From: an uncultured delta proteobacterium
GTDB taxonomy: Bacteria; Desulfobacterota; Desulfobacteria; Desulfobacterales; UBA2156
DNA length: 64,000 nt
NCBI GenBank assembly: GCA_963736855.1
Contig: CAVTQK010000021.1
Location: 224,001-288,000, forward strand
Reading direction: 5' to 3'
The position numbers and the translations under genes were made by a program. Shown one piece after another: positions 1 to 64,000 of the stretch. The notes beneath the pieces were generated by a model, which did no database searches, was not told where the DNA came from, and saw only the letters and a program-made list of their open reading frames with translations. Positions within the stretch are counted from its first letter, which is position 1. Each line of letters begins with the position of its first letter.

Positions 1-1083
1 GTAGCTCATGGAAAAGCCGTGCGCATGAAAGAGAACGTACTCGTCATCGGCGGAGGGAACATGGCAATAGATGTCGCCCTGACCGCGCTGCGTTGCGGGT
101 CAGCAGATGTCTCCATTGCCTGCCTGGAGAGCGAAGAAGAGATGTCGGCATTTAAGTGGGCAATAGAGGACGCCGTGGCCGAAGGAGTGAAGCTTTTGCC
201 ATCCTGGGGGCCGGAGCGGGTCTTGAGCAAAAATGGCAGGGTAACAGGGCTCGATCTGGTGGAGTGCACCTGCGTATTCGATGAAAAAGGAAACTTTGGC
301 CCAAGATTTGGGGATCGGAAAGAATGCATCATGGTGGATCAGATCATCCTGGCCGTGGGCCGGTCCGTTGACCTGTCGTTCCTGTCCGACGGAACCCCCA
401 TTTCGATTGAAAATGGGCTCATCCTGATCGAACAGGAAACCCTGGAAACCGGGATGAAGCATGTGTTTGCCGGAGGCGACGCCATTGCCATGCCCGGCAC
501 CGTGATTCACGCCATCTCCCATGGTCGGAAGGCGTCCTCAGCCATCGATAAGGCGCTGGGAGGGGATGGTCGGATCGAGGAAGTGCTCTTTCCGAGGGGA
601 GCCCCGGATCCATACTTCGGCCGCGAAGAGGGGTTTGCGGGATGGTCGCGGATTCCTGTTCCACAGATTCCTTTGGGTGACAGTCGCAGTGATTTCGCAG
701 AGATCGACCTTGGTTATGACCAAACCCAGGCTCGAAAAGAAGCTCGGCGCTGCCTGCAATGTGACGCCAGGCTTTATTTGAAGGGCAATCCGGCTCCGCC
801 GGAGAACCTGGTGGCTTTCACCTATGAACACATCGTTCAACTCTCTGAAGCTGAAGGGGTTTTTAGACTGTTGGATGCAGGAAGAAATATCCTGGCCATC
901 AAGGGGACACCTGATCTGAAGGCGGAGCTTTTAAGGGCGCTGAAAGAAAATCAAAATGCCGTCTGGTTTGAGTTCGAGGAAGACAAGTTGTACTCCAAGA
1001 GAGAAAGCGAACTCCTCCAGCGATACCTTCAGGAACATGGGAAGATGCCCGGAATTTCTGCGGACGACGACGATTACTTTTAA
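1..1083 (+). CDS. FAD-dependent oxidoreductase (GltD/NADPH-glutamate synthase beta-like), 5' truncated by window edge, with extra C-terminal ~90-aa domain
   Basis: Frame open from base 1; NAD(P)-binding VLVIGGGNMAID, FAD motif VFAGGD, EARRCLQC Fe-S motif typical of GltD-like proteins. Confidence 0.85.
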   Translation, partial: VAHGKAVRMKENVLVIGGGNMAIDVALTALRCGSADVSIACLESEEEMSAFKWAIEDAVAEGVKLLPSWGPERVLSKNGRVTGLDLVECTCVFDEKGNFGPRFGDRKECIMVDQIILAVGRSVDLSFLSDGTPISIENGLILIEQETLETGMKHVFAGGDAIAMPGTVIHAISHGRKASSAIDKALGGDGRIEEVLFPRGAPDPYFGREEGFAGWSRIPVPQIPLGDSRSDFAEIDLGYDQTQARKEARRCLQCDARLYLKGNPAPPENLVAFTYEHIVQLSEAEGVFRLLDAGRNILAIKGTPDLKAELLRALKENQNAVWFEFEEDKLYSKRESELLQRYLQEHGKMPGISADDDDYF

Positions 1084-1089
1084 GCCCGG

Positions 1090-1527
1090 CTAATCCAGGG
1101 TTTTTGAGAGATTAATAAAGTTGCTGCGATTAAATCCAAGGGTCTTGAAGAAGGAGAGCAGATCCGTAGAATCCCATCGGACGGAGGTATGCACGTTATG
1201 GATCCCTTCCTTCTTGTAAAACCTGAAAAGCTCTTCAGCCAAGCGCGCTCCGATTCCCTGGCCCATATAGTCGGGGTTCACTCCGAGGGTGGCGATCCAC
1301 GAGCTTTTTTCGATTCCGAAACCGAGATTCAGGACATAGCTGATTATAAAACCGACGACTCTACCCTCGAATTCGGCTACAAAACAGGCATCCTCCCCTC
1401 TCTGGGCATCATGGGCGATGACCCGCTTGAAATCGATTTCGACCGGTTTCTGGGTGATGGCGGCGTAGATCTTGCTGATGGCTTCCGAATCCTCGATTTT
1501 TAATTTGCGAACCACAATGTCTGTCAC
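1090..1527 (-). CDS. GNAT family N-acetyltransferase
   Basis: Acetyl-CoA motif LGVNPDYMGQGIGARL; FFKTLGF motif. Confidence 0.9.
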   Translation of the reverse strand: MTDIVVRKLKIEDSEAISKIYAAITQKPVEIDFKRVIAHDAQRGEDACFVAEFEGRVVGFIISYVLNLGFGIEKSSWIATLGVNPDYMGQGIGARLAEELFRFYKKEGIHNVHTSVRWDSTDLLSFFKTLGFNRSNFINLSKTLD

Positions 1528-1554
1528 CGATAGCTCTCCCCTGCAGATTGATGG

Positions 1555-1743
1555 TTAATCGATTCGGATGATCTTGACTTGGTGTCCCACCCAGTTGGGA
1601 GGGAGATATACCCGGCCGCTGTTGCCGCTCAACTTCACCCGCTTTTCGATCATCTCTTCCCCGTAAATTTCGAACTTAACTTTTTCTTGGCCCGATTTCG
1701 GGTCGGCTTCTTTTCTATTTTCCGCTTTCTTGTCGTCAACCAC
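1555..1743 (-). CDS. Small DUF2080-like (AbrB-like) protein
   Basis: 62 aa; EKRVKLSGNSGRVYLPPNWVGHQVKII resembles the DUF2080 family. Confidence 0.75.
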   Translation of the reverse strand: MVDDKKAENRKEADPKSGQEKVKFEIYGEEMIEKRVKLSGNSGRVYLPPNWVGHQVKIIRID

Positions 1744-1874
1744 GTCTCATCCCTTTTCTGGAGTATAACAAAAAGATCGAAAACTCACGCATCAATTTGC
1801 CTGCATCGGTTGCTCGGCGGCTGTGTACTGAATAATATAACGATCAATACTGATAGCTGTTTTTTAGCTATTAT

Positions 1875-4130
1875 TCAAGGGAAATGTTCGGCCCATGCCA
1901 GGATGGCGGAGTAGGTGCATACTTCATAATAAACTTGTTCAAAGGTCGATATTGCACCCGGGCCCGGGGATCCTGGGGTGAAAAAGGGTGCTTCTCGAAT
2001 AACGAGGGTCCGTTTAGTTCCCAAGGAGGTCGGGAATTTTCCCACGTGGAATCGGAGGCGTTCGGATTTAAGATCGGGCATTGTGTATTCCAGGGTTTTC
2101 AGGTTGACTTCCAGGGAGAGTTGTCCGAACCCCGCGTTGTCGAGTGCAATGCCGTTTACGTTGTAAATCAAGGGGAGGGCCGAGGCGTCTTCAGCCGTAT
2201 GATCGGCTTTTTCGGGCTTAAATACAACCAGATTGAAACGTGGTTTCCATGTGCCTGTTTGCATCAGACGTTTATCGGAACGGCACAAAGAATGGGCTTT
2301 GTTGATGGCGGAAGAGATCATGATACGCCGATTCCCGTCGAACAAGTAGGTGGGGGGACCGTTCTGAAAGCCGATGCCGATCCCGAGTTCAATGACGGGG
2401 AGCTGAGCCTTCCGGCTCCCCGCGTTGCAACGTCGCACCACTGAGAGGATGTCCATGGCCAAGCCGCAGGCCCGGGCTACGGTGAAGAGGTTCTTTGCCG
2501 GCTGAAACCTTTCCAGGATGGTCAGAATGATGGCATCCCCTTCGATGAAAACTTTTTCTGCTTCATAGGTTTCCAGGAGGCGATTGATGGGCTCAAAAAA
2601 ATTCAGACTGAAAAAGGAAGCGGGGTTGAGGCCCTTGCCTTTCATTTGTCTGACAATTTCCGTAGATCCCCGTACATCAGCCTTAAGGACGACGTGATTG
2701 ATGATGGGGCTGTGGTCCTCCGTGTCTTCCTCGGGAAGCAAAAATTCATAGAGCAAGTTATTAACCCGGGATAGATTGAGGACCTTCTCCTCGATGACGA
2801 GGTGGACGGCATCCATGGCCTCCCGGGTTCTTGTGGCGTTTTTCAAATCCCGGTGATACCGGGAAAGGTCCCTGAGAAAGCGCAGTAGGTACGCTTCTTT
2901 TTGGCGACGGTTGAGTCGACGAATCCGTCTGGCTATCTTCCACAGGGCATCAGCAGAATAGGACCGATTCTCCTTTTTAGAAAGCCGTCTGAGTCGATCC
3001 AGTACAATTTCTCTGGATCGAGGGTTTACCATAAATTGCATCACCACCTGGGGTGTCAGGGGAGGACAATATTCCAGGAAACCCGGTTGGATCTCATAAG
3101 AAGCCGCAACGATGGGAATGAGCCCGATTTTTTGAAATCGTTCATAGAAAAACCTTAACAGGCTTTTTTTTGCTGCTGCCCTTTGAGTCAAAGAAAGAAC
3201 TTCGTCCTTCGGGTATCCATGGACCTTCAACTCCGTGCGTCGATTCGGATATTCTTCAACATTGAAGAGACGGTCCATATTTTCCGGTTCACCGATCCAT
3301 TCGTCTAGAAGGAGATCCTTTTCTTTTGGCGGTGAAGATTCGCTCATTTCTGCATCCGTATCGCATTCCATCAGCAGGCGCTTCACCAAAACAATGAGGG
3401 CGTCATAACGGTTGGCGTCTTCGTATCGGTGGCCAAAGAGAAGATATTCGGAGATCATGAACAGGTCTTCCGGCAAGACATCTCCACAGATCAGTGGGTT
3501 GTTGAAAAAGTTATCGGGGAGAATGGATTCGGCTCCGAAGGCTGATTCCCGGTATTTTCTTAAAGGGTCACGCTGGATTTCTTCCACTAACTGAAACAGG
3601 TCTTTGCTGACGCTGCGGAGAATGGATTGCCGATTCTTGAAGATGTCGGAAAGCACCTTTTTTAACCGGATGTTCTCCATATGGTTGAAGGTGGACGGAG
3701 TTTCCGTTTCCCGTATGCCTTTCTTCAAATGCCGACAAAGCCCCTCAAACTGGTCCCGGATTTCCTGTATCAAAAACTTGTACAGGGCAACTTGGGCCAG
3801 CATGTCTATCTGAATTTCTTTGAAATCCCGAGCCTGCCGGAAACCGGAAAAAAGCACATCACGACAGACCTGCTTGAACGCATTGCGCAAATCTGTGCGG
3901 TCGGACTGGGTTCCGATATCCACCCCATCCTCGATATGGGCGGCAAGGGCTATAAACTGGAAAGCCAGTTTTGAGGCAATGCTGCAAAATTTTGGACTTA
4001 AGTGAACGTCATATCGGATGTTGTCCACTCCGAGCTTGAGACGATCGAAAGCAATGCGGACGTACGTGGCCTTTTGGAGAAGGTCTTTCAGGCGGAAAGT
4101 CGGTTTAGTATGCTTTTTGAAAAAAATCAT
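1875..4130 (-). CDS. Large protein with C-terminal class III nucleotidyl-cyclase-like domain
   Basis: 751-aa ORF; LKADVRGST, KVFIEGDAI, ELGIGI, AINKA motifs in cyclase order. Confidence 0.7.
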   Translation of the reverse strand: MIFFKKHTKPTFRLKDLLQKATYVRIAFDRLKLGVDNIRYDVHLSPKFCSIASKLAFQFIALAAHIEDGVDIGTQSDRTDLRNAFKQVCRDVLFSGFRQARDFKEIQIDMLAQVALYKFLIQEIRDQFEGLCRHLKKGIRETETPSTFNHMENIRLKKVLSDIFKNRQSILRSVSKDLFQLVEEIQRDPLRKYRESAFGAESILPDNFFNNPLICGDVLPEDLFMISEYLLFGHRYEDANRYDALIVLVKRLLMECDTDAEMSESSPPKEKDLLLDEWIGEPENMDRLFNVEEYPNRRTELKVHGYPKDEVLSLTQRAAAKKSLLRFFYERFQKIGLIPIVAASYEIQPGFLEYCPPLTPQVVMQFMVNPRSREIVLDRLRRLSKKENRSYSADALWKIARRIRRLNRRQKEAYLLRFLRDLSRYHRDLKNATRTREAMDAVHLVIEEKVLNLSRVNNLLYEFLLPEEDTEDHSPIINHVVLKADVRGSTEIVRQMKGKGLNPASFFSLNFFEPINRLLETYEAEKVFIEGDAIILTILERFQPAKNLFTVARACGLAMDILSVVRRCNAGSRKAQLPVIELGIGIGFQNGPPTYLFDGNRRIMISSAINKAHSLCRSDKRLMQTGTWKPRFNLVVFKPEKADHTAEDASALPLIYNVNGIALDNAGFGQLSLEVNLKTLEYTMPDLKSERLRFHVGKFPTSLGTKRTLVIREAPFFTPGSPGPGAISTFEQVYYEVCTYSAILAWAEHFP

Positions 4131-4200
4131 AAAATAAAATCAGCTTTGGTGTAATTCTCTGCAGAATCTGATCCTGAGACCCTGGTTGATCAAATCGGCT

Positions 4201-5220
4201 TTAATGTTTCCGACGCTGTACGATTCCCATGAGAATCCCGGATTCTGTAGGGCCCCGGAATGGGTGCCTGAGGATATCCTCCACTCCGGCTGCTTTGAGC
4301 ATATCGATGATTTGCGGCTCACTGTAAGATTGTCCTTTCAGTGTTCCAAGGAGCATGTTCAGGGAGAAAAGGGCCGGAAACAGAGGCTTTTCCATAGTGT
4401 CGTCCAGGATAAAATCATGGACAAGGATTAGGCCGCCGGGCTCAAGCGTGGATACGGCCTTTCGAATCAGCCGGCGGCATTCATCCGGTCCCTCCGCATG
4501 GAGGATGTGGGAAAGCCACGCCACGTCAAAAACGCCCGGGATTTCATCTTCATGGTAGTCTCCCCCGTAAAAAGTGATGCGGTCTTTCATCCCGAACCGC
4601 TCAAAGATCTTTTCGGCAAAGGGCCTAGTGGTTTCTAAATCAAAAACCGTCGCCGAAAGCTCTGGGAAATGCTTACAGAAAAAGACGGCGTAGGTGCCCG
4701 GTCCGCCGCCGAGATCCAGAAAGTGACGCCTTCCGGATAAGTCAATCTGGGATGCCAACATCGGTGCGATCCCCATAGCATTATTGAACATCCCCATGAG
4801 AAAACTTTCCCGGCGGGGTTCCTCACCAATGGAAGATCTTTCCCGTACCGGCTTTCCGGTCAAAACGGCCTGATCCAGCTTCCCCCAGGACTCGAAGAGG
4901 TAGTGGTGATGCAGGATCATATAACCGATGTACTTTTCTGAATCTTTTGAAAGCAGGACGGTTCCGGCTTCGGTATTCATGTAAGCGGATTCCTGTTTGC
5001 GCAACAACCCCATGGCAGAAAGTGCGTTGAGTAAAAACGTCAAGGCTCTTTCATCCGCGCCGATTTCTGCGGCAAGATCCCCCGCGGTTTTCCCATTTTC
5101 TCCAATCAACGTGAAAAGGTTGAGCTTTACTGCTGCATGGAGGGTGCACGTTTTCCAATAATACCCGGATATTTCCAGGATCTCTCGGGGGGTGGAGGGT
5201 TCCTTTTCTCCGGAAGGCAT
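4201..5220 (-). CDS. SAM-dependent O-methyltransferase (type 2, dimerisation domain)
   Basis: FLDLGGGPG SAM motif, TVFDL, GDY, SHILH; start taken at ATG 5220 just after upstream stop. Confidence 0.9.
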   Translation of the reverse strand: MPSGEKEPSTPREILEISGYYWKTCTLHAAVKLNLFTLIGENGKTAGDLAAEIGADERALTFLLNALSAMGLLRKQESAYMNTEAGTVLLSKDSEKYIGYMILHHHYLFESWGKLDQAVLTGKPVRERSSIGEEPRRESFLMGMFNNAMGIAPMLASQIDLSGRRHFLDLGGGPGTYAVFFCKHFPELSATVFDLETTRPFAEKIFERFGMKDRITFYGGDYHEDEIPGVFDVAWLSHILHAEGPDECRRLIRKAVSTLEPGGLILVHDFILDDTMEKPLFPALFSLNMLLGTLKGQSYSEPQIIDMLKAAGVEDILRHPFRGPTESGILMGIVQRRKH

Positions 5221-5225
5221 GGGTT

Positions 5226-6359
5226 TTACCCCTTTTTTGCAGATGATTTTTTTTGTGCGGTCTTCAATTCCTGTTCCACCACGCAGTACACCCCTTTTCC
5301 GGTCCGAATCGGAATGAAGCACCGGTTTTCGGACTGGCAGGTCGCCTTTCGACGATCACCCGAGCGCCACCGCTTGATTAGATCAGGCTCCCGGATCAAG
5401 GGCCTGCTCATGCAGATGTAATCGGCAATCCCTTTCTTGATAATACGCTCCGCCACGTTATAGGAGCGGATTCCTCCCACCAGCATGATGGGTACACTCA
5501 ATCGCGCTTTAAAGGCCGTTCCCGCCTCTTTGAAGTAAGCTTCATCTTCTTCCTGAATAATTCCTGCGCGAATCGGCCGCAATTTGCCGGAGGCGCCTGT
5601 TCCACCGCTCAGCTCGATGGCGTCGATTCCCTCTCGCTGCAGAAAAAGACCGGCCTCCAGGGACTCTTCCAGAGTCAATCCGCCTTCGAGGCAATCCTGG
5701 GTGTTGATTTTAATAAGGACGGGGAAATCTTGGCCCACGCGGGATCGTATCTCCTGCAAAACTTCGATGAGGATCTTCGTCCGGTTAGCCAGATTCCCGC
5801 CGTACTTATCTTTACGCCGATTGAAGAGGGGGGACAGAAACTGACTCAACAGGTAACCATGGGCCGCATGGATCTGGACCCCGTCAAAGCCGGCCTTCTG
5901 GGCCCGTTTTGCAGCCATACCAAAAGCCCGGATTATGGTTTTAATTTGAGGGGGCGCCATTTCCAGGGGCGGCGTGGTGGTGAATCCACCGACATCCGAA
6001 GGGGCAATGGGCATACCCCCGGTAAGCCGGGGATCGGCGAACATGCCGGCATGGGCGAGTTGCAGGACAATGGTGCCGTTGTTTTTATGCACCGTATCCG
6101 TCATTTGGGTCAGGCCGGGGATGAGGCGATCATCGTAGACTCCCAATTGCCAGGGTCCTGCCTGTCCATTTCTGTGGACATAAGCGTGTCCCGTAATGAT
6201 CATTCCAACGCCGCCCTTGACGAGCTTTTTCATCAGGTTGGTGAGGCGACGGGTGCATGCACCGTCTTCTTCCGCCATCCCCTCCCAGGTGGCCGACCGC
6301 ACGAAACGGTTACTTAGCGTCATGGAATTGATTCGTGTTTCTTCAAAAAGATCCTTCAC
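5226..6359 (-). CDS. NADH:flavin oxidoreductase (old yellow enzyme family)
   Basis: NRFVRSATWE, QLAHAG, GFDGVQIHAAHGYLLSQFLSP, NRRKDKYGG. Confidence 0.95.
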   Translation of the reverse strand: MKDLFEETRINSMTLSNRFVRSATWEGMAEEDGACTRRLTNLMKKLVKGGVGMIITGHAYVHRNGQAGPWQLGVYDDRLIPGLTQMTDTVHKNNGTIVLQLAHAGMFADPRLTGGMPIAPSDVGGFTTTPPLEMAPPQIKTIIRAFGMAAKRAQKAGFDGVQIHAAHGYLLSQFLSPLFNRRKDKYGGNLANRTKILIEVLQEIRSRVGQDFPVLIKINTQDCLEGGLTLEESLEAGLFLQREGIDAIELSGGTGASGKLRPIRAGIIQEEDEAYFKEAGTAFKARLSVPIMLVGGIRSYNVAERIIKKGIADYICMSRPLIREPDLIKRWRSGDRRKATCQSENRCFIPIRTGKGVYCVVEQELKTAQKKSSAKKG

Positions 6360-6398
6360 ACAGCAACCTCTTCTATGGATTTTTTCCCGGTTGTTATT

Positions 6399-7259
6399 TC
6401 ATGAAAAGGAAAAAATGTTGAATGTATTTTCCATCAGGTCCACAAACAGGAGTTTGTTTCTCAAAAGACCCTTTTTACCCAATAGGATTTTGATCACTTC
6501 AGAACATTCGACGGAGGCGATCATCATGATGGCCTGGGGCAGGCATCCCAGGGAAGCTTCAGCCCCGACCTTCGGCCCGTTTTCGGCAGAACCGTAAATG
6601 GATTGAAATCCCTTGTCCGATGGGAAGATGGTCATGACCTGGCCCGAAGCGCCGGCTACGGCGCCGGAAACCAAAGGCAGACCTTCACGACGGGACGAGC
6701 CTTCCACAATGAGCCGGGTTCGGATGTTATCAAGGCAGTCTACCGCCACGTCGGAGCCGCGAATCAGCGTGGCCGCATTCGTTTCGTCCAGCATGACATG
6801 ATGTGCATCTGCCCTCACCGCTCTGTTGACGGCCACAACCCGTTTGACGGCCATTTCAGCCTTGGATTGAAAGCGTGTTTTTTCAGTGCACAAAAACTGT
6901 CGGTTGAGGTTGCTGTCTTCGAACCTGTCGCCATCGATAAGAGTGAGATTCCCGATCCCGATACGGGCCAGCCCCTCGCAAACGGCGCCCCCCAGCCCGC
7001 CAAGCCCGATCACCGTGACTCTCGATTTCAGGAGGCGCGCCTGGTCTTCAAAGGTAAGGCTTTTCATATTCCTGGCATAACGCATCGGGAGGATTCCCTT
7101 CCCGAGAGCTGTGGTCTCCACTTGCGCGATGCCGATTCCGAACGCATCGGCCAGATCGCCGGTTGCGTCCACGGAAAGGCCTATGAAGGGCGACCCGTCC
7201 GGGAGAGTGGCAGGTATGGCCCAGGCCCGGATTTTTTCCGCTAATGAGGGAGAGGACAT
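6399..7259 (-). CDS. ThiF/MoeB/HesA family E1-like adenylyltransferase
   Basis: RYARN, IGLGGLG, DGDRFEDSNLNRQ, DCLDN. Confidence 0.9.
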   Translation of the reverse strand: MSSPSLAEKIRAWAIPATLPDGSPFIGLSVDATGDLADAFGIGIAQVETTALGKGILPMRYARNMKSLTFEDQARLLKSRVTVIGLGGLGGAVCEGLARIGIGNLTLIDGDRFEDSNLNRQFLCTEKTRFQSKAEMAVKRVVAVNRAVRADAHHVMLDETNAATLIRGSDVAVDCLDNIRTRLIVEGSSRREGLPLVSGAVAGASGQVMTIFPSDKGFQSIYGSAENGPKVGAEASLGCLPQAIMMIASVECSEVIKILLGKKGLLRNKLLFVDLMENTFNIFSFS

Positions 7260-7507
7260 TATCCACCTCCTACCGGCGGGAATATAGCGACCCTCTCACC
7301 GCCGGTCAGCACGGAATACAGATATCCCCTTATTCCGTCAATAAAGATGAGTTTGGCTTCTTCTCGGGGAATGCCGACCGATTCCAGGATATCGCCCACC
7401 GTCGTTCCGGAAGTGATGGGGAATCTTTCCGCGTTCTGAGGTGTTTTCGGCTTGAGGCTCGCGAAGAGCCGGATTTCCACATAGGCCTGCATCGTGAAAT
7501 TCAACAC
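7259..7507 (-). CDS. MoaD/ThiS family ubiquitin-like sulfur carrier
   Basis: RLFASL N-terminus and FPPVGGG C-terminus; coupled to the ThiF gene. Confidence 0.9.
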   Translation of the reverse strand: MLNFTMQAYVEIRLFASLKPKTPQNAERFPITSGTTVGDILESVGIPREEAKLIFIDGIRGYLYSVLTGGERVAIFPPVGGG

Positions 7508-7542
7508 GCTAAATTTTTTAGGTTTTACCCAAGCTGAAAAGC

Positions 7543-7571
7543 AATTTAGAAAGAACGCACCGGAAAGTCAA
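7543..7571 (-). promoter_or_regulatory. Putative sigma70 promoter for the moaD-thiF-OYE-methyltransferase run
   Basis: Minus strand TTGACT-N17-TAAATT about 35 nt upstream of the MoaD ORF. Confidence 0.5.
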
Positions 7572-7804
7572 CGGCTTAAATGACCTACGGAAATCTCCTA
7601 ATCAAATTCCGTTTCTGATGCAAGACAGGAAATGCGCCGTGGAAAGAACCTTGACGCATTCATGTATGATGGGATATTATTCATACCTAAATTGATCGTT
7701 TTCAATTTGGCAAAAAAGAGTTGTGTTTGAATATCCTTGTATTGGAACGGAGTTGACCCTTCCAATTGCCCACCCATCGGGTGTACCAAAAAAGGCATGC
7801 AGTG

Positions 7805-7955
7805 GAATGATTTGCCGAATTGAAAACCCTTTGGGATTTCCGATTTCACCGCATCTGCTACGTTGCCGAAAGCTCGACGTACGAATTGTACGCCTTCGCT
7901 TCCGGACGCCTTGCATCTACGGCAAATTCGAAAATTGCTCAATTTAGGTCATCAA
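7805..7955. repeat. REP/MITE-like palindromic element (CAAGGCG...CGTAC-n-GTACG...CAACG family)
   Basis: Minus strand caaggcgtc...gcgtacaattcgtacgtcga...gcaacgtagcagatg resembles the element at 34600-34752. Confidence 0.6.
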
Positions 7956-8047
7956 AACGGATCAATGACCGGCGGCTTAAAGGAAAAGGAATAAGCCGTT
8001 TACTCGTGTTTGAAGCAGAAATCGGTTTGAGCAGGAGAAAATTTTAA

Positions 8048-8997
8048 ATGGCTTACCGACAGGCGCTGGTAACGGGTGGTGCGGGGTTCATCGGCTCCCA
8101 TCTCGTTGAGGCCCTTCTGGAGAAAGGATGCGCGGTAAAAATTCTGGATAATCTTTCAACCGGACGCCTTGAGAACCTGGCTCATGTGCGGGAGCGCGTC
8201 AATTTTTTCCAGGGAGATATCCGGGATACCCGTCTATTGGCCGAAGCGGTCCGAGGTTGTGATGTCGTTTTTCATCAGGCGGCCATGGTCTCTGTTCCCA
8301 AGAGCGTGGAAAATCCCATTGAAAGCTTAGAAATCAACGATCTGGGGACGCTCAGGGTCCTGGAGGCGGCCCGGAAAAATGGCGTGCGGAAAGTGGTTTT
8401 GGCCAGTTCCTGTGCCGTTTACGGAAATGACTCTCAGCTTCCCAAGCATGAATCCTTGCCTCTGAAACCCATGAGTCCTTATGCGGTCCACAAGCTGATC
8501 GGGGAAGTTACGCCCGGCTTTACACCGAACTTTACGGCCTGGAAACGGCGTGTCTGCGCTATTTCAACGTCTATGGACCCAGGCAGGACCCATCCTCACC
8601 ATACTCCGGCGTCATTTCCATTTTTCTGAGCCGGGCCATAAAGAGACAGCGCCCGATCATCTTCGGAGATGGAGCCCAATACCGGGATTTTATCTATGTG
8701 AAGGACGTGGTGCGGGCAAATATGCTTGCTGCAGAATCCAGTGCTGCCTCCGGAAACGTTTATAATATCGGTACCGGTAGCTTTTTGCGCATTTTGGACC
8801 TGTGGAAAGCCATCAGGGATCGACTGGCCGTCCACATTGAACCGGAATTTGCACCGTGCCGTTTGGGAGACATCCGAGAATCGCTTGCCGATGTTCATCG
8901 TGCCCGGGAACACCTCGGGTTTGAGGCCCAATATCCTTTCGATATCGGGCTTGATGCAACCTTGAAATGGTACATGGAAAATTCAGCATTCTTATAA
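8048..8997 (+). CDS. NAD-dependent epimerase (UDP-glucose/GlcNAc 4-epimerase-like), one frameshift near 8508
   Basis: [15 protein letters not shown]; after one-base shift reads YARLYTELYGLETACLRYFNVYGPRQD and joins ORF 8698-8997. Confidence 0.85.
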
Positions 8998-9021
8998 TCT
9001 GGAGTCGATCCGGAAAGGAAG

Positions 9022-10056
9022 ATGTTCTTGCAAGGAAAAAACGCGCTCATAACCGGCGCAGCCGGGTTTATCGGCTACCATCTTTCAGAACGGCTCTGCC
9101 GGGAGGGGTGGCAGGTGACCGGTATCGACAATCTCAACAACTACTACGATATCCACCTCAAGGAGGCTCGCCTGGATCGGTTGCTGAAGAACAACCTCTT
9201 TTCCTTTTCCAAAATTGATCTTTCAGACAAAAGCGGCCTGGAAGCCCTGTTTAAAAAGGAAAAGATCGATGTGGTGGTCAATCTGGCTGCTCAGGCCGGA
9301 GTCCGCTATTCACTGACCAATCCTCATGCCTATATACAATCGAACATCGTCGGCTTTTTAAATCTGCTGGAATGCTGTCGGTATCATCCGATCGGTCACC
9401 TGGTTTTTGCCTCATCGAGTTCCGTTTACGGGGCTAACACCCGCATGCCCTTCAACGTCCACGATAACGTGGACCATCCGGTTTCCTTATATGCGGCCAC
9501 CAAGAAGGCCAATGAATTGATGGCCCACACTTACAGTCATCTTTATGGCCTGCCCGTTACAGGTTTGCGGTTTTTCACGGTCTATGGCCCCTGGGGAAGA
9601 CCCGACATGGCCCTTTTTTTATTTACCCGTGCCATCCTGGAAGGCAAACCCATCCAGGTTTTCAACCACGGAAGGATGCAGCGGGATTTCACCTATATCG
9701 ACGACATCATCGAGGGGGTTTTCCGGGTAATGAAACGCATTCCGGAATCTAATCCGGCATGGGATGGCAACTCCCCGGATCCCGGAACTTCCATGGCTCC
9801 ATATCGGCTCTATAACATTGGAAACAATAACCCGGTAAGCCTCATGGATTTTATCGTTGCCATCGAGAAGGCGCTGGGGAAAACGGCACAAAAAATCTTC
9901 ACGGACCTCCAGCCCGGGGATGTCCCGGCTACCTACGCCGATATCGACGATCTCACGCAGGACGTGGGATTCAAGCCCGAGACCGCCATTGAAGACGGAA
10001 TTCAGCGGTTTGTGGACTGGTACCAAGATTACTACAGCAACGCGGCCGACTCTTGA
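9022..10056 (+). CDS. UDP-glucuronate 4-epimerase (WcaG/CapI type)
   Basis: [36 protein letters not shown]. Confidence 0.92.
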
Positions 10057-10081
10057 CATAAGCATACGGACTGCGAAGGTG

Positions 10082-12391
10082 TCAGCGACCCAATGAAGGA
10101 TTTCGTGACATACCCATCGAACTCATCATCCAGGCGATGGCGTAACATCCGGCTCCAGCGAGAAAGACCCAGGTAAAGCCCGCGGCCACGGCAAGGGCCA
10201 CGCCGCCTATCGAGCCAACGACCGAAGCCACGCCGTTAATACCCCACAGAACCGATGCCGATGTTTCCGGTTGGCCCGGTGCCCCGGATGTGGATCGCCG
10301 GAGCCCCAGGGGAAACGGCATGCCCATGAAGAAGCCGAACGGGAAGACGGATGCCGCTGTTAAGAGAATCCGCAGATGCAGGCTCAGCGGCAGGGCGGCA
10401 CGAACCAAGAGAGGCAGCGTAGACGCGGCTAGAATCATCAGGAGGATCACCACGGGGAAAATCCGGCCCAGTGCCTGAGGAATTCTCTCGGGTGTGAATC
10501 GTCTTGCGAATAAGCTTCCCAAGGCTCCTGAAAGGAGTATCGTGAACAGAATCACGACTAGTGAGTAAATTGGATGACCGAGAAGCAGAATGAGCCGCTG
10601 AATCAAGGCGACTTCGCATATAATGAATCCCCCGCCCAGCGCTGCGAAGTAGGCGACTGTTTTGGGGCCGGGCGCCTGGAAGCCCAAGAAGCGACTGCCC
10701 AGGAGCAACAGAATGGTGAATCCCAGGACAGCAATCACCGGCAGGCAGAACAGACCGACCATGAATCTGGGAATTCCGAAGGGCTTGTCGGTAGCAAAAT
10801 AAAACGGCCGGTCGTCGTACACCGGTGTGGCCAGCGTATGGAAGCTCTGAGTATATTGGTCGAAACTCGTTTTTCCTGAAAAGAGGTTGCTGTACGCGGG
10901 CTCTGATTCCCGGTTCGGAACCCAGAGGATATGGGGGTCGGCATGCCCCGCCAGAAGTGCGTCCGCTATTGACGGGGTTATCTGGGATCGGCTGAGCATG
11001 AAGACGGTTTCAACGGGCTCATTTCCCAGGGGTCGGCGTTGTGATACGGCCAGGATATGATTGCCGGCCTGGCTCGTGTTCAGTCCGCGTTGTGCCAGCA
11101 GGGAGACTGAATTGGCCACCAGCCGGGGCACGTCCATGGGCCAGCGAATGATTGCGATGGCGCCTCGATCGGTGAGATGGTCGAAATACGAGGCCAGGGC
11201 ATCGCGGGTGTAAAGGTAGTTTTCTGTCAGTGAAAGCCCGCCGCTGGTGACTGAAGCCCACGAGTCGACGAACCCCAGGACGATCAAGTCATAACGCTCG
11301 GCTGTTCGTTCGATGAAATTACGACCTTCATCCATGACCAGTTGAACCTTGGGGTGATCATACAAATTTCCGGCCTGATCCCCCCACGCCCGCACGCAGT
11401 CCACGATCAGCGGGTTCATCTCCACGGCCGTGACTTTGGGGCTCCCCGCACAGATTGCGAGTACCACATCAGTTCCGCCGCCCGGACCAATAACCAGTAC
11501 CCGCGGCTCTCGGGACAGTCTGAAAGGAAACGCCCGGAACCAATCTGCTGCATCCTCGATGCCGTTCGGCCGGCCGTTCCAGCGCAGGATGTCGGTCCAG
11601 GCATCGCTGTCGATGAACAGGCGGGCGAGGTGAAAGTTGTCAAAGTCGCTTACCGAACTGATACGCGAATAAGCATTCCAGCGGTCGAAAATAATCCGGC
11701 TGCCTGGTTTCGATCGCAACAACTGGTAAAGACCTTTGCTGGGGGCATCCCGAATGACCAGGGTTTGGGTGCGGTTGTTCCACAGGGTCAGCGAAGTCGT
11801 GGCGATCAGAGCCAAAAGCGAGAGGAACAACCATAGGCTCCTTTTTTGACGACCTATCTCCATACTCAACAGCACAGCGGCAAGGGAAGGCAAGATCGCT
11901 GTAGCCAGAATAGCTGTTTCCGCTCCTAAGCGGCTGATAACCAGCGGGACCATCAGCGTCCCCAAAGCCGCGCCTCCCAAGTCGGCAAAATAAAGGCGGT
12001 TCGAGTCACCGCGATAGGCATCGAACATCAGGCTGAGCGTCGCCCCGCCTGCGATGAACGGAAGGAGTCCCATGGCGAAATAGAAGTTCAATCGCTCGGG
12101 GGTGAAGGGAAACTGCAGAATTCCATAAGGGAAAAGGGGCAACACGATCGCAAATAGGATCGAAAGGACTATCAGAATAGGTGACAGGAGATTCTCCAGG
12201 CGGGCCAGCCGCAATATGTAGACCAGAAATCCGCCGAGCCCCCAACCGAAGAGGGCGACGGAGATGGCAACGAAGGTATAATGGTACCAAATAGCCGCCG
12301 AAAAGATCCGCGTCAGGGTCAGCTCAAAGACCAGCCCGGCGGCAGACAGCATGACCACAGACGCCAGGACCGTTGCCGATGCTCGCTTCAT
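10082..12391 (-). CDS. Membrane-bound spermidine-synthase-like / class I SAM-dependent methyltransferase
   Basis: N- and C-terminal multi-TM blocks flanking VLVIGPGGGTDV, VTAVEMNP, DEGRNF, ENYLYT; GGAGG upstream of ATG 12391. Confidence 0.8.
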   Translation of the reverse strand: MKRASATVLASVVMLSAAGLVFELTLTRIFSAAIWYHYTFVAISVALFGWGLGGFLVYILRLARLENLLSPILIVLSILFAIVLPLFPYGILQFPFTPERLNFYFAMGLLPFIAGGATLSLMFDAYRGDSNRLYFADLGGAALGTLMVPLVISRLGAETAILATAILPSLAAVLLSMEIGRQKRSLWLFLSLLALIATTSLTLWNNRTQTLVIRDAPSKGLYQLLRSKPGSRIIFDRWNAYSRISSVSDFDNFHLARLFIDSDAWTDILRWNGRPNGIEDAADWFRAFPFRLSREPRVLVIGPGGGTDVVLAICAGSPKVTAVEMNPLIVDCVRAWGDQAGNLYDHPKVQLVMDEGRNFIERTAERYDLIVLGFVDSWASVTSGGLSLTENYLYTRDALASYFDHLTDRGAIAIIRWPMDVPRLVANSVSLLAQRGLNTSQAGNHILAVSQRRPLGNEPVETVFMLSRSQITPSIADALLAGHADPHILWVPNRESEPAYSNLFSGKTSFDQYTQSFHTLATPVYDDRPFYFATDKPFGIPRFMVGLFCLPVIAVLGFTILLLLGSRFLGFQAPGPKTVAYFAALGGGFIICEVALIQRLILLLGHPIYSLVVILFTILLSGALGSLFARRFTPERIPQALGRIFPVVILLMILAASTLPLLVRAALPLSLHLRILLTAASVFPFGFFMGMPFPLGLRRSTSGAPGQPETSASVLWGINGVASVVGSIGGVALAVAAGFTWVFLAGAGCYAIAWMMSSMGMSRNPSLGR

Positions 12392-12679
12392 CGTTGCCTC
12401 CACATCTTAATCCCAGGTGTTTTCCGAATCATAATCCCATGGTTTATTTTTAGGAAGGACATCTTTCCAATAATTTTGCTTTTTTGTAAATACAAAACGA
12501 ATAATCCCATAAGATTGGGGGCGGTCATCCCATCAGCCGGTCGTTTCCTGCTTGAACGGCGAAATCTTTTGGTATACGAATGGAATATATATCGTTTGTC
12601 GAAATCCTTTGCAGCTTTCATGAGACCGATCCTTGCTAGAAACCATTTTCGGATATCGAGGAGAGAAGGAGGATTTTCA

Positions 12680-14134
12680 ATGAAAAAACGTTTAATCGGG
12701 CTTGCCGTATTCTTCGTGTTTTTTTCGATACATTTTGGAGAAACGGTTCGAGGTGTCCATGCAAGTGATCAAAAACCGGAAACACTGTCGAGCGATCTTT
12801 CCAACCAGACAGGCGTTGCCATAACGATATACAACGTCAATCTAGGCCTTGTTAAAGACCAGAGAGAAATAAAGCTTCCCAAGGGAACCGGTGAATTGCG
12901 ATTCATGGACGTGGCATCCAAGATCATTCCCTCCAGCGTCCACATCAAATCCCTTGCGGATGCCGAAAGTCTTCGAATCCTCGAACAGAATTATGAGTAC
13001 GATCTGCTGAATCCCCAGAAGTTATTGGATAAGTATGTGGGAAAGGAAGTGAAGCTTTATTCCAAAAACAGTTATACCGAGCGGGAAGAGGTGATGACGG
13101 CAAAACTTCTCTCCAACAACGGCGGCCCCATTTTCCGGATCGGAGATGAAATCACCTTCGGCCATCCCGGACGTATCCTGTTTCCTGGAGTGCCGGAAAA
13201 CCTCATCTCCAAGCCCACTCTGGTCTGGCTTCTGGAAAATACCCTGCCTGTCCAAAAAGTCGAAGCAACCTATCTGACGGAAGGCATTACGTGGAGGGCC
13301 GACTATGTCGTGACCTTGAATGAGACAGACGACCGGTCGGATCTTTCGGGTTGGGTGACCATTGACAATAAGAGCGGCGCAATATTCCAAAATGCCAAAC
13401 TCAAACTCGTGGCCGGAGACGTCAACCGTGTCCAGGAAAAGCTGGAATATGAGGACCGGGGGCAACGCAGGCAAAAGCTTGCAGCGATGCCTGCCGCCCC
13501 CCAATTCAAAGAAGAGGAATTTTTCGAATATCATATTTATACGCTTCAGAGATCCTCCACCATCAAGGAGAATCAGACCAAGCAGATCAGTCTGTTGACC
13601 GCCGAACGCGTCCCGGTGAAAAAAGAAATGGTCTTTCAGGGCGCAAAGTTTTACTACTATAACCGTCAGGGCGAACAGATGTCGAATCAGAAGGTCGGCG
13701 TGTTTGTCCGGATCGAAAACCGGAAAGAGAATAATATGGGGATGCCGCTGCCCAAGGGGATCGTACGGGTTTATAAATCCGACAGTGAAGGCGGACTTCA
13801 GTTTATCGGCGAAGACAGCATCGACCATACCCCCAAGGACGAAAAAATCAAGATCAAGCTCGGGGAGGCATTCGATGTGGTCGGGTCCCGTAAGCAGACG
13901 GATTGGACAAAACTAGCCTCCGACACCTATGAGGCGGCGTTTGAAATCTCCTTGAGGAATCATAAAAAAGAAGACGTAACGGTCAAAGTCATCGAGCCGA
14001 TCCCGGGGGACTGGAAAATGCTCAGCGAATCTCATCCATATACAAAGAGCGAAGCGTTCACCGCTGAATTCAATATCTCCGTGCCCAAAGACAAAGAGGT
14101 CAAGCTGACCTATCGGGTCAGGATGCGGTTTTGA
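12680..14134 (+). CDS. Secreted DUF4139-domain protein
   Basis: AGGAGG before ATG 12680; signal peptide; TIYN...LVKD, YEYDLL, YLTEGITWRADY, LVAGDVN, IDHTPKDE. Confidence 0.8.
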   Translation: MKKRLIGLAVFFVFFSIHFGETVRGVHASDQKPETLSSDLSNQTGVAITIYNVNLGLVKDQREIKLPKGTGELRFMDVASKIIPSSVHIKSLADAESLRILEQNYEYDLLNPQKLLDKYVGKEVKLYSKNSYTEREEVMTAKLLSNNGGPIFRIGDEITFGHPGRILFPGVPENLISKPTLVWLLENTLPVQKVEATYLTEGITWRADYVVTLNETDDRSDLSGWVTIDNKSGAIFQNAKLKLVAGDVNRVQEKLEYEDRGQRRQKLAAMPAAPQFKEEEFFEYHIYTLQRSSTIKENQTKQISLLTAERVPVKKEMVFQGAKFYYYNRQGEQMSNQKVGVFVRIENRKENNMGMPLPKGIVRVYKSDSEGGLQFIGEDSIDHTPKDEKIKIKLGEAFDVVGSRKQTDWTKLASDTYEAAFEISLRNHKKEDVTVKVIEPIPGDWKMLSESHPYTKSEAFTAEFNISVPKDKEVKLTYRVRMRF

Positions 14135-14465
14135 GCCGTATGCCGGGATATTTTCCTGCCTGAGGATCTGAAGAAATTCTCGGTTAAAGATGAAGGATTC
14201 AGATCGCTTTTTTCTTTTGCAGTGCACACGGGAACCAGGATAATAAAATATTTAAACGCTTTATATTCGAATCCTTCCAATGCTTGATCCATAATACTAC
14301 CGGCTTCAGGCGGCTGGCAGTTTATTTATCCATTATATAGATCGGAAAGTCCGGGACGGCTTCCGGAATAATGTGTGGGTTTCTGCCTGCCGCCGGTTAA
14401 CTTTCTAAACCGTTTAGTGATATACCGATCCAGCTTTTTAATAGTAATTGAATCGGCCTGCCAGG

Positions 14466-14495
14466 AAAAAAGGCAAAGCGGAAACCCGCCTTGCC
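14466..14495 (-). terminator. Rho-independent terminator of the Rieske/cytochrome b operon
   Basis: Minus strand GGCAAGGCGG-GTTT-CCGCTTTGCC followed by T6, about 20 nt after the stop at 14516. Confidence 0.8.
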
Positions 14496-14515
14496 ATCTC
14501 AAAAACCCCGGCAAC

Positions 14516-15511
14516 TCAGCGCTTGAAATCCAACACCAGACTGCGAGTGGCCTTGGAATGGTCGGCGCCGCTATCATCAAAAACAGCGATAGCGAAGCTG
14601 AATCTCTTGCGGACGTCGAAGGCGACATCGTCTTCCTGGCCGGTGTTGAATTTTCGGTGCAGCATGACCGTCCAGCGGCCGGTGGCATACCGGCTGTCGA
14701 CCTTGACATCGAACCGTGATCCGCTCGGCTTCACGGGGAGGCGGTAGGGGATCACGTCGCCCGCCTTGAAGATAGAGTAGTCCGTGATGGGGACGGCTTC
14801 CTCCAGGAGCAAGAACCCGAGCACCGAAGGTTTGCGAGCAGGATCCTGCATGTAAAGCGGGTGGGAACCGTCGGGGGTTTCATTTTTAACATCCCCGCCG
14901 CTGCCCGCATCGTTTCTCCGGCCGGTTTCGCGGTAGGACCCGGACGGATTGCCCGCCACGGTGAGCCATCCGTCATCGGCATGTCGGTAGGGCGCCGAGC
15001 GAGCTGCCTTCCAATGCCAGAGATCGCCCTTTTCAGACGGGCTTTCCGTGGATAGGTTCCACTTGTTACGGGGCAGATCCGCCGGGCTATGACAGACGAC
15101 CGTACAGCTGCGCGATGAAAAATAGTTGATCCGTTCGATTTCAAACAGTAGCGCTATCCGGTCTTCGTCCCCCCTGAGGTGAACCCATTTTCCCCCGTCA
15201 AACTGCCACGACTCCTTGGTGACGCTGTAGGTCGGATCAGCCCAGCTGAGCAGGAAGTAAAGTTCGCTGTCCGTATAGAGGGCCCGGATCGAAACTATTT
15301 CCTTGACGTCGGCCATCTCCAGGCGGCCTGCAACAGGAACCTGACCCGGAGCGGCACGCTGCCAGGCAGGGTCATCGATCCCGGCCGGCGGTGTCTTGAC
15401 ATACCGGGCGGTTATCGTCATGACTCCGGCATCATCCGGAGAGGGTGCCGCCGCGAACACAATGGCAGCGCCCAAAAGTGCAGCGATCCCCGCGATCAAC
15501 CACTTAGACAT
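14516..15511 (-). CDS. Periplasmic EB_dh/DMSO-reductase-type heme-binding protein with CX3CH motif (paralog 2)
   Basis: Signal peptide; W-D-T, DEDRIAL, CTVVCH, DLWHWKAAR, GRWTV..RK, DDVAF, FAIAVFD. Confidence 0.8.
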   Translation of the reverse strand: MSKWLIAGIAALLGAAIVFAAAPSPDDAGVMTITARYVKTPPAGIDDPAWQRAAPGQVPVAGRLEMADVKEIVSIRALYTDSELYFLLSWADPTYSVTKESWQFDGGKWVHLRGDEDRIALLFEIERINYFSSRSCTVVCHSPADLPRNKWNLSTESPSEKGDLWHWKAARSAPYRHADDGWLTVAGNPSGSYRETGRRNDAGSGGDVKNETPDGSHPLYMQDPARKPSVLGFLLLEEAVPITDYSIFKAGDVIPYRLPVKPSGSRFDVKVDSRYATGRWTVMLHRKFNTGQEDDVAFDVRKRFSFAIAVFDDSGADHSKATRSLVLDFKR

Positions 15512-15531
15512 GGCCCACCTCTTTCAGTGCC

Positions 15532-16611
15532 TTAATGTTCAGGCGTCACGAAGTGCTCGATATACCCCATGACGGACAGAACCGCCACTGCGGCCAGAAC
15601 TAGTGCCGCCGCAACCATCACGCCTATGCGCTTGGAAGGACGGCGTTCGGACGTGCGGTCCAGGAAGGGCAACGCCCCAAGTAAAAATACCAGCCCCCCG
15701 GGAATGATCGCCGATCCGAGAACCATGAACGGGCCTTTAAAAATCGAGACCAGTTGGTTCAGAAACAACACCCACCACTCCGGGCGGGGAATAAACGCAG
15801 AATCGGTCGGATCGGCCGGATCACCCAAGGCAGCCGGCCATTGCCAGGCAACCAGGCCCAGTGCGATCGCCGACACAATAAGAACCGCCAGCCAGCGGTT
15901 GAAAATGGCCGGCATGAAAGGAACTTTCGGCCTTGGGGTCGCATTGGCCGACAGGGGTCCCGAAAGCCCCCGGGTCGCCATTAAATACAGGTGTAAGCCG
16001 ATCAGCAGAACGAGGGCGCAGGGCAACAGGAGGATATGCAGAACATAAAGGCGGGTCAAGGCGACGATTCCAGTCAGGGAGCCGCCGCGAAACAATTGGA
16101 CGAGAAAATCCCCGGCCAACGGAATGGAGCCGATGATGCTGAAGCGCACCTGGGTGGACCAATATCCTTTCTGGTCCCAGGGCAGCAGGTCGCCGGTGAT
16201 GATGAACAGCGGCATCAGCAGAAGAAACAACACTCCCGAGATCCAGACGAGTTGACGCGGCGACTTATAGGCTCCAACGACCAAAGCACGAAGCAGGTGA
16301 AGCCCCATGACCACCAGCAGGAGGTTCCAGGCATAGTGATGCATCCCGCGGACCACGTTTCCCAAAGGCAGGCTGAACTGAAAATAATCGACACTGTCAT
16401 AGGCTGTGCCCGGAACCGGGGTGTAGACAAAGGCCATCAATGCCCCGGAAAGGAACAGCAGGCAAATCAGCGCCAACTGCAGAGCGCCGAAGAACCGGTG
16501 CCAGCAGATGGTGTCGGCCGGTGCCTCCATCTGGAGCAGTTTTGCAAAACCTTCCCGGGCCGCTGCAACGGGCGATCTCTGTTCCGAGCCGTTAAACTCC
16601 GCTTTGGTCAT
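15532..16611 (-). CDS. Cytochrome b of a Rieske/cytochrome b complex (b6 and subunit IV fused)
   Basis: AYDSV, RGMHHY..LHLLR heme ligands, TGDLLPWDQKGYW, LHILLLP..LHL, ADP..PRPEWW (PEWY variant). Confidence 0.93.
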   Translation of the reverse strand: MTKAEFNGSEQRSPVAAAREGFAKLLQMEAPADTICWHRFFGALQLALICLLFLSGALMAFVYTPVPGTAYDSVDYFQFSLPLGNVVRGMHHYAWNLLLVVMGLHLLRALVVGAYKSPRQLVWISGVLFLLLMPLFIITGDLLPWDQKGYWSTQVRFSIIGSIPLAGDFLVQLFRGGSLTGIVALTRLYVLHILLLPCALVLLIGLHLYLMATRGLSGPLSANATPRPKVPFMPAIFNRWLAVLIVSAIALGLVAWQWPAALGDPADPTDSAFIPRPEWWVLFLNQLVSIFKGPFMVLGSAIIPGGLVFLLGALPFLDRTSERRPSKRIGVMVAAALVLAAVAVLSVMGYIEHFVTPEH

Positions 16612-16643
16612 AGCACTCCATCCCGGGTATCCGGTTGATCAAA

Positions 16644-16779
16644 AGGATAGAAAAACAAGCTACACACCGTCAGACCAGGCGCGCGGCATTTTGGAAAGCG
16701 CAGCATATTTAACGATATGTGAGCATTCCCAAACGCCGCGCAACGTCGGATCACATCTGGAGGCGCTATTTTTTAGCCT
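16644..16779. repeat. REP/MITE-like palindromic element inside the bc operon
   Basis: caggcgcgcggc...gcatat-n-atatgt...gccgcgcaacg core with imperfect terminal IRs aggatagaaaaa / tttttagcct. Confidence 0.55.
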
Positions 16780-16783
16780 CTTG

Positions 16784-17774
16784 CTATTTCTTGAACTCGA
16801 GGGTCAAGACCTCTGAATCATACGAATCATGGTCCTTGGAGTCGTCGAACAACGCCATGGCGAAGCTGTATTTCTTCGTGGGATTAAAAGCCACATCGTC
16901 ATCGTGTCCCGGTGTCTATCTTGCGGGAGAGAATTACCGTCCATGTGCCGTCGGCATAACGGCTGACGGCCTTGATGTCAGCGAACGACCCTTCCGCGGC
17001 TACCGGCATCCTGAAAGTGACGACGTCGCCGGCCTTGAAGACTGAATAGTCGGTGATTTCAACTGCGTCCGCCGCCAGCAGGATGCCGTTCTTGCCGAAT
17101 TTCTTGCCCGGGGCAAGCATGTACATGGGTTTGGACTTGTCAGTGGTCATGTTTTGCTTGTCGCCGCCCTTGCCGTCATCCCCCTTACGGCCGCCCTTGG
17201 TGTCGCTGATTTTGGCCAGGTAGCCGTCATCGGCGTAGCCGGCAGGGTCGGAGCGGGCCGCCTTCCAGTGCCACAGGTCGCCTTTCTCGGCATCGGTCGC
17301 GGTCCCGAACTTGCCCTCCTTGGCGTTGGGCGCTCCCGGCGGGACGTGGCACGTCACCGCGCAGCCCTTGGTGGCGAAGTTGTTGATGCGGTTGATCTCG
17401 AACAGAAGCGAAATCCGGTCCTCGTCGCCCTTCAAGTGGGTCCAGGCCTTCCCGTCGAACTTCCAGGCCTCCTTGGTCATGCTCTGGGTGGCATCTTTCC
17501 AGTTGAACCAAAGGTAGATTTCATTGTCCGTAAAGACGGCTTTGGTGTTCACAGCCGTTTTTTTGCCCGCGAATATCTCCTTGCCGTCGAAGGGCACCTC
17601 GAGCGCCTTGATTTTCACCCACACGGGGTCATCCAGACCGGTGGGGGCGGCTTTCGAGTAAGCGGCGGTCAAGGTCTGTTTGGCGGCCCCAGTGACGTTG
17701 TTTGAGAAAAAAACCAAGCCAAGTACGCTCAGCAGGACACACGTCAGGACACCCAGTTTCATTGGTTTCTGCAT
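16784..17774 (-). CDS. Periplasmic EB_dh-type heme-binding protein with CX3CH motif (paralog 1), one frameshift near 16909
   Basis: CAVTCH, DEDRISL, DLWHWKAAR; removing one G gives TGHDDDVAFNPTKKYSFAMALFDD..LEFKK*, collinear with paralog 2 (~329 aa). Confidence 0.8.
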
Positions 17775-17808
17775 CGAATACCTCCTTCGGCCCGATGCCG
17801 GGCGCGGG

Positions 17809-18321
17809 TTAAAGTGTAATTTGAACCAACAGCTTGCCCTCTTCTACCTTGTGCGGAAGGAGCGAAAGCGGCTTTTTCGGCGGTCCGGATGCCGGTTGTC
17901 CTTCCGGGTCGAACCGGCCGGTGTGGCAAGGGCACTCGAACATTCGGGTGTCTTTTCTCCAGATGACATTGCAGGCCAGATGCGAACAGATTGAAGAAAA
18001 GACTTTGACGCCGTGCTGGGCATCGGCCTTGGCCCAGACAAACCCCCGCTGTGGGAGGTCAACCCAGCCGTCCTTCACCATGAACTCAAAGGACAGCATG
18101 CTGAAATCATTCGGGGTCAGCATGTCTGCTTTGCCGAAATCGACCCATTTGCCGACGCCTTTTTTAAGAGAGGGGATAACAATGGTCGACACCATGGGGA
18201 TGGCCGCCAGAACGGCCGCGCCGCCTGCTAGAACAGAAGTCGTGATGAAGGTGCGGCGCGAAATGTTGAACTGATTTTCCACCGTGGGTTTTTGAGGAAG
18301 GGTGAGAGGGTTCTCGGCCAT
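17809..18321 (-). CDS. Rieske [2Fe-2S] protein
   Basis: Tat motif SRRTFI; boxes CSHLAC and CPCHTG; GPP motif. Confidence 0.95.
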   Translation of the reverse strand: MAENPLTLPQKPTVENQFNISRRTFITTSVLAGGAAVLAAIPMVSTIVIPSLKKGVGKWVDFGKADMLTPNDFSMLSFEFMVKDGWVDLPQRGFVWAKADAQHGVKVFSSICSHLACNVIWRKDTRMFECPCHTGRFDPEGQPASGPPKKPLSLLPHKVEEGKLLVQITL

Positions 18322-18360
18322 GGCTATCCTGTTCTAGTTGATAGGGGCTCGCTTTTGGGG

Positions 18361-18496
18361 GGTCATCGGTTGCCTGAGGGCTTGATTGTGGTCCGGCTGC
18401 CTGCTTGCCCCAACATATGGGAACGCTGCTTCGCCCCCGACAACGGTCAGACCGATATCACCCACTTCCGTGGTTGTCAACAATGAACATGCGTCC
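18361..18496 (-). promoter_or_regulatory. Duplicated promoter + structured 5'-leader element, copy 1 (before Rieske gene)
   Basis: About 90% identical by hand alignment to 33732-33868; TTGACA-N17-TATCGG with TG extension, then long hairpin. Confidence 0.75.
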
Positions 18497-18550
18497 GCAG
18501 AAATTCTCGGTGACTGGTTCCATGTGATTAAGCGAGGGACGAGGTAGGGG

Positions 18551-18583
18551 TCATCGGAAATTCCCCCACATATGGTGCATCGA
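18551..18583 (-). pseudogene. 33-bp remnant of the flavin reductase gene
   Basis: tcatcggaaattcccccacatatggtgcatcga is identical to 34160-34192 (codons for DAPYVGEFPM). Confidence 0.8.
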
Positions 18584-18790
18584 TGATTTAAGATTCATGG
18601 CCCGGGTCGCGTTTCGGTCGGTTGTATTCGGTTCCGAGGCTACTCCCGGTTGTGGTTCGGCAACTGCGCAGCACCTCCTCTGCACCGAGAAAGACCATAC
18701 CAGCGCATGCCAAAAAGCTTGGGGAGCTTCCCGACAGGCCCTGCTCAGCCATCCGCGCGGAGCAAAGAAAGAAATCTTCGGGAGGCCTGA

Positions 18791-21463
18791 TCAGGCGGCT
18801 TTCTCGATCCTCACGGCGCAAATTTTGTATTCGGGGATTTTCGACACGGGATCAAGCGCACCAATGGTTAACTTGTTCACCGCCGCTTCATAGAAATGGA
18901 ACGGCACAAAAGCAACGCCACGATCAGTAGTGTCCGAAACCAGAGTCTTTATTCTCAATCTTCCCCGTCTTGAGACGATATTGACGTATTCTCCGCTCGC
19001 AACACTCAGCGCCTTCGCGTCCTCCACATTGATCTCCGCCAATGCTTCGGGATAAAGACGATTCAAAGCGGTTCCTTTGCGACTCATCGTTCCCGTATGA
19101 TAATGCTGATGCACCCGCCCTGTCGTCAAAACGAACGGATATTCCGCATCGGGAAGCTCGGCGGGCGCTTTATAATCGATGGCGAAAAACGATCCTTTTC
19201 CCTTGGTAAAGCCTTTCATGTGCAGGACTGGAGTGCCTGGATGTTCCAGTGTTGGACACGGCCATGTCAAGCTTTCTTGATCAAGCCGATCATAAGTAAT
19301 ACCGCCATAACTTGGGGTAAGAGCATTGATTTCCGTCATGATTGCGGAGGGGTCCGCATAGTCCATCTCATATCCCATTTCCTTGGCAATGGCGGTGATA
19401 ATACGATGATCTTCCCAGGCTTCTCCGGGAGCATCCAATGCCTTGCGCACCCGCAACACCTTGCGCTCGGTGTTCGAGAAGGTCCCCTCCTTTTCAGCAA
19501 AACACGCACTGGGGAGAACCACGTCGGCAAGCTTGGCCGTCTCCGTTAAAAAAATGTCCTGCACAACAAGGAAATCCAATGCCGACAGGCTCTTTTCAAC
19601 ATGGTGCATATCGGCATCGCTCAGCATCGGGTTTTCGCCCATGATGTACAAGGCCTTAATGCCTTTCCCGGCTGCCGGAACCATCTCGGTAACGGTCATG
19701 CCAACTTTTCCCGGGAGTGAGGGCACCTTCCAGGCTTTGGCGAATTTGTCTCGTATGGCAGCATCGGTTACGGCCTGATATCCTGAAAAAACATTGGGCA
19801 AGCCGCCCATATCACATGCGCCCTGAACGTTGTTTTGGCCGCGAAGCGGATTGACACCGCCGCCCGCAACCCCGACATTTCCGCAGAGCATTGCCAAGGC
19901 GGCAAGAGACTTTACGTTGTCCGTGCCGGTGGTATGCTGGGTTATACCCATAGTGTATAGAATCGACCCGGGTTTTTCTGTTCCATACAACCGCGCCGCG
20001 GCAATCATAGCTTCTGCCGGAATACCCGTAATGCCGGACACATAATCAGGCGTATATTTAGCGACACACTGCTTGAGTTCTTCATAACCGGTTGTACGCT
20101 CATCAATGTAGCTCTGTGCTTGAAGGTTCTCATTGATGATTACATTCATAAAACCGTTTATCCAGGCCACATCTGTGCCGATTCTCTGACGCAGCCATAG
20201 ATGGCAAATATCCACCAGCTTGATCCTTCTCGGATCGACGACAATCAGCTTGGCACCGTTCTTCGTGACGGCTTCATGAATGTAGTTGGCAATAATAGGA
20301 TGGTTTGACGTGGTATTGGTACCGGTAATGAGAATGACCTTTGACTTCAATACATCCTGGAAGGGATTGGTCATCGCTCCGCTTCCAAACGTGGCGGCAA
20401 GCCCTGCCACCGTTGAGGAGTGTCAGAGACGGGCGCAGTGATCCACATTGTTGGTGCCGATCACCGCGCGCATGAATTTCTGAAACAGATAATTTTCTTC
20501 GTTGGTGCATCGAGCAGAAGAAAAACCCCCGATGGCGTCGGGACCATGATCGCTTTTGATCTGGCTGAACCTTCTGGCGATCAGGTCAAGGGCTTCATCC
20601 CAGCTGGCTGATTCGAACTGACCATTCCTCTTGATAAGCGGCGTGGTCAGTCGCTGATCACTAGCGATGAATTCATAGCCGAATCGGCCTTTGACGCACA
20701 GGCTGCCCTTATTGACGGCCACATCGCTCTTTCCGACCACACTCGCCACCCGATTGTCGAGAACATTGAGTTCGATTTGACACCCGCAACCACAATAGGT
20801 GCAGGTGGTGACCACCTTTTTGGTGACGAACCCTCTCGCCTTGAGTGGGCTGAGGTTCTCGGTCAGCGCCCCGGTCGGACAAACCTGCAAACATTCTCCG
20901 CAAGACACGCACTTCTCGGGATCCACCGTCAGTTTCAGCACCCCATCGGTATCGACAAATTCCAGCGCCCCCACACCCTTGATTTCTCGACAGGCGGAGG
21001 CGCAACGCTGGCAAAAGACGCAACGATCGCGCCAGTATTTAATCAAGGGAGTGGCATAGGCCACCTCAACCCTCTCCTTGGGCTCCTCATAGGCATCTGC
21101 TCTGACTCCTAATTCGAACACCAGATCCTGCAGCTTACAGGCACCGGCCTTGTCGCAGATCGGGCAATCCAGGGGATGATGGGCCAAGAGGTGCTGCAAG
21201 GATTTCCGCCGCATATCGGCGAGCATGTCCGAATTGGTCGCCACCGCCATACCGTCGGCCACCGAAGTCTTGCAGGCTTCCACCGGGGTGTCTTTGCCTT
21301 CGACTTCGACCACGCAGAGTTTGCAGGAGCCTATTGGATTCAATCGTTCATGGTAGCATAGGGTCGGTATCTTGATCCCCGCGTTCTTGGCCGCTTGCAG
21401 AATTGTGCTATCCTGCTGAGCGATGACTTCGTGACCGTCAATTGTCAACTTGACTGTGCTCAT
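18791..21463 (-). CDS. fdhF: Selenocysteine-containing formate dehydrogenase alpha subunit (FdhF type) with NuoG-like Fe-S N-terminus, ~890 aa
   Basis: ORFs 20423-21463 and 18791-20410 are in frame across TGA: HCARL-U-HSSTVAGLA; [2Fe-2S], HxxxCxxC, 2x[4Fe-4S], CTYCGCGC; PLRGQNNVQG; no Tat signal. Confidence 0.93.
20393..20425 (-). promoter_or_regulatory. Sec UGA codon and bacterial SECIS-like hairpin
   Basis: UGA CAC UCC UCA AC GGUGGCAG-GGC-UUGCCGCC: stem begins 11 nt after UGA with a G-containing loop. Confidence 0.75.
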
Positions 21464-21579
21464 TTTTATTTGCTCTCTTCGCTACCTGTTTATCACTCAC
21501 CCAAGACCTGCCGCCAAGCCTCGGCCCAGTTCGTGTCGGCTAATGATCCACAATCATTCCCGGAACCTTGGGCTTAGGC

Positions 21580-23058
21580 TTACAGCAAGGTCAGAAAGGA
21601 CAGTTTGACCATGGCAATATAAGTGGATGGAAAGAGCCCCAGCGACAACACACCATAAGCTGAAATGAAGATCGCGATCACCAGGGCCGGCGAAAACACG
21701 CTTGCCGGCATTTCTTTCTCGACGGCCGCTTCTGGAGCCTGCATATACATGGCAACGGTCACCCGAAGATAATAGTAAACCGACACCACGCTGTTGATCA
21801 CCCCAATAACGGCAAGGCCCACAAAACCTTCCTTGATCGCGGCGGAAAAGATATAGAACTTGCCCATAAAACCACCTGTGGGCGGAATCCCTGCCAGGGA
21901 AAACAAGAACAGGCTCATGGCCAGAGCTGCGATCGGATGCCGGTAACCGAGTCCCCTGAAATCTTCAATGTGGACTCTTTGTTCGCCCTTGCCGGCAAGC
22001 ACGGTGATCACCGCGAAGGCCCCGATATTCATACAGGTGTAGGCGAGCATGTAATAGAGGATGCTGGTGATCCCCTGCTCGCCTGCCGACAGGAATGCTA
22101 CCAGCACATAGCCAGCGTGGGCGATGCTCGAATAAGCGAGCATCCGCTTGATATTGTCTTGCACCAGGGCAATCACATTGCCGACGCTCATGGTCAGCAC
22201 GGCCATCACCCAGATCAGCATGGTCCAGTTGGTCTGCAGGGACGGCAGCGCTTCCATGAAGATCCGCACAAATGCGGCGAACGCCGCCGCCTTGGGCCCG
22301 GCGGACATGAACGCCGTAACCGGGGCGGGAGCGCCTTCATACACGTCCGGGGCCCACATGTGAAACGGCACCGAGGCAGTTTTGAAGCCGAAACCGATCA
22401 CCAGCAGTGCCATCCCCATGACGATGGTGGGCCCGCCGAAGCCGGCGGCGGCGATATACTTGGCAATGGCTGGAATCTTGGTGGTGCCGGTAGACCCATA
22501 GATCAGCGCGATGCCGTAAAGCAGAAAGCAGGTCGCAAACGAGCCAAGCAAAAAGTACTTCAGGGCCGCTTCGTTGGACACCATGCGGGTACGAGTATAT
22601 CCGGCCAGCACATAGAGCGATATCGACATCAGCTCAACCCCGAGAAAAATGGTGATCAATTCGGCTCCGCTCGCCATGATCATCATCCCCAGGGTCGCAA
22701 AAATGATGAGCGCATAATACTCACCATGTTGCATAGCTTCGTTATCCAAATACCTGATGGAAATGAGGATGGTCAGTCCAGTGCCGAGCAGAAAGATCAA
22801 TTTGAAAAAGCGGCAGTAATTGTCCACCACCCACATGTCATTGAAGGAATACGCGATTTCCCGGAGCTCGAAGCTCTGGGGCTGGGTTAAAACCACCGTA
22901 ACGGCGCCTATCACCCCGATCAGACTGACATAGCCGTAATAGCCCCTGAGCCTTGTGGGGGCAAAAGATTGGATCAACAGAATCAGCAACGAACAAACCA
23001 CCAGAATCAACTCTGGAGCTATGGCGCTCAAATTGATGCTGCTCATGACCTGTTCCAT
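21580..23058 (-). CDS. nuoN: NADH-quinone oxidoreductase subunit N
   Basis: EYY, EAALKYFLLGS, FKTASVPFHMWAPDVYEGAP, KRMLAYSSIAHAGY. Confidence 0.95.
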   Translation of the reverse strand: MEQVMSSINLSAIAPELILVVCSLLILLIQSFAPTRLRGYYGYVSLIGVIGAVTVVLTQPQSFELREIAYSFNDMWVVDNYCRFFKLIFLLGTGLTILISIRYLDNEAMQHGEYYALIIFATLGMMIMASGAELITIFLGVELMSISLYVLAGYTRTRMVSNEAALKYFLLGSFATCFLLYGIALIYGSTGTTKIPAIAKYIAAAGFGGPTIVMGMALLVIGFGFKTASVPFHMWAPDVYEGAPAPVTAFMSAGPKAAAFAAFVRIFMEALPSLQTNWTMLIWVMAVLTMSVGNVIALVQDNIKRMLAYSSIAHAGYVLVAFLSAGEQGITSILYYMLAYTCMNIGAFAVITVLAGKGEQRVHIEDFRGLGYRHPIAALAMSLFLFSLAGIPPTGGFMGKFYIFSAAIKEGFVGLAVIGVINSVVSVYYYLRVTVAMYMQAPEAAVEKEMPASVFSPALVIAIFISAYGVLSLGLFPSTYIAMVKLSFLTLL

Positions 23059-23085
23059 AAATTATCGCCCTTGACCCTTGGCAAG

Positions 23086-24651
23086 CTATTGAAGGTCCAC
23101 TCTCGCAAACACATTGTTCAGCCGGCTCGGCTTAGCTCCGTCCAGGTGAGCAGTTATCTGCGGGTTCACCATCTCCAGGAGATGATCCACGGAAGCGTCC
23201 ATCGTCTTCAAAAACGGTTTAGGATATACGCCTATCCAGACAATGAACAAAACGATGGGCAGCAAATAGGCATATTCCCGCCCGGTCATGTCCTTCAGGT
23301 CCCGATTCTCAGCCTTGGTGATTTGGCCGTACATGACCCGCTTATACATCCACAGAAGGTACACCGCACCCAGGATCAAACCGATGGTGGCAACCAAACC
23401 ATAGCCCAGCGACGACTTGAAGGCACCTATCAGAATCAACAGTTCACCGACGAAGCCGTTGAGTCCGGGCACACCCATCGAGGACAAAGCCACCAGCAAG
23501 AACAGGGCCGCGAACGCCGGCATGACTTTCATGATTCCGCCGTATTCCGAAATGAGCCGGGTGTGGCGCCGTTCGTACAACATCCCAACAATCAAGAACA
23601 GTGCGCCGGTGCTCAAACCGTGGTTGATCATCTGGATCATGCTGCCCTTTAAACCGTCAGCGTTCAGAGCGAACATTCCCAGCATGCAGTAACCCAGATG
23701 ACTGACGCTTGAGTAGGCCACCAGCTTCTTGATGTCGTCCTGAGCGATGGACACCATCGCGCCGTAAATGATCCCCACCACTGACAGAGCCAGGACGATG
23801 GGCATGAAATCGATTGTGGCCTGCGGGAAAATCGGCAGGCAAAAGCGCAGAAATCCATAAATTCCCATCTTCAGCAACACTCCGGCCAGAATCACACTCC
23901 CCGCCGTGGGCGCTTCCACGTGGGCATCGGGAAGCCAGGTGTGGAACGGGAACATCGGCACCTTGATGGCAAAAGCCACAAAGAATGCCAGGAACAGCCA
24001 TATTTGAATGTTGCCCGGCAGACCCAGATTATAATAGTCGAGGATATCGAAGGTGTAGGTCCCGGTGGCCTTAAAGTGCATGAAGTAAAGGACCAGAATG
24101 GCCACCAGCATCAGCACGCTGCCGCTCATGGTGTATATGAAAAACTTGACCGCCGCGTAGATTCGCCGTGGCCCACCCCAGATCCCGATGATGAAATACA
24201 TGGGGATCAACATCACTTCCCAGAACACGTAAAAAAGGACGAAATCCAGCGCACAGAACACGCCGATCATCCCGGTTTCCAGGAACAGCAGGGAGGCCAT
24301 GTAGCCTTTCACCCTCTCCGTCACCGCCGTCCAGGTCGAAAGGATGGCCAGGGCGGTGAGAAAGGTGGTAAGCAGGACCAGCAACAGACTGATCCCGTCG
24401 ATGCCCATATGATAGCGAATGGCGAACTGGCTGATCCAGGGAACGTCTTCCACGAATTGCATTTCCCAGGTCCCGCTATCGAACATGAAATAGAGCGGCA
24501 GGGAAACCACAAAGGTTACCACGCTGGTACTGAATGCCACCCATCGTATCAGTTCATGGCGGGTGCTCTTGATCAGACAGATCGCAACAATCCCCACCAG
24601 GGGCAGATAGGTGATCAAGGACAAAATCGGCAAATTAATTATATTTATCAT
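23086..24651 (-). CDS. nuoM: NADH-quinone oxidoreductase subunit M
   Basis: [48 protein letters not shown]. Confidence 0.95.
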
Positions 24652-24655
24652 AGAC

Positions 24656-26423
24656 TCATATCAAGGAAGTAAATAAGTAGTAGCCGAGGATGACGACGCC
24701 GCCAATCAGCATCGTCGCCGCATAATTCCGAACCAGTCCGCTGGCGGTAACGCGGATCACGCCCGCCAGGCCAATGAAAAACTGAGCGACACCGTTAACC
24801 AACCCATCGATCGCACGGACATCGATAATCCGCGCGAGAAAACCGGAGAAGAACAGAGTGAAGCGGGTGAACCAGGTATCGTAAATGTTGCCCAAATAGC
24901 TATCGCTCGAAGCCAGCGGCTTTCTCGCGATCCACATGAATACCCGGCTTCCCTTGCGGTATACCCAATCGGTATCGATGCTGATGGTGGGTTCCGGATC
25001 GAGCTTTTTGAGCAGCATGAAAAAGCCCAGACCGGTGAACAGGAGGATACCCAAGGCGCTGGTTACATGATCACCGGTATAAGGTTCGAAGTGCACCGGA
25101 AAGGGAAGCAGGTTGTACAGCGGCCCGGGAAGCACACCGATCCCGATGCAAAAGAAGGCCGCCATGCCCATGGCCAGCAGCATATTAAGCGGCGGTTCCT
25201 TGGCTTCCAACCCGGAATCTTTACCAAAAAACATGTAGTAGGGAAGCTTCAAACCCGTGTGCAGGAATGTACCGGATGAGGCCATGGTCAGCAGTAGGGC
25301 CACCATCGGCCGATGGTCATGAGTGGCGCCGGAAACCACCATCGACTTGGTGACAAATCCACTGAACAAGGGGAAGGCCGAGATCGCAAACCCGCCGATC
25401 ATATAGAGCACCAACGTGATCGGCATGGTTCGGTACAAGCCTCCCAGTTCGGTGAGTTTCCTGCGCCCTGTCATTTCGATCACCGCGCCGGCTCCCATAA
25501 AAAGGAGGCCCTTATAGAGGATGTGGGCGAAGGCGTGGGACACCGAACCGTTCAGGGACATCTCCGTGCCGATCCCGACTCCGGCCACCATGTACCCGAC
25601 CTGACTGACTATGTGGTACGCCAGCAACCGTCTGCAGTCGTTTTCCAGCACCGCGTAAACAACCCCGTACAGGGCCATGATCGTTCCCAGATACACCAGC
25701 AGTTCAGTGCCTGGGAAAGACCCGCACCAAAACGTACACAGCCGTTTTGGTGGTGAATGCCGACATGAACACCGATCCGGTTACGGTCCCTTCCGGATAG
25801 GCATCGGTCAGCCAGGCGTGCAGCGGTGGCACCGCGGCATTTATAATAACCCCCACCAGCATCAGGTAGAAGGCCAGGCTGCCGTCTTGATCGAGAGGGC
25901 CCACCAGCATCGACTTGGTGCTGAGATAGTGGAGGATAATCCCTCCAAGCAGACACACACCGCCGAAGGTGTGCACCAGCAGGTACCGGTAACCGGCCCG
26001 GATCGCATCAGGTTCACGCCGGGCAAACACCAGATAGGCGGAAGCGAAGGCCATCAGTTCCCAGAATACGAACAGGGTCAAGTAATCCCCGGCGAACGTC
26101 ACCCCCAGCGCCCCTCCCACGTACAGGAAAGCGGCCACGTGCTGGCCCTGATCGTTCACGTGCAGGGCATACACGATGCCGATGAACGACATAATGGCGA
26201 AGACCCAGCCGAACACGATGCTGAGCTTGTCCACGGCACCGAAGGTCAGCACCATGCCAAGAAAGTCCCAGGACCAGAAGGTGCCCGCGGACATGGCGAA
26301 CACAGAAGCGACCCCGAGCAGGGGGATCAGCATCAGATAGGCTTTCCGCACCTTCCCGCGCAGAAATGGGATGAGAGCTGCTCCGAAAATGTAGAATACG
26401 GACGGGTGGAACCAATCAGTCAT
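24656..26423 (-). CDS. Mrp-type Na+/H+ antiporter D-like subunit with NuoL-like C-terminal helix; one frameshift near 25714
   Basis: ATG at 26423 (MTDWFHP); [40 protein letters not shown]-terminus IDGLVNG...SGLVRNYA; extra C in VFP/GTELL junction. Confidence 0.85.
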
Positions 26424-26673
26424 TGTAGTAATCCTCGCCCCGCATGACGCCGCACTGGTGGCCGATGAATTTAGAGACCAGAACGATAACAGCGCAGGCC
26501 ACAAACCCGTACAAGGCGCCCCATCCGGGCATCTTATCCCAGATATACATGGCATGCTCCCGGTGAACCAGAAAGTCCGCTACTACTGTAAGCCCCAGAG
26601 CCACGTAACTGAGCTTTTTCAAAGTGCCGGCATTTGCTGGGTTGCCTATGTAAAGGACGACCCTCTTGATCAT
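26416..26673 (-). CDS. Small two-TM membrane protein
   Basis: 85 aa, overlaps both flanking antiporter genes; WDKMPGWGALYGF, MRGEDYY. Confidence 0.75.
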   Translation of the reverse strand: MIKRVVLYIGNPANAGTLKKLSYVALGLTVVADFLVHREHAMYIWDKMPGWGALYGFVACAVIVLVSKFIGHQCGVMRGEDYYND

Positions 26674-28169
26674 CGGATCACCTCCCTGGCGAGACTCAGA
26701 AAGTAGTCGGGGAATATCCCGATCAATAGTGAGATGGTCGCAGTCAGCACCAGCGGCACCACCACCATCTTGATTTCCCTGACGTCCTCATGTTCGTGAT
26801 GGTCATGACCGGAGCCAGTGGCCACCGCCGCCACTCCCTTGTCCTTTTCGAAGAAGGCCTTGTAAGTGATGGGCAGAAAATAGGCTGCATTCAGGACCGT
26901 GCTGGCCAGCAAGACCATTAGTATGGGCACCGATCCGGACTCGATTGACCCCAGGGCCAGAAACCATTTGGTCGTGAACCCGGCGGCAGGGGGCACCCCG
27001 ATCATGCTGAGGGAGGCGATGAAAAACGCCGCCATGGTCCAGGGCATCTTCTTTCCGATACCGGAGAGTTGGCTGATTTCGGTCTTGTGCGCGCTGCAGT
27101 AAAGGGAACCGGCACAGAAAAACAGGGTGATCTTGGAAAAAGCGTGATTGGCGATGTGCATGATACCCCCCACCATGCCGCTCGGCGTCAGCAAGACCGC
27201 CCCCAGGATAACGTAGGAGAGCTGGCTCACGGTCGAATAGGCGAGCCGCGCCTTCAGGTTGTCCTTGGTGAGGGCGATGATCGAAGCGGTGATTATGGTG
27301 AAGGAGACCACATAAGCCGCGGTAATGCCGAGGTTGATGCGGCTCATCAAATCAATGCCATAAACGTTGAACACCACCCGCAGGATCGAAAACACCCCGA
27401 CCTTCACCACGGCCACCGCATGGAGCAGAGCACTGACCGGGGTCGGCGCCACCATGGCGGACGGCAGCCAGTTGTGGAAAGGCATCACCGCGCCTTTGGC
27501 GAACCCGAACAGGAACAAGAAGAAACCGACGAACAGGAGCCACGATCCCGGCTGATTGCTCAGCAGCCCATGGCGCTGGAAATCCGTCGTACCCGCCACC
27601 ATGTAAACGATGATGATACCGGACAGCAGAAAGGTCTTGGACATACCGAGCAGGTACAGGAAGTATTTCTTCGCCCCTTCCTGGGCTTCCGGCGTTTCCT
27701 TGTGACCGACCAGGGGCACCGTAGCCAGACTCAGGATTTCGTAGAAAGCGAACAGGGTCACCAGATTGGCGGAAAAGGCGACGCCCATGGTGGCCGACAT
27801 GCTGACCGCGAAGCAGCTATAGTAGCGGGTCTGTGCATGCTCCTTGCCGGCCCGCATGTAACCGATGGAGTAGCAGGTGGTAACGATCCAGAGGAACGAT
27901 GAAACCGTCGCAAATAGCAGGCCGAAGGCGTCGACTCGGAACTTGATATCGATCCCCTGGTAGAAGCCGCTCACCAGGGTGTATTCGATGTTGTGCCCGG
28001 AAAAGATAGCCGGCGCCATGGACATGACGATGGAAAATTTCACGACGCCGGCAAGGATGGACCAGAACTCGCGCACATTGGGCCGATCCGCGGTCCCCAG
28101 AATCAGTGGCACCGAAAGAAGAGACGCCAGCACGGCCAGCAATGGTTTTATGGACAGAATGGTTTCCAC
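26670..28169 (-). CDS. Monovalent cation/H+ antiporter subunit D family (MrpD-like) protein
   Basis: FYEILS, KGAVMPFHNWLPSAMVAPTPVSALLHAVAVVK, KARLAYSTVSQLSY, HAFSKITLF. Confidence 0.88.
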   Translation of the reverse strand: METILSIKPLLAVLASLLSVPLILGTADRPNVREFWSILAGVVKFSIVMSMAPAIFSGHNIEYTLVSGFYQGIDIKFRVDAFGLLFATVSSFLWIVTTCYSIGYMRAGKEHAQTRYYSCFAVSMSATMGVAFSANLVTLFAFYEILSLATVPLVGHKETPEAQEGAKKYFLYLLGMSKTFLLSGIIIVYMVAGTTDFQRHGLLSNQPGSWLLFVGFFLFLFGFAKGAVMPFHNWLPSAMVAPTPVSALLHAVAVVKVGVFSILRVVFNVYGIDLMSRINLGITAAYVVSFTIITASIIALTKDNLKARLAYSTVSQLSYVILGAVLLTPSGMVGGIMHIANHAFSKITLFFCAGSLYCSAHKTEISQLSGIGKKMPWTMAAFFIASLSMIGVPPAAGFTTKWFLALGSIESGSVPILMVLLASTVLNAAYFLPITYKAFFEKDKGVAAVATGSGHDHHEHEDVREIKMVVVPLVLTATISLLIGIFPDYFLSLAREVIR

Positions 28170-28176
28170 GTTTTCG

Positions 28177-28479
28177 TTAACCTTTACTTAGATTGATTTC
28201 GTCCACGTTCACGGTCGCTTTGTTCCGGAAAAGCGAAATGATGATGGCCAATCCCACAGCCGCCTCAGCCGCAGCGACGGTCATGATCATGAACACGAAA
28301 ACGTGACCATCCAGGTTGTTGAGAAAGCGCGAGAAAGCGACAATGGTCAAATTGACGGCATTCAACATCAACTCGATGCACATATAGATGATCAAGGCGT
28401 TGCGTTGTGTGAACACTCCCACCGCGCCGATCGAAAAAAGCACAGCACCCAACATTAAGTATGAGTTCAATGAAACCAT
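28177..28479 (-). CDS. nuoK: NADH-quinone oxidoreductase subunit K
   Basis: [21 protein letters not shown]. Confidence 0.95.
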
Positions 28480-28508
28480 AGGCTACCATTCATGACCCGG
28501 ACGGCGAC

Positions 28509-29027
28509 TCAATCGCGCCCAGAGTCATCAATCCTCCTTTTGGCTAGGATGACCGCGCCGACAATTGCTGCGAGTAACAACACGGAGGCGATTTCGAAAG
28601 GCAACAGGTATTCGGTAAAGAGCATCTTCCCCACCGCCTTCGTGGTGCCGAACGCTTCGTCCACGTTCCCAAGCGCTGCCAGCGAACCGTTCGCCTGGAA
28701 CAGACTCACCATGGTAACCAGCAGCAAGCCCACCACCAACACGCCGAAGACTTGCAGCAGAATGACATTGCCTCCCAGTTTCCCTTCCTTTTCTTCCAGA
28801 TTGAGCAGCATGATCACGAACAGAAACAGCACCATGATGGCGCCGGCATACACGATCAGCTGCAGCACCGCGATCAGATGCGCATCCAGCAGCGCGTACA
28901 ATCCAGCTAGAAAGGACATGGTCGCGACCAGGCTCATGGCGGCGCGCACCGGCCTCTTGTTGGTCACCATCAGCAGCGCCGAGACCACGGCACCGACAGA
29001 GAAGGCGGAGAAAATCAATAATTGCAT
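28509..29027 (-). CDS. nuoJ: NADH-quinone oxidoreductase subunit J
   Basis: QLIVYAGAIMVLFLFVIMLL, YLLPFEIAS; AGGAGG before ATG 29027. Confidence 0.93.
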   Translation of the reverse strand: MQLLIFSAFSVGAVVSALLMVTNKRPVRAAMSLVATMSFLAGLYALLDAHLIAVLQLIVYAGAIMVLFLFVIMLLNLEEKEGKLGGNVILLQVFGVLVVGLLLVTMVSLFQANGSLAALGNVDEAFGTTKAVGKMLFTEYLLPFEIASVLLLAAIVGAVILAKRRIDDSGRD

Positions 29028-29638
29028 TTGGAGTAAATCCTCCTGATGTATTCCAAACGAGCCTTCACACTGTCCTCGGGCCTGAGGAGTTGTTCTTTCG
29101 AATAACGCATGAGGCTCCGGTCCCGTTGCGCCAACCCCCGGTATTCCGAACTCATGACGATGGCCTCCTTCGGGCAAACCTCCTCGCAATAGCCGCAATA
29201 GACGCAACGGGACATGTCGAGGGTGTAGCTCAGCGGATAGCGATCGCCATCGGCCCTTTCCCCGGCCATGACGGTGATGGCCTTGGCCGGACACATTATT
29301 TCACACAGGCCGCAGGCCACGCATTTCTCGGCTCCGTCCAAACCGGCCACCAGAACCGGCCGACCGCGATACGCGGGAGGCAGCACGACCTGCTCTTCCG
29401 GATAGTAGACGGTGAACACCTTGCGCTTCTTGCCGGCCGGCGGGAAGACGAAGCCGATCATATTGATCACGAAATGCTTGCTGGTGACGTACAGGCCCCG
29501 CAGTACTTCGAAAAGGTACAGCTTCTCCCACAAGGTGAGCTCCACGTTCTTCCTCACCTTCTTGGGCTTCAGCGTAGCCGAAGGGACTCCCACCAGCGGA
29601 TGATATTGGGATTGCTCAGAACCTGTCATCTTGCTCAT
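29015..29638 (-). CDS. nuoI: NADH-quinone oxidoreductase subunit I
   Basis: YPEE..YRGRP, CVACGLCEIMCP and CVYCGYCEEVCP. Confidence 0.93.
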   Translation of the reverse strand: MSKMTGSEQSQYHPLVGVPSATLKPKKVRKNVELTLWEKLYLFEVLRGLYVTSKHFVINMIGFVFPPAGKKRKVFTVYYPEEQVVLPPAYRGRPVLVAGLDGAEKCVACGLCEIMCPAKAITVMAGERADGDRYPLSYTLDMSRCVYCGYCEEVCPKEAIVMSSEYRGLAQRDRSLMRYSKEQLLRPEDSVKARLEYIRRIYSKCNY

Positions 29639-30708
29639 AGCACCAGAACCACCAGCCCGGTTATCAGAATGTTGATGAGTGCAAGCGGCAGCAGCATCTT
29701 CCAGCACAGCCTCATGACCTGGTCGTAACGGAAGCGCGGAAGCGTCCAACGAATGGTCATTTGCAGCCAGATGAAGAAAATAATCTTGGCGAAGAAAGTG
29801 GCAACGTTCACCAGCATTGCCAGCAGGGCGGAGCCGTTTGGTCCCGCGAACTGGAACAGGGACAATAATTTCTGATCGCTCACGAAGGGGAGATGCCAGG
29901 CACCGAAAAACAGGGTGGTCACGATCCCACTGATGGTCACGATTTCCAGAAATTCCCCCATCCAGAACATGACGAACTTGAGGCCGCTGTATTCGGTGAA
30001 GTAGCCGGCCACCAGTTCCGATTCCGCCTCGGGCATATCGAACGGCACCCGCTTGTTTTCGGCAATGGCGCAGGTGATGAACAACACAAAACCAAGAGGT
30101 TGGAGAAAAATGCCCCAGTGGAAGAAATTTTCTTGCAGGGCCCCGATCTCTGTGAGCCGCAGGGAACCGTACACCATGATCACACCGATGATGGTGAGGC
30201 CCATGGCTACTTCATAGGAAAGCATTTGCGCCGACGCCCGCAAGCCGCCCAACAGCGACCAGTTGCTGCGCGAAGACCAACCGGCGAGGACCACCCCGTA
30301 GGTGGCGAGCGAGGCCAGAGCGAAAACGAACAGGATGCCCACATCCAGGTCGGCGATCACCAGGTTGACACGATGCCCGAACAGATCGTACTGGCCGCCG
30401 AAGGGAACCACACTGAAGGTGACAATCGCCGGAACCAGACAGATGAACGGCGCCAGGGTATGGAAGAACTTGTTGGCGCCGCTGGGGATGAAGTCTTCCT
30501 TAGCGAGGACCTTGATGGCGTCGGCGAGGGAATGGAACAGGCCGATCGCGGTGAAGCCGAAGATGGCCGCCCGGTTCGCGCCGATCCGGTCCTGCATCAC
30601 CGCGCTTTGCTTTCTTTCGACCCATCCCAACACGGGGGCAAAAAAGCCCAGGTTTACGCTGAATACGAATATAATTTTTGCAAGGGACTCGATCAGGTCT
30701 GCAACCAT
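29635..30708 (-). CDS. nuoH: NADH-quinone oxidoreductase subunit H
   Basis: ERK..QDRIGANR, ADAIKVLAKED, AQMLSYE, PFDMPEAESELVAGYFTEYSG, RWTLPRFRYDQ. Confidence 0.96.
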   Translation of the reverse strand: MVADLIESLAKIIFVFSVNLGFFAPVLGWVERKQSAVMQDRIGANRAAIFGFTAIGLFHSLADAIKVLAKEDFIPSGANKFFHTLAPFICLVPAIVTFSVVPFGGQYDLFGHRVNLVIADLDVGILFVFALASLATYGVVLAGWSSRSNWSLLGGLRASAQMLSYEVAMGLTIIGVIMVYGSLRLTEIGALQENFFHWGIFLQPLGFVLFITCAIAENKRVPFDMPEAESELVAGYFTEYSGLKFVMFWMGEFLEIVTISGIVTTLFFGAWHLPFVSDQKLLSLFQFAGPNGSALLAMLVNVATFFAKIIFFIWLQMTIRWTLPRFRYDQVMRLCWKMLLPLALINILITGLVVLVL

Positions 30709-30710
30709 GG

Positions 30711-31901
30711 CTATCTATCGCATTCTCCGCCGATCATGTTGATCATGTCGAATGTGGGGACGATATCGGCGATCAGCCTCCCCTTCATCAGCCTGGGCAT
30801 GGCGGCGGTGAGGGCAAAACAAGGCGGTCTTACCCGGCATTTGTAGGGCTTCCCGCTGCCATCGCTCACAAGATAGAATCCGAGTTCGCCGTTGGCTCCT
30901 TCGACGGCCGCATAGACCTCGCCGGGAGGCGGCTTGATGCCATCGATAACAGTCTTGAAGTGAAAGATCAGGGAATCGATCCGATGGTAAATGTCTTCCT
31001 TGGGCTGCATCCGATATTGCGGCAGGTCGAGATTGATGGGTCCGTCAGGAAGTTGGCTCAAGGCCTGCTCGACAATCCGCATGCTCTGTTGGATCTCTTC
31101 CATTCGCACCAGGTACTTGTCGAAATTGTCGCCCTTCTCACCGATCGGGATCTCGAAATCCATCCGATCGTAAACCAGGTACGGCTGCGCCCTGCGCACA
31201 TCGTAAGGGACCCCGCAGGCCCGCAGGCAGGGGCCCGTAAATCCATAAGCGATGGCTTCGTCCGCCGGAATGACCCCGACATCTCTCACCCGGTCGATGA
31301 AGATCCGGTTCTTGGTCAGGAGCTTGTCCACATCCTCCCACAAGCGCCGGCACTCCTTGAAGGCCAGCCGGGTCTTTTCCTGAAAGCCGTCGGGCAGATC
31401 ATTCTTGAGACCGCCGATCCGTACATAGTTGACGGTGACCCGCGCCCCACACAGCATCTCGATCAGGTCCCACACCAGTTCCCGCGCTTCCACAAAATAG
31501 AGGAAGGCGGTGAAGGCGCCGAGTTCGAGCCCGCTGGCGGCGACATTGGTTAAATGATCGGCGATCCGCGACAGCTCACAGGCGATCACCCGCAGATACT
31601 GGCACCGTTCCGGGACCTCAATGCCGATCAGCTTTTCCACCGCCAGCGCATAGCCCACGTTGTTGATCAGGGGCGATACGTAATTCAGCCGGTCGGTGTA
31701 AGGGATCACCTGCTGCCAGGTGCCGTTCTCGCACATCTTCTCGAACCCCCGGTGGAGGTACCCGATGTCCACCTTGAGATCGACGATGGTCTCCCCGTCG
31801 AGGGTCGCCAGGAACTTCACTGTGCCATGGGTCACCGGATGCGACGGACCCATGTTGATCACCATGTGTTCGGTGTGCAGATCTTTGGCTAAATCGGACA
31901 T
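30711..31901 (-). CDS. nuoD: NADH-quinone oxidoreductase subunit D
   Basis: NMGPSHPVTHG, GYLHRGFEK, DRLNY, ends GECDR; no CxxC NiFe motifs. Confidence 0.95.
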   Translation of the reverse strand: MSDLAKDLHTEHMVINMGPSHPVTHGTVKFLATLDGETIVDLKVDIGYLHRGFEKMCENGTWQQVIPYTDRLNYVSPLINNVGYALAVEKLIGIEVPERCQYLRVIACELSRIADHLTNVAASGLELGAFTAFLYFVEARELVWDLIEMLCGARVTVNYVRIGGLKNDLPDGFQEKTRLAFKECRRLWEDVDKLLTKNRIFIDRVRDVGVIPADEAIAYGFTGPCLRACGVPYDVRRAQPYLVYDRMDFEIPIGEKGDNFDKYLVRMEEIQQSMRIVEQALSQLPDGPINLDLPQYRMQPKEDIYHRIDSLIFHFKTVIDGIKPPPGEVYAAVEGANGELGFYLVSDGSGKPYKCRVRPPCFALTAAMPRLMKGRLIADIVPTFDMINMIGGECDR

Positions 31902-31925
31902 GTCTCGAAACGACCCGTTGGAGTG

Positions 31926-32408
31926 TTAATTAACCGGCCCGATTAAGGGCTGCCTCTTTTTAATGGGATAGTCCTTCCGCAAGGGATGCCCCTCGAAGCC
32001 TTCGTAAAGAAGAATCCTCCTCAGCTCCGGATGCCCCTTGAAGGTGATCCCGTACATATCGAACACTTCCCGTTCGAACCAATCGGCGGCGACCCAGACG
32101 GAAACAATGGAGTCGATCGTGCAATCGGACTCGGAAACCCCCGCCTTGATCCGCACCCGTCGGTTATGTTTCAAGGAATACATATGGTAGACGACTTCGA
32201 ACCGAGGCTCTCTGCCCAGGTAATCCACCGCCGTTAGATCCATCATGAAGTTGTAAAGAAGCTCTTCATCATCCCTCAGGAACATGCAGATTTCGAGGAT
32301 ATCTTGCTTCTTTACAATCGCGGTGTCGTCGCCTCGATAGGACCGGGTTTCCAGGATCGAGCCGGAAAACCGTTGTGCCAGCTTTTTAAGGGTCACGCTT
32401 GCATCCAT
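31926..32408 (-). CDS. nuoC: NADH-quinone oxidoreductase subunit C
   Basis: DLTAVD, RFEVVY, WFEREVFDMYGI, GHPLRKDYP. Confidence 0.95.
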   Translation of the reverse strand: MDASVTLKKLAQRFSGSILETRSYRGDDTAIVKKQDILEICMFLRDDEELLYNFMMDLTAVDYLGREPRFEVVYHMYSLKHNRRVRIKAGVSESDCTIDSIVSVWVAADWFEREVFDMYGITFKGHPELRRILLYEGFEGHPLRKDYPIKKRQPLIGPVN

Positions 32409-32429
32409 GAACGAAAACTTCCTAAGGGT

Positions 32430-33014
32430 TCATTCCTGCTTCTTCAACATCGAAGTCACCGGCGCCGCACCGCGCGGCCAATCGGACCAGCGTTCCTTGG
32501 CGACCTTCTCCTGCAGCGTCAGCAGGCCGTCCAGCACCATTTCCGGCCGCGGCGGACAACCCGGCACATACACGTCCACCGGAATCAAGGTATCGATCCC
32601 CTGCACCACCGAGTAATTGTCGTAAAATCCACCGGATATCGCGCATACTCCAAACGCGAACACCCATTTCGGCTCGGCCATCTGATTGTACACCTTGACC
32701 AGAATAGGAGCCTGCTTGTGACTGATCGTGCCGACCACCATCAGCAGGTCGGCCTGGCGCGGAGAAAACCGCGGCAATGCGGCGCCAAAACGGTCCAGGT
32801 CGTACTTGGGGCCGGCCACGGACATGAATTCCATGCCGCAACAGGCCGTCACAAAAGGATAAAGGAAGAAGGAATACTTTCTGCTCCAATTGACGGCGGC
32901 CTGCAGTTTGGTCAGAACCACGCTGCCGTCCAAAAGCCGTTCGGGGCCGGCCGAAGCGGACCCGCTTGGGATGGCCTTCTGAGAGGCGCCACTTTTTCCC
33001 AGCGTTATTCCCAT
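32430..33014 (-). CDS. nuoB: NADH-quinone oxidoreductase subunit B
   Basis: TACCGME, YDLDRFG, SPRQAD, VDVYVPGCPPRPE. Confidence 0.95.
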   Translation of the reverse strand: MGITLGKSGASQKAIPSGSASAGPERLLDGSVVLTKLQAAVNWSRKYSFFLYPFVTACCGMEFMSVAGPKYDLDRFGAALPRFSPRQADLLMVVGTISHKQAPILVKVYNQMAEPKWVFAFGVCAISGGFYDNYSVVQGIDTLIPVDVYVPGCPPRPEMVLDGLLTLQEKVAKERWSDWPRGAAPVTSMLKKQE

Positions 33015-33358
33015 TCCAACGCCCCCCTTCTCCACACGTAAATCAAGCCGATCGTCAGAATGAAGATGAATATCATCATTTCAACGAAGCCGAACCAGCC
33101 GAGATTTTTGAACAGCACCGCCCACGGATAGACGAAAACTGCTTCAATATCGAAGATGACGAAGAACAGCGCCACCAGATAAAATTTTACCGAAAACCGC
33201 TGCTTCGAAGAAACGATCGGACTCTCCCCGCATTCAAAAGGCTCCATCTTGTCTGCGAATTTCTTCTTGGGGCCAATCAGGGAGGTGGCTACAATCATTC
33301 CCGCAGCCGTCGCCGCCGCCAGGAACAACATGATCAAGACAGGTATATATTCGCTCAT
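33005..33358 (-). CDS. nuoA: NADH-quinone oxidoreductase subunit A
   Basis: PFECG, FYLVALFFVIFDIE, PWA, GALEWE. Confidence 0.95.
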   Translation of the reverse strand: MSEYIPVLIMLFLAAATAAGMIVATSLIGPKKKFADKMEPFECGESPIVSSKQRFSVKFYLVALFFVIFDIEAVFVYPWAVLFKNLGWFGFVEMMIFIFILTIGLIYVWRRGALEWE

Positions 33359-33603
33359 TCCCTCAATCCGATTTCGAGCTCTTCCCGGTTATATCGATCA
33401 TCATCCCGCGTCTATTTGGACCGCCATGCTACCTTCTCAAGCAAACCCTGCAACTGAGTTACACCCACCATCGACACCAGCAACTCAGTATCCGGAAGCT
33501 TTTCCTCCATTCACAGCAGCAACACCAGGGAACCAGTCGCCCAACGCCATCAACAAAAACTCATTTCGTGATGCGTGCCATATACCGGGCATCGGGACCA
33601 TGG

Positions 33604-33621
33604 TCAAGAAATATTTCACGA
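33604..33621. promoter_or_regulatory. Rex-like operator palindrome upstream of nuoA
   Basis: TCAAGAAATATTTCACGA (14/18 palindromic) resembles TTGTGAA-N4-TTCACAA; weaker related copy at ~33674-33691. Confidence 0.45.
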
Positions 33622-33731
33622 TCACCGGTGCAAAAAAATACCACTTTCCGGTCCCCCGATCTTGACCATCCGTGTATGAAATTTTCTCCGATCACGGCTT
33701 GAGATCCTTGTTATAAAGGCACGCTTTAAGG

Positions 33732-33868
33732 GGTCAGCGGTTGCCTGAGGGCTTGATTGTGGTCCGGCTGTTCGCTTGCCCTAATGTATTAGGAACGGTG
33801 CTTCGCCCTCGACAACGGTCAGACCGATAGCACCCACTTCCGTGGTTGTCAACAATGAACATGCGTCC
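33732..33868 (-). promoter_or_regulatory. Duplicated promoter + structured 5'-leader element, copy 2 (before nuo operon)
   Basis: Near-identical to 18361-18496; same orientation relative to the downstream operon. Confidence 0.75.
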
Positions 33869-33938
33869 TGTAGAGAACAAATAAGCTATCCGGATTTATA
33901 ACGCATAAACTGTCCGGTTCATGAAGTCACCGATGAGG

Positions 33939-34508
33939 TCACAGATACTTCTTTCCGACCTCAAACGCTTTTCCAATGAATGCTCCAATACCATTATAAC
34001 GCTGGCCCTCAGGGCTATAGACAATGGGTTGAATTTTATTGATATCCGGCTTCCCATCATCACCGAGCATGCTTTCATCTACCTTAACATCTAAAATCTC
34101 GCCCACGAAGTGGGTGTGTAACCCGATTTCATAGTGATGAATCACCCTGCATTCTAAAATCATCGGAAATTCCCCCACATATGGTGCATCGACCATCTCA
34201 GATTTGACCGGTGTGAGACCGGTTTTCTTGAATTTATCCTCATTCCGGCCAGATGCCATACCAAAATAATCAGCTTCATGAATATATTGGACTGAAGGAA
34301 CACTCAATGTGTATGCCTGTTTATTTATGATATTGCCATAGGTATAGGTGGCTTTGCGAAGGGAAATGGTTACACATGGCGGTTTGGAACAACAAATGCC
34401 TCCCCACGCAATGGTCATTACGTTGGGATTGCCGCCGGTGTTGTAAGAGCCCACGCACCAGACTGGTGTGGGAAAGATGAGCGTTTTTGCTCCAAATGAT
34501 TTTTTCAT
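33939..34508 (-). CDS. Flavin reductase-like (flavoredoxin) family protein
   Basis: PTPV, NVMTIAWGG, ADYFGMASGR..DKF, APYVGEFP..LEC, HTHFVGEI. Confidence 0.9.
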   Translation of the reverse strand: MKKSFGAKTLIFPTPVWCVGSYNTGGNPNVMTIAWGGICCSKPPCVTISLRKATYTYGNIINKQAYTLSVPSVQYIHEADYFGMASGRNEDKFKKTGLTPVKSEMVDAPYVGEFPMILECRVIHHYEIGLHTHFVGEILDVKVDESMLGDDGKPDINKIQPIVYSPEGQRYNGIGAFIGKAFEVGKKYL

Positions 34509-34599
34509 GTGGTTCCATCCTTTTTGGATAATGCAATTGATGTTTAAAGTAAAAACATATTATAAAGTCGGAGTCATAAATTTCAATCATGCAGAGTTT

Positions 34600-34752
34600 G
34601 ATGAACTCGTAAAAAGTCGAAAATCAGATTGCAAAGTAAAAAGTTCAAGTTCAAGGCGTCGCGAATCCCGTGTGATGAGTCGTACTTATCGTACGTCGAA
34701 ATCGCAATGGGATGAAGCGCAACGCAGAAATTGGACTTTTTACGAAGCCATC
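34600..34752. mobile_element. MITE-like element with 19-bp TIRs and 7-bp target-site duplication
   Basis: GATGAACTCGTAAAAAGTC / GACTTTTTACGAAGCCATC (16/19), flanked on both sides by AGAGTTT. Confidence 0.8.
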
Positions 34753-35240
34753 AGAGTTTGAAAATTCAAAATCCGGACAAAGTTTAACCCAGGTATCGAA
34801 TTTTCAAAATGAGCTTGATAATCATAAGAATACAAAGCCAAGCAGGTGTGGACCCTTTTGGCGACGATTATTTTTCCCGGCTCTTTTTTATGGCGGCAAA
34901 GATATTTTGAAAGGTGCCGACCACGGCAAAAGCCAGCACGCCGAAGATTGCAGCTTTGATAATCCAATCGGATATGCTCATGTTTGAAAAATCCATAAAG
35001 TTGCTTCCTTTTCAAATCAAAGCCGCTGGTTCCTGCCCGTCAATCTCAAACGCCTTTTTCGCCGTAGGACGACGAATTACTATGGAGCATGTTTTGTGGG
35101 AATGGTTTTACCTTTTGACTCATATCCTTTATATCATAGGCGTTCCTTCACCGGAATTATTATTCGCTGATCTTTACCCTGCTGTTGCAAAAACCGAGGA
35201 TGCCCCAGATCCAATGCGTCCAAGGGCGAAGCCGTAGTAT

Positions 35241-35600
35241 TTACTCCTGCTTGGCAGGGGCCTGTTTCTTTTCTTTGGACTTTTTCTCTTTCTTTACGGT
35301 TTTGGCAGCGGCTTTTTTAGCGGTGGGGGCCTCGACCGGTTCGCTGGCCTGCTTTTTCTTAGCGGCCGCCTTTTCCTCTTTGTGTTGCAGCTTCTGGGCG
35401 ATGAGCTTTTCCTGGGCCGTCACCTGTGTCAGCCGACGATTGGCCTTGCGAATATCGGCTTTCAGTTTTCTGACCAGCACATCCTTTTCAATCGTTGGCT
35501 GGCCAGCGCCTTGAGTTTTAAGCAGGGCGATGCGGGCGGCAAGGTTCTGCTGTGCAACTTGTTTGTGGTGTTCTTCATACAGTTTAGCTTTAAGGTTCAT
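35241..35600 (-). CDS. Lys/Ala-rich basic hypothetical protein
   Basis: AAGGAG before ATG 35600; coiled-coil-like then histone-like KA-rich tail. Confidence 0.7.
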   Translation of the reverse strand: MNLKAKLYEEHHKQVAQQNLAARIALLKTQGAGQPTIEKDVLVRKLKADIRKANRRLTQVTAQEKLIAQKLQHKEEKAAAKKKQASEPVEAPTAKKAAAKTVKKEKKSKEKKQAPAKQE

Positions 35601-35734
35601 TGTATTCTCCTTAAGGTATCTGAGCGGCATCTTGTTGAAAAGATTGTCGATATACTAAACCGGCCATTTATTCTTGTCAATGGCTATCCGGCGGGGGCGG
35701 AAGGGCTCAATCGGTTGACGCCCAGCATTGTTTT

Positions 35735-36127
35735 TTAAATCTCATCTTTCATCTTTTTTATCAGCGCCTCTAACTCCGCCAAGGGTTTGTGATCGAAAGA
35801 TAACGGCTGTTCGCGGTCCGATGAGGATGTATCGTAGGCATCTGCCACTGCCTGGCGGGCATGTTCGTTGTCGTGGCAGTAAAGGCAAAGCAACTCCCAG
35901 TTGCTGCCGTCGGGAGGGTTGTTGTCATGGTTGTGATCTTTGTGGTGCACCGTGAGCTCGCGCAACCGTTTGCCCGAAAATTCCCGACCGCAACGAGCGC
36001 AGATCGACGGGAACAGTTTCAGTGCCCGTTCCCGATAGCTCTTTTCCTGTTGTTCCCTGTGGCGTCGTGCCTCGGCAACGATTTGGTCTAGTCGCTGGCC
36101 ATCGGATGATCTCTTTTTGGGGTGCAT
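35735..36127 (-). CDS. yajD: YajD-family HNH nuclease
   Basis: YRERALK..CARCGREF, LTVHHKDHNHDNNPPDGSNWELLCLYCHDNEH. Confidence 0.88.
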   Translation of the reverse strand: MHPKKRSSDGQRLDQIVAEARRHREQQEKSYRERALKLFPSICARCGREFSGKRLRELTVHHKDHNHDNNPPDGSNWELLCLYCHDNEHARQAVADAYDTSSSDREQPLSFDHKPLAELEALIKKMKDEI

Positions 36128-36379
36128 TGAATTCTCCTACATGGATGATTGTGCGCCTTCTGCTGGTTACTCCCGGTGCTTGTGGTCCCTTTGTTTAACT
36201 CAGCTTCGGCAGTTTCGTGTATGTTTCCTTGTGCTGGGTTATCAACCCGTTGATGTTGTCGGATTCGTTTTTAGACCCATCAGCGACTCTTTATGATCGA
36301 AAGCTCTCATCCGGCTTGAGTCGATGAGAGGATGGTAAAGCCTGAATCCAAAAGCAGTCTACGGCATCGCCACGAAGGC

Positions 36380-38353
36380 CTATTCAAGCGAATCCTTTCG
36401 GAATTTCTGAGAGATGATCGTTGCAATTATCAGGGTGATGCCGATGGCATCGTAGAGTGCAGCAGGGTAGATCAGCAGAAGGCCGCCGGCGATCAGCATG
36501 AGACGCTCGTATAGGGTGGTTCTTTTGAAGAGCCAGTTTTCCACCCCTCCGGCCAGTGCCGTAAGTCCAATGAAGGAGGTCACCACGGTCCAGACCACAT
36601 CCAAAGGTTGACCCTTGAGAAGCAGGCCGACGCCTTTGGGGTCCAGGGTGAACATGAAGGGGACCACAAAGGCAGGAAGGGTGTATTTCCAGGCATAGAT
36701 GGTCGTCTTGTATGGATTCCCACCTGTCAGAGCCGCTGCCGCGAAACAGGAAAGGGCTGTGGGAGGAGAAACCTCGGAAAGGATGGCATAATAGAAAACA
36801 AACATGTGGGCAGCATAATCCGGAACTCCGAGAAGAATGAGGGCCGGAGCAGCGATGACCGCGGAGATAATATAGGAGGCCGTTACCGGGACAGCCAGCC
36901 CGATGACCCAGACGATCAGTGCCGTATAGATCGCGGTCAGGAGGAGGCTTCCTCCTGCGTAGGAAATAATGATGGAACTGAACTTCAGGCCCAAACCGGT
37001 TAATGTGACCACCCCCACGATAATCCCGGCCGCGGCGCAGGTCGAGGCCACGCTGAGAACCCCGATGGATCCTCCTCTCAAAGCCCGAATGAGTTTTCTT
37101 GGGTAAAGGGCCGTGTCTTTTCGGATGAAACTTGCGGCAAAGGCAATGACGGTAGCCCAGAAAACCGCCAAAATAGGCGTATACCCCACCAGCATGATGA
37201 CCACAATCGCGATCAAGGACAGGAAATGGAAGCCATAGAGATAGGTAAGCCGACCGATCGTATAGGTCTTGTCAAAGGTTACCTGCTTAGCCCCAAACTT
37301 CTTGGCATCCAGCTCCACCATGAGAAAGATGGACCAATAGTAGAGGCAGGTCGGGATCGTTGCCATGAGGATGACATCCAGGTAGGTGAGCTTGAGGAAC
37401 TCGGCAATGAGAAAAGCGGCTGCGCCGAGAACAGGAGGGGAGAGGATGGCCCCGATGCCGCCCGCAGCAAGGAGACCTCCTGCGGCATCCTTACTGTAGC
37501 CCGCCTTGGCGAGCATGGGGTAGGCCACCGATCCCAAGGTCACTGTGGTCGCTACGCCGCTCCCGGAAGGGCCGCCCAGAAGAAAAGAGGCGAGGGTAAC
37601 GGTTCGCCCCGCGCTGCTCGGCTTTCCGCCCATGGCGGCAAGGGAGAAATCGATGAAGAATTTTCCGGCTCCGGAGAACTCCAGGAAAGCTCCGTAAATG
37701 GTGAAAAGGATGATAAATGTGGATGAGACGTCAATGGGAACACCGAAGATGCCCTCGAGGGTCATGTACATGTGCCCTACGATGCGGCCGATATCATAAC
37801 CCCGGTGGGTCCAGGGTTTCGGCAGTTCCTGCCCGACCATGGCGTAAACCAAAAAGGCGATGACGATGGCCGGCATGATCCAACCCGAAGTTCTCCGGGT
37901 TGCTTCGAGTACCAACAGAATGAGAATGATCCCGAAAAACTGGTCCCAGAAGGTGGGCACGACCGAGCGGTAAATAAAGTCCTCGAAATCAACAAGCATG
38001 TAAGCGACGACGGCGATGCCGAGGATGGAGAGGAGAACATCAATCCAGAGGATGCGGTTCTTCAGGCCTTTCATGGAAGGAAAGACCAAGAAGGTCAGGA
38101 AGAGGACAAACATGACATGGATGCCCCTGAGAATCTGGGTCATCACGATGCCCGCAGCCGCGTAGAGGTGAAAGAGGGACATCCCGACCGCTACCGCCGT
38201 GACGAAGAGGTCCGTTTTCCCCGACAATCTTCGGGATGGGCCCTCTTCTTCCTCAATGTATTTTTCCGCTTTCTTCAGGGCATCTTCTGATATGATCTCT
38301 TCCTCAGAGTCGGTCTTCCGCTTTTCTTCCACCGCTCTTCCCCTTTTTATCAC
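36380..38353 (-). CDS. TRAP transporter 4TM/12TM fused permease
   Basis: LEATRR, EGIFGVP, SGSGVATTV, PPVLGAAAF, SEVSPP. Confidence 0.93.
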   Translation of the reverse strand: MIKRGRAVEEKRKTDSEEEIISEDALKKAEKYIEEEEGPSRRLSGKTDLFVTAVAVGMSLFHLYAAAGIVMTQILRGIHVMFVLFLTFLVFPSMKGLKNRILWIDVLLSILGIAVVAYMLVDFEDFIYRSVVPTFWDQFFGIILILLVLEATRRTSGWIMPAIVIAFLVYAMVGQELPKPWTHRGYDIGRIVGHMYMTLEGIFGVPIDVSSTFIILFTIYGAFLEFSGAGKFFIDFSLAAMGGKPSSAGRTVTLASFLLGGPSGSGVATTVTLGSVAYPMLAKAGYSKDAAGGLLAAGGIGAILSPPVLGAAAFLIAEFLKLTYLDVILMATIPTCLYYWSIFLMVELDAKKFGAKQVTFDKTYTIGRLTYLYGFHFLSLIAIVVIMLVGYTPILAVFWATVIAFAASFIRKDTALYPRKLIRALRGGSIGVLSVASTCAAAGIIVGVVTLTGLGLKFSSIIISYAGGSLLLTAIYTALIVWVIGLAVPVTASYIISAVIAAPALILLGVPDYAAHMFVFYYAILSEVSPPTALSCFAAAALTGGNPYKTTIYAWKYTLPAFVVPFMFTLDPKGVGLLLKGQPLDVVWTVVTSFIGLTALAGGVENWLFKRTTLYERLMLIAGGLLLIYPAALYDAIGITLIIATIISQKFRKDSLE

Positions 38354-38868
38354 GGCTTCTTTATGGATGCATCGAGGTCCTGGCGGCGAAATATTCCGGA
38401 TCGAAGAAAGAATGCGAGCGAAACATCCTCCACACAGATCTGAATCCGATCTCCCCGGTTTCCCAGGGCGTGCAAGTCGATAATTTTATCGCCGATCCTG
38501 AGACTTTGATCTTGTCTCATACTTGCTTTAATCCAAAAAGCCTGCCCTAAATTTCTGTTCATGGTTTGAACCGGTCCGGAGCCATCAAAACCGTAATACT
38601 CCATCACGGCAGGAGAAGCGGTTCTCACCGCCTTCAGAACAATGTCGCCTTTCTTCACTTCGAATACTTCTTCGACGGGAGCGTTGTATATGGAGTTGGT
38701 GTAGCACAGGGTCATCTGCTCTGAAGGGGCCACGTTAAAATAAAAGGAATTCCGATCATCCGGATTTCTCAAGGCAAGAACCGTGATGGTCTTTGAAAAA
38801 AGAAAAACCCCTCCCGCTGCGATCAAGAAGACTATCCACGCGAAGAGGGGCCGGATTTTCTTTTTCAA
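38350..38868 (-). CDS. DUF1850-like TAXI-TRAP associated protein
   Basis: Between TAXI and permease; N-terminal TM, YTNSIYNAPVEE. Confidence 0.7.
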   Translation of the reverse strand: MKKKIRPLFAWIVFLIAAGGVFLFSKTITVLALRNPDDRNSFYFNVAPSEQMTLCYTNSIYNAPVEEVFEVKKGDIVLKAVRTASPAVMEYYGFDGSGPVQTMNRNLGQAFWIKASMRQDQSLRIGDKIIDLHALGNRGDRIQICVEDVSLAFFLRSGIFRRQDLDASIKKP

Positions 38869-39828
38869 TTACTTCAGGTTCAGTCCTTTCTCTTTGAAAT
38901 ACTTGATTGCACCAGGATGGAAGGGAAGGGGTGATCCGTCCACCTGGGGCTCCAATGCGAGCTCCTCAGCCATTCTGTGAACCGCCACCAGTTCCGGTTT
39001 GTGCTCAAAAAGAGTCTTCACGATGTCATAGGCGACCGTGTCCTTCATGTCTTTGTTGCAGATGAGCAGGTTCGACACCCGGGCGATGCTCACGTCCTGA
39101 TCTTGGCCCGGATACATCTTGGCCGGGATAACACCCTTGAAATAGAGGGGCCCGTATTTCTCTGTCATTTTAGGGACGGCGTCCGCATGGGATATAAGTT
39201 TGATTTTGACGCCGGGCGTGGCGCCGAGGTCGGTTACCGAAGCGGTCGGCAGACCCCCGTCCCAGAAATAGGCATCAATTTTGCCGTCCTTGAGCGCACC
39301 CGCAGACTCCGAAGCACCCAATCGATCCCGGGTCATGTCTTTATCGGGATCAAGGCCGTAGGCTTCGAGAACTCTGAGGGCCTTCACCTCTGTTCCACTT
39401 CCCGGGGAGCCTGTAGAAACCCTCTTGCCTTTCAGGTCTGGGACCTTGTCGATCCCCTTTCCTTGGAGAGTAACGACGTGCATGTTGTTGATATAGAGCA
39501 CGGCAAGAGTCATGATGGGAAGCTTTTCCTTGAACTTTCCTTTTCCCTCAAGGGCGTCCCATCCGACGTCGGCCATAATAAGAGCCATGTCGGCTTTCTT
39601 GGCACCCACCAGGAGGCAGTTGTCCACTGACGCCGACGTCACCTCTGCCGTCGCCTCGGCGTATGGAATGTGTTTTGAGATGATATTGGCCATCCCGCCA
39701 CCCATGGGGTAGTACACGCCGCCCGTACCGCCGGTGGCAATGGAAAGGCGGACCTGCTTTTGGGCAAAGGCAATGGAAACACAGAGCACCAAGAAAAAGG
39801 TCAATCCGACAGTGGCCACGCGCTTCAT
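38869..39828 (-). CDS. TAXI family TRAP solute-binding protein
   Basis: Signal peptide; IATGGTGGVYY, SASVDN, GSPGSGTE, PFHPGA. Confidence 0.93.
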   Translation of the reverse strand: MKRVATVGLTFFLVLCVSIAFAQKQVRLSIATGGTGGVYYPMGGGMANIISKHIPYAEATAEVTSASVDNCLLVGAKKADMALIMADVGWDALEGKGKFKEKLPIMTLAVLYINNMHVVTLQGKGIDKVPDLKGKRVSTGSPGSGTEVKALRVLEAYGLDPDKDMTRDRLGASESAGALKDGKIDAYFWDGGLPTASVTDLGATPGVKIKLISHADAVPKMTEKYGPLYFKGVIPAKMYPGQDQDVSIARVSNLLICNKDMKDTVAYDIVKTLFEHKPELVAVHRMAEELALEPQVDGSPLPFHPGAIKYFKEKGLNLK

Positions 39829-40105
39829 GGGGAAACCTCCTTGTCTCTTTGGCTGTTAAAGATGTTTTGGGGGGATTGAAAAGGCCTGGCTGTTTCAAGC
39901 ATCCTATATAATATAAATGTAAAAAACTACAAAGACTGTCGGAGTGTGTCAACATAAAATTGCTGAGTTGTAGAGAAACGGGGCTCCTCCACGGAATACC
40001 GTCTTGCCCAGCGGGCCGATTATGTACCTGGAGATTCCAACGCACTCCGGCTGACACATCAATCCAAATAATCCCGTGTGTAGAGAACAAATAAACATTT
40101 TTCCC

Positions 40106-40156
40106 TTGACAGAACTTACCAGATATGTTCAATTCCCGAACGTACAAAAACTGAAC
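40106..40156 (+). promoter_or_regulatory. Putative promoter with tandem GTTCA-N5-TGAAC operators upstream of the MarR-type regulator
   Basis: TTGACA at 40106; GTTCA-attcc-CGAAC (40127-40141) abutting GTACA-aaaac-TGAAC (40142-40156). Confidence 0.5.
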
Positions 40157-40255
40157 GATCAATTTTATGAGTTTTATCGGACGGATTTGACTCGAGTCCG
40201 ATGCAACCCACCAAGCGGAGCTTTTCTGCATCGCCCGTTCTCCCAAATAGATAAA

Positions 40256-40377
40256 GAGACCTTTGAAACACGACTCTTTCCCGTCATGCCGGACTTGATC
40301 AGGCATCCATAACATATTGAAATTACTGGATTCCGATTTTCACCGGAATGACAAATTTGGAATTATTCAAAGGTCTC
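40256..40377. mobile_element. MITE-like element with 12-bp perfect TIRs and internal REP-like hairpin
   Basis: GAGACCTTTGAA ... TTCAAAGGTCTC enclosing gtcatgccgga...tcca / tggattccg...ccggaatgac. Confidence 0.7.
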
Positions 40378-40412
40378 AACAAGCGATTTTTTCACATCAT
40401 CCCTGAATAATT

Positions 40413-40994
40413 ATGGATCACCGAGACCTACGAACGTTAAAGCTTCTTGAAGAGATCGAAAACAACCACGCCCCAAGCCAACGGGACCTGGCACGGAAGC
40501 TCAATATCTCGCTGGGGCTGGTGAATGCCTTCGTGAAGCGCCTGGCCCACAAGGGGTATTTCAAGATCACGACCATCCCCAAGAATCGGGTCATGTATAT
40601 CCTTACCCCAAAAGGGATAGCTGAAAAAACCCGCCTGACCTATGATTATATCCATTTTTCATTTCAGTTTTATCGGAAAGCCCGCGCCAAGCTCCAAGAC
40701 ATTTTCACCCGCATCGAGGAACAGGGAGGAGACAGCGTAATCTTCTACGGAGCAGGAGAACTGGCCGAAATCGCATTTATTTCCTTGCAGGAGACCGCGA
40801 TCCGTCTCGTCGCTGTTCTGGATGATGGTCGGACAGGGGAGTCTTTTCTTGGATTCACTCTGGAAAGTGTGGATGCCATCCGGAAATACGCTTTCGACAA
40901 AGTGGTTCTCACGGAGATGGAGACGGGGAACCAAAAGCTGGAAACACTTCTTTCAAAAGGGATCCCACATCATAAAATCGCGGTTATGGGATAA
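40413..40994 (+). CDS. MarR-type winged-helix regulator (EPS-associated) with C-terminal Rossmann-like domain
   Basis: SQRDLARKLNISLGLVN, YILTPKGIAEK, FYGAGE. Confidence 0.85.
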   Translation: MDHRDLRTLKLLEEIENNHAPSQRDLARKLNISLGLVNAFVKRLAHKGYFKITTIPKNRVMYILTPKGIAEKTRLTYDYIHFSFQFYRKARAKLQDIFTRIEEQGGDSVIFYGAGELAEIAFISLQETAIRLVAVLDDGRTGESFLGFTLESVDAIRKYAFDKVVLTEMETGNQKLETLLSKGIPHHKIAVMG

Positions 40995-41026
40995 ATCGCT
41001 TCAGAGGAGCATTGGGAAAAGAGCCG

Positions 41027-42403
41027 ATGGAACTTAAAAAAAAGATTCTTTGTATCGGTGCGGGCTACGTAGGCGGACCCACCATGGCCATGATCGCTTT
41101 CAAATGCCCCGATTACCAGGTGACGGTTGTGGATATCAACCCGGATAAGATCGCCCAGTGGAACTCGGATCGGCTTCCTATTTTCGAGCCGAGACTCGAT
41201 GCCATTGTGGAGGCCGTGCGAGGGAAGAACCTTTTTTTCAGCACCGACATTGAAAAGGGCATTCGGGAAAACGACATTATTTTTGTCAGCGTCAATACAC
41301 CCACTAAAAATTTTGGTGCCGGAAGCGGTATGGCCGCCGACCTACAATACTGGGAAAAGACTGCCCGGCAAATTGTAGAGCATTCTAAGTCTGCGAAAAT
41401 AATTATTGAAAAGAGCACCTTACCGGTGAAAACCGCCCAAGCTATGGAACGGATTCTCAAGGTAAATAGCAGAACTAACCGATTTGAAGTCCTTTCCAAC
41501 CCGGAGTTTTTAGCGGAAGGAAGCGCTGTAAAAGACCTGGAAAGCCCGGATCGAATTCTCATCGGTTCTCATCGGACACCGGAAGGTCTAAAGGCACAAG
41601 AGTCTCTTGTCGATATCTATACCCGATGGGTTCCGCGGGACCGAATCCTTACCTGTGATATTTGGAGTAGCGAACTTTCCAAGCTGGTATCCAACGCTTT
41701 TCTGGCGCAACGGGTTTCTTCAATCAACGCCATTTCGGCCTTGTGTGAAAAAACTGACGCCGATGTGACCCAAGTGGCCAAGGCCGTCGGAATGGATAAC
41801 CGGATCGGAAATCGGTTTCTCAACGCCAGCGTCGGTTTCGGAGGATCGTGTTTCCAGAAAGATATTCTTAACCTTGTATATCTTTGTCGAAATTACGGTC
41901 TTGACGAAGTCGCAGACTACTGGGAAGGGGTTGTCAAAATCAACAACCATCAGAAAGAGCGCTTCGTCCTCAACATGCTCAATGCCATGTTTAACACATT
42001 GGCGGGGAAAAAAATTTGTATCTTCGGATTTGCCTTCAAAGCCAATACCGGGGACACCAGGGAAAGCCCGGCAATATCTATTTCGAAAAGGCTTTTGGAA
42101 GAAAGGGCTGAGCTCATCATTACCGATCCCAAGGCCCTGTCAAACGCTAAAGTTGATTTAAGCGGAATCGACCAGCAGGTAAAGTATATCGAGGACCCTT
42201 ACAAGGCGGCCAGCGGAACCCATGCCATTGCCGTGTTGACCGAGTGGGATCTCTACCAGACACTTGATTTTGAGAAAATTTTTAACTCTATGGTTCATCC
42301 GACTTTTATTTTTGACGGGAGAAATATACTTGATCATAAAGCGATGTTTCAGATCGGATTCAATGTCTATCCTGTCGGAAAACCGCCCCTGACCCATTTT
42401 TAG
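41027..42403 (+). CDS. ugd: UDP-glucose 6-dehydrogenase
   Basis: [34 protein letters not shown]. Confidence 0.95.
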
Positions 42404-42417
42404 AAAGATCGGAAAAA

Positions 42418-43395
42418 ATGCACAGGCAGAAACGAATTCTGGTTACCGGCGGCGCCGGCTTCTTGGGCTCGCATCTGTGTGACCGGCTGGTGGGCGAAGG
42501 GCATGACGTGCTTTGCCTGGACAATTTTTTCACCGGCACCAAGAAAAACATCGCACATCTCGTCGGAAAACCGAACTTCGAGCTGATCCGCCATGATCTG
42601 GTCCATCCCATATTCATCGAAACGGATGAGATTTATAACCTCGCCTGCCCGGCTTCTCCGGTGCATTACCAGTACAATCCGGTCAAGACCGTGAAAACCT
42701 CGGTCATGGGCGCCATCCACATGCTGGGGCTGGCCAAGCGGGTTCGGGCCAAGATCCTCCAGGCCTCCAGCAGCGAAGTATACGGAAATCCCACGGTACA
42801 TCCCCAAGAAGAATCCTACTGGGGAAATGTGAATCCCATCGGACCCAGGTCCTGTTACGATGAGGGAAAGCGTTGTGCGGAAACGCTCTTTTTTGATTAT
42901 CACCGACAAAACCAGGTGAACATCCGCGTGGTTCGGATCTTTAACACCTACGGTCCTCGAATGTACCCCGACGACGGCCGGGTGGTGAGCAATTTCATTG
43001 TCCAGGCTCTTAAAAACCAGGATGTGACGGTTTTCGGCGACGGCTCCCAGACACGCTCTTTTTGCTTCGTTGACGACATGATCGACGGAATGATCCGCAT
43101 GATGAACGGACCGGACGACTTCATCGGTCCGGTAAATTTGGGAAGCTCTGACGAATATACGGTGATGGAGCTTGCGAAAAAGATCATCACCCTTACCGGT
43201 TCTCGATCCAGGATAGTATTTGCGAATCTTCCTGTCGATGATCCTGTCCAACGCCGCCCAGACGTTCATCTGGCCCGTGAAAAACTTGGTTGGGAAACTC
43301 GAATGGGTTTACAAGAGGGTATGGAAAAATCAATTGAGTATTTTCGAAGCATTCTATCCGATAAAGATCTAAATTCAGTTTCAAAGGTATCATGA
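42418..43395 (+). CDS. UDP-glucuronate decarboxylase (UDP-xylose synthase)
   Basis: [46 protein letters not shown]. Confidence 0.93.
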
Positions 43396-44015
43396 AAAAA
43401 GCTAATTCAAACAACTGCATTCGGTTTGATGGATTCGTATCGCGCAACGATCGTGAACGGCTTCACGGTCACAAAGGGGCGGTCGTTTGGTTTACCGGTT
43501 TTTCGGCCTCGGGAAAATCCACCATCGCCCATCTTCTGGAAAAGCTGCTTCATGACAGGGGATGTTCAACGTACGTCTTTGACGGTGATAACGTACGCCA
43601 TGGTCTATGCGCCGACCTGGCGTTTTCACAAACCGACCGCACGGAAAATCTCCGGCGTATCGGCGAGATGACCCGGCTTTTTATAGATGCGGGGATCATC
43701 GCCATTACAGCTTTTATTTCCCCATTTCGGAAAGACCGTCAGAAGCTGAAAGCCTGTTTTGCCGCTGGAGACTTTTTTGAAATATATGTCCAGTGTCCCT
43801 TGGAGGTCTGTGAAAAAAGAGATAAAAAAGGGATATACAAGTTGGCGCGAGAAGGAGTCATAAAGGAATTTACGGGGATTTCCTCTCCTTACGAAGTTCC
43901 TGAATCTCCGGATCTGATTATTCGATCGAATGAAATGACCCCTGAGGAGGCTGCCCAAAAAACCCTCGCTCTGTTGGAAAAAGAAAATATCATGCCGGGT
44001 CGAATCTCCATATGA
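43392..44015 (+). CDS. cysC: Adenylyl-sulfate kinase
   Basis: [35 protein letters not shown]. Confidence 0.95.
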
Positions 44016-44067
44016 ACGGTATCTTATTGATATGATAGAAATTATCTATTGAATAAAGATTTGATTG

Positions 44068-44871
44068 ATGCTTAAGAGCTTTTATTTTTTTATGCGCCTG
44101 ATCATCTCGCAAAAACACCTGATTATTTCAATGGCAAAACGAGAAATTCTAACCCAATATATCGGATCACTTCTCGGTTTTATTTGGACTTTCATCCACC
44201 CATTGATTTTGATTTTGATCTTATGGTTGGTATTCAGCGTCGGGTTCAGGGTAAAACCCACCGAAAATGTTCCCTTTGTGGTATGGTTGACGGCCGGCAT
44301 GGCTGCCTGGATCGTTTTTGCAGATATTGTCAATGGTTCCGCTAATATTCTCGTCGCCAACGCACATTTGATTAAAAAGACATTGTTTCAATCCCAAATA
44401 TTGCCGGTCGTTAAAGTTGCATCTTCTTTGATAACCCATGGGATTTTTTTATCCGTGCTTATCGGGCTGATTTTGATTTTGGGCCTTCCGTTCAGTTTTT
44501 ATTTTCTGCAATTTTTTTATTATCTATCATGTTTAATCATCTTGGCGTTAGGGTTCGGGTGGATCGTTTCTTCTTTAAACGTGTTTATGAGAGATGTCGG
44601 ACAAATGGTGAGTGTTCTCCTTCAGATCGGTTTTTGGGCCACTCCGATCTTCTGGGATATCCGCATTATGCCTGCTGAAATTCAATTTATTTTAAAGTTA
44701 AACCCGATGTTTTATATCGTTCAGGGATACCGGGAAACATTTATTTATTTCTTACCCTTTTGGGTACATCCCTTACAAACCGCATATTTCTGGGTCCTGG
44801 CTTCAGTGATCTTTATTTTTGGAGCCAGAGTTTTTCAAAAATTGAAGCCTCAATTTGCCGATGTGTTGTGA
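44068..44871 (+). CDS. wzm: ABC-2 polysaccharide export permease (Wzm)
   Basis: YIGSLLGFIW, RDV, FWATPIFW, LNPM, FADVL. Confidence 0.92.
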   Translation: MLKSFYFFMRLIISQKHLIISMAKREILTQYIGSLLGFIWTFIHPLILILILWLVFSVGFRVKPTENVPFVVWLTAGMAAWIVFADIVNGSANILVANAHLIKKTLFQSQILPVVKVASSLITHGIFLSVLIGLILILGLPFSFYFLQFFYYLSCLIILALGFGWIVSSLNVFMRDVGQMVSVLLQIGFWATPIFWDIRIMPAEIQFILKLNPMFYIVQGYRETFIYFLPFWVHPLQTAYFWVLASVIFIFGARVFQKLKPQFADVL

Positions 44872-46211
44872 TGTCCGTGATGAAGAAAAAAGCTGCGATA
44901 GCAGTCGAAAACGTTACGAAAGCCTATAAGCTCTATGATCGCCGTTTGGAAAGGATCATAGAAACATTTCATCCTTTTAAAAAAAAATACCATAAGCACT
45001 TTTTTGCTTTAAAGGACGTATCGTTTGAGGTTAAAAAAGGGGAGGCGGTTGGAGTAATCGGAAGAAACGGAAGCGGAAAATCCACCCTGTTGCAAATTCT
45101 TTGCGGCATTTTAAAGCCGACGGCAGGAACCGTAAAAGTCGACGGCCGTGTTACGGCGCTTCTTGAACTTGGCGCAGGGTTTAATCCCGAATTCACGGGT
45201 AAAGAAAATGTTTATTTAAACGGAGCAATTCTGGGCTTCAACAAGAAAGAAATGGATGCCCGGTACGAAAAAATCCTCAACTTCGCTGAGATCGGCGAAT
45301 TCATCGATAAACCCGTTAAAACCTTCTCAAGCGGAATGTATGTTCGACTGGCTTTTGCGGTTCAAACCTGCATGGATCCGGATATTCTGATCGTGGATGA
45401 GGCCCTGAGTGTCGGCGATTTTTTCTTTCAGCAAAAATGCATGAAGCACATGCTTTCCATGCGTCAAAACGGAGTCACTTTGATATTCGTTTCTCATGAC
45501 TCATCGATGATTCGCGATTTATGCGACAAGGTGCTTTATCTGAAAAACGGTCGAACCATGTTTTTCGGCCCCAGTCAACAAGCCATTCAACACTATTATC
45601 ATGAAGAATCCATGCAATCCTATCCTGATGAATGCGTGCTGGACGAAAATCTCGAACAAAAATTCCACATTCATACGGAACCATCCAATATTGTTGATAT
45701 ATTGAAGGAGAAAGCCGTTTGGACGGCGGACAGCATTGAAAATGAAGAATCGAAAGAAGCAAAACTACTGGCGGTTTTAGTGCTGAACGACCGAAACGAG
45801 ACCACTCTCAAGGCCAATGTAGGAGAGAGAATTAAGTTCAAGGTGTTATATCGCTTACTTGCCGAAGAGCCGATCCATGTCACGCTGACGATAAAAAACC
45901 GATATAATCAGATCATTAATTGCAATGGATCTTATCTGAGCAGCATAGAGCCTTTAAGGGCAATAAAAGGTTCGTACATGTTGTTTGAAATGACGATGGA
46001 TTGCATGATCGAGCTGGGATTTTATTCGTTTTCTTTCAATTTATGTAAAATTACGCTGCCTAATCGAGGAATTACCGTTGATGAAACCCCGTGGTTGGGG
46101 CCGTTGGCGATTAACTGGGACTATGAAAACGAAAAAGCGCCATTTCTGGGCATGTTTAATATTCCCTTTTATAACGCCAAATTTATGCCGGCAGATGAGA
46201 GTTGTTTTTAG
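44871..46211 (+). CDS. wzt: Polysaccharide ABC transporter ATPase with C-terminal carbohydrate-binding domain (Wzt)
   Basis: GRNGSGKST, LELGAGF, FSSGMYVRLAF, IVDEALSVGD, C-terminal extension. Confidence 0.92.
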   Translation: MSVMKKKAAIAVENVTKAYKLYDRRLERIIETFHPFKKKYHKHFFALKDVSFEVKKGEAVGVIGRNGSGKSTLLQILCGILKPTAGTVKVDGRVTALLELGAGFNPEFTGKENVYLNGAILGFNKKEMDARYEKILNFAEIGEFIDKPVKTFSSGMYVRLAFAVQTCMDPDILIVDEALSVGDFFFQQKCMKHMLSMRQNGVTLIFVSHDSSMIRDLCDKVLYLKNGRTMFFGPSQQAIQHYYHEESMQSYPDECVLDENLEQKFHIHTEPSNIVDILKEKAVWTADSIENEESKEAKLLAVLVLNDRNETTLKANVGERIKFKVLYRLLAEEPIHVTLTIKNRYNQIINCNGSYLSSIEPLRAIKGSYMLFEMTMDCMIELGFYSFSFNLCKITLPNRGITVDETPWLGPLAINWDYENEKAPFLGMFNIPFYNAKFMPADESCF

Positions 46212-46379
46212 CCCGATCATCCGAATTGGAGAGAGAGGAAAACAATCAGAGCAATTCAGCCGCTACATGTCCAAGTTGAAAAATTCAGATCGTGGTTAAA
46301 GCCGAAAGTCGGAAGGCTTGATCTTCACCCGCCAAGACCGATTAAAATTCCTGGAAAATATTTTAAAAAAAGAGAGTGT

Positions 46380-47168
46380 GTGAATTATCCTAAAATTTCA
46401 ATGGTGACACCATCATTGAACAGCGTCGATTTCATTGAAGATACCATTAAAAGCGTGTTGGACCAGAATTATCCGAGTCTGGAATATGTCATCCAGGATG
46501 GAGGATCTCGGGATGGAACAACCGAAATAATACAAAAATATGGCGACCAACTGCTTAGATGGGAATCCAGAAGTGACAAAGGGCAGGCATCTGCCATTAA
46601 TGAGGGATATCAAGAAACCGGCGGCGAGATCATGGCGTATCTGAATGCAGACGATGTTCTTCTTCCCGGATCCCTTCATTATATTGCTAGGTGTTTTGAG
46701 AGATATGCTGATATCGATGTGATCTATGGTCATCGGATATTGATCAATGAAAAAAACATGGAAATCGGTCGGTGGGTTTTACCCCCGCATTGCAACTATA
46801 CCATTTTATGGCATGATTTTATCCCTCAAGAGACCCTTTTCTGGAGAAGAAGCATATGGGATAAAACGGGTGGATATCTGGATGAGAGTTTTCAGTTTGC
46901 AATGGACTGGGATCTCATTCTCCGGTTTCGAGCAGTAGGGGCGAGATTCAAGCGCCTCCCCAGATTCTTAGGGGCCATGCGGATCCACGCAAACATGAAA
47001 AGCATCAGGAGTATTAACGATATCGGAAACAGGGAAATGGACCGTCTGCGGGAGCGTTGGCAGGATCAAAGACTGTCCGATGAAAGCCAGGAAAAGTATA
47101 TCAAGAGATATCTTTTTCATCATGTCGTTTTTGACAAATTGTATTTGGCAGGATTGTTACGCTATTAA
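46380..47168 (+). CDS. Glycosyltransferase family 2 (true start uncertain, possibly further upstream)
   Basis: ISMVTPS, DGGSRDGT, GQASAIN, LNADD, MDWD. Confidence 0.9.
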   Translation: MNYPKISMVTPSLNSVDFIEDTIKSVLDQNYPSLEYVIQDGGSRDGTTEIIQKYGDQLLRWESRSDKGQASAINEGYQETGGEIMAYLNADDVLLPGSLHYIARCFERYADIDVIYGHRILINEKNMEIGRWVLPPHCNYTILWHDFIPQETLFWRRSIWDKTGGYLDESFQFAMDWDLILRFRAVGARFKRLPRFLGAMRIHANMKSIRSINDIGNREMDRLRERWQDQRLSDESQEKYIKRYLFHHVVFDKLYLAGLLRY

Positions 47169-47190
47169 TACCGGCTTCAAATCCTGCTGA

Positions 47191-50160
47191 ATGAATATTC
47201 GAGCAAACCAGATGAATCGTTTACTAAAGATCGGAATAATATGCCTTGCAGTCATTGTATGTTCAGTTGCGGTTCATCTTATCTATTCGATACGGCAGCC
47301 ATCCCGCGCATCACTTGAAGTGACGTTGAATACGGAATCACCCGACAACTTTAAAATTTACTGGGCGTTGGAAAACGATGAATTTAATGAGACAAAAAGC
47401 TGCTCGGTTGAAATCATTCCAACAAACAGCGAATATCGGCTTAATCTTTCAGACTTTAAAGAGGTCGAGAAGCTACGCATTGATCCGATGGAAAATACCG
47501 GGCGCCTGACAATCAAGCAAATAACCCTTACCCAAGTCGGATATGCCCCGGTTGAATTTAAAACAGAGGAGCAATTTAAATCTCTCTATCCTGCTAATCA
47601 GATAAGAGCGCTTAATTTTTCCTCAAAAGGTCTTATGGTCGTTTCAGAAGGCGACGATCCTCAATTGGAAGTCAGGATCGTCCCTTCCGTCAGTTACTTC
47701 AGTTATGTTCAAAATAGCTTCATGAAAATGTATAGAAGCAGTTTGGGATTGTTTTTTGAAAGAGCGTCATACCTCGGATTAGAGCCAATCTCTTTTGCAT
47801 TTTTCTTTATTGATTTCCTGATCATCGTAAGCATTTCCGCTTCCATTCTCAGGATCATGAGATTTGATTTTGGTGACAGCACTTCAACGGCGGTGGCTGC
47901 AGGTATAATGTTTTTTTGCATGGTAGTGCTCTCAACAATGCTCATGGGTGTTTTCAAGCTGTTGACATGGAAGTGCATATCGGTTTTTCATTTGCTCCTG
48001 TGGATCGGGGTACATACCTACCTTTCTTTAAATCAGAAAAAGCGATTTATCCTTTCCGCCCTCGATAGTTTTACCGGTCTTGTCAATTCAATATTTACTC
48101 CTTTTAAAACAGTCGCGAATAGAAAAAATTGGGGAAAGGAGTCTTTTCTTACATCAATACTCATTATCACCATCACAATTATCCTGATAATATATTTCAT
48201 CCCCAGTGTTTTTACGTTGCCGCTTAATTTTGATTCCAATAATTACCGTCTTCCAAGGATAGGATATTGGCTTCAAGAAAGGAACCTATACCACTATAAT
48301 GCACTGGATCCCAGACAACTATATATGCCGATTAATGCAGATTTGGTGATGTTATGGGCGACATCATTTTTTAATCAGGGATATCCACTGGTTCACCTTC
48401 CACAATTTTTAGGCGGGGTGTTGAGCTGTATTTCAACGTTTGCAATCGGAAGAAAAGTCGGTCTTACGAAATTGTTTTCATTGGCCGCTGCTTTGTTTTT
48501 TTTGGGAATTCCAAACAGCGCAAGCCAAATGTTTACATCTCAGACGGATTTGTTTACAACCGGATGCTTGGTTGCAGGTATTTATTTTTTATTTGACGGG
48601 CTGAAAACGGGATCAGCAAAATTCTATTTGCTTTTCGGATTAGGATTAGGATTGGCGGTTGGGGCGAAGGGAACGGTTTTTTTTTGGGGTCCGGGGCTTG
48701 CGGTACTGTTTCTAGGATTGATGGTCTACCAGAGACCAAAGTTAAGCAAGGTTGTTTCCGGATTATTATTGGCAGTCGTCGCAATGGTCGGCATCGGCGG
48801 ATTCAATTACGCACAAAATTTATTAACCTATAAAAATATTTTGGCACCTTCTGAAAAAGTAGTCTTTGAGACATTCCCAAAACATACAAACCGATCCATG
48901 AGCGAGAGCGTATTGATTCGAGCCATGGCTCTTTTTTGGCAGGTTTTTGACCCAAGTTCAAACATACCTATTCTCCATCCGATTACGAATGCCGGATTGA
49001 AAAATATGGAGAAACAGATCAGAAGCCGCATGGAAGGATTGAAATCCCCATATGTAAAGCGATTTGACAAGGCAACCAGATGGATCGGAAGCCAGAAGCT
49101 CAATGAAGACTATATGACTTTTGGATTTTTAAGCCTTCTTTTATTCGGTCTCGGTGGAATGACGGCAGGGTTCAATATGTTGCGGTTCAGAGATTCGAAA
49201 GCTATTCCGGTCCTATTGATCGCTATATCGGTAATAGTTTATTTCATTTTTTTCCCTATAGTGAGGGGATGGTCGGTTCATCAATATCGGTATGCAGTTA
49301 TATTGACGCCATTTATGAGCATCGTTTCCCTGTATTTTTTTCAAAATGTTTTTTATGCTCTCACGATATCATCGTTAAAGGCAGTTGTCGCCACCATCAT
49401 CTTCGTGGTCCTTTTAGGGCAAACATATATGGCATTTTACATTTCTTTTAATAGTCTGAATCATGGATGGAATGCTATTTTAAGATTTAAAAAACGACCA
49501 AATTACTACTATTTGTCTGAAATGAATAAATTGTTAAAAAAATTTGAGGACAAACAATACAAAATCGGGCTGCTGGTCGGAAAAGGACCTTGGACATCAG
49601 TCTTTTATCGTCGCCCGTTGCATCACCATATTACATATTTAAATCTCCCGTTGCCGAAGACAATCGACTTCGATTATTTTATAAAAAACAATATTGATGT
49701 CATGGTCATTCAGCATTGGTCAGGTGTAAGGCTTAAAGGAGATTACAACGTTTATCAGACCAAGCAAAATCTCGCAGCCATCATGCCTTGCAATAAATCC
49801 GAGAATTGCCATCCGTGGATATCTCACAAGGATATGTTTGATGATCGATGGCTTGCCTCGGAAGGTTCATTTCAACTAGGAAATTGGCCAAAGTCAATAT
49901 TTGATTGGAAGCTTTCAAATCCAACTCCGCTACAAAGGAAAATCATATTGTCTTCTTCTTTAGATATTAAAGAAATCGATATTTCTGCTGATCAGTCAGA
50001 TTTTTTTAATGCCAGTCTTAAAATTGCTGAAAATGATACAATAGAATGGAAAATTATTCCTTCCTACATACCTAAGAAGCATATGGATTCAAAAGATGAA
50101 AGAAAACTTGGGTTAAAATATTTTCTTAAACCGATAAGCATAAATGAAGACAAAAAATAG
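47191..50160 (+). CDS. Large multi-TM GT-C (ArnT/PMT-like) glycosyltransferase candidate
   Basis: 989 aa; periplasmic N-domain (LRIDP), DSNNYRLPR..WLQ, QTDL, GLAVGAKG, many TMs. Confidence 0.65.
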   Translation: MNIRANQMNRLLKIGIICLAVIVCSVAVHLIYSIRQPSRASLEVTLNTESPDNFKIYWALENDEFNETKSCSVEIIPTNSEYRLNLSDFKEVEKLRIDPMENTGRLTIKQITLTQVGYAPVEFKTEEQFKSLYPANQIRALNFSSKGLMVVSEGDDPQLEVRIVPSVSYFSYVQNSFMKMYRSSLGLFFERASYLGLEPISFAFFFIDFLIIVSISASILRIMRFDFGDSTSTAVAAGIMFFCMVVLSTMLMGVFKLLTWKCISVFHLLLWIGVHTYLSLNQKKRFILSALDSFTGLVNSIFTPFKTVANRKNWGKESFLTSILIITITIILIIYFIPSVFTLPLNFDSNNYRLPRIGYWLQERNLYHYNALDPRQLYMPINADLVMLWATSFFNQGYPLVHLPQFLGGVLSCISTFAIGRKVGLTKLFSLAAALFFLGIPNSASQMFTSQTDLFTTGCLVAGIYFLFDGLKTGSAKFYLLFGLGLGLAVGAKGTVFFWGPGLAVLFLGLMVYQRPKLSKVVSGLLLAVVAMVGIGGFNYAQNLLTYKNILAPSEKVVFETFPKHTNRSMSESVLIRAMALFWQVFDPSSNIPILHPITNAGLKNMEKQIRSRMEGLKSPYVKRFDKATRWIGSQKLNEDYMTFGFLSLLLFGLGGMTAGFNMLRFRDSKAIPVLLIAISVIVYFIFFPIVRGWSVHQYRYAVILTPFMSIVSLYFFQNVFYALTISSLKAVVATIIFVVLLGQTYMAFYISFNSLNHGWNAILRFKKRPNYYYLSEMNKLLKKFEDKQYKIGLLVGKGPWTSVFYRRPLHHHITYLNLPLPKTIDFDYFIKNNIDVMVIQHWSGVRLKGDYNVYQTKQNLAAIMPCNKSENCHPWISHKDMFDDRWLASEGSFQLGNWPKSIFDWKLSNPTPLQRKIILSSSLDIKEIDISADQSDFFNASLKIAENDTIEWKIIPSYIPKKHMDSKDERKLGLKYFLKPISINEDKK

Positions 50161-51108
50161 ATGAAAAAAAATATTAAATTGATTATACAAATACCATGTT
50201 TTAATGAAGAAGAGTCGCTTCCGGTCACTTTAAAAGAATTGCCGAGAGAACTTGCAGGAATCGACCAAGTTGAATGGCTCATCATTGATGACGGAAGCAC
50301 GGATAAAACCGTTGACGTTGCAAAAGAGCACGGTGTAGATCATATCATTTCCCATTCCAGAAATTTTGGTTTAGCCAAGGCATTCATGACAGGTATAAGA
50401 GCGTGTCTTGAGCTCGGAGCAGACATTATTGTCAATACAGATGCGGATAATCAATATTCAGCAGAAAGTATTCCGGAACTAATACGCCCGATACTCGAAA
50501 ATCGAGCTGATTTTGTCATCGGGGCACGTCCCATTGACGATATAAAAGAATTTTCTCTGGCAAAAAAAGTATTTCAAAAAATTGGAAGCTGGGTTGTAAG
50601 AATTGCAAGTAATACCAGAATTCCGGATGCCCCAAGCGGTTTTCGAGCTATTTCGAGTAAGGCAGCAAAAGAATTCAATATATTTAATAATTATACCTAC
50701 ACCATAGAAACGATCATTCAGGCAGGACAAAAAAATATCGCCATGGAATGGGTCCCTGTTAAAACTAATAAAATGATAAGACAATCCAGGCTTATTAAAA
50801 GCGTTCCGAATTATTTGTTCAGGTCATTTGTTACTATTATTAGGATTTTTGTTGTATATCGACCCTTTCGTTTTTTTATGACCATCGGCCTGATTCTTTT
50901 AACTCCAGGTTGCCTTTTAGGAGTCAGATATTTGATATACTATTTCACCGTCGGTGGCGTTGGACACATTCAGTCTCTGATTTTATCGAGCATTTTAATG
51001 GGGATGGGATTTCAAACCATTATGATTGCTTTTGTGGTTGATCTTTTAAGTGTCAATAGAAGACTCCTGGAAGAAATGCTATACAAATCCAGGGAGAAAA
51101 AGATCTGA
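50161..51108 (+). CDS. GT2 polyprenol-phosphate glycosyltransferase-like
   Basis: IPCFNEE, DDGSTD, NTDADNQY, DAPSGFR, two C-terminal TMs. Confidence 0.88.
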   Translation: MKKNIKLIIQIPCFNEEESLPVTLKELPRELAGIDQVEWLIIDDGSTDKTVDVAKEHGVDHIISHSRNFGLAKAFMTGIRACLELGADIIVNTDADNQYSAESIPELIRPILENRADFVIGARPIDDIKEFSLAKKVFQKIGSWVVRIASNTRIPDAPSGFRAISSKAAKEFNIFNNYTYTIETIIQAGQKNIAMEWVPVKTNKMIRQSRLIKSVPNYLFRSFVTIIRIFVVYRPFRFFMTIGLILLTPGCLLGVRYLIYYFTVGGVGHIQSLILSSILMGMGFQTIMIAFVVDLLSVNRRLLEEMLYKSREKKI

Positions 51109-51142
51109 ATTCAGTTATAAGGTAAGATCTGTTTATTGTATT

Positions 51143-52198
51143 ATGCGACTATTAGTTGAATTTTCTCACCCTGCACAAGTTCATAAATTTAAGCATGTAT
51201 TCAATGGGTTGATACATAAGGGACATAAAATTCTCATTTTAGCCCGCAAAAAGGATGTGATGACACATCTCCTCGATGTCTACCGTCTGCCTTACAAATG
51301 CATCAGCAGGGCCGGAGACGATCTTAAAGAAATGATGGCCGAACTGATCATTCGGGAATTCAGAACATTGAAAGAAACCCTAAAGTTTAAGCCAGATCTG
51401 ATGCTGTCCGCACATTCGGTTGCGATTACCCATATCGGTTGGCTTTTAAGAATACCGGTGATCCTGCATGACGACACAGAACATGCTTCCTTGCAACAAA
51501 AACTATATCTGCCGTTTGCGGATTACATCGTTACATCAACCGTTTATCAAAAAGACTTTGGACCAAAACATTTTAGGCTCAACTCATTGGAACCTCTGGC
51601 CTATCTTCATCCGGATCATTTTAAAGCCGATCCAGAAATCATCAAAAAATATGGGTTGACAGAAAATATTTCTTACGGCGTTTTAAGGTTTGTATCATGG
51701 AATGCTGCTCATGATACCCATTTGAATGTGAAATCATCATCAGAGAAAATAGTACATTTAATAGAGCGACTGTGTTCGATGGGAATCCGTAAAATCGTTT
51801 TATCTACAGAAAATAATGGGTTAAAAATCAAACACCCCGCGGTTTTCTCAGTCCAGCCTGAAGATTTGCATCATGTTTTGGCATTTTCGAATATTTGTAT
51901 ATCTGAAGGAGGATCCATAGCAAATGAAGCAGCGGTGTTGGGAATTCCGACTATTTTGATAAATCCTTTGAAAGCAGGAATTTTTGATTCTCTGGAGTCT
52001 TATGGACTTCTGATAAGAGCTGAGGATATCAATGAGGCTTGTGAAAAGGCCTCTCTTTTTTTGAGGGATCCTTCGACGAAAATTAGGGTAGAAGAATCTC
52101 GAAAAAGGCTTTTACGAGATAAAGAAAACATGGCAAAAGCAATGGAAATTTTTTTATTATCACGGCTTAATCAAAGAAAAACAGCATTAAAACAATAA
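51143..52198 (+). CDS. DUF354 family (GT-B-like) protein
   Basis: HPAQVHKF, DDTEHA, ELAY-like EPLAYLHP, EGGSIANEAAVLGIP. Confidence 0.75.
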   Translation: MRLLVEFSHPAQVHKFKHVFNGLIHKGHKILILARKKDVMTHLLDVYRLPYKCISRAGDDLKEMMAELIIREFRTLKETLKFKPDLMLSAHSVAITHIGWLLRIPVILHDDTEHASLQQKLYLPFADYIVTSTVYQKDFGPKHFRLNSLEPLAYLHPDHFKADPEIIKKYGLTENISYGVLRFVSWNAAHDTHLNVKSSSEKIVHLIERLCSMGIRKIVLSTENNGLKIKHPAVFSVQPEDLHHVLAFSNICISEGGSIANEAAVLGIPTILINPLKAGIFDSLESYGLLIRAEDINEACEKASLFLRDPSTKIRVEESRKRLLRDKENMAKAMEIFLLSRLNQRKTALKQ

Positions 52199-53271
52199 TG
52201 AATGTATTGGTGACTGCACTTCTGAGTGATCACAAATTAAAAACAAAACTGATGGGGTTGAATTATAGCGATCGCATAAACAAAATTATTTTGGTCAGGA
52301 AAATACCTCTGGCAGGATTGGAAAAGATTCAAAATATCAATCCGGTTGGGATTTGGGGTAAAACGAAAGTTCTTTATGAAATATGGCGCCTATACATAAT
52401 GTTGAAATATATTTTGACCGAAAAGCTGGATGTGCTTATCGGTATTCAACTCCAACTACATGGATTGGTGGTTGCATTTGTAGGATGTCTGACAAGATGC
52501 CCCAGTGTAATCCAGGTGATCGGGAGTGACATTTACTTATTTTTAAATAACCCGTGGAAAAAACCGTTTATAAGTTGGACGCTAAGGCATTCTGATGCAG
52601 TAATTATTTTAGGATCCGATTCCAAGCGAATCCTCAGATCGTTGGGGGTTCATCCGGAAAGGATCCATGAAATCCAGAATTATCAGGACGAAGCCAGGTT
52701 TTTTGACCGTCCGATGGAAAAACGATTTGATTTGTTATTTGTTGGAGGCTTGATTCCGAGAAAAAGGCTGAAAAATTTGATTGAGGTAATCCCTGAAGTT
52801 ATCAGTAAAATCGGTCCAATAAAAGTCGGTATTTTAGGAGACGGTTGTGAAAGGAACTTGCTGGAAGAGCATGTAAAAAATTTAGGCCTTTCAGATTGTA
52901 TCGAATTTTTAGGATATTCAAATGAAGTTGATAAATTTTTGAACGCTTCCAAAGTGTTCATCATGGTTTCATATGCGGAAGGTATGCCGGCTGCTGCAGT
53001 GGAAGCCATGTTTTGCGGTTTACCGGTTATTCTAACAGATGTCGGAAACATACGAGACATTTTTGATGATGAAAAAAATGCGATCATAATAAAATTAGGA
53101 GATCGGGATGCCCTCGTTGAGGCGATTGTCAGAGTATTAGCTGATAACGAGGTTTATAAAAAGCTTCAAGCCGGCGCTTTAGAATCAAGAGCAAATTATA
53201 TAAGCCGATGGAGTATCGACAAACAAAGCCAGGGTTGGTTGAATGTCATTGATCATGCTGTTTCTAAATAA
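52198..53271 (+). CDS. Glycosyltransferase family 4
   Basis: VGGLIPRK, EGMPAAAVEAM, LTDVG. Confidence 0.9.
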   Translation: MNVLVTALLSDHKLKTKLMGLNYSDRINKIILVRKIPLAGLEKIQNINPVGIWGKTKVLYEIWRLYIMLKYILTEKLDVLIGIQLQLHGLVVAFVGCLTRCPSVIQVIGSDIYLFLNNPWKKPFISWTLRHSDAVIILGSDSKRILRSLGVHPERIHEIQNYQDEARFFDRPMEKRFDLLFVGGLIPRKRLKNLIEVIPEVISKIGPIKVGILGDGCERNLLEEHVKNLGLSDCIEFLGYSNEVDKFLNASKVFIMVSYAEGMPAAAVEAMFCGLPVILTDVGNIRDIFDDEKNAIIIKLGDRDALVEAIVRVLADNEVYKKLQAGALESRANYISRWSIDKQSQGWLNVIDHAVSK

Positions 53272-53294
53272 TTGGGGAACGAATAACAGAAAAA

Positions 53295-55094
53295 ATGTTA
53301 AAATTATCAATAATTAGAAGTTTTTTCAGATATTTCTCAATTTTTTATCAATACACGGGGAACAAATTATTCCTTTTTATTTTGTCGGTTTTCATGATCG
53401 GTATTGCCGATGGCTTAGGAATATCCGCTGTGATTCCATTGTTAAATATTTCCATGACCAAGACGATATCAAATGATAAAATATCTCTTTTTTTCAACAA
53501 TATCTATAATTACTTTAATACTGAAATTACATTAGGGTCTATATTGATATTAATCACAGCCCTCTTTTTTTTGAAAAATATTTTTGTTTTTTTTCAATCA
53601 GCTATTCAGGCAAACATCAGCACATGGCTTTTAGAAAAGATATGTAAAGGATTGTTAAGACAATATGAAGCGATGAAATTCAGTTATTATCGAGGAACAA
53701 ATATTGGATATTTGAATAATGTCATCAATAATGAAGCGACGAGGTTAAAAAGTTCTTTTAAGGAGTTTTCAGAATTTATTTCGATTGCCTGCAAAGGAGT
53801 TGTTTACTCGCTGATATCTTTGGCGATCAATTTAAAGCTGTCGATAATTGTAATATCTCTAGGATTATTTTTATATGTTATATATGTTGGAATCCGCCGT
53901 AAGACCAGAAAACTATCGCTCCTGCACTCTCAATTTAATGCGGAATCTCAACAATGGCTAATCCAATTCATCCAGTATTTTAAATATATTAAAGCAACAT
54001 CGGGATCTGAAAAACTTGTTTCGAAGCTTTTTGAAATATTTAATAAAATCAGAAAAATTACATTTCAGTCGGCCATGCTGCAAGGATTTACAAAATCCTC
54101 TCTAGAGTTTATTGTCGTTTCAATATTATGCTTCTTCTTTTATTACCTTACCAAGATTGAAAACCAACCCGTTTCAGAGGTAATAATTCCGCTGGTTTTA
54201 GCCAACCGGATATTATCATTTACGACTGCGATGCAAAAAACGTGGCAAAATTTTCTTTCTTTATCAGGCGGAATAGCAGTTGTTGAAAATGCAAGAGCGC
54301 AACTTGATCAACATTTAGAAAAGGATAATGGAATTGTTCTGAAGGAATTTGAAAAGGATATTATTTTTAAAAAGGTCAATCTTGAATTTAATGGAAATAA
54401 AGTTATAAATGACGTAGACCTCCTTATTACCAAATGTAAATGCATCGGAATTGCAGGGGAATCCGGATCCGGAAAAACGACCTTGATGGATCTTTTATCC
54501 GGTCTGCTGCGACCTTCCTCAGGAAAGCTCATTATTGACAGTATTGATTATAACGATTTGAATTTGAAACAATTGAGATCCAAAATTGGTTACATAACCC
54601 AGGAACCGACGATATTCAACGATACCATTGCAAATAATATCAGTTTCTGGAATTGTGACTCAACTGATCCGTTGTGCAGAAATAAAATTGAACAATCCGC
54701 AATGGCCAGCCATTGTTGGGAATTTATTGAGAAAGCAGAAAAAGGAATCGATGAGATACTGGGTGATAAAGGTATCCGTCTTTCAGGAGGTCAGAGACAA
54801 CGAATCGCCATTGCAAGAGAAATATTTCGGGATGTGGACATTCTCATTTTTGATGAAGCTACGTCATCATTGGACTCATATTCGGAACGATTGATCATGA
54901 AAAGTATAGAAAATCTGCTCGGTCGGAAAACCATTATTCTCATTGCACATCGGTTATCGACATTAAAATTTTGTGACATCATCTATGTGGTTAAAAATGG
55001 ATTCATTGTTGAAAATGGATCCTGGGAAAAACTAATGAATAATGAAAATTCTGTTTTTTCGAAAATGTGCAAGGAACAGGGTTTCCATATTTGA
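53295..55094 (+). CDS. MsbA/PglK-like ABC exporter (fused TMD-NBD)
   Basis: N-terminal TMD; GESGSGKT, LSGGQRQRIAIAR, FDEATSSLD, IAHRLST. Confidence 0.9.
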   Translation: MLKLSIIRSFFRYFSIFYQYTGNKLFLFILSVFMIGIADGLGISAVIPLLNISMTKTISNDKISLFFNNIYNYFNTEITLGSILILITALFFLKNIFVFFQSAIQANISTWLLEKICKGLLRQYEAMKFSYYRGTNIGYLNNVINNEATRLKSSFKEFSEFISIACKGVVYSLISLAINLKLSIIVISLGLFLYVIYVGIRRKTRKLSLLHSQFNAESQQWLIQFIQYFKYIKATSGSEKLVSKLFEIFNKIRKITFQSAMLQGFTKSSLEFIVVSILCFFFYYLTKIENQPVSEVIIPLVLANRILSFTTAMQKTWQNFLSLSGGIAVVENARAQLDQHLEKDNGIVLKEFEKDIIFKKVNLEFNGNKVINDVDLLITKCKCIGIAGESGSGKTTLMDLLSGLLRPSSGKLIIDSIDYNDLNLKQLRSKIGYITQEPTIFNDTIANNISFWNCDSTDPLCRNKIEQSAMASHCWEFIEKAEKGIDEILGDKGIRLSGGQRQRIAIAREIFRDVDILIFDEATSSLDSYSERLIMKSIENLLGRKTIILIAHRLSTLKFCDIIYVVKNGFIVENGSWEKLMNNENSVFSKMCKEQGFHI

Positions 55095-55128
55095 TGGTTT
55101 AAGAGCAATAAAAATAGTGAGGGCGGAG

Positions 55129-56178
55129 ATGAAAAAGGAAATATGGATTGAGGATAAAATGATAGGTGATGATTCGGACTGTTACGTTGTAGCCGAAATA
55201 GGTCATAATCATCAGGGTAGTATTGAAAAAGCGAAAGACTTATTTCGCGTGGCTAAAGAATGCGGGGCCGATGCCGTCAAGCTCCAAAAACGCGACAACC
55301 GGTCTCTTTTTACAAAAACGCTCTATGATACACCTTATGACAATGAAAACAGTTTCGGGTTGACTTATGGGGCTCATCGGGAAGCGTTGGAATTCGGAAG
55401 ATCACAATACCTTGAGTTGCAAGAATATGCCAAAAAAATAGATATAACAATGTTTGCCACCCCCTTTGATTTTAAAAGCGCCGATTTCCTGGCAGATTTA
55501 GAAATGCCTGCATTTAAAATAGCCTCGGGCGATCTAAAAAATACGCCTCTTTTAAAACATGTGGCTAAATTTGGAAAACCGATTATTCTGAGCACTGGGG
55601 GCGGAAATATGGATGATATTCAAAGGGCATTTAACACGGTTATGCCCATTAACGACCAGCTTATTTTTCTTCAATGCACGGCCGCTTATCCTGCAGACGC
55701 GGAATTGCTGAATCTCAAAGTGATTACGGCGTTGAAAAATGAATTCCCAGACAATATCGTAGGGTTATCGGATCATGAAAATGGAATTGCGATGGCGGTT
55801 GCAGCATATGTTTTGGGCGCGAGAGTCATAGAAAAGCACTTTACTCTAAACCACACCTGGAAAGGAACCGATCATGTTTTTTCGCTCGAACCTATCGGAA
55901 TGCGAAAACTGGTTCGCGATTTGCGTCGGGCTCGCCTGGCAATGGGAGATGGAGTCAAGAGGCCGTTGGACTGCGAAAGAAAACCACTTTTAAAAATGTC
56001 AAAAAAAATCGTTGCAGCAAAGAATTTAAAAAAAGGGACCGTTTTAGAGGAAAGCCTTCTTGCTCTTAAATCGCCCGGTGACGGGCTTGAGCCGTATCAA
56101 ATGGATCATATTTTAGGAAAACGTCTTTTAATTGATGTCGCGGAAGATGGGAATATCGGTTTTGAAATGCTGGGATAA
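55129..56178 (+). CDS. NeuB-family ulosonic acid synthase with SAF/AFL domain
   Basis: AEIGHNHQG, DAVKLQK, KIASGD, LSTG, GLSDH, IEKHFT. Confidence 0.9.
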   Translation: MKKEIWIEDKMIGDDSDCYVVAEIGHNHQGSIEKAKDLFRVAKECGADAVKLQKRDNRSLFTKTLYDTPYDNENSFGLTYGAHREALEFGRSQYLELQEYAKKIDITMFATPFDFKSADFLADLEMPAFKIASGDLKNTPLLKHVAKFGKPIILSTGGGNMDDIQRAFNTVMPINDQLIFLQCTAAYPADAELLNLKVITALKNEFPDNIVGLSDHENGIAMAVAAYVLGARVIEKHFTLNHTWKGTDHVFSLEPIGMRKLVRDLRRARLAMGDGVKRPLDCERKPLLKMSKKIVAAKNLKKGTVLEESLLALKSPGDGLEPYQMDHILGKRLLIDVAEDGNIGFEMLG

Positions 56179-56190
56179 GGTTGCTGGAGA

Positions 56191-57014
56191 ATGAAAATTA
56201 CTGATATTTTTAACTTAAAAGGAAAAATTGCAGTTATAACCGGAGGAATGGGTCAGCTCGGAAAAATTTATGCGGAAGCGTTTGTTAAAAATGGAGCAAA
56301 AGTCGCGATTTTAGACCAGGACAAAGAGCCGAAGGAAAAAAGCGATACTGTCAACTCAGGATTTGCCGAAGGAAACATCAAAGCCTATCAAGTGGATATC
56401 ACAAAAAAAAATGAAGTAACAACCGCACTCCAACAAGTTGTTTCTGATTTAGGCGTTCCTCATGTGTTAATTAATAATGCGGCAATTGATTCTCCGCCTA
56501 GTTCCCCTGCTTCCGAAGTCGGGCCGTTTGAAACATATCCGGAAACCTCTTTTGATAAAATCATGGAAGTAAATGTTAAGGGAACATTTATTTGCTGCCA
56601 AGTTATAGGAGCAATAATGGCAGAGCATCAGAGAGGAGCCATCATTAATGTATCGTCTATTTACGGATTGCTTTCTCCGTGCCAGGACATATATGAATTT
56701 CGACGCAAAAAAGGAGAACCTTTTTTTAAACCCGTTGCATATTCCGTATCGAAATCGGCCATTTTTAACTTGACTCGATATCTAGCAACCTATTGGGCAA
56801 AAAAGAATGTCCGGGTCAATACGATTACTTTTGCCGGGGTTTTCAATAACCAAGACTAAAGAATTTATCAGCGCTTACTGTTCAAAGATATCCCATCGGA
56901 AGGATGGCGAATGCTGAGGAATTCATCGGACCCATTTTGTTTCTTGCCTCTGATGCTTCTTCTTATATGACCGGGTCAAACCTAATTGTAGATGGGGGAT
57001 GGACGGCATGGTAA
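56191..57014 (+). CDS. Short-chain dehydrogenase/reductase, two frameshifts near 56857 and 56891
   Basis: [17 protein letters not shown]; downstream shifted frames give PIGRMA...[16 protein letters not shown]. Confidence 0.85.
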
Positions 57015-58500
57015 AAGTCGAGAAACTTAAAGCCGACCTGTTTCCAAATGAAATTCACAATTGGATAGGGGGAAAGCAGGTTTTTGCCGATTCTGGAGAA
57101 TTTTTCAACAAAATGAATCCGGCAGATGGAGAATTGATTTGCCGAGTTGCAAGGTCAAAAGATATTGATGTCAAACTTGCTGTTCGTCATGCTAAAGAGG
57201 CTCAAGTGTCTTGGTCGGATACTCCACCCGTAAAGCGAGGGATGATTTTGCATGAAATTGTAAGAACGATGCAGGATAAGAAATATGATATTGCGTCTAT
57301 TGTTGCCTTGGAAACCGGAAAATCGAGGGGCGATGCTTTAGGAGAAACGGAAGGGGCTATTGAACTCGGCTTATTTTATTCAAGTGAAGGACAACGGCTT
57401 TACGGCCGGACAACAACCAGTCGAGTATCAAACCGATATGCAATGACCATCCGTCAACCTGTCGGAGTTGCAGGACTAATAGTTGCAGCTAACACGCCGA
57501 TTGCGAATATTGCTTGGAAAGTTTTCCCTGCCCTTATTTGCGGAAATAGCGCAGTCTTAAAACCTGCCGAGGATAGCCCTATTACCGCATGGTTTTTCGG
57601 CAAAATCTCTCACGATTCGGGAATCCCAAAAGGAGTTCTTAATATTATTCAAGGACTTGGTAATGAATGCGGCGCTTCCTTGGTCGAAAATGCTGATGTC
57701 GGTGTCATCAGTTTTACAGGATCAACAAAGATTGGAATCCACATTCTGGCAACGGCAGGTAAACGACTTGCAAAAGTTTCATTGGAGCTGGGAGGTAAGA
57801 ATCCCTTGATCGTATGCGATGACGCCGATCTTGAAAATGCCGCAAAATGGACGATTCTTTCAGCTTTCAGCAACGCAGGACAGCGATGTGCAGCGGCAAG
57901 CAGAATCATTATTTTCGATGCCGTATATGATCGTTTCCGTGAAATGCTTATAGAAAAAACAAAACAATTAAATGTTGGACCAAATGATGACGATGATCTT
58001 GGACCGGTAATCAGCGAAAAGCAGCTTCATCGGATGTTGTCTGCTGTTGAAAATGCGCGAAAGAAAAACGCTACCATTTTAACAGGGGGACAAAGGCTTT
58101 TAGATGGTAAACAGCCGAAAGGGCTTTTTCATGGCTCCAACACTTATCGAAAATGTTACACCTGAAGATGATATTTCAATTACGGAATTATTTGGACCCA
58201 TTGCATGTCTTTATCGGGTGAAAAATTTTCACGAAGCATTGGCTCTATCCAACAATTCTCCATACGGATTGACTTCCAGTATACATACAAAAAGCTTTGA
58301 CCGGGCAATTCTATTCACTCAAAAAGTGAAAACAGGAACGGTTACCGTCAATGCGGGAACATTTGGAAGCGAACCGCATATGCCATTTGGAGGGCTAGGA
58401 CAGCTCTGGAAACGGGTCCCGAGAACCGGGGACTGAAGCTTTGGATGTATATTCCGAAATCAAGAATGTTTATATGAATGTCGATCCTGAAAAAATATAA
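57008..58500 (+). CDS. Aldehyde dehydrogenase, frameshifts near 58112 and 58400
   Basis: [25 protein letters not shown] and YGL..PFGG in next frame; then GNGSREPG. Confidence 0.85.
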
Positions 58501-58541
58501 CATATCTTATTCAAGTATCGATAGATAGGGGAGTGATTTGA

Positions 58542-60122
58542 ATGCAAGTCATATTGACTGGGTATGATTCTTTTTGGAAAGCGATTGCAGAATACTTGAT
58601 TGAAAACAATATCAATATCCGGTACATCATAACCCTCCTAATTGCTCTAAATGATGCATCGACATCACAGCCAAGCTTTTAATAACACGGAATTTTTAAA
58701 TCTGGAAAAATTTGTATGCCCGGAACAAATCACAAAACTAAATTTAAATAGCAGATATTGTCTTTCATCGGACCTTTTAAATGATTTCTGTGAATCTGAA
58801 AATATTTTTTTGTCCATTTCGGATCGTTTGACATTTTTTCCATTAAGTGTTCAGAAAAAGAAAAGAGCTGTTTCAGGATCTTTTGTTGTATTGGTATTCA
58901 TTTATTATACGAATCGAAAATTACACATATAATACTTCAGGGATGCGCCTCACATGGCCTGGGATAATGTACTATATGATTTGGCAAAGTATTTGGGAAT
59001 AAAAACTCTATTTGTTGAAAAAACGATGATCATCGACAGGGTCTTGGTGATGAAGGATTATCGCAAGGTCAATAAAGTACCTTCGGATTATTTGACTCAA
59101 ATTGAAACTGATGATATTGCAGATATCGTAGGTGAAAATCTGATTCAAGAAGTTTTTAAAACAAGCGGATGGATAAATTTGCAGATAAAAAAAATATGAA
59201 GGTATTAGCGACACATAACAATTATTCTTAATATTAAAAAAAATCTCGAAAAGTTAGTTGAAGCATTTCGTTCTGAGAAAGTTTTTTATTTTCCTTTTAA
59301 AACTTTTTAATTTTTTAAAAATAAAAATATTCGATAGTATTGACAAGCATATCTAAATTATTCAAAAAACGCTTTTTGAGTGCGCTATTTTTTAATGGAC
59401 AGTACGATGGATAACAACTTGGTTGTTTTCGTTGCCTTTTAAAAGAAAAATCAAAAAATTATATAAATCCTATTCAAATCCTGCAGTGCAAGTAAATTTT
59501 AATCAAAAATATATCTTTTTTCCATTACATTATCAGCCAGAAAAAAATACATCCCCATTAGGAGGAGTTTTTGAGAATCAACTCCTTGCCGTTAAAATAT
59601 TGTCCGAAGCCGTTCCTGAAAATTGGATAATTTATGTAAAGGAACATCCACGCCAATTTTCTTATGTAATGCGTCAAAGACATTATCGTGATATCGATTA
59701 TTATGAAAAATTATTGGGGATTCCAAAAGTGCAAACTAGTAAATATTCAGGAAAATGCAGATGAGCTGATTGAAAAAGCAATTTGTACCGTTACAGTTAC
59801 CGGAAGCAGTGGATGGAAAAGTCTTAAAAAAGGAAAAGCATGTATCGCTTTTGGAAATCCTTGGTATGCACCGTGTAACAGTTGCTTTTTAGTAAGATCG
59901 TTGGAGGACTGCAAAAAAGCAATTGAAAATATTTTGATATTGGATGAGTCAGATGTAAAAAGGGATCTTTTAAAATTTATTGCATATTATAAGGATCGAT
60001 TTATAATTTCAAGCACTAGCCATAATTTCGCAAAAAAATCAAAAATTCCTTATGAAATCCTGGTAGAAAATCTTGGCGAAAGATTGAAAGAAGCTGTTGT
60101 TGGGAGTTTGAAGGCAAACTGA
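58542..60122 (+). pseudogene. Capsule-biosynthesis (KpsS/Capsule_synth-like) protein, multiply frameshifted
   Basis: Fragments 58651-58932, 58954-59199, 59423-59764, 59688-60122; FPLHYQPE, VKEHP, VTGSSGW motifs. Confidence 0.65.
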
Positions 60123-60183
60123 ACTTCATAACAATTATAGAAGGTATTATTTTATTCAAACAGGTTGATGACAGTGATGGGTG

Positions 60184-61302
60184 ATGATGAAACTTTTATA
60201 TCGTATCAAGGAGTTCCTCAATCACCGAAGATTTCATTGCCAGGTTGTCGCCTATCAAGTGGAGAGATTGCTTCCCGAACTGTCCATCGAAGACTTGGGT
60301 AATCCGATAAAAGATAAAAGGAATCGGCGGGTTTATTTCACTCGAAGCCGGTACGGAAACGTCATCGTCAAAATTTATCAACAAAACCGCATGAACCACG
60401 CCCTCAATTACAGTCTGGCGTATCAAGCCTTCAAGCAAACAGGTGTTCGTATTCCCAGGCTTTTATTTCAAGACTTATCTATAGAGAGTAGTCAAAAATA
60501 CGGATTTTCATGTATGGTTCAGGAGTATGTGCAAGGAGAGCACTTTGATTTTGCGAGGCATTTATCGAGTTTGCCCAAACTGGCACAAATTCTGTCATCC
60601 CTTCATGGCCACACCTCGCCGCAGTTTGGTTTTTTAGCTCAACCAGCCACCGGCTTTTTCTGGCAAAACTTCCTATTTGATATCTTAAAAAGAAAGATCA
60701 AGATTGTATCAGCTTTACCTTTTCCTGAGCCGGAAAGAAGAAAGGTCATCAATTACTTTAGGGCCTGGAGCAATCGACTGGGTCAGGGAATCGAGGGTTG
60801 GAGCTTGCTACACTGGGACCTGACAAATAAAAATTGTCTGATAGATGACGAAGGCCAACCGGTGTTGATCGACTTCGATAATTCGACGAGAGCCCTTTAC
60901 GGCCTTGAACTGATCCGCATTCCCTTCTGGTTCCTTTTGCCTAAGAAAGAAATTCTGGATTTGTCCTCACCGGAAGCCTTTTGGGACAATTGTGGGACGC
61001 TTTTGGAGCCTTTTCTTGAACTTTACTTCAAAGGACTGCCCCTAGCATTCCGGCGGGACTGGGAGATTAACCGTGACTGCTACTTGGTTTGGGGTATGCT
61101 CATTCATACAGCCTCGCTCACCAAATCAATTATTAATCCAAGAAGTATCCAGATGGCAAAGACCGATGGATATGATTCAAATCGCAGAGAAGTTTTTAAG
61201 GGTCGCTTGAATCAAACTCAATATGACAAGGTTGACCTCCAAGAAGTCAAAGCTCGCGCAGTCAAACAGTGGCAAAACTTGATTCGGGTGATAGATGGTT
61301 GA
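60184..61302 (+). CDS. APH/choline-kinase-like phosphotransferase
   Basis: VIVKIY, IPRLL, QEYVQG, LLHWDL..KN, LIDFD. Confidence 0.75.
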   Translation: MMKLLYRIKEFLNHRRFHCQVVAYQVERLLPELSIEDLGNPIKDKRNRRVYFTRSRYGNVIVKIYQQNRMNHALNYSLAYQAFKQTGVRIPRLLFQDLSIESSQKYGFSCMVQEYVQGEHFDFARHLSSLPKLAQILSSLHGHTSPQFGFLAQPATGFFWQNFLFDILKRKIKIVSALPFPEPERRKVINYFRAWSNRLGQGIEGWSLLHWDLTNKNCLIDDEGQPVLIDFDNSTRALYGLELIRIPFWFLLPKKEILDLSSPEAFWDNCGTLLEPFLELYFKGLPLAFRRDWEINRDCYLVWGMLIHTASLTKSIINPRSIQMAKTDGYDSNRREVFKGRLNQTQYDKVDLQEVKARAVKQWQNLIRVIDG

Positions 61303-61403
61303 TATCCCTTCTGAAGAAAAATTAATTGTTGTTAAAGACGTTTGACAAATCATGCACACAATTTCAGACATGCCCTTCTTGAGAATGTAGCAATTCCGTA
61401 GAT

Positions 61404-62522
61404 ATGATTTCAAAAAACAAAAAAATGTGGATAATACGTCGATATTATTCAATTATTCGCAGATTTGCGACAATGGCTTTAACCGAATTAGCTTATATTA
61501 AAAAACTTAATTCAAAATCAAAATTTAAATATTATTTAGATATCGATTTTCCATTAGAATTTAATTGTTATGTCACCTCAGAAAAAGGAATATTTAAAAT
61601 TGAGAATGGAAAACTTGAAAAAGTTTTAAATCTATGGGTGTTTGGGATAGCTTTAGACAAGCATAATGCATTTATTTCTTGTGCAAGCGATATCTCCCAA
61701 TCCTATTCTTATATCTTATCTTTAGATGTAAAAGCCTTAACTACACAACATATAAAGCTCAATATGAAAGAGCTATATCGAATTCCACTATCTTCTAAGC
61801 GCCAAAGAATCCATCAAATATGCTTAAATGAAAACTCAATCTGGGCAGCAAATACTGCACGAAACACCTTAATGGAAATAAACAGAGATAATGGCTGCAT
61901 AATTAAAGAGATCGCTCCATTTAAGGATTTGTTTGGTAAGCCGATTCTTCATGATCATAATCATATAAATAGCATTTGGCATACGGGCGAGGCTTTGCTG
62001 TTTGTTGCATTTAGAATTGGCGAGCGATCAATGATCGGTGTTGTAGGAGAAGATGAGATTAAAGGATTTGCATATAGAAATTATGGTGCTCATGATATAG
62101 CAATACGGAAAAAAGATTTTTATTTTTCTGACACTTTAGGCAAAGATAAACCTGATGAGGGAGGCTGCTTAATAATAAATGGATATCCGATTGACGAAAA
62201 TTTTTTTCAAAAGCCGCTAGGATGTATCGTTAGAGGAATTGCTGGAAATAATAATCAATTGGTAATTGGTCATTCTCACAAGGGTAAGCGAACCACAAGA
62301 TTTGACGGAAAAGGTGCGCTTCTTTTTGCACAAAATAACAAAATCGTACGAAAAATTGAAATGCCTTTTTCTCAAGTTTACGATATCATCCGTTCTGACG
62401 GAAAAAGGTTCAACGAAGAGCCTGAAGCTGTTTCATTCTCAGAAGTGTATGAATTGTTGAAAAAATATTTAGGCAAACCTATATATTCCGAAAAAGTAAA
62501 GGATTGTATTATCAAAGAATGA
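61404..62522 (+). CDS. Hypothetical protein, probable beta-propeller
   Basis: 372-aa ORF; IHQI, ANTARN, HINS, AHDI, VRGIA, QVYDI repeats. Confidence 0.6.
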   Translation: MISKNKKMWIIRRYYSIIRRFATMALTELAYIKKLNSKSKFKYYLDIDFPLEFNCYVTSEKGIFKIENGKLEKVLNLWVFGIALDKHNAFISCASDISQSYSYILSLDVKALTTQHIKLNMKELYRIPLSSKRQRIHQICLNENSIWAANTARNTLMEINRDNGCIIKEIAPFKDLFGKPILHDHNHINSIWHTGEALLFVAFRIGERSMIGVVGEDEIKGFAYRNYGAHDIAIRKKDFYFSDTLGKDKPDEGGCLIINGYPIDENFFQKPLGCIVRGIAGNNNQLVIGHSHKGKRTTRFDGKGALLFAQNNKIVRKIEMPFSQVYDIIRSDGKRFNEEPEAVSFSEVYELLKKYLGKPIYSEKVKDCIIKE

Positions 62523-62529
62523 GCAGATA

Positions 62530-62955
62530 TGATGTAGGTTGAAAATAATGGACACCAAAGTTTACAATGATTGATAGATGGAGGTGTCAGGATGGAAAAG
62601 GTACCATACAGCAAATACAGCAAAGAGTTTCGCTTGGAGGCGGTTCGTCTTGTTACCGAAGGGGGTCTATCGGTTGGAGAGGGAGCCATGCGCCTTTCCC
62701 TTCCGAAATCGACTTTGGAGAACTGGGTTCGTGCTTTCAAGGCCGGGAAGCTGGAGAGGATCGGTTCGACGCACATGCCTTTGACTGAGGTGGAGGTTGA
62801 GCTGGCCCGGGTGAAGCGGGAACTGGTCCTTGTGAAGATGGAGCGAGACATACTAAAAAAAGCCGCCGCGTACTTTGCCAAGGAGTCGCTACACGGCACG
62901 CGGTGAGGGAGCAGATGCGACTCGACTATCCACTTGGGGTACTGTGTCGGGTATT
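62530..62955 (+). mobile_element. IS3-family element, left part (IRL, orfA, start of orfB), interrupted
   Basis: Starts TGATGTAGGTTGAAAATAATGGACAC (IS3-like IR); orfA YSKEFRLEAV..ERDILKKAAAYFAKE; A7G slippery site 62855-62862. Confidence 0.88.
62592..62906 (+). CDS. IS3-family transposase OrfA
   Basis: HTH_Tnp_1-like motifs, leucine zipper, KKAAAYF; GGAGG before ATG 62592. Confidence 0.88.
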   Translation: MEKVPYSKYSKEFRLEAVRLVTEGGLSVGEGAMRLSLPKSTLENWVRAFKAGKLERIGSTHMPLTEVEVELARVKRELVLVKMERDILKKAAAYFAKESLHGTR

Positions 62956-64000
62956 GAGACGTTTGAAAAACTCTTCAGATTTCGGGTTTTAGATTTTTGG
63001 GAGAATTTTCAGAAAAGTTTAGGGTTTATGGTATCGAGTTTGATTCATTTTTTGTTCCAACGCAACGGAGAATCGGGCTCTATTCCGTCTCGATTTTCAT
63101 CATTTTCATGCCGAGTTCCTTCAATTTTACTCTTTGGGCGCACCTCCTCGTTTTATATGAACGCCAGTTTTAAAATTCTCAATCCTCTTTTTATATTGAA
63201 CGCCGCCTGTCGGCACCAGCAATCGAACTTGTTTTTGGGGATGTTGGGAAACCGAGCCCTGATAGGCATGATCGTGAAGATGACTCAACCCGAAATATTG
63301 TTCGACCATGTATCGGATCTTCGAGATCTTTTTGTTTCGTTCAATTTCATAAGGAGTTAACTTGGCCGTCGTTGTATCTTTTCTCATGATGCCGTCTTCG
63401 ATTTTATTTTCGGCAAGGAAAGCTCCGGTTTGGCTCTCCGAAATATCCTTTATCGGCATATGCCTTTTTAATGGGTTGTTTCGTATGACGGGAAAAGACC
63501 GTGCAATACGGAAAGTAGTTGGTATCGCTTTCGGAAGCCGGAGTGAGGGTTGTGGCCAGGATAAAGCCGTGGTTCACATCCACCGAGGCATGTTCTTTCA
63601 ACCCATAATGGGGGTTATTTTCATCCTTGGCATTCCAGTCTGATTCCAGGTCTCGGGTATACTTTTTGGGTTTGCCGTTTTTATCGAGTTTTCCTTCCGG
63701 GGTTTGGGGTTTATCTCTCAGTTCCTTGATTTTGTCGTTACTGATGGGGCGGCTTACCGATTGGACCAGTCGGGCATCGACGGCGATGCCTTCGTTGATG
63801 GTCAATCCCTGTCGTTCGAACTGTCTGAGGATTTCGGAGTTGATCTGATCCATGGCATTTTTAGAAAGCCGGCTTCTGAATCGGGAAAAGGTGGAATGAT
63901 CCGGAGAGGGTTTATCCAAGGGAAGCCCCAGGAAGCGTTTGAAGGAAAACCGGTCGTTGATCTGGCTTTCCAGTTCAGGGTCGGATTGAATTCTAAACCA
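62956..64000 (-). mobile_element. IS5-family element (frameshifted transposase, runs off window)
   Basis: FKRFLG..PDHSTFSRFR, AVDA, YGLKEH, ADKGY, KIRYMVEQYF; terminus GAGACGTTTGAAAAA at 62956. Confidence 0.85.

Follow-up and report, generated by a model that had tools for sequence, protein, structure and literature searches.

The window, a stretch of 64,000 nucleotides from an uncultured delta proteobacterium, contains a complex I-like operon on its minus strand, running from position 33358 to 18791 in the order nuoA-B-C-D-H-I-J-K, D1 (MrpD-like), an 85-aa open reading frame, D2 (MrpD-like), nuoM, nuoN and fdh, a formate dehydrogenase (FDH) gene with a selenocysteine (Sec) codon. Profile searches bore out this gene order, which a preliminary description had read from the letters. 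The arm genes overlap or are separated by at most 29 nt, and a gap of 116 nt separates nuoN from fdh. The features are as follows.

33005..33358, minus strand: nuoA (Pfam Oxidored_q4)
32430..33014, minus strand: nuoB, with the tandem-Cys N2 motif (profile and sequence motif)
31926..32408, minus strand: nuoC (TIGR01961, over cut-off)
30711..31901, minus strand: nuoD, quinone type, with HPVTHG and DRLNY and no NiFe motifs (TIGR01962, over cut-off, and sequence)
29635..30708, minus strand: nuoH (profile match)
29015..29635, minus strand: nuoI, two 4Fe-4S motifs (TIGR01971, over cut-off)
28509..29027, minus strand: nuoJ (profile match)
28177..28479, minus strand: nuoK (profile match)
26670..28169, minus strand: D1, MrpD-like (PRK08375; 59% identity with the corresponding subunit in green complex I from rhizobia)
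26416..26673, minus strand: small protein in the D1-small-D2 cassette, 85 aa with two TM segments and without a family assignment (54% identical to the rhizobial homologue)
24656..26423, minus strand: D2, MrpD-like terminal module with a long lateral helix, frameshifted (PRK12668)
23086..24651, minus strand: nuoM (TIGR01972, over cut-off)
21580..23058, minus strand: nuoN (TIGR01770, over cut-off)
18791..21463, minus strand: Sec formate dehydrogenase with a NuoG-type N-terminus, proposed head (TIGR01591 and cluster motifs)
20378..20425, minus strand: Sec UGA codon and the SECIS-like hairpin 3' of it (RNA folding)

Profile searches of the window found no nuoE, nuoF, nuoG or nuoL in the operon, and an Rfam scan of positions 14000-36000 gave no match. 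A Rieske/cytochrome b/EB_dh cluster (14516-18321) was considered as part of the unit and rejected, as it lies 469 nt away and gave a hit in 0/80 related loci; it is also present in the near-identical contig X2.

The Q-module is of the quinone type, as the preliminary description had stated: NuoB carries the tandem Cys, and NuoD carries HPVTHG and DRLNY and neither of the NiFe CxxC motifs that would mark the large subunit of a formate hydrogenlyase. Formate hydrogenlyases (E. coli FdhF-Hyc; Thermococcus Fdh-Mfh-Mnh) resemble the present system in that a complex-I-like membrane enzyme receives its electrons from an FDH (PMC8165549, as far as its available text goes), and E. coli FdhF is among the matches to the window FDH, but those enzymes have a NiFe site and make H2, whereas here the FDH and the Fe-S relay form one polypeptide. 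The operon also departs from the canonical 14-subunit NADH:quinone oxidoreductase, lacking E, F and L and having a G-like subunit that falls below the cut-off of the NuoG model.

That subunit, the FDH, is an 890-aa protein with an in-frame TGA at codon 347 (DHCARL-U-H), scoring 846 bits against TIGR01591 (cut-off 666) and 406 against the NuoG model (cut-off 470). A twin-arginine leader is absent, and ligands are retained for five Fe-S clusters, namely the 2Fe-2S cluster N1b, the His-ligated N5, two ferredoxin-type 4Fe-4S clusters and N7, so that the earlier picture of a Tat-less FDH with a NuoG-like Fe-S N-terminus in an operon without nuoE/F held against profiles and motifs. With the Sec/Cys-His pair, the Arg of RGQNNVQG and the N7 ligands all in place, it is classed as a Mo/W Sec formate dehydrogenase of the FdhF/FdsA type, predicted to oxidise formate. 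Folding of the UGA region from the window and from 17/17 linked loci gave a hairpin about 12 nt downstream in each. Two related head proteins (L088 and L092) have Cys and lack the following His, and a third (L096) has Sec. A plasmid search with the FDH returned no match reaching 60%.

Relatives of the window FDH pair, as in SfrAB-type modules, with a flavoprotein that is GltD-like and bears a NuoF-type 4Fe-4S domain, for which we assume the name SfrB. FdsA of Rhodobacter capsulatus (PDB 6TG9) shares the five-cluster N-terminus and the FDH domain (E 1.5e-207). FdsABG and SfrAB are soluble modules, NAD(P)-linked via N1b; in contrast, the window operon encodes no adjacent NuoF- or GltD-type flavoprotein, its FDH has lost an N1b arginine, and the N5 motif HPLDCPICDKAG resembles that of NuoG and NDUFS1, not FdsA. 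Homology between NuoG and FDHs is established (PMC10068793), and NuoG/Nqo3 shares with the window FDH the N1b and N5 motifs, N7 and a molybdopterin-type fold; it differs in that the Mo/W ligand is absent, N7 is disconnected and NuoF is needed, and the available text of the same source reports no formate activity for purified M. smegmatis complex I. Unlike NuoG/Nqo3, the window FDH keeps Sec, His, Arg and the second ferredoxin cluster.

Across related genomes the preliminary description's linkage of fdh to the operon is kept. Seven of 32 close loci are cut by contig ends and were left out, and fdh directly follows nuoN in 19 of the 25 informative ones, so the nuoN-fdh linkage is not due to chance. 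Another gene follows nuoN in 6/25, two of these showing no head at the locus, and in two further close loci fdh stands ahead of nuoA together with an SfrB-like gene. Carriers in culture, going by record titles, are Desulfoferrobacter suflitae DRH4 and Desulforhabdus sp. TSK. In a phylogenetic tree, the window FDH falls into a 20-row clade (SH-aLRT 100) in which every row is tied to this arm and the two basal rows keep sfrB; its sister group (91) comprises FDHs in the nuoG slot. Of 27 sister loci fetched, 21 are nuo-linked, mostly as nuoD-(sfrB)-fdh-nuoH, usually with the SfrB-like NAD(P)H flavoprotein beside the FDH. In three sister loci sfrB-fdh stands without nuo genes, and two of these three keep the NuoG-type N5 motif.

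The arginine following the second N1b Cys tracks the flavoprotein: it is present in 34/34 heads with an adjacent nuoF or sfrB, and in the nuoN-fdh group it is kept in 3/18 and lost in 15/18. It was lost again in an independent lineage without flavoprotein, family f93, with Arg in 3/3 loci with sfrB and Gly in 2/2 without, matching a prediction made beforehand; since the sequences are related, about two independent events underlie the pattern. Five FDHs without an adjacent flavoprotein keep the arginine, as does that of locus L014, whose genome has no full-length SfrB. Within the FDH-only group the N1b domain is less conserved than the Mo domain (63% versus 78% identity), and in partnered FDHs the values are 71% versus 67%. 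With divergence matched, the ferredoxin domain shows lower conservation as well (62% versus 75%, with N1b at 62% versus 79%), which means that N1b is not alone in being relaxed.

Conserved linkage, the sister clade in the nuoG slot, the NuoG-type N5 motif and the loss of the N1b arginine where the flavoprotein is missing together support the FDH as the putative electron-input head, as the preliminary description had proposed. The FDH-headed architecture by itself we regard as quite probable. Our best reading is a formate:quinone oxidoreductase without a pyridine-nucleotide module, for which we infer docking, co-transcription, quinone, stoichiometry and direction. Slightly better than evenly, we favour its full form: a green-type complex I with the FDH as sole electron-input subunit, passing electrons from formate to a membrane quinone and pumping protons. 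The predicted docking site of the FDH is NuoC/D/I, as for NuoG. By homology, electrons would pass from formate through the Mo/W-Sec site, the N7-equivalent cluster and the two ferredoxin clusters to His-ligated N5, and on through N6a/N6b of NuoI and N2 of NuoB to quinone; in ordinary NuoG a gap of roughly 20 Å isolates N7, which here would be spanned by the second ferredoxin cluster, and N1b may be a dead-end relic of a lost SfrB-like flavoprotein.

The host genome holds Sec machinery and FDH maturation genes (selA, selB, tRNA-Sec, fdhD) along with dsrA, acsB and fhs, and the likely role of the complex in this sulfate reducer would be oxidation of cytoplasmic formate from the Wood-Ljungdahl pathway. 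Of the menaquinone pathway, mqnA/D, mqnC, mqnE and menB were not found over cut-off in the host genome, and mqnE is present in a genome with the same operon (G081); menaquinone, which the preliminary description suggested as acceptor, is unproven for the host genome.

The membrane arm is, by sequence identity (43-63%) and cassette order, that of the 'green complex I' found in rhizobia, which gives a name to the extra-antiporter variants alluded to earlier. Both have nuoK-MrpD-small-MrpD-nuoM-nuoN without nuoL, two MrpD-like subunits replacing NuoL while NuoM and NuoN are retained. Against the Ensifer adhaerens plasmid operon, identities are 59% for D1, 54% for the small protein, 61-63% for D2, 54% for NuoM and 43% for NuoN, and the Ensifer D2 likewise shows Asn in TM7 and a lateral helix of 76 aa. 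The rhizobial operon includes nuoE, nuoF and the gene for an 855-aa NuoG without the Sec/Cys-His site (31% identical to the window FDH), whereas the window operon lacks E and F and has an intact Sec-FDH as its G-like subunit. The 85-aa protein matched only unnamed clusters in the ESM Atlas. D1 scores 701.6 bits against PRK08375 (cut-off 663) and has a complete charged axis (TM5 Glu, TM7 Lys, TM8 His and Lys, TM11 His and Lys, TM12 Lys), and D2 has Asn in place of the TM7 Lys in 66/66 homologues. Leaving out seven rows without anchors, the lateral helix measures 76-77 aa in 60/62 D2 and 51 aa in 13/15 NuoL; because it exceeds that of NuoL by one module, about 26 aa, a single arm likely holds all four antiporter modules. 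We did not accept helix length as stand-alone proof, because 2/15 NuoL (one in the host genome, with a single nuoM there) and 2/62 D2 carry an extra repeat.

The ion coupling suggested earlier fared less well. The operon has no MrpE/F/G, the sodium module, and the MrpG family was not found in the host genome, so that Na+ coupling is rejected (PMC8165549, in its available text, where one structure is also cited that dissents and proposes that Na+ passes through MrpD). An Mrp operon sharing the cassette (L045) does have MrpE/F/G homologues. Given the missing sodium module and the TM7 Lys absent from every D2, extra or Na+ pumping is unsupported, and extra pumping by D2 appears doubtful. Of the preliminary interpretation as a whole, the head and the four modules thus stand, Na+ coupling does not, and the reverse direction is unproven. 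D2 would likely pump little, giving about 4 H+/2e; the computed formate/menaquinone span of 346 mV allows up to 4.6 H+/2e at 150 mV, versus 3.3 for NADH.

These energetics bear on an alternative in which the same FDH-headed complex works mainly in reverse, as a pmf-driven quinol:CO2 reductase passing acyl-CoA or succinate electrons to formate, its fourth antiporter raising the stoichiometry to 5 H+/2e. At 150 mV this would need 375 mV, more than the span available, so reverse flow would be favoured if the whole arm pumped; complexes with extra pumps have been proposed for reverse electron transport (PMC9040806, available text), and many carriers are titled Syntrophobacteraceae. We consider this role unlikely, however, as the missing TM7 Lys speaks against a fifth proton, the same arm occurs with NuoEFG in 15 loci and in rhizobia, and the host has a quinol sink in dsrA as well as Rnf-like genes.

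It is also rather improbable that the docked FDH still binds, via N1b, a flavoprotein or ferredoxin partner encoded elsewhere, forming a formate/NAD(P)H/quinone hub like that of sfrB-fdh operons. All four N1b cysteines are retained in every FDH-only member, three long NuoF-like genes and numerous GltD-like domains occur in the host, and an SfrB orthologue (66-71%) lies elsewhere in 2/19 fdh-after-nuoN genomes, both of which keep the arginine. Yet each host NuoF-like gene adjoins its own NuoG-like gene, no SfrB orthologue was found in the host genome, a match at 1e-150 is absent from it and from 14/19 fdh-after-nuoN genomes, and the arginine loss described above points the same way.

Very unlikely, in our judgement, is a soluble FDH that is merely co-located with an 11-subunit arm fed by ferredoxin or another head. 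The arm does occur without this FDH at 4/25 informative close loci, headless 11-subunit complexes are common (PMC11238625, available text), and the nuoN-fdh gap, about 30-250 nt in relatives, is unconserved, so that it could hold a promoter; a promoter and terminator scan of the gap found no site, promoter-like sites being at chance level (14 versus 10.3). Against co-location, sister FDHs fill the nuoG slot itself, in two loci (L094 and L102, nuoD-fdh(Sec)-nuoH) without flavoprotein or other head. In the converse test, which scored the best five candidates per genome, this FDH occurred at ≥73% in only 2/400 genomes of the phylum, in both cases on a contig that also carries the arm's NuoD, and the FDH clade was never seen without the arm.

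The lateral helix of the Mrp-like gene was found as described, but one extra base near 25712 splits its frame. This 1-base frameshift is probably an assembly error: the base is absent from the 98%-identical contig of run X2, the frame is unbroken in 68/69 related loci holding both halves (11/80, missing a D2 half, were left out), synonymous changes far exceed non-synonymous ones in both halves, and 647 kb of paralogue-covered host sequence contains about 85 apparent frameshift sites, acsB also having a short open frame. That the shift is real in this strain and the complex inactive is extremely improbable, despite the stop that follows it in the assembly.

What is new in the favoured formate:quinone oxidoreductase is the head, the four-antiporter arm being already known. 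Nuo-Bfu, 2M complex I and Manganitrophaceae Complex_I_3 also have alternative heads or extra antiporter modules; these heads are flavin-based, and the available text of PMC9304861 and PMC9040806 describes no active FDH as sole head for them. Our literature searches found no description of a formate-fed complex I with an FDH head; Chadwick 2018, Degli Esposti 2016 and their supplements may bear on this novelty. As a wider and more tentative reading, a little short of even, NuoG here may still be a working Sec-FDH that has shed all pyridine-nucleotide modules, forming a direct, reversible formate:quinone ion pump that arose at least twice (on the four-module green arm and on a three-module arm), the arm swapping four heads (FDH alone, FDH with SfrB, dead SfrA with SfrB, and NuoEFG).

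Which donors serve complex I enzymes without NuoEFG has long been an open question (PMC11238625, PMC12142623, available text), on which a donor module encoded in the operon and conserved, as here, would bear. Since the terminal module invariably has Asn in TM7, the arm offers a natural way to test how many protons are moved by four antiporter modules; were 5 H+/2e pumped, the complex would be a membrane-potential-driven CO2 reductase. If the favoured reading is true, the homology of NuoG and FDH becomes testable in a working enzyme, a living model of the origin of NuoG from an FDH; formate would be added to NADH, ferredoxin and F420H2 among the direct donors of a quinone-type complex I, and cytoplasmic formate would have, in sulfate reducers and syntrophs, a coupling site that has gone unrecognised.

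The complex I-like operon of the window comprises, in order:
33358 to 18791, minus strand: nuoA, nuoB, nuoC, nuoD, nuoH, nuoI, nuoJ, nuoK, the MrpD-like antiporter gene D1, an 85-aa ORF with two transmembrane helices, the MrpD-like D2, nuoM, nuoN and a selenocysteine (Sec) formate dehydrogenase gene (FDH)

The arm genes overlap or lie at most 29 nt apart, the 890-aa FDH starts 116 nt past nuoN, and nuoE, nuoF, nuoG and nuoL are absent from the operon. Codon 347 of FDH is UGA, within the motif DHCARL-U-H, and a hairpin lies ~12 nt 3' of it, both here and in each of the 17 linked loci that were folded; the source genome (G000) holds selA, selB, tRNA-Sec and fdhD. Gene order and motifs agree with the preliminary description of a complex I-like operon with four antiporter genes, no nuoE/F and a Sec-FDH directly downstream, and its assignment of NuoB and NuoD to the quinone type also stood, as both carry quinone-type motifs and neither has NiFe ligands. 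The nuo-FDH feature is real and conserved. One surplus base near 25712 splits D2; this is likely an assembly error, since the frame is unbroken in 68 of 69 related loci holding both halves and in a contig of sequencing run X2 that is 98% identical, the assembly has ~85 apparent frameshift sites in 647 kb of paralogue-covered sequence (some possibly real pseudogenes), and acsB likewise has a short open frame. A separate cluster lies nearby:
14516 to 18321, minus strand: Rieske protein, EB_dh heme-b protein, cytochrome b and second EB_dh protein; this bc-like complex has two heme-b periplasmic subunits instead of cytochrome c1, and its first EB_dh gene is shortened, the X2 contig having 141 other bases there instead of 272

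Searching with D1 yielded 139 relatives; among the best 80 loci, 72 have nuo context and 56 hold D1, D2, NuoM and NuoN together. The relatives' records are titled as Desulfobacterota, Nitrospinota, Nitrospirota, Marinimicrobia and Verrucomicrobiota. Rhizobial green complex I has two MrpD-like subunits in place of NuoL, according to the part of PMC9040806 consulted, and an Ensifer plasmid operon carries the same cassette as the window at 43-63% identity, but with nuoEFG, which the window operon lacks. The window arm is a member of this already known green complex I. The antiporter phylogeny suggested in the preliminary description placed D1 and D2 in clades of their own, intermixed with true Mrp-operon copies and separate from NuoL, NuoM and NuoN. 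Measured between two anchors, the D2 lateral helix spans 76-77 aa in 60/62 sequences and that of NuoL 51 aa in 13/15 (seven rows had no anchors and four an extra repeat); the D2 helix is thus about one module longer, which fits four antiporter modules in a single arm. In two loci (L021, L064) the lateral helix at the D2 C-terminus gains a further 26-27-aa repeat and reaches 104 aa, though no additional antiporter gene was seen; in L021, ~900 nt separate nuoM from nuoN. At L075 (2204-5000), a green arm of scrambled gene order is preceded by a PhsA/PsrA-like molybdoenzyme (labelled by eye) instead of NuoG.

Four modules fit the helix length, but the extra ion translocation first proposed for this arm is unsupported. 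The TM7 lysine, part of the charged axis in section 4 of PMC8165549, is present in NuoN (62/62), NuoM (74/74), D1 (82/82) and NuoL (17/17) and is replaced by Asn in 66/66 D2 sequences, making a fifth proton via D2 doubtful. In the portion of PMC8165549 seen, small subunits of their own make up the Na+ module of Mrp, MBH and MBS; the operon encodes none of these and G000 gave no match to MrpG, leaving the Na+ coupling that was first thought possible unsupported.

We examined what follows nuoN in 32 close loci (D1 at >=76% identity, i.e. at least that value), 7 of them cut by contig ends. Sec-FDH directly follows nuoN in 19 of the 25 informative loci, so the linkage is kept in relatives; two others have the same FDH with a GltD-like flavoprotein bearing a NuoF-type cluster domain ahead of nuoA, two have this flavoprotein with a catalytically dead homologue ahead of nuoA, and two show no head (electron-input part). 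We take the flavoprotein to be SfrB-like. Genes downstream of FDH vary between loci, and 15 loci with more distant arms have nuoEFG. Among 400 phylum genomes, with the top five candidates per genome scored, two had FDH at >=73% (at least), each time with the arm's NuoD lying ~10 kb upstream, and one more had just the arm, two of the three being loci already counted; the operon is patchy, occurring in one of five same-genus genomes. In L014 and L017 the gene next after fdh is the one that directly follows nuoN at L012 (10820-11640), suggesting that L012 lost fdh by a clean deletion. Judged from gene content, FDH is the probable sole head on the green-type arm, and the new part of the system.

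Other possible heads occur in G000. C13:4453-7134 (plus strand) holds a lone frameshifted FDH paralogue (~50%), which has an N5 motif of the NuoG type and, where the N1b Arg would be, Gly; similar FDHs (49-51%, DHCART-U-H) in L006, L032, L036 and L037 may be alternative heads, given their divergent position next to nuoA. A second nuo operon without nuoEFG (C21:166280-180854, minus) is trailed by a 272-aa thioredoxin/NuoF-cluster-like ORF and a 1200-aa fusion of NuoG, GltD and dead-FDH parts, which makes a further kind of head. The third (C17:18123-28868, minus) is headless, and its NuoL has a 76-aa lateral helix though a single nuoM is present.

FDH retains all five cluster motifs, its N5 motif resembling NuoG and NDUFS1, unlike FdsA; that of a non-nuo sister FDH (L113) diverges. 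After their second N1b cysteine, solved NuoF-partnered proteins have an Arg that presumably faces NuoF. This Arg occurs in 34/34 heads with adjacent nuoF or sfrB and in only 3/18 nuoN-fdh members (Lys in the window), and an SfrB orthologue lies elsewhere in two of the three genomes of Arg-keeping members. As predicted beforehand for family f93, three sfrB-bearing loci have Arg and the second sfrB-less locus has Gly. Identity of the N1b domain also drops relative to the Mo domain. These traces would fit a lost partner, but the FDH ferredoxin domain is relaxed too, five unpartnered FDHs retain the Arg, and the pattern amounts to about two independent events. No SfrB orthologue was found in G000, whose three NuoF-like genes each sit beside their own NuoG-like neighbour.

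The next FDH tier (27 loci fetched, from 76 genomes with matches) is nuo-linked in 21, mostly as nuoD-sfrB-fdh-nuoH, where the pair takes the place of nuoG in operons with three antiporter genes; nuoN-sfrB-fdh occurs twice, and nuoD-fdh(Sec)-nuoH, lacking the flavoprotein, is found at L094 and L102. Of the remainder, three are sfrB-fdh without nuo, in two neither is present, and the last sits on too short a contig. L086 and L091 carry sfrB-fdh(Sec) without nuo genes, beside a TetR-like regulator, etfAB and a membrane Fe-S oxidoreductase-like gene (named by eye). A quick IQ-TREE search (SH-aLRT support only) placed the window FDH inside a 20-row clade tied to the green-type arm; its basal rows bear sfrB, and the nuoG-slot FDHs are its sister group. 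The head probably began as FDH+SfrB and later lost SfrB. Sec is replaced by Cys in the nuoG-slot FDHs of L088, L092, L103 and L104, and the first two also lack the His after it; in L095 and L111 the site is wholly degenerate. By sequence, these active sites grade from working FDH into dead NuoG.

FDH is predicted to dock on the arm as its head. In the literature searched, which takes in few subscription journals, no account of an active FDH heading quinone-type complex I turned up. Formate would likely be oxidised at Mo/W-Sec, with electrons passing through N7, the ferredoxin pair, N5, NuoI and N2 to quinone; in ordinary NuoG, N7 lies ~20 A from N4 and is disconnected (PMC10068793, in part), a gap that the extra FDH cluster would bridge. 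Although G000 has three complex I operons, the bc-like complex and Dsr, a men or mqn (futalosine) pathway was not found there; mqnE is present in G081, a genome with the same operon, and G000 has three UbiA-family genes. The presence of dsrA, acsB and fhs makes cytoplasmic formate and a quinol sink plausible in the host. With potentials from the part of PMC9304861 consulted and assumed pmf, low-formate and methyl-menaquinone values, formate/MK computes to 346 mV, a maximum of 4.6 H+/2e at 150 mV (3.3 for NADH). Forward flow would be possible at four H+ and reverse flow favoured at five, which would make D2 decisive for the direction.
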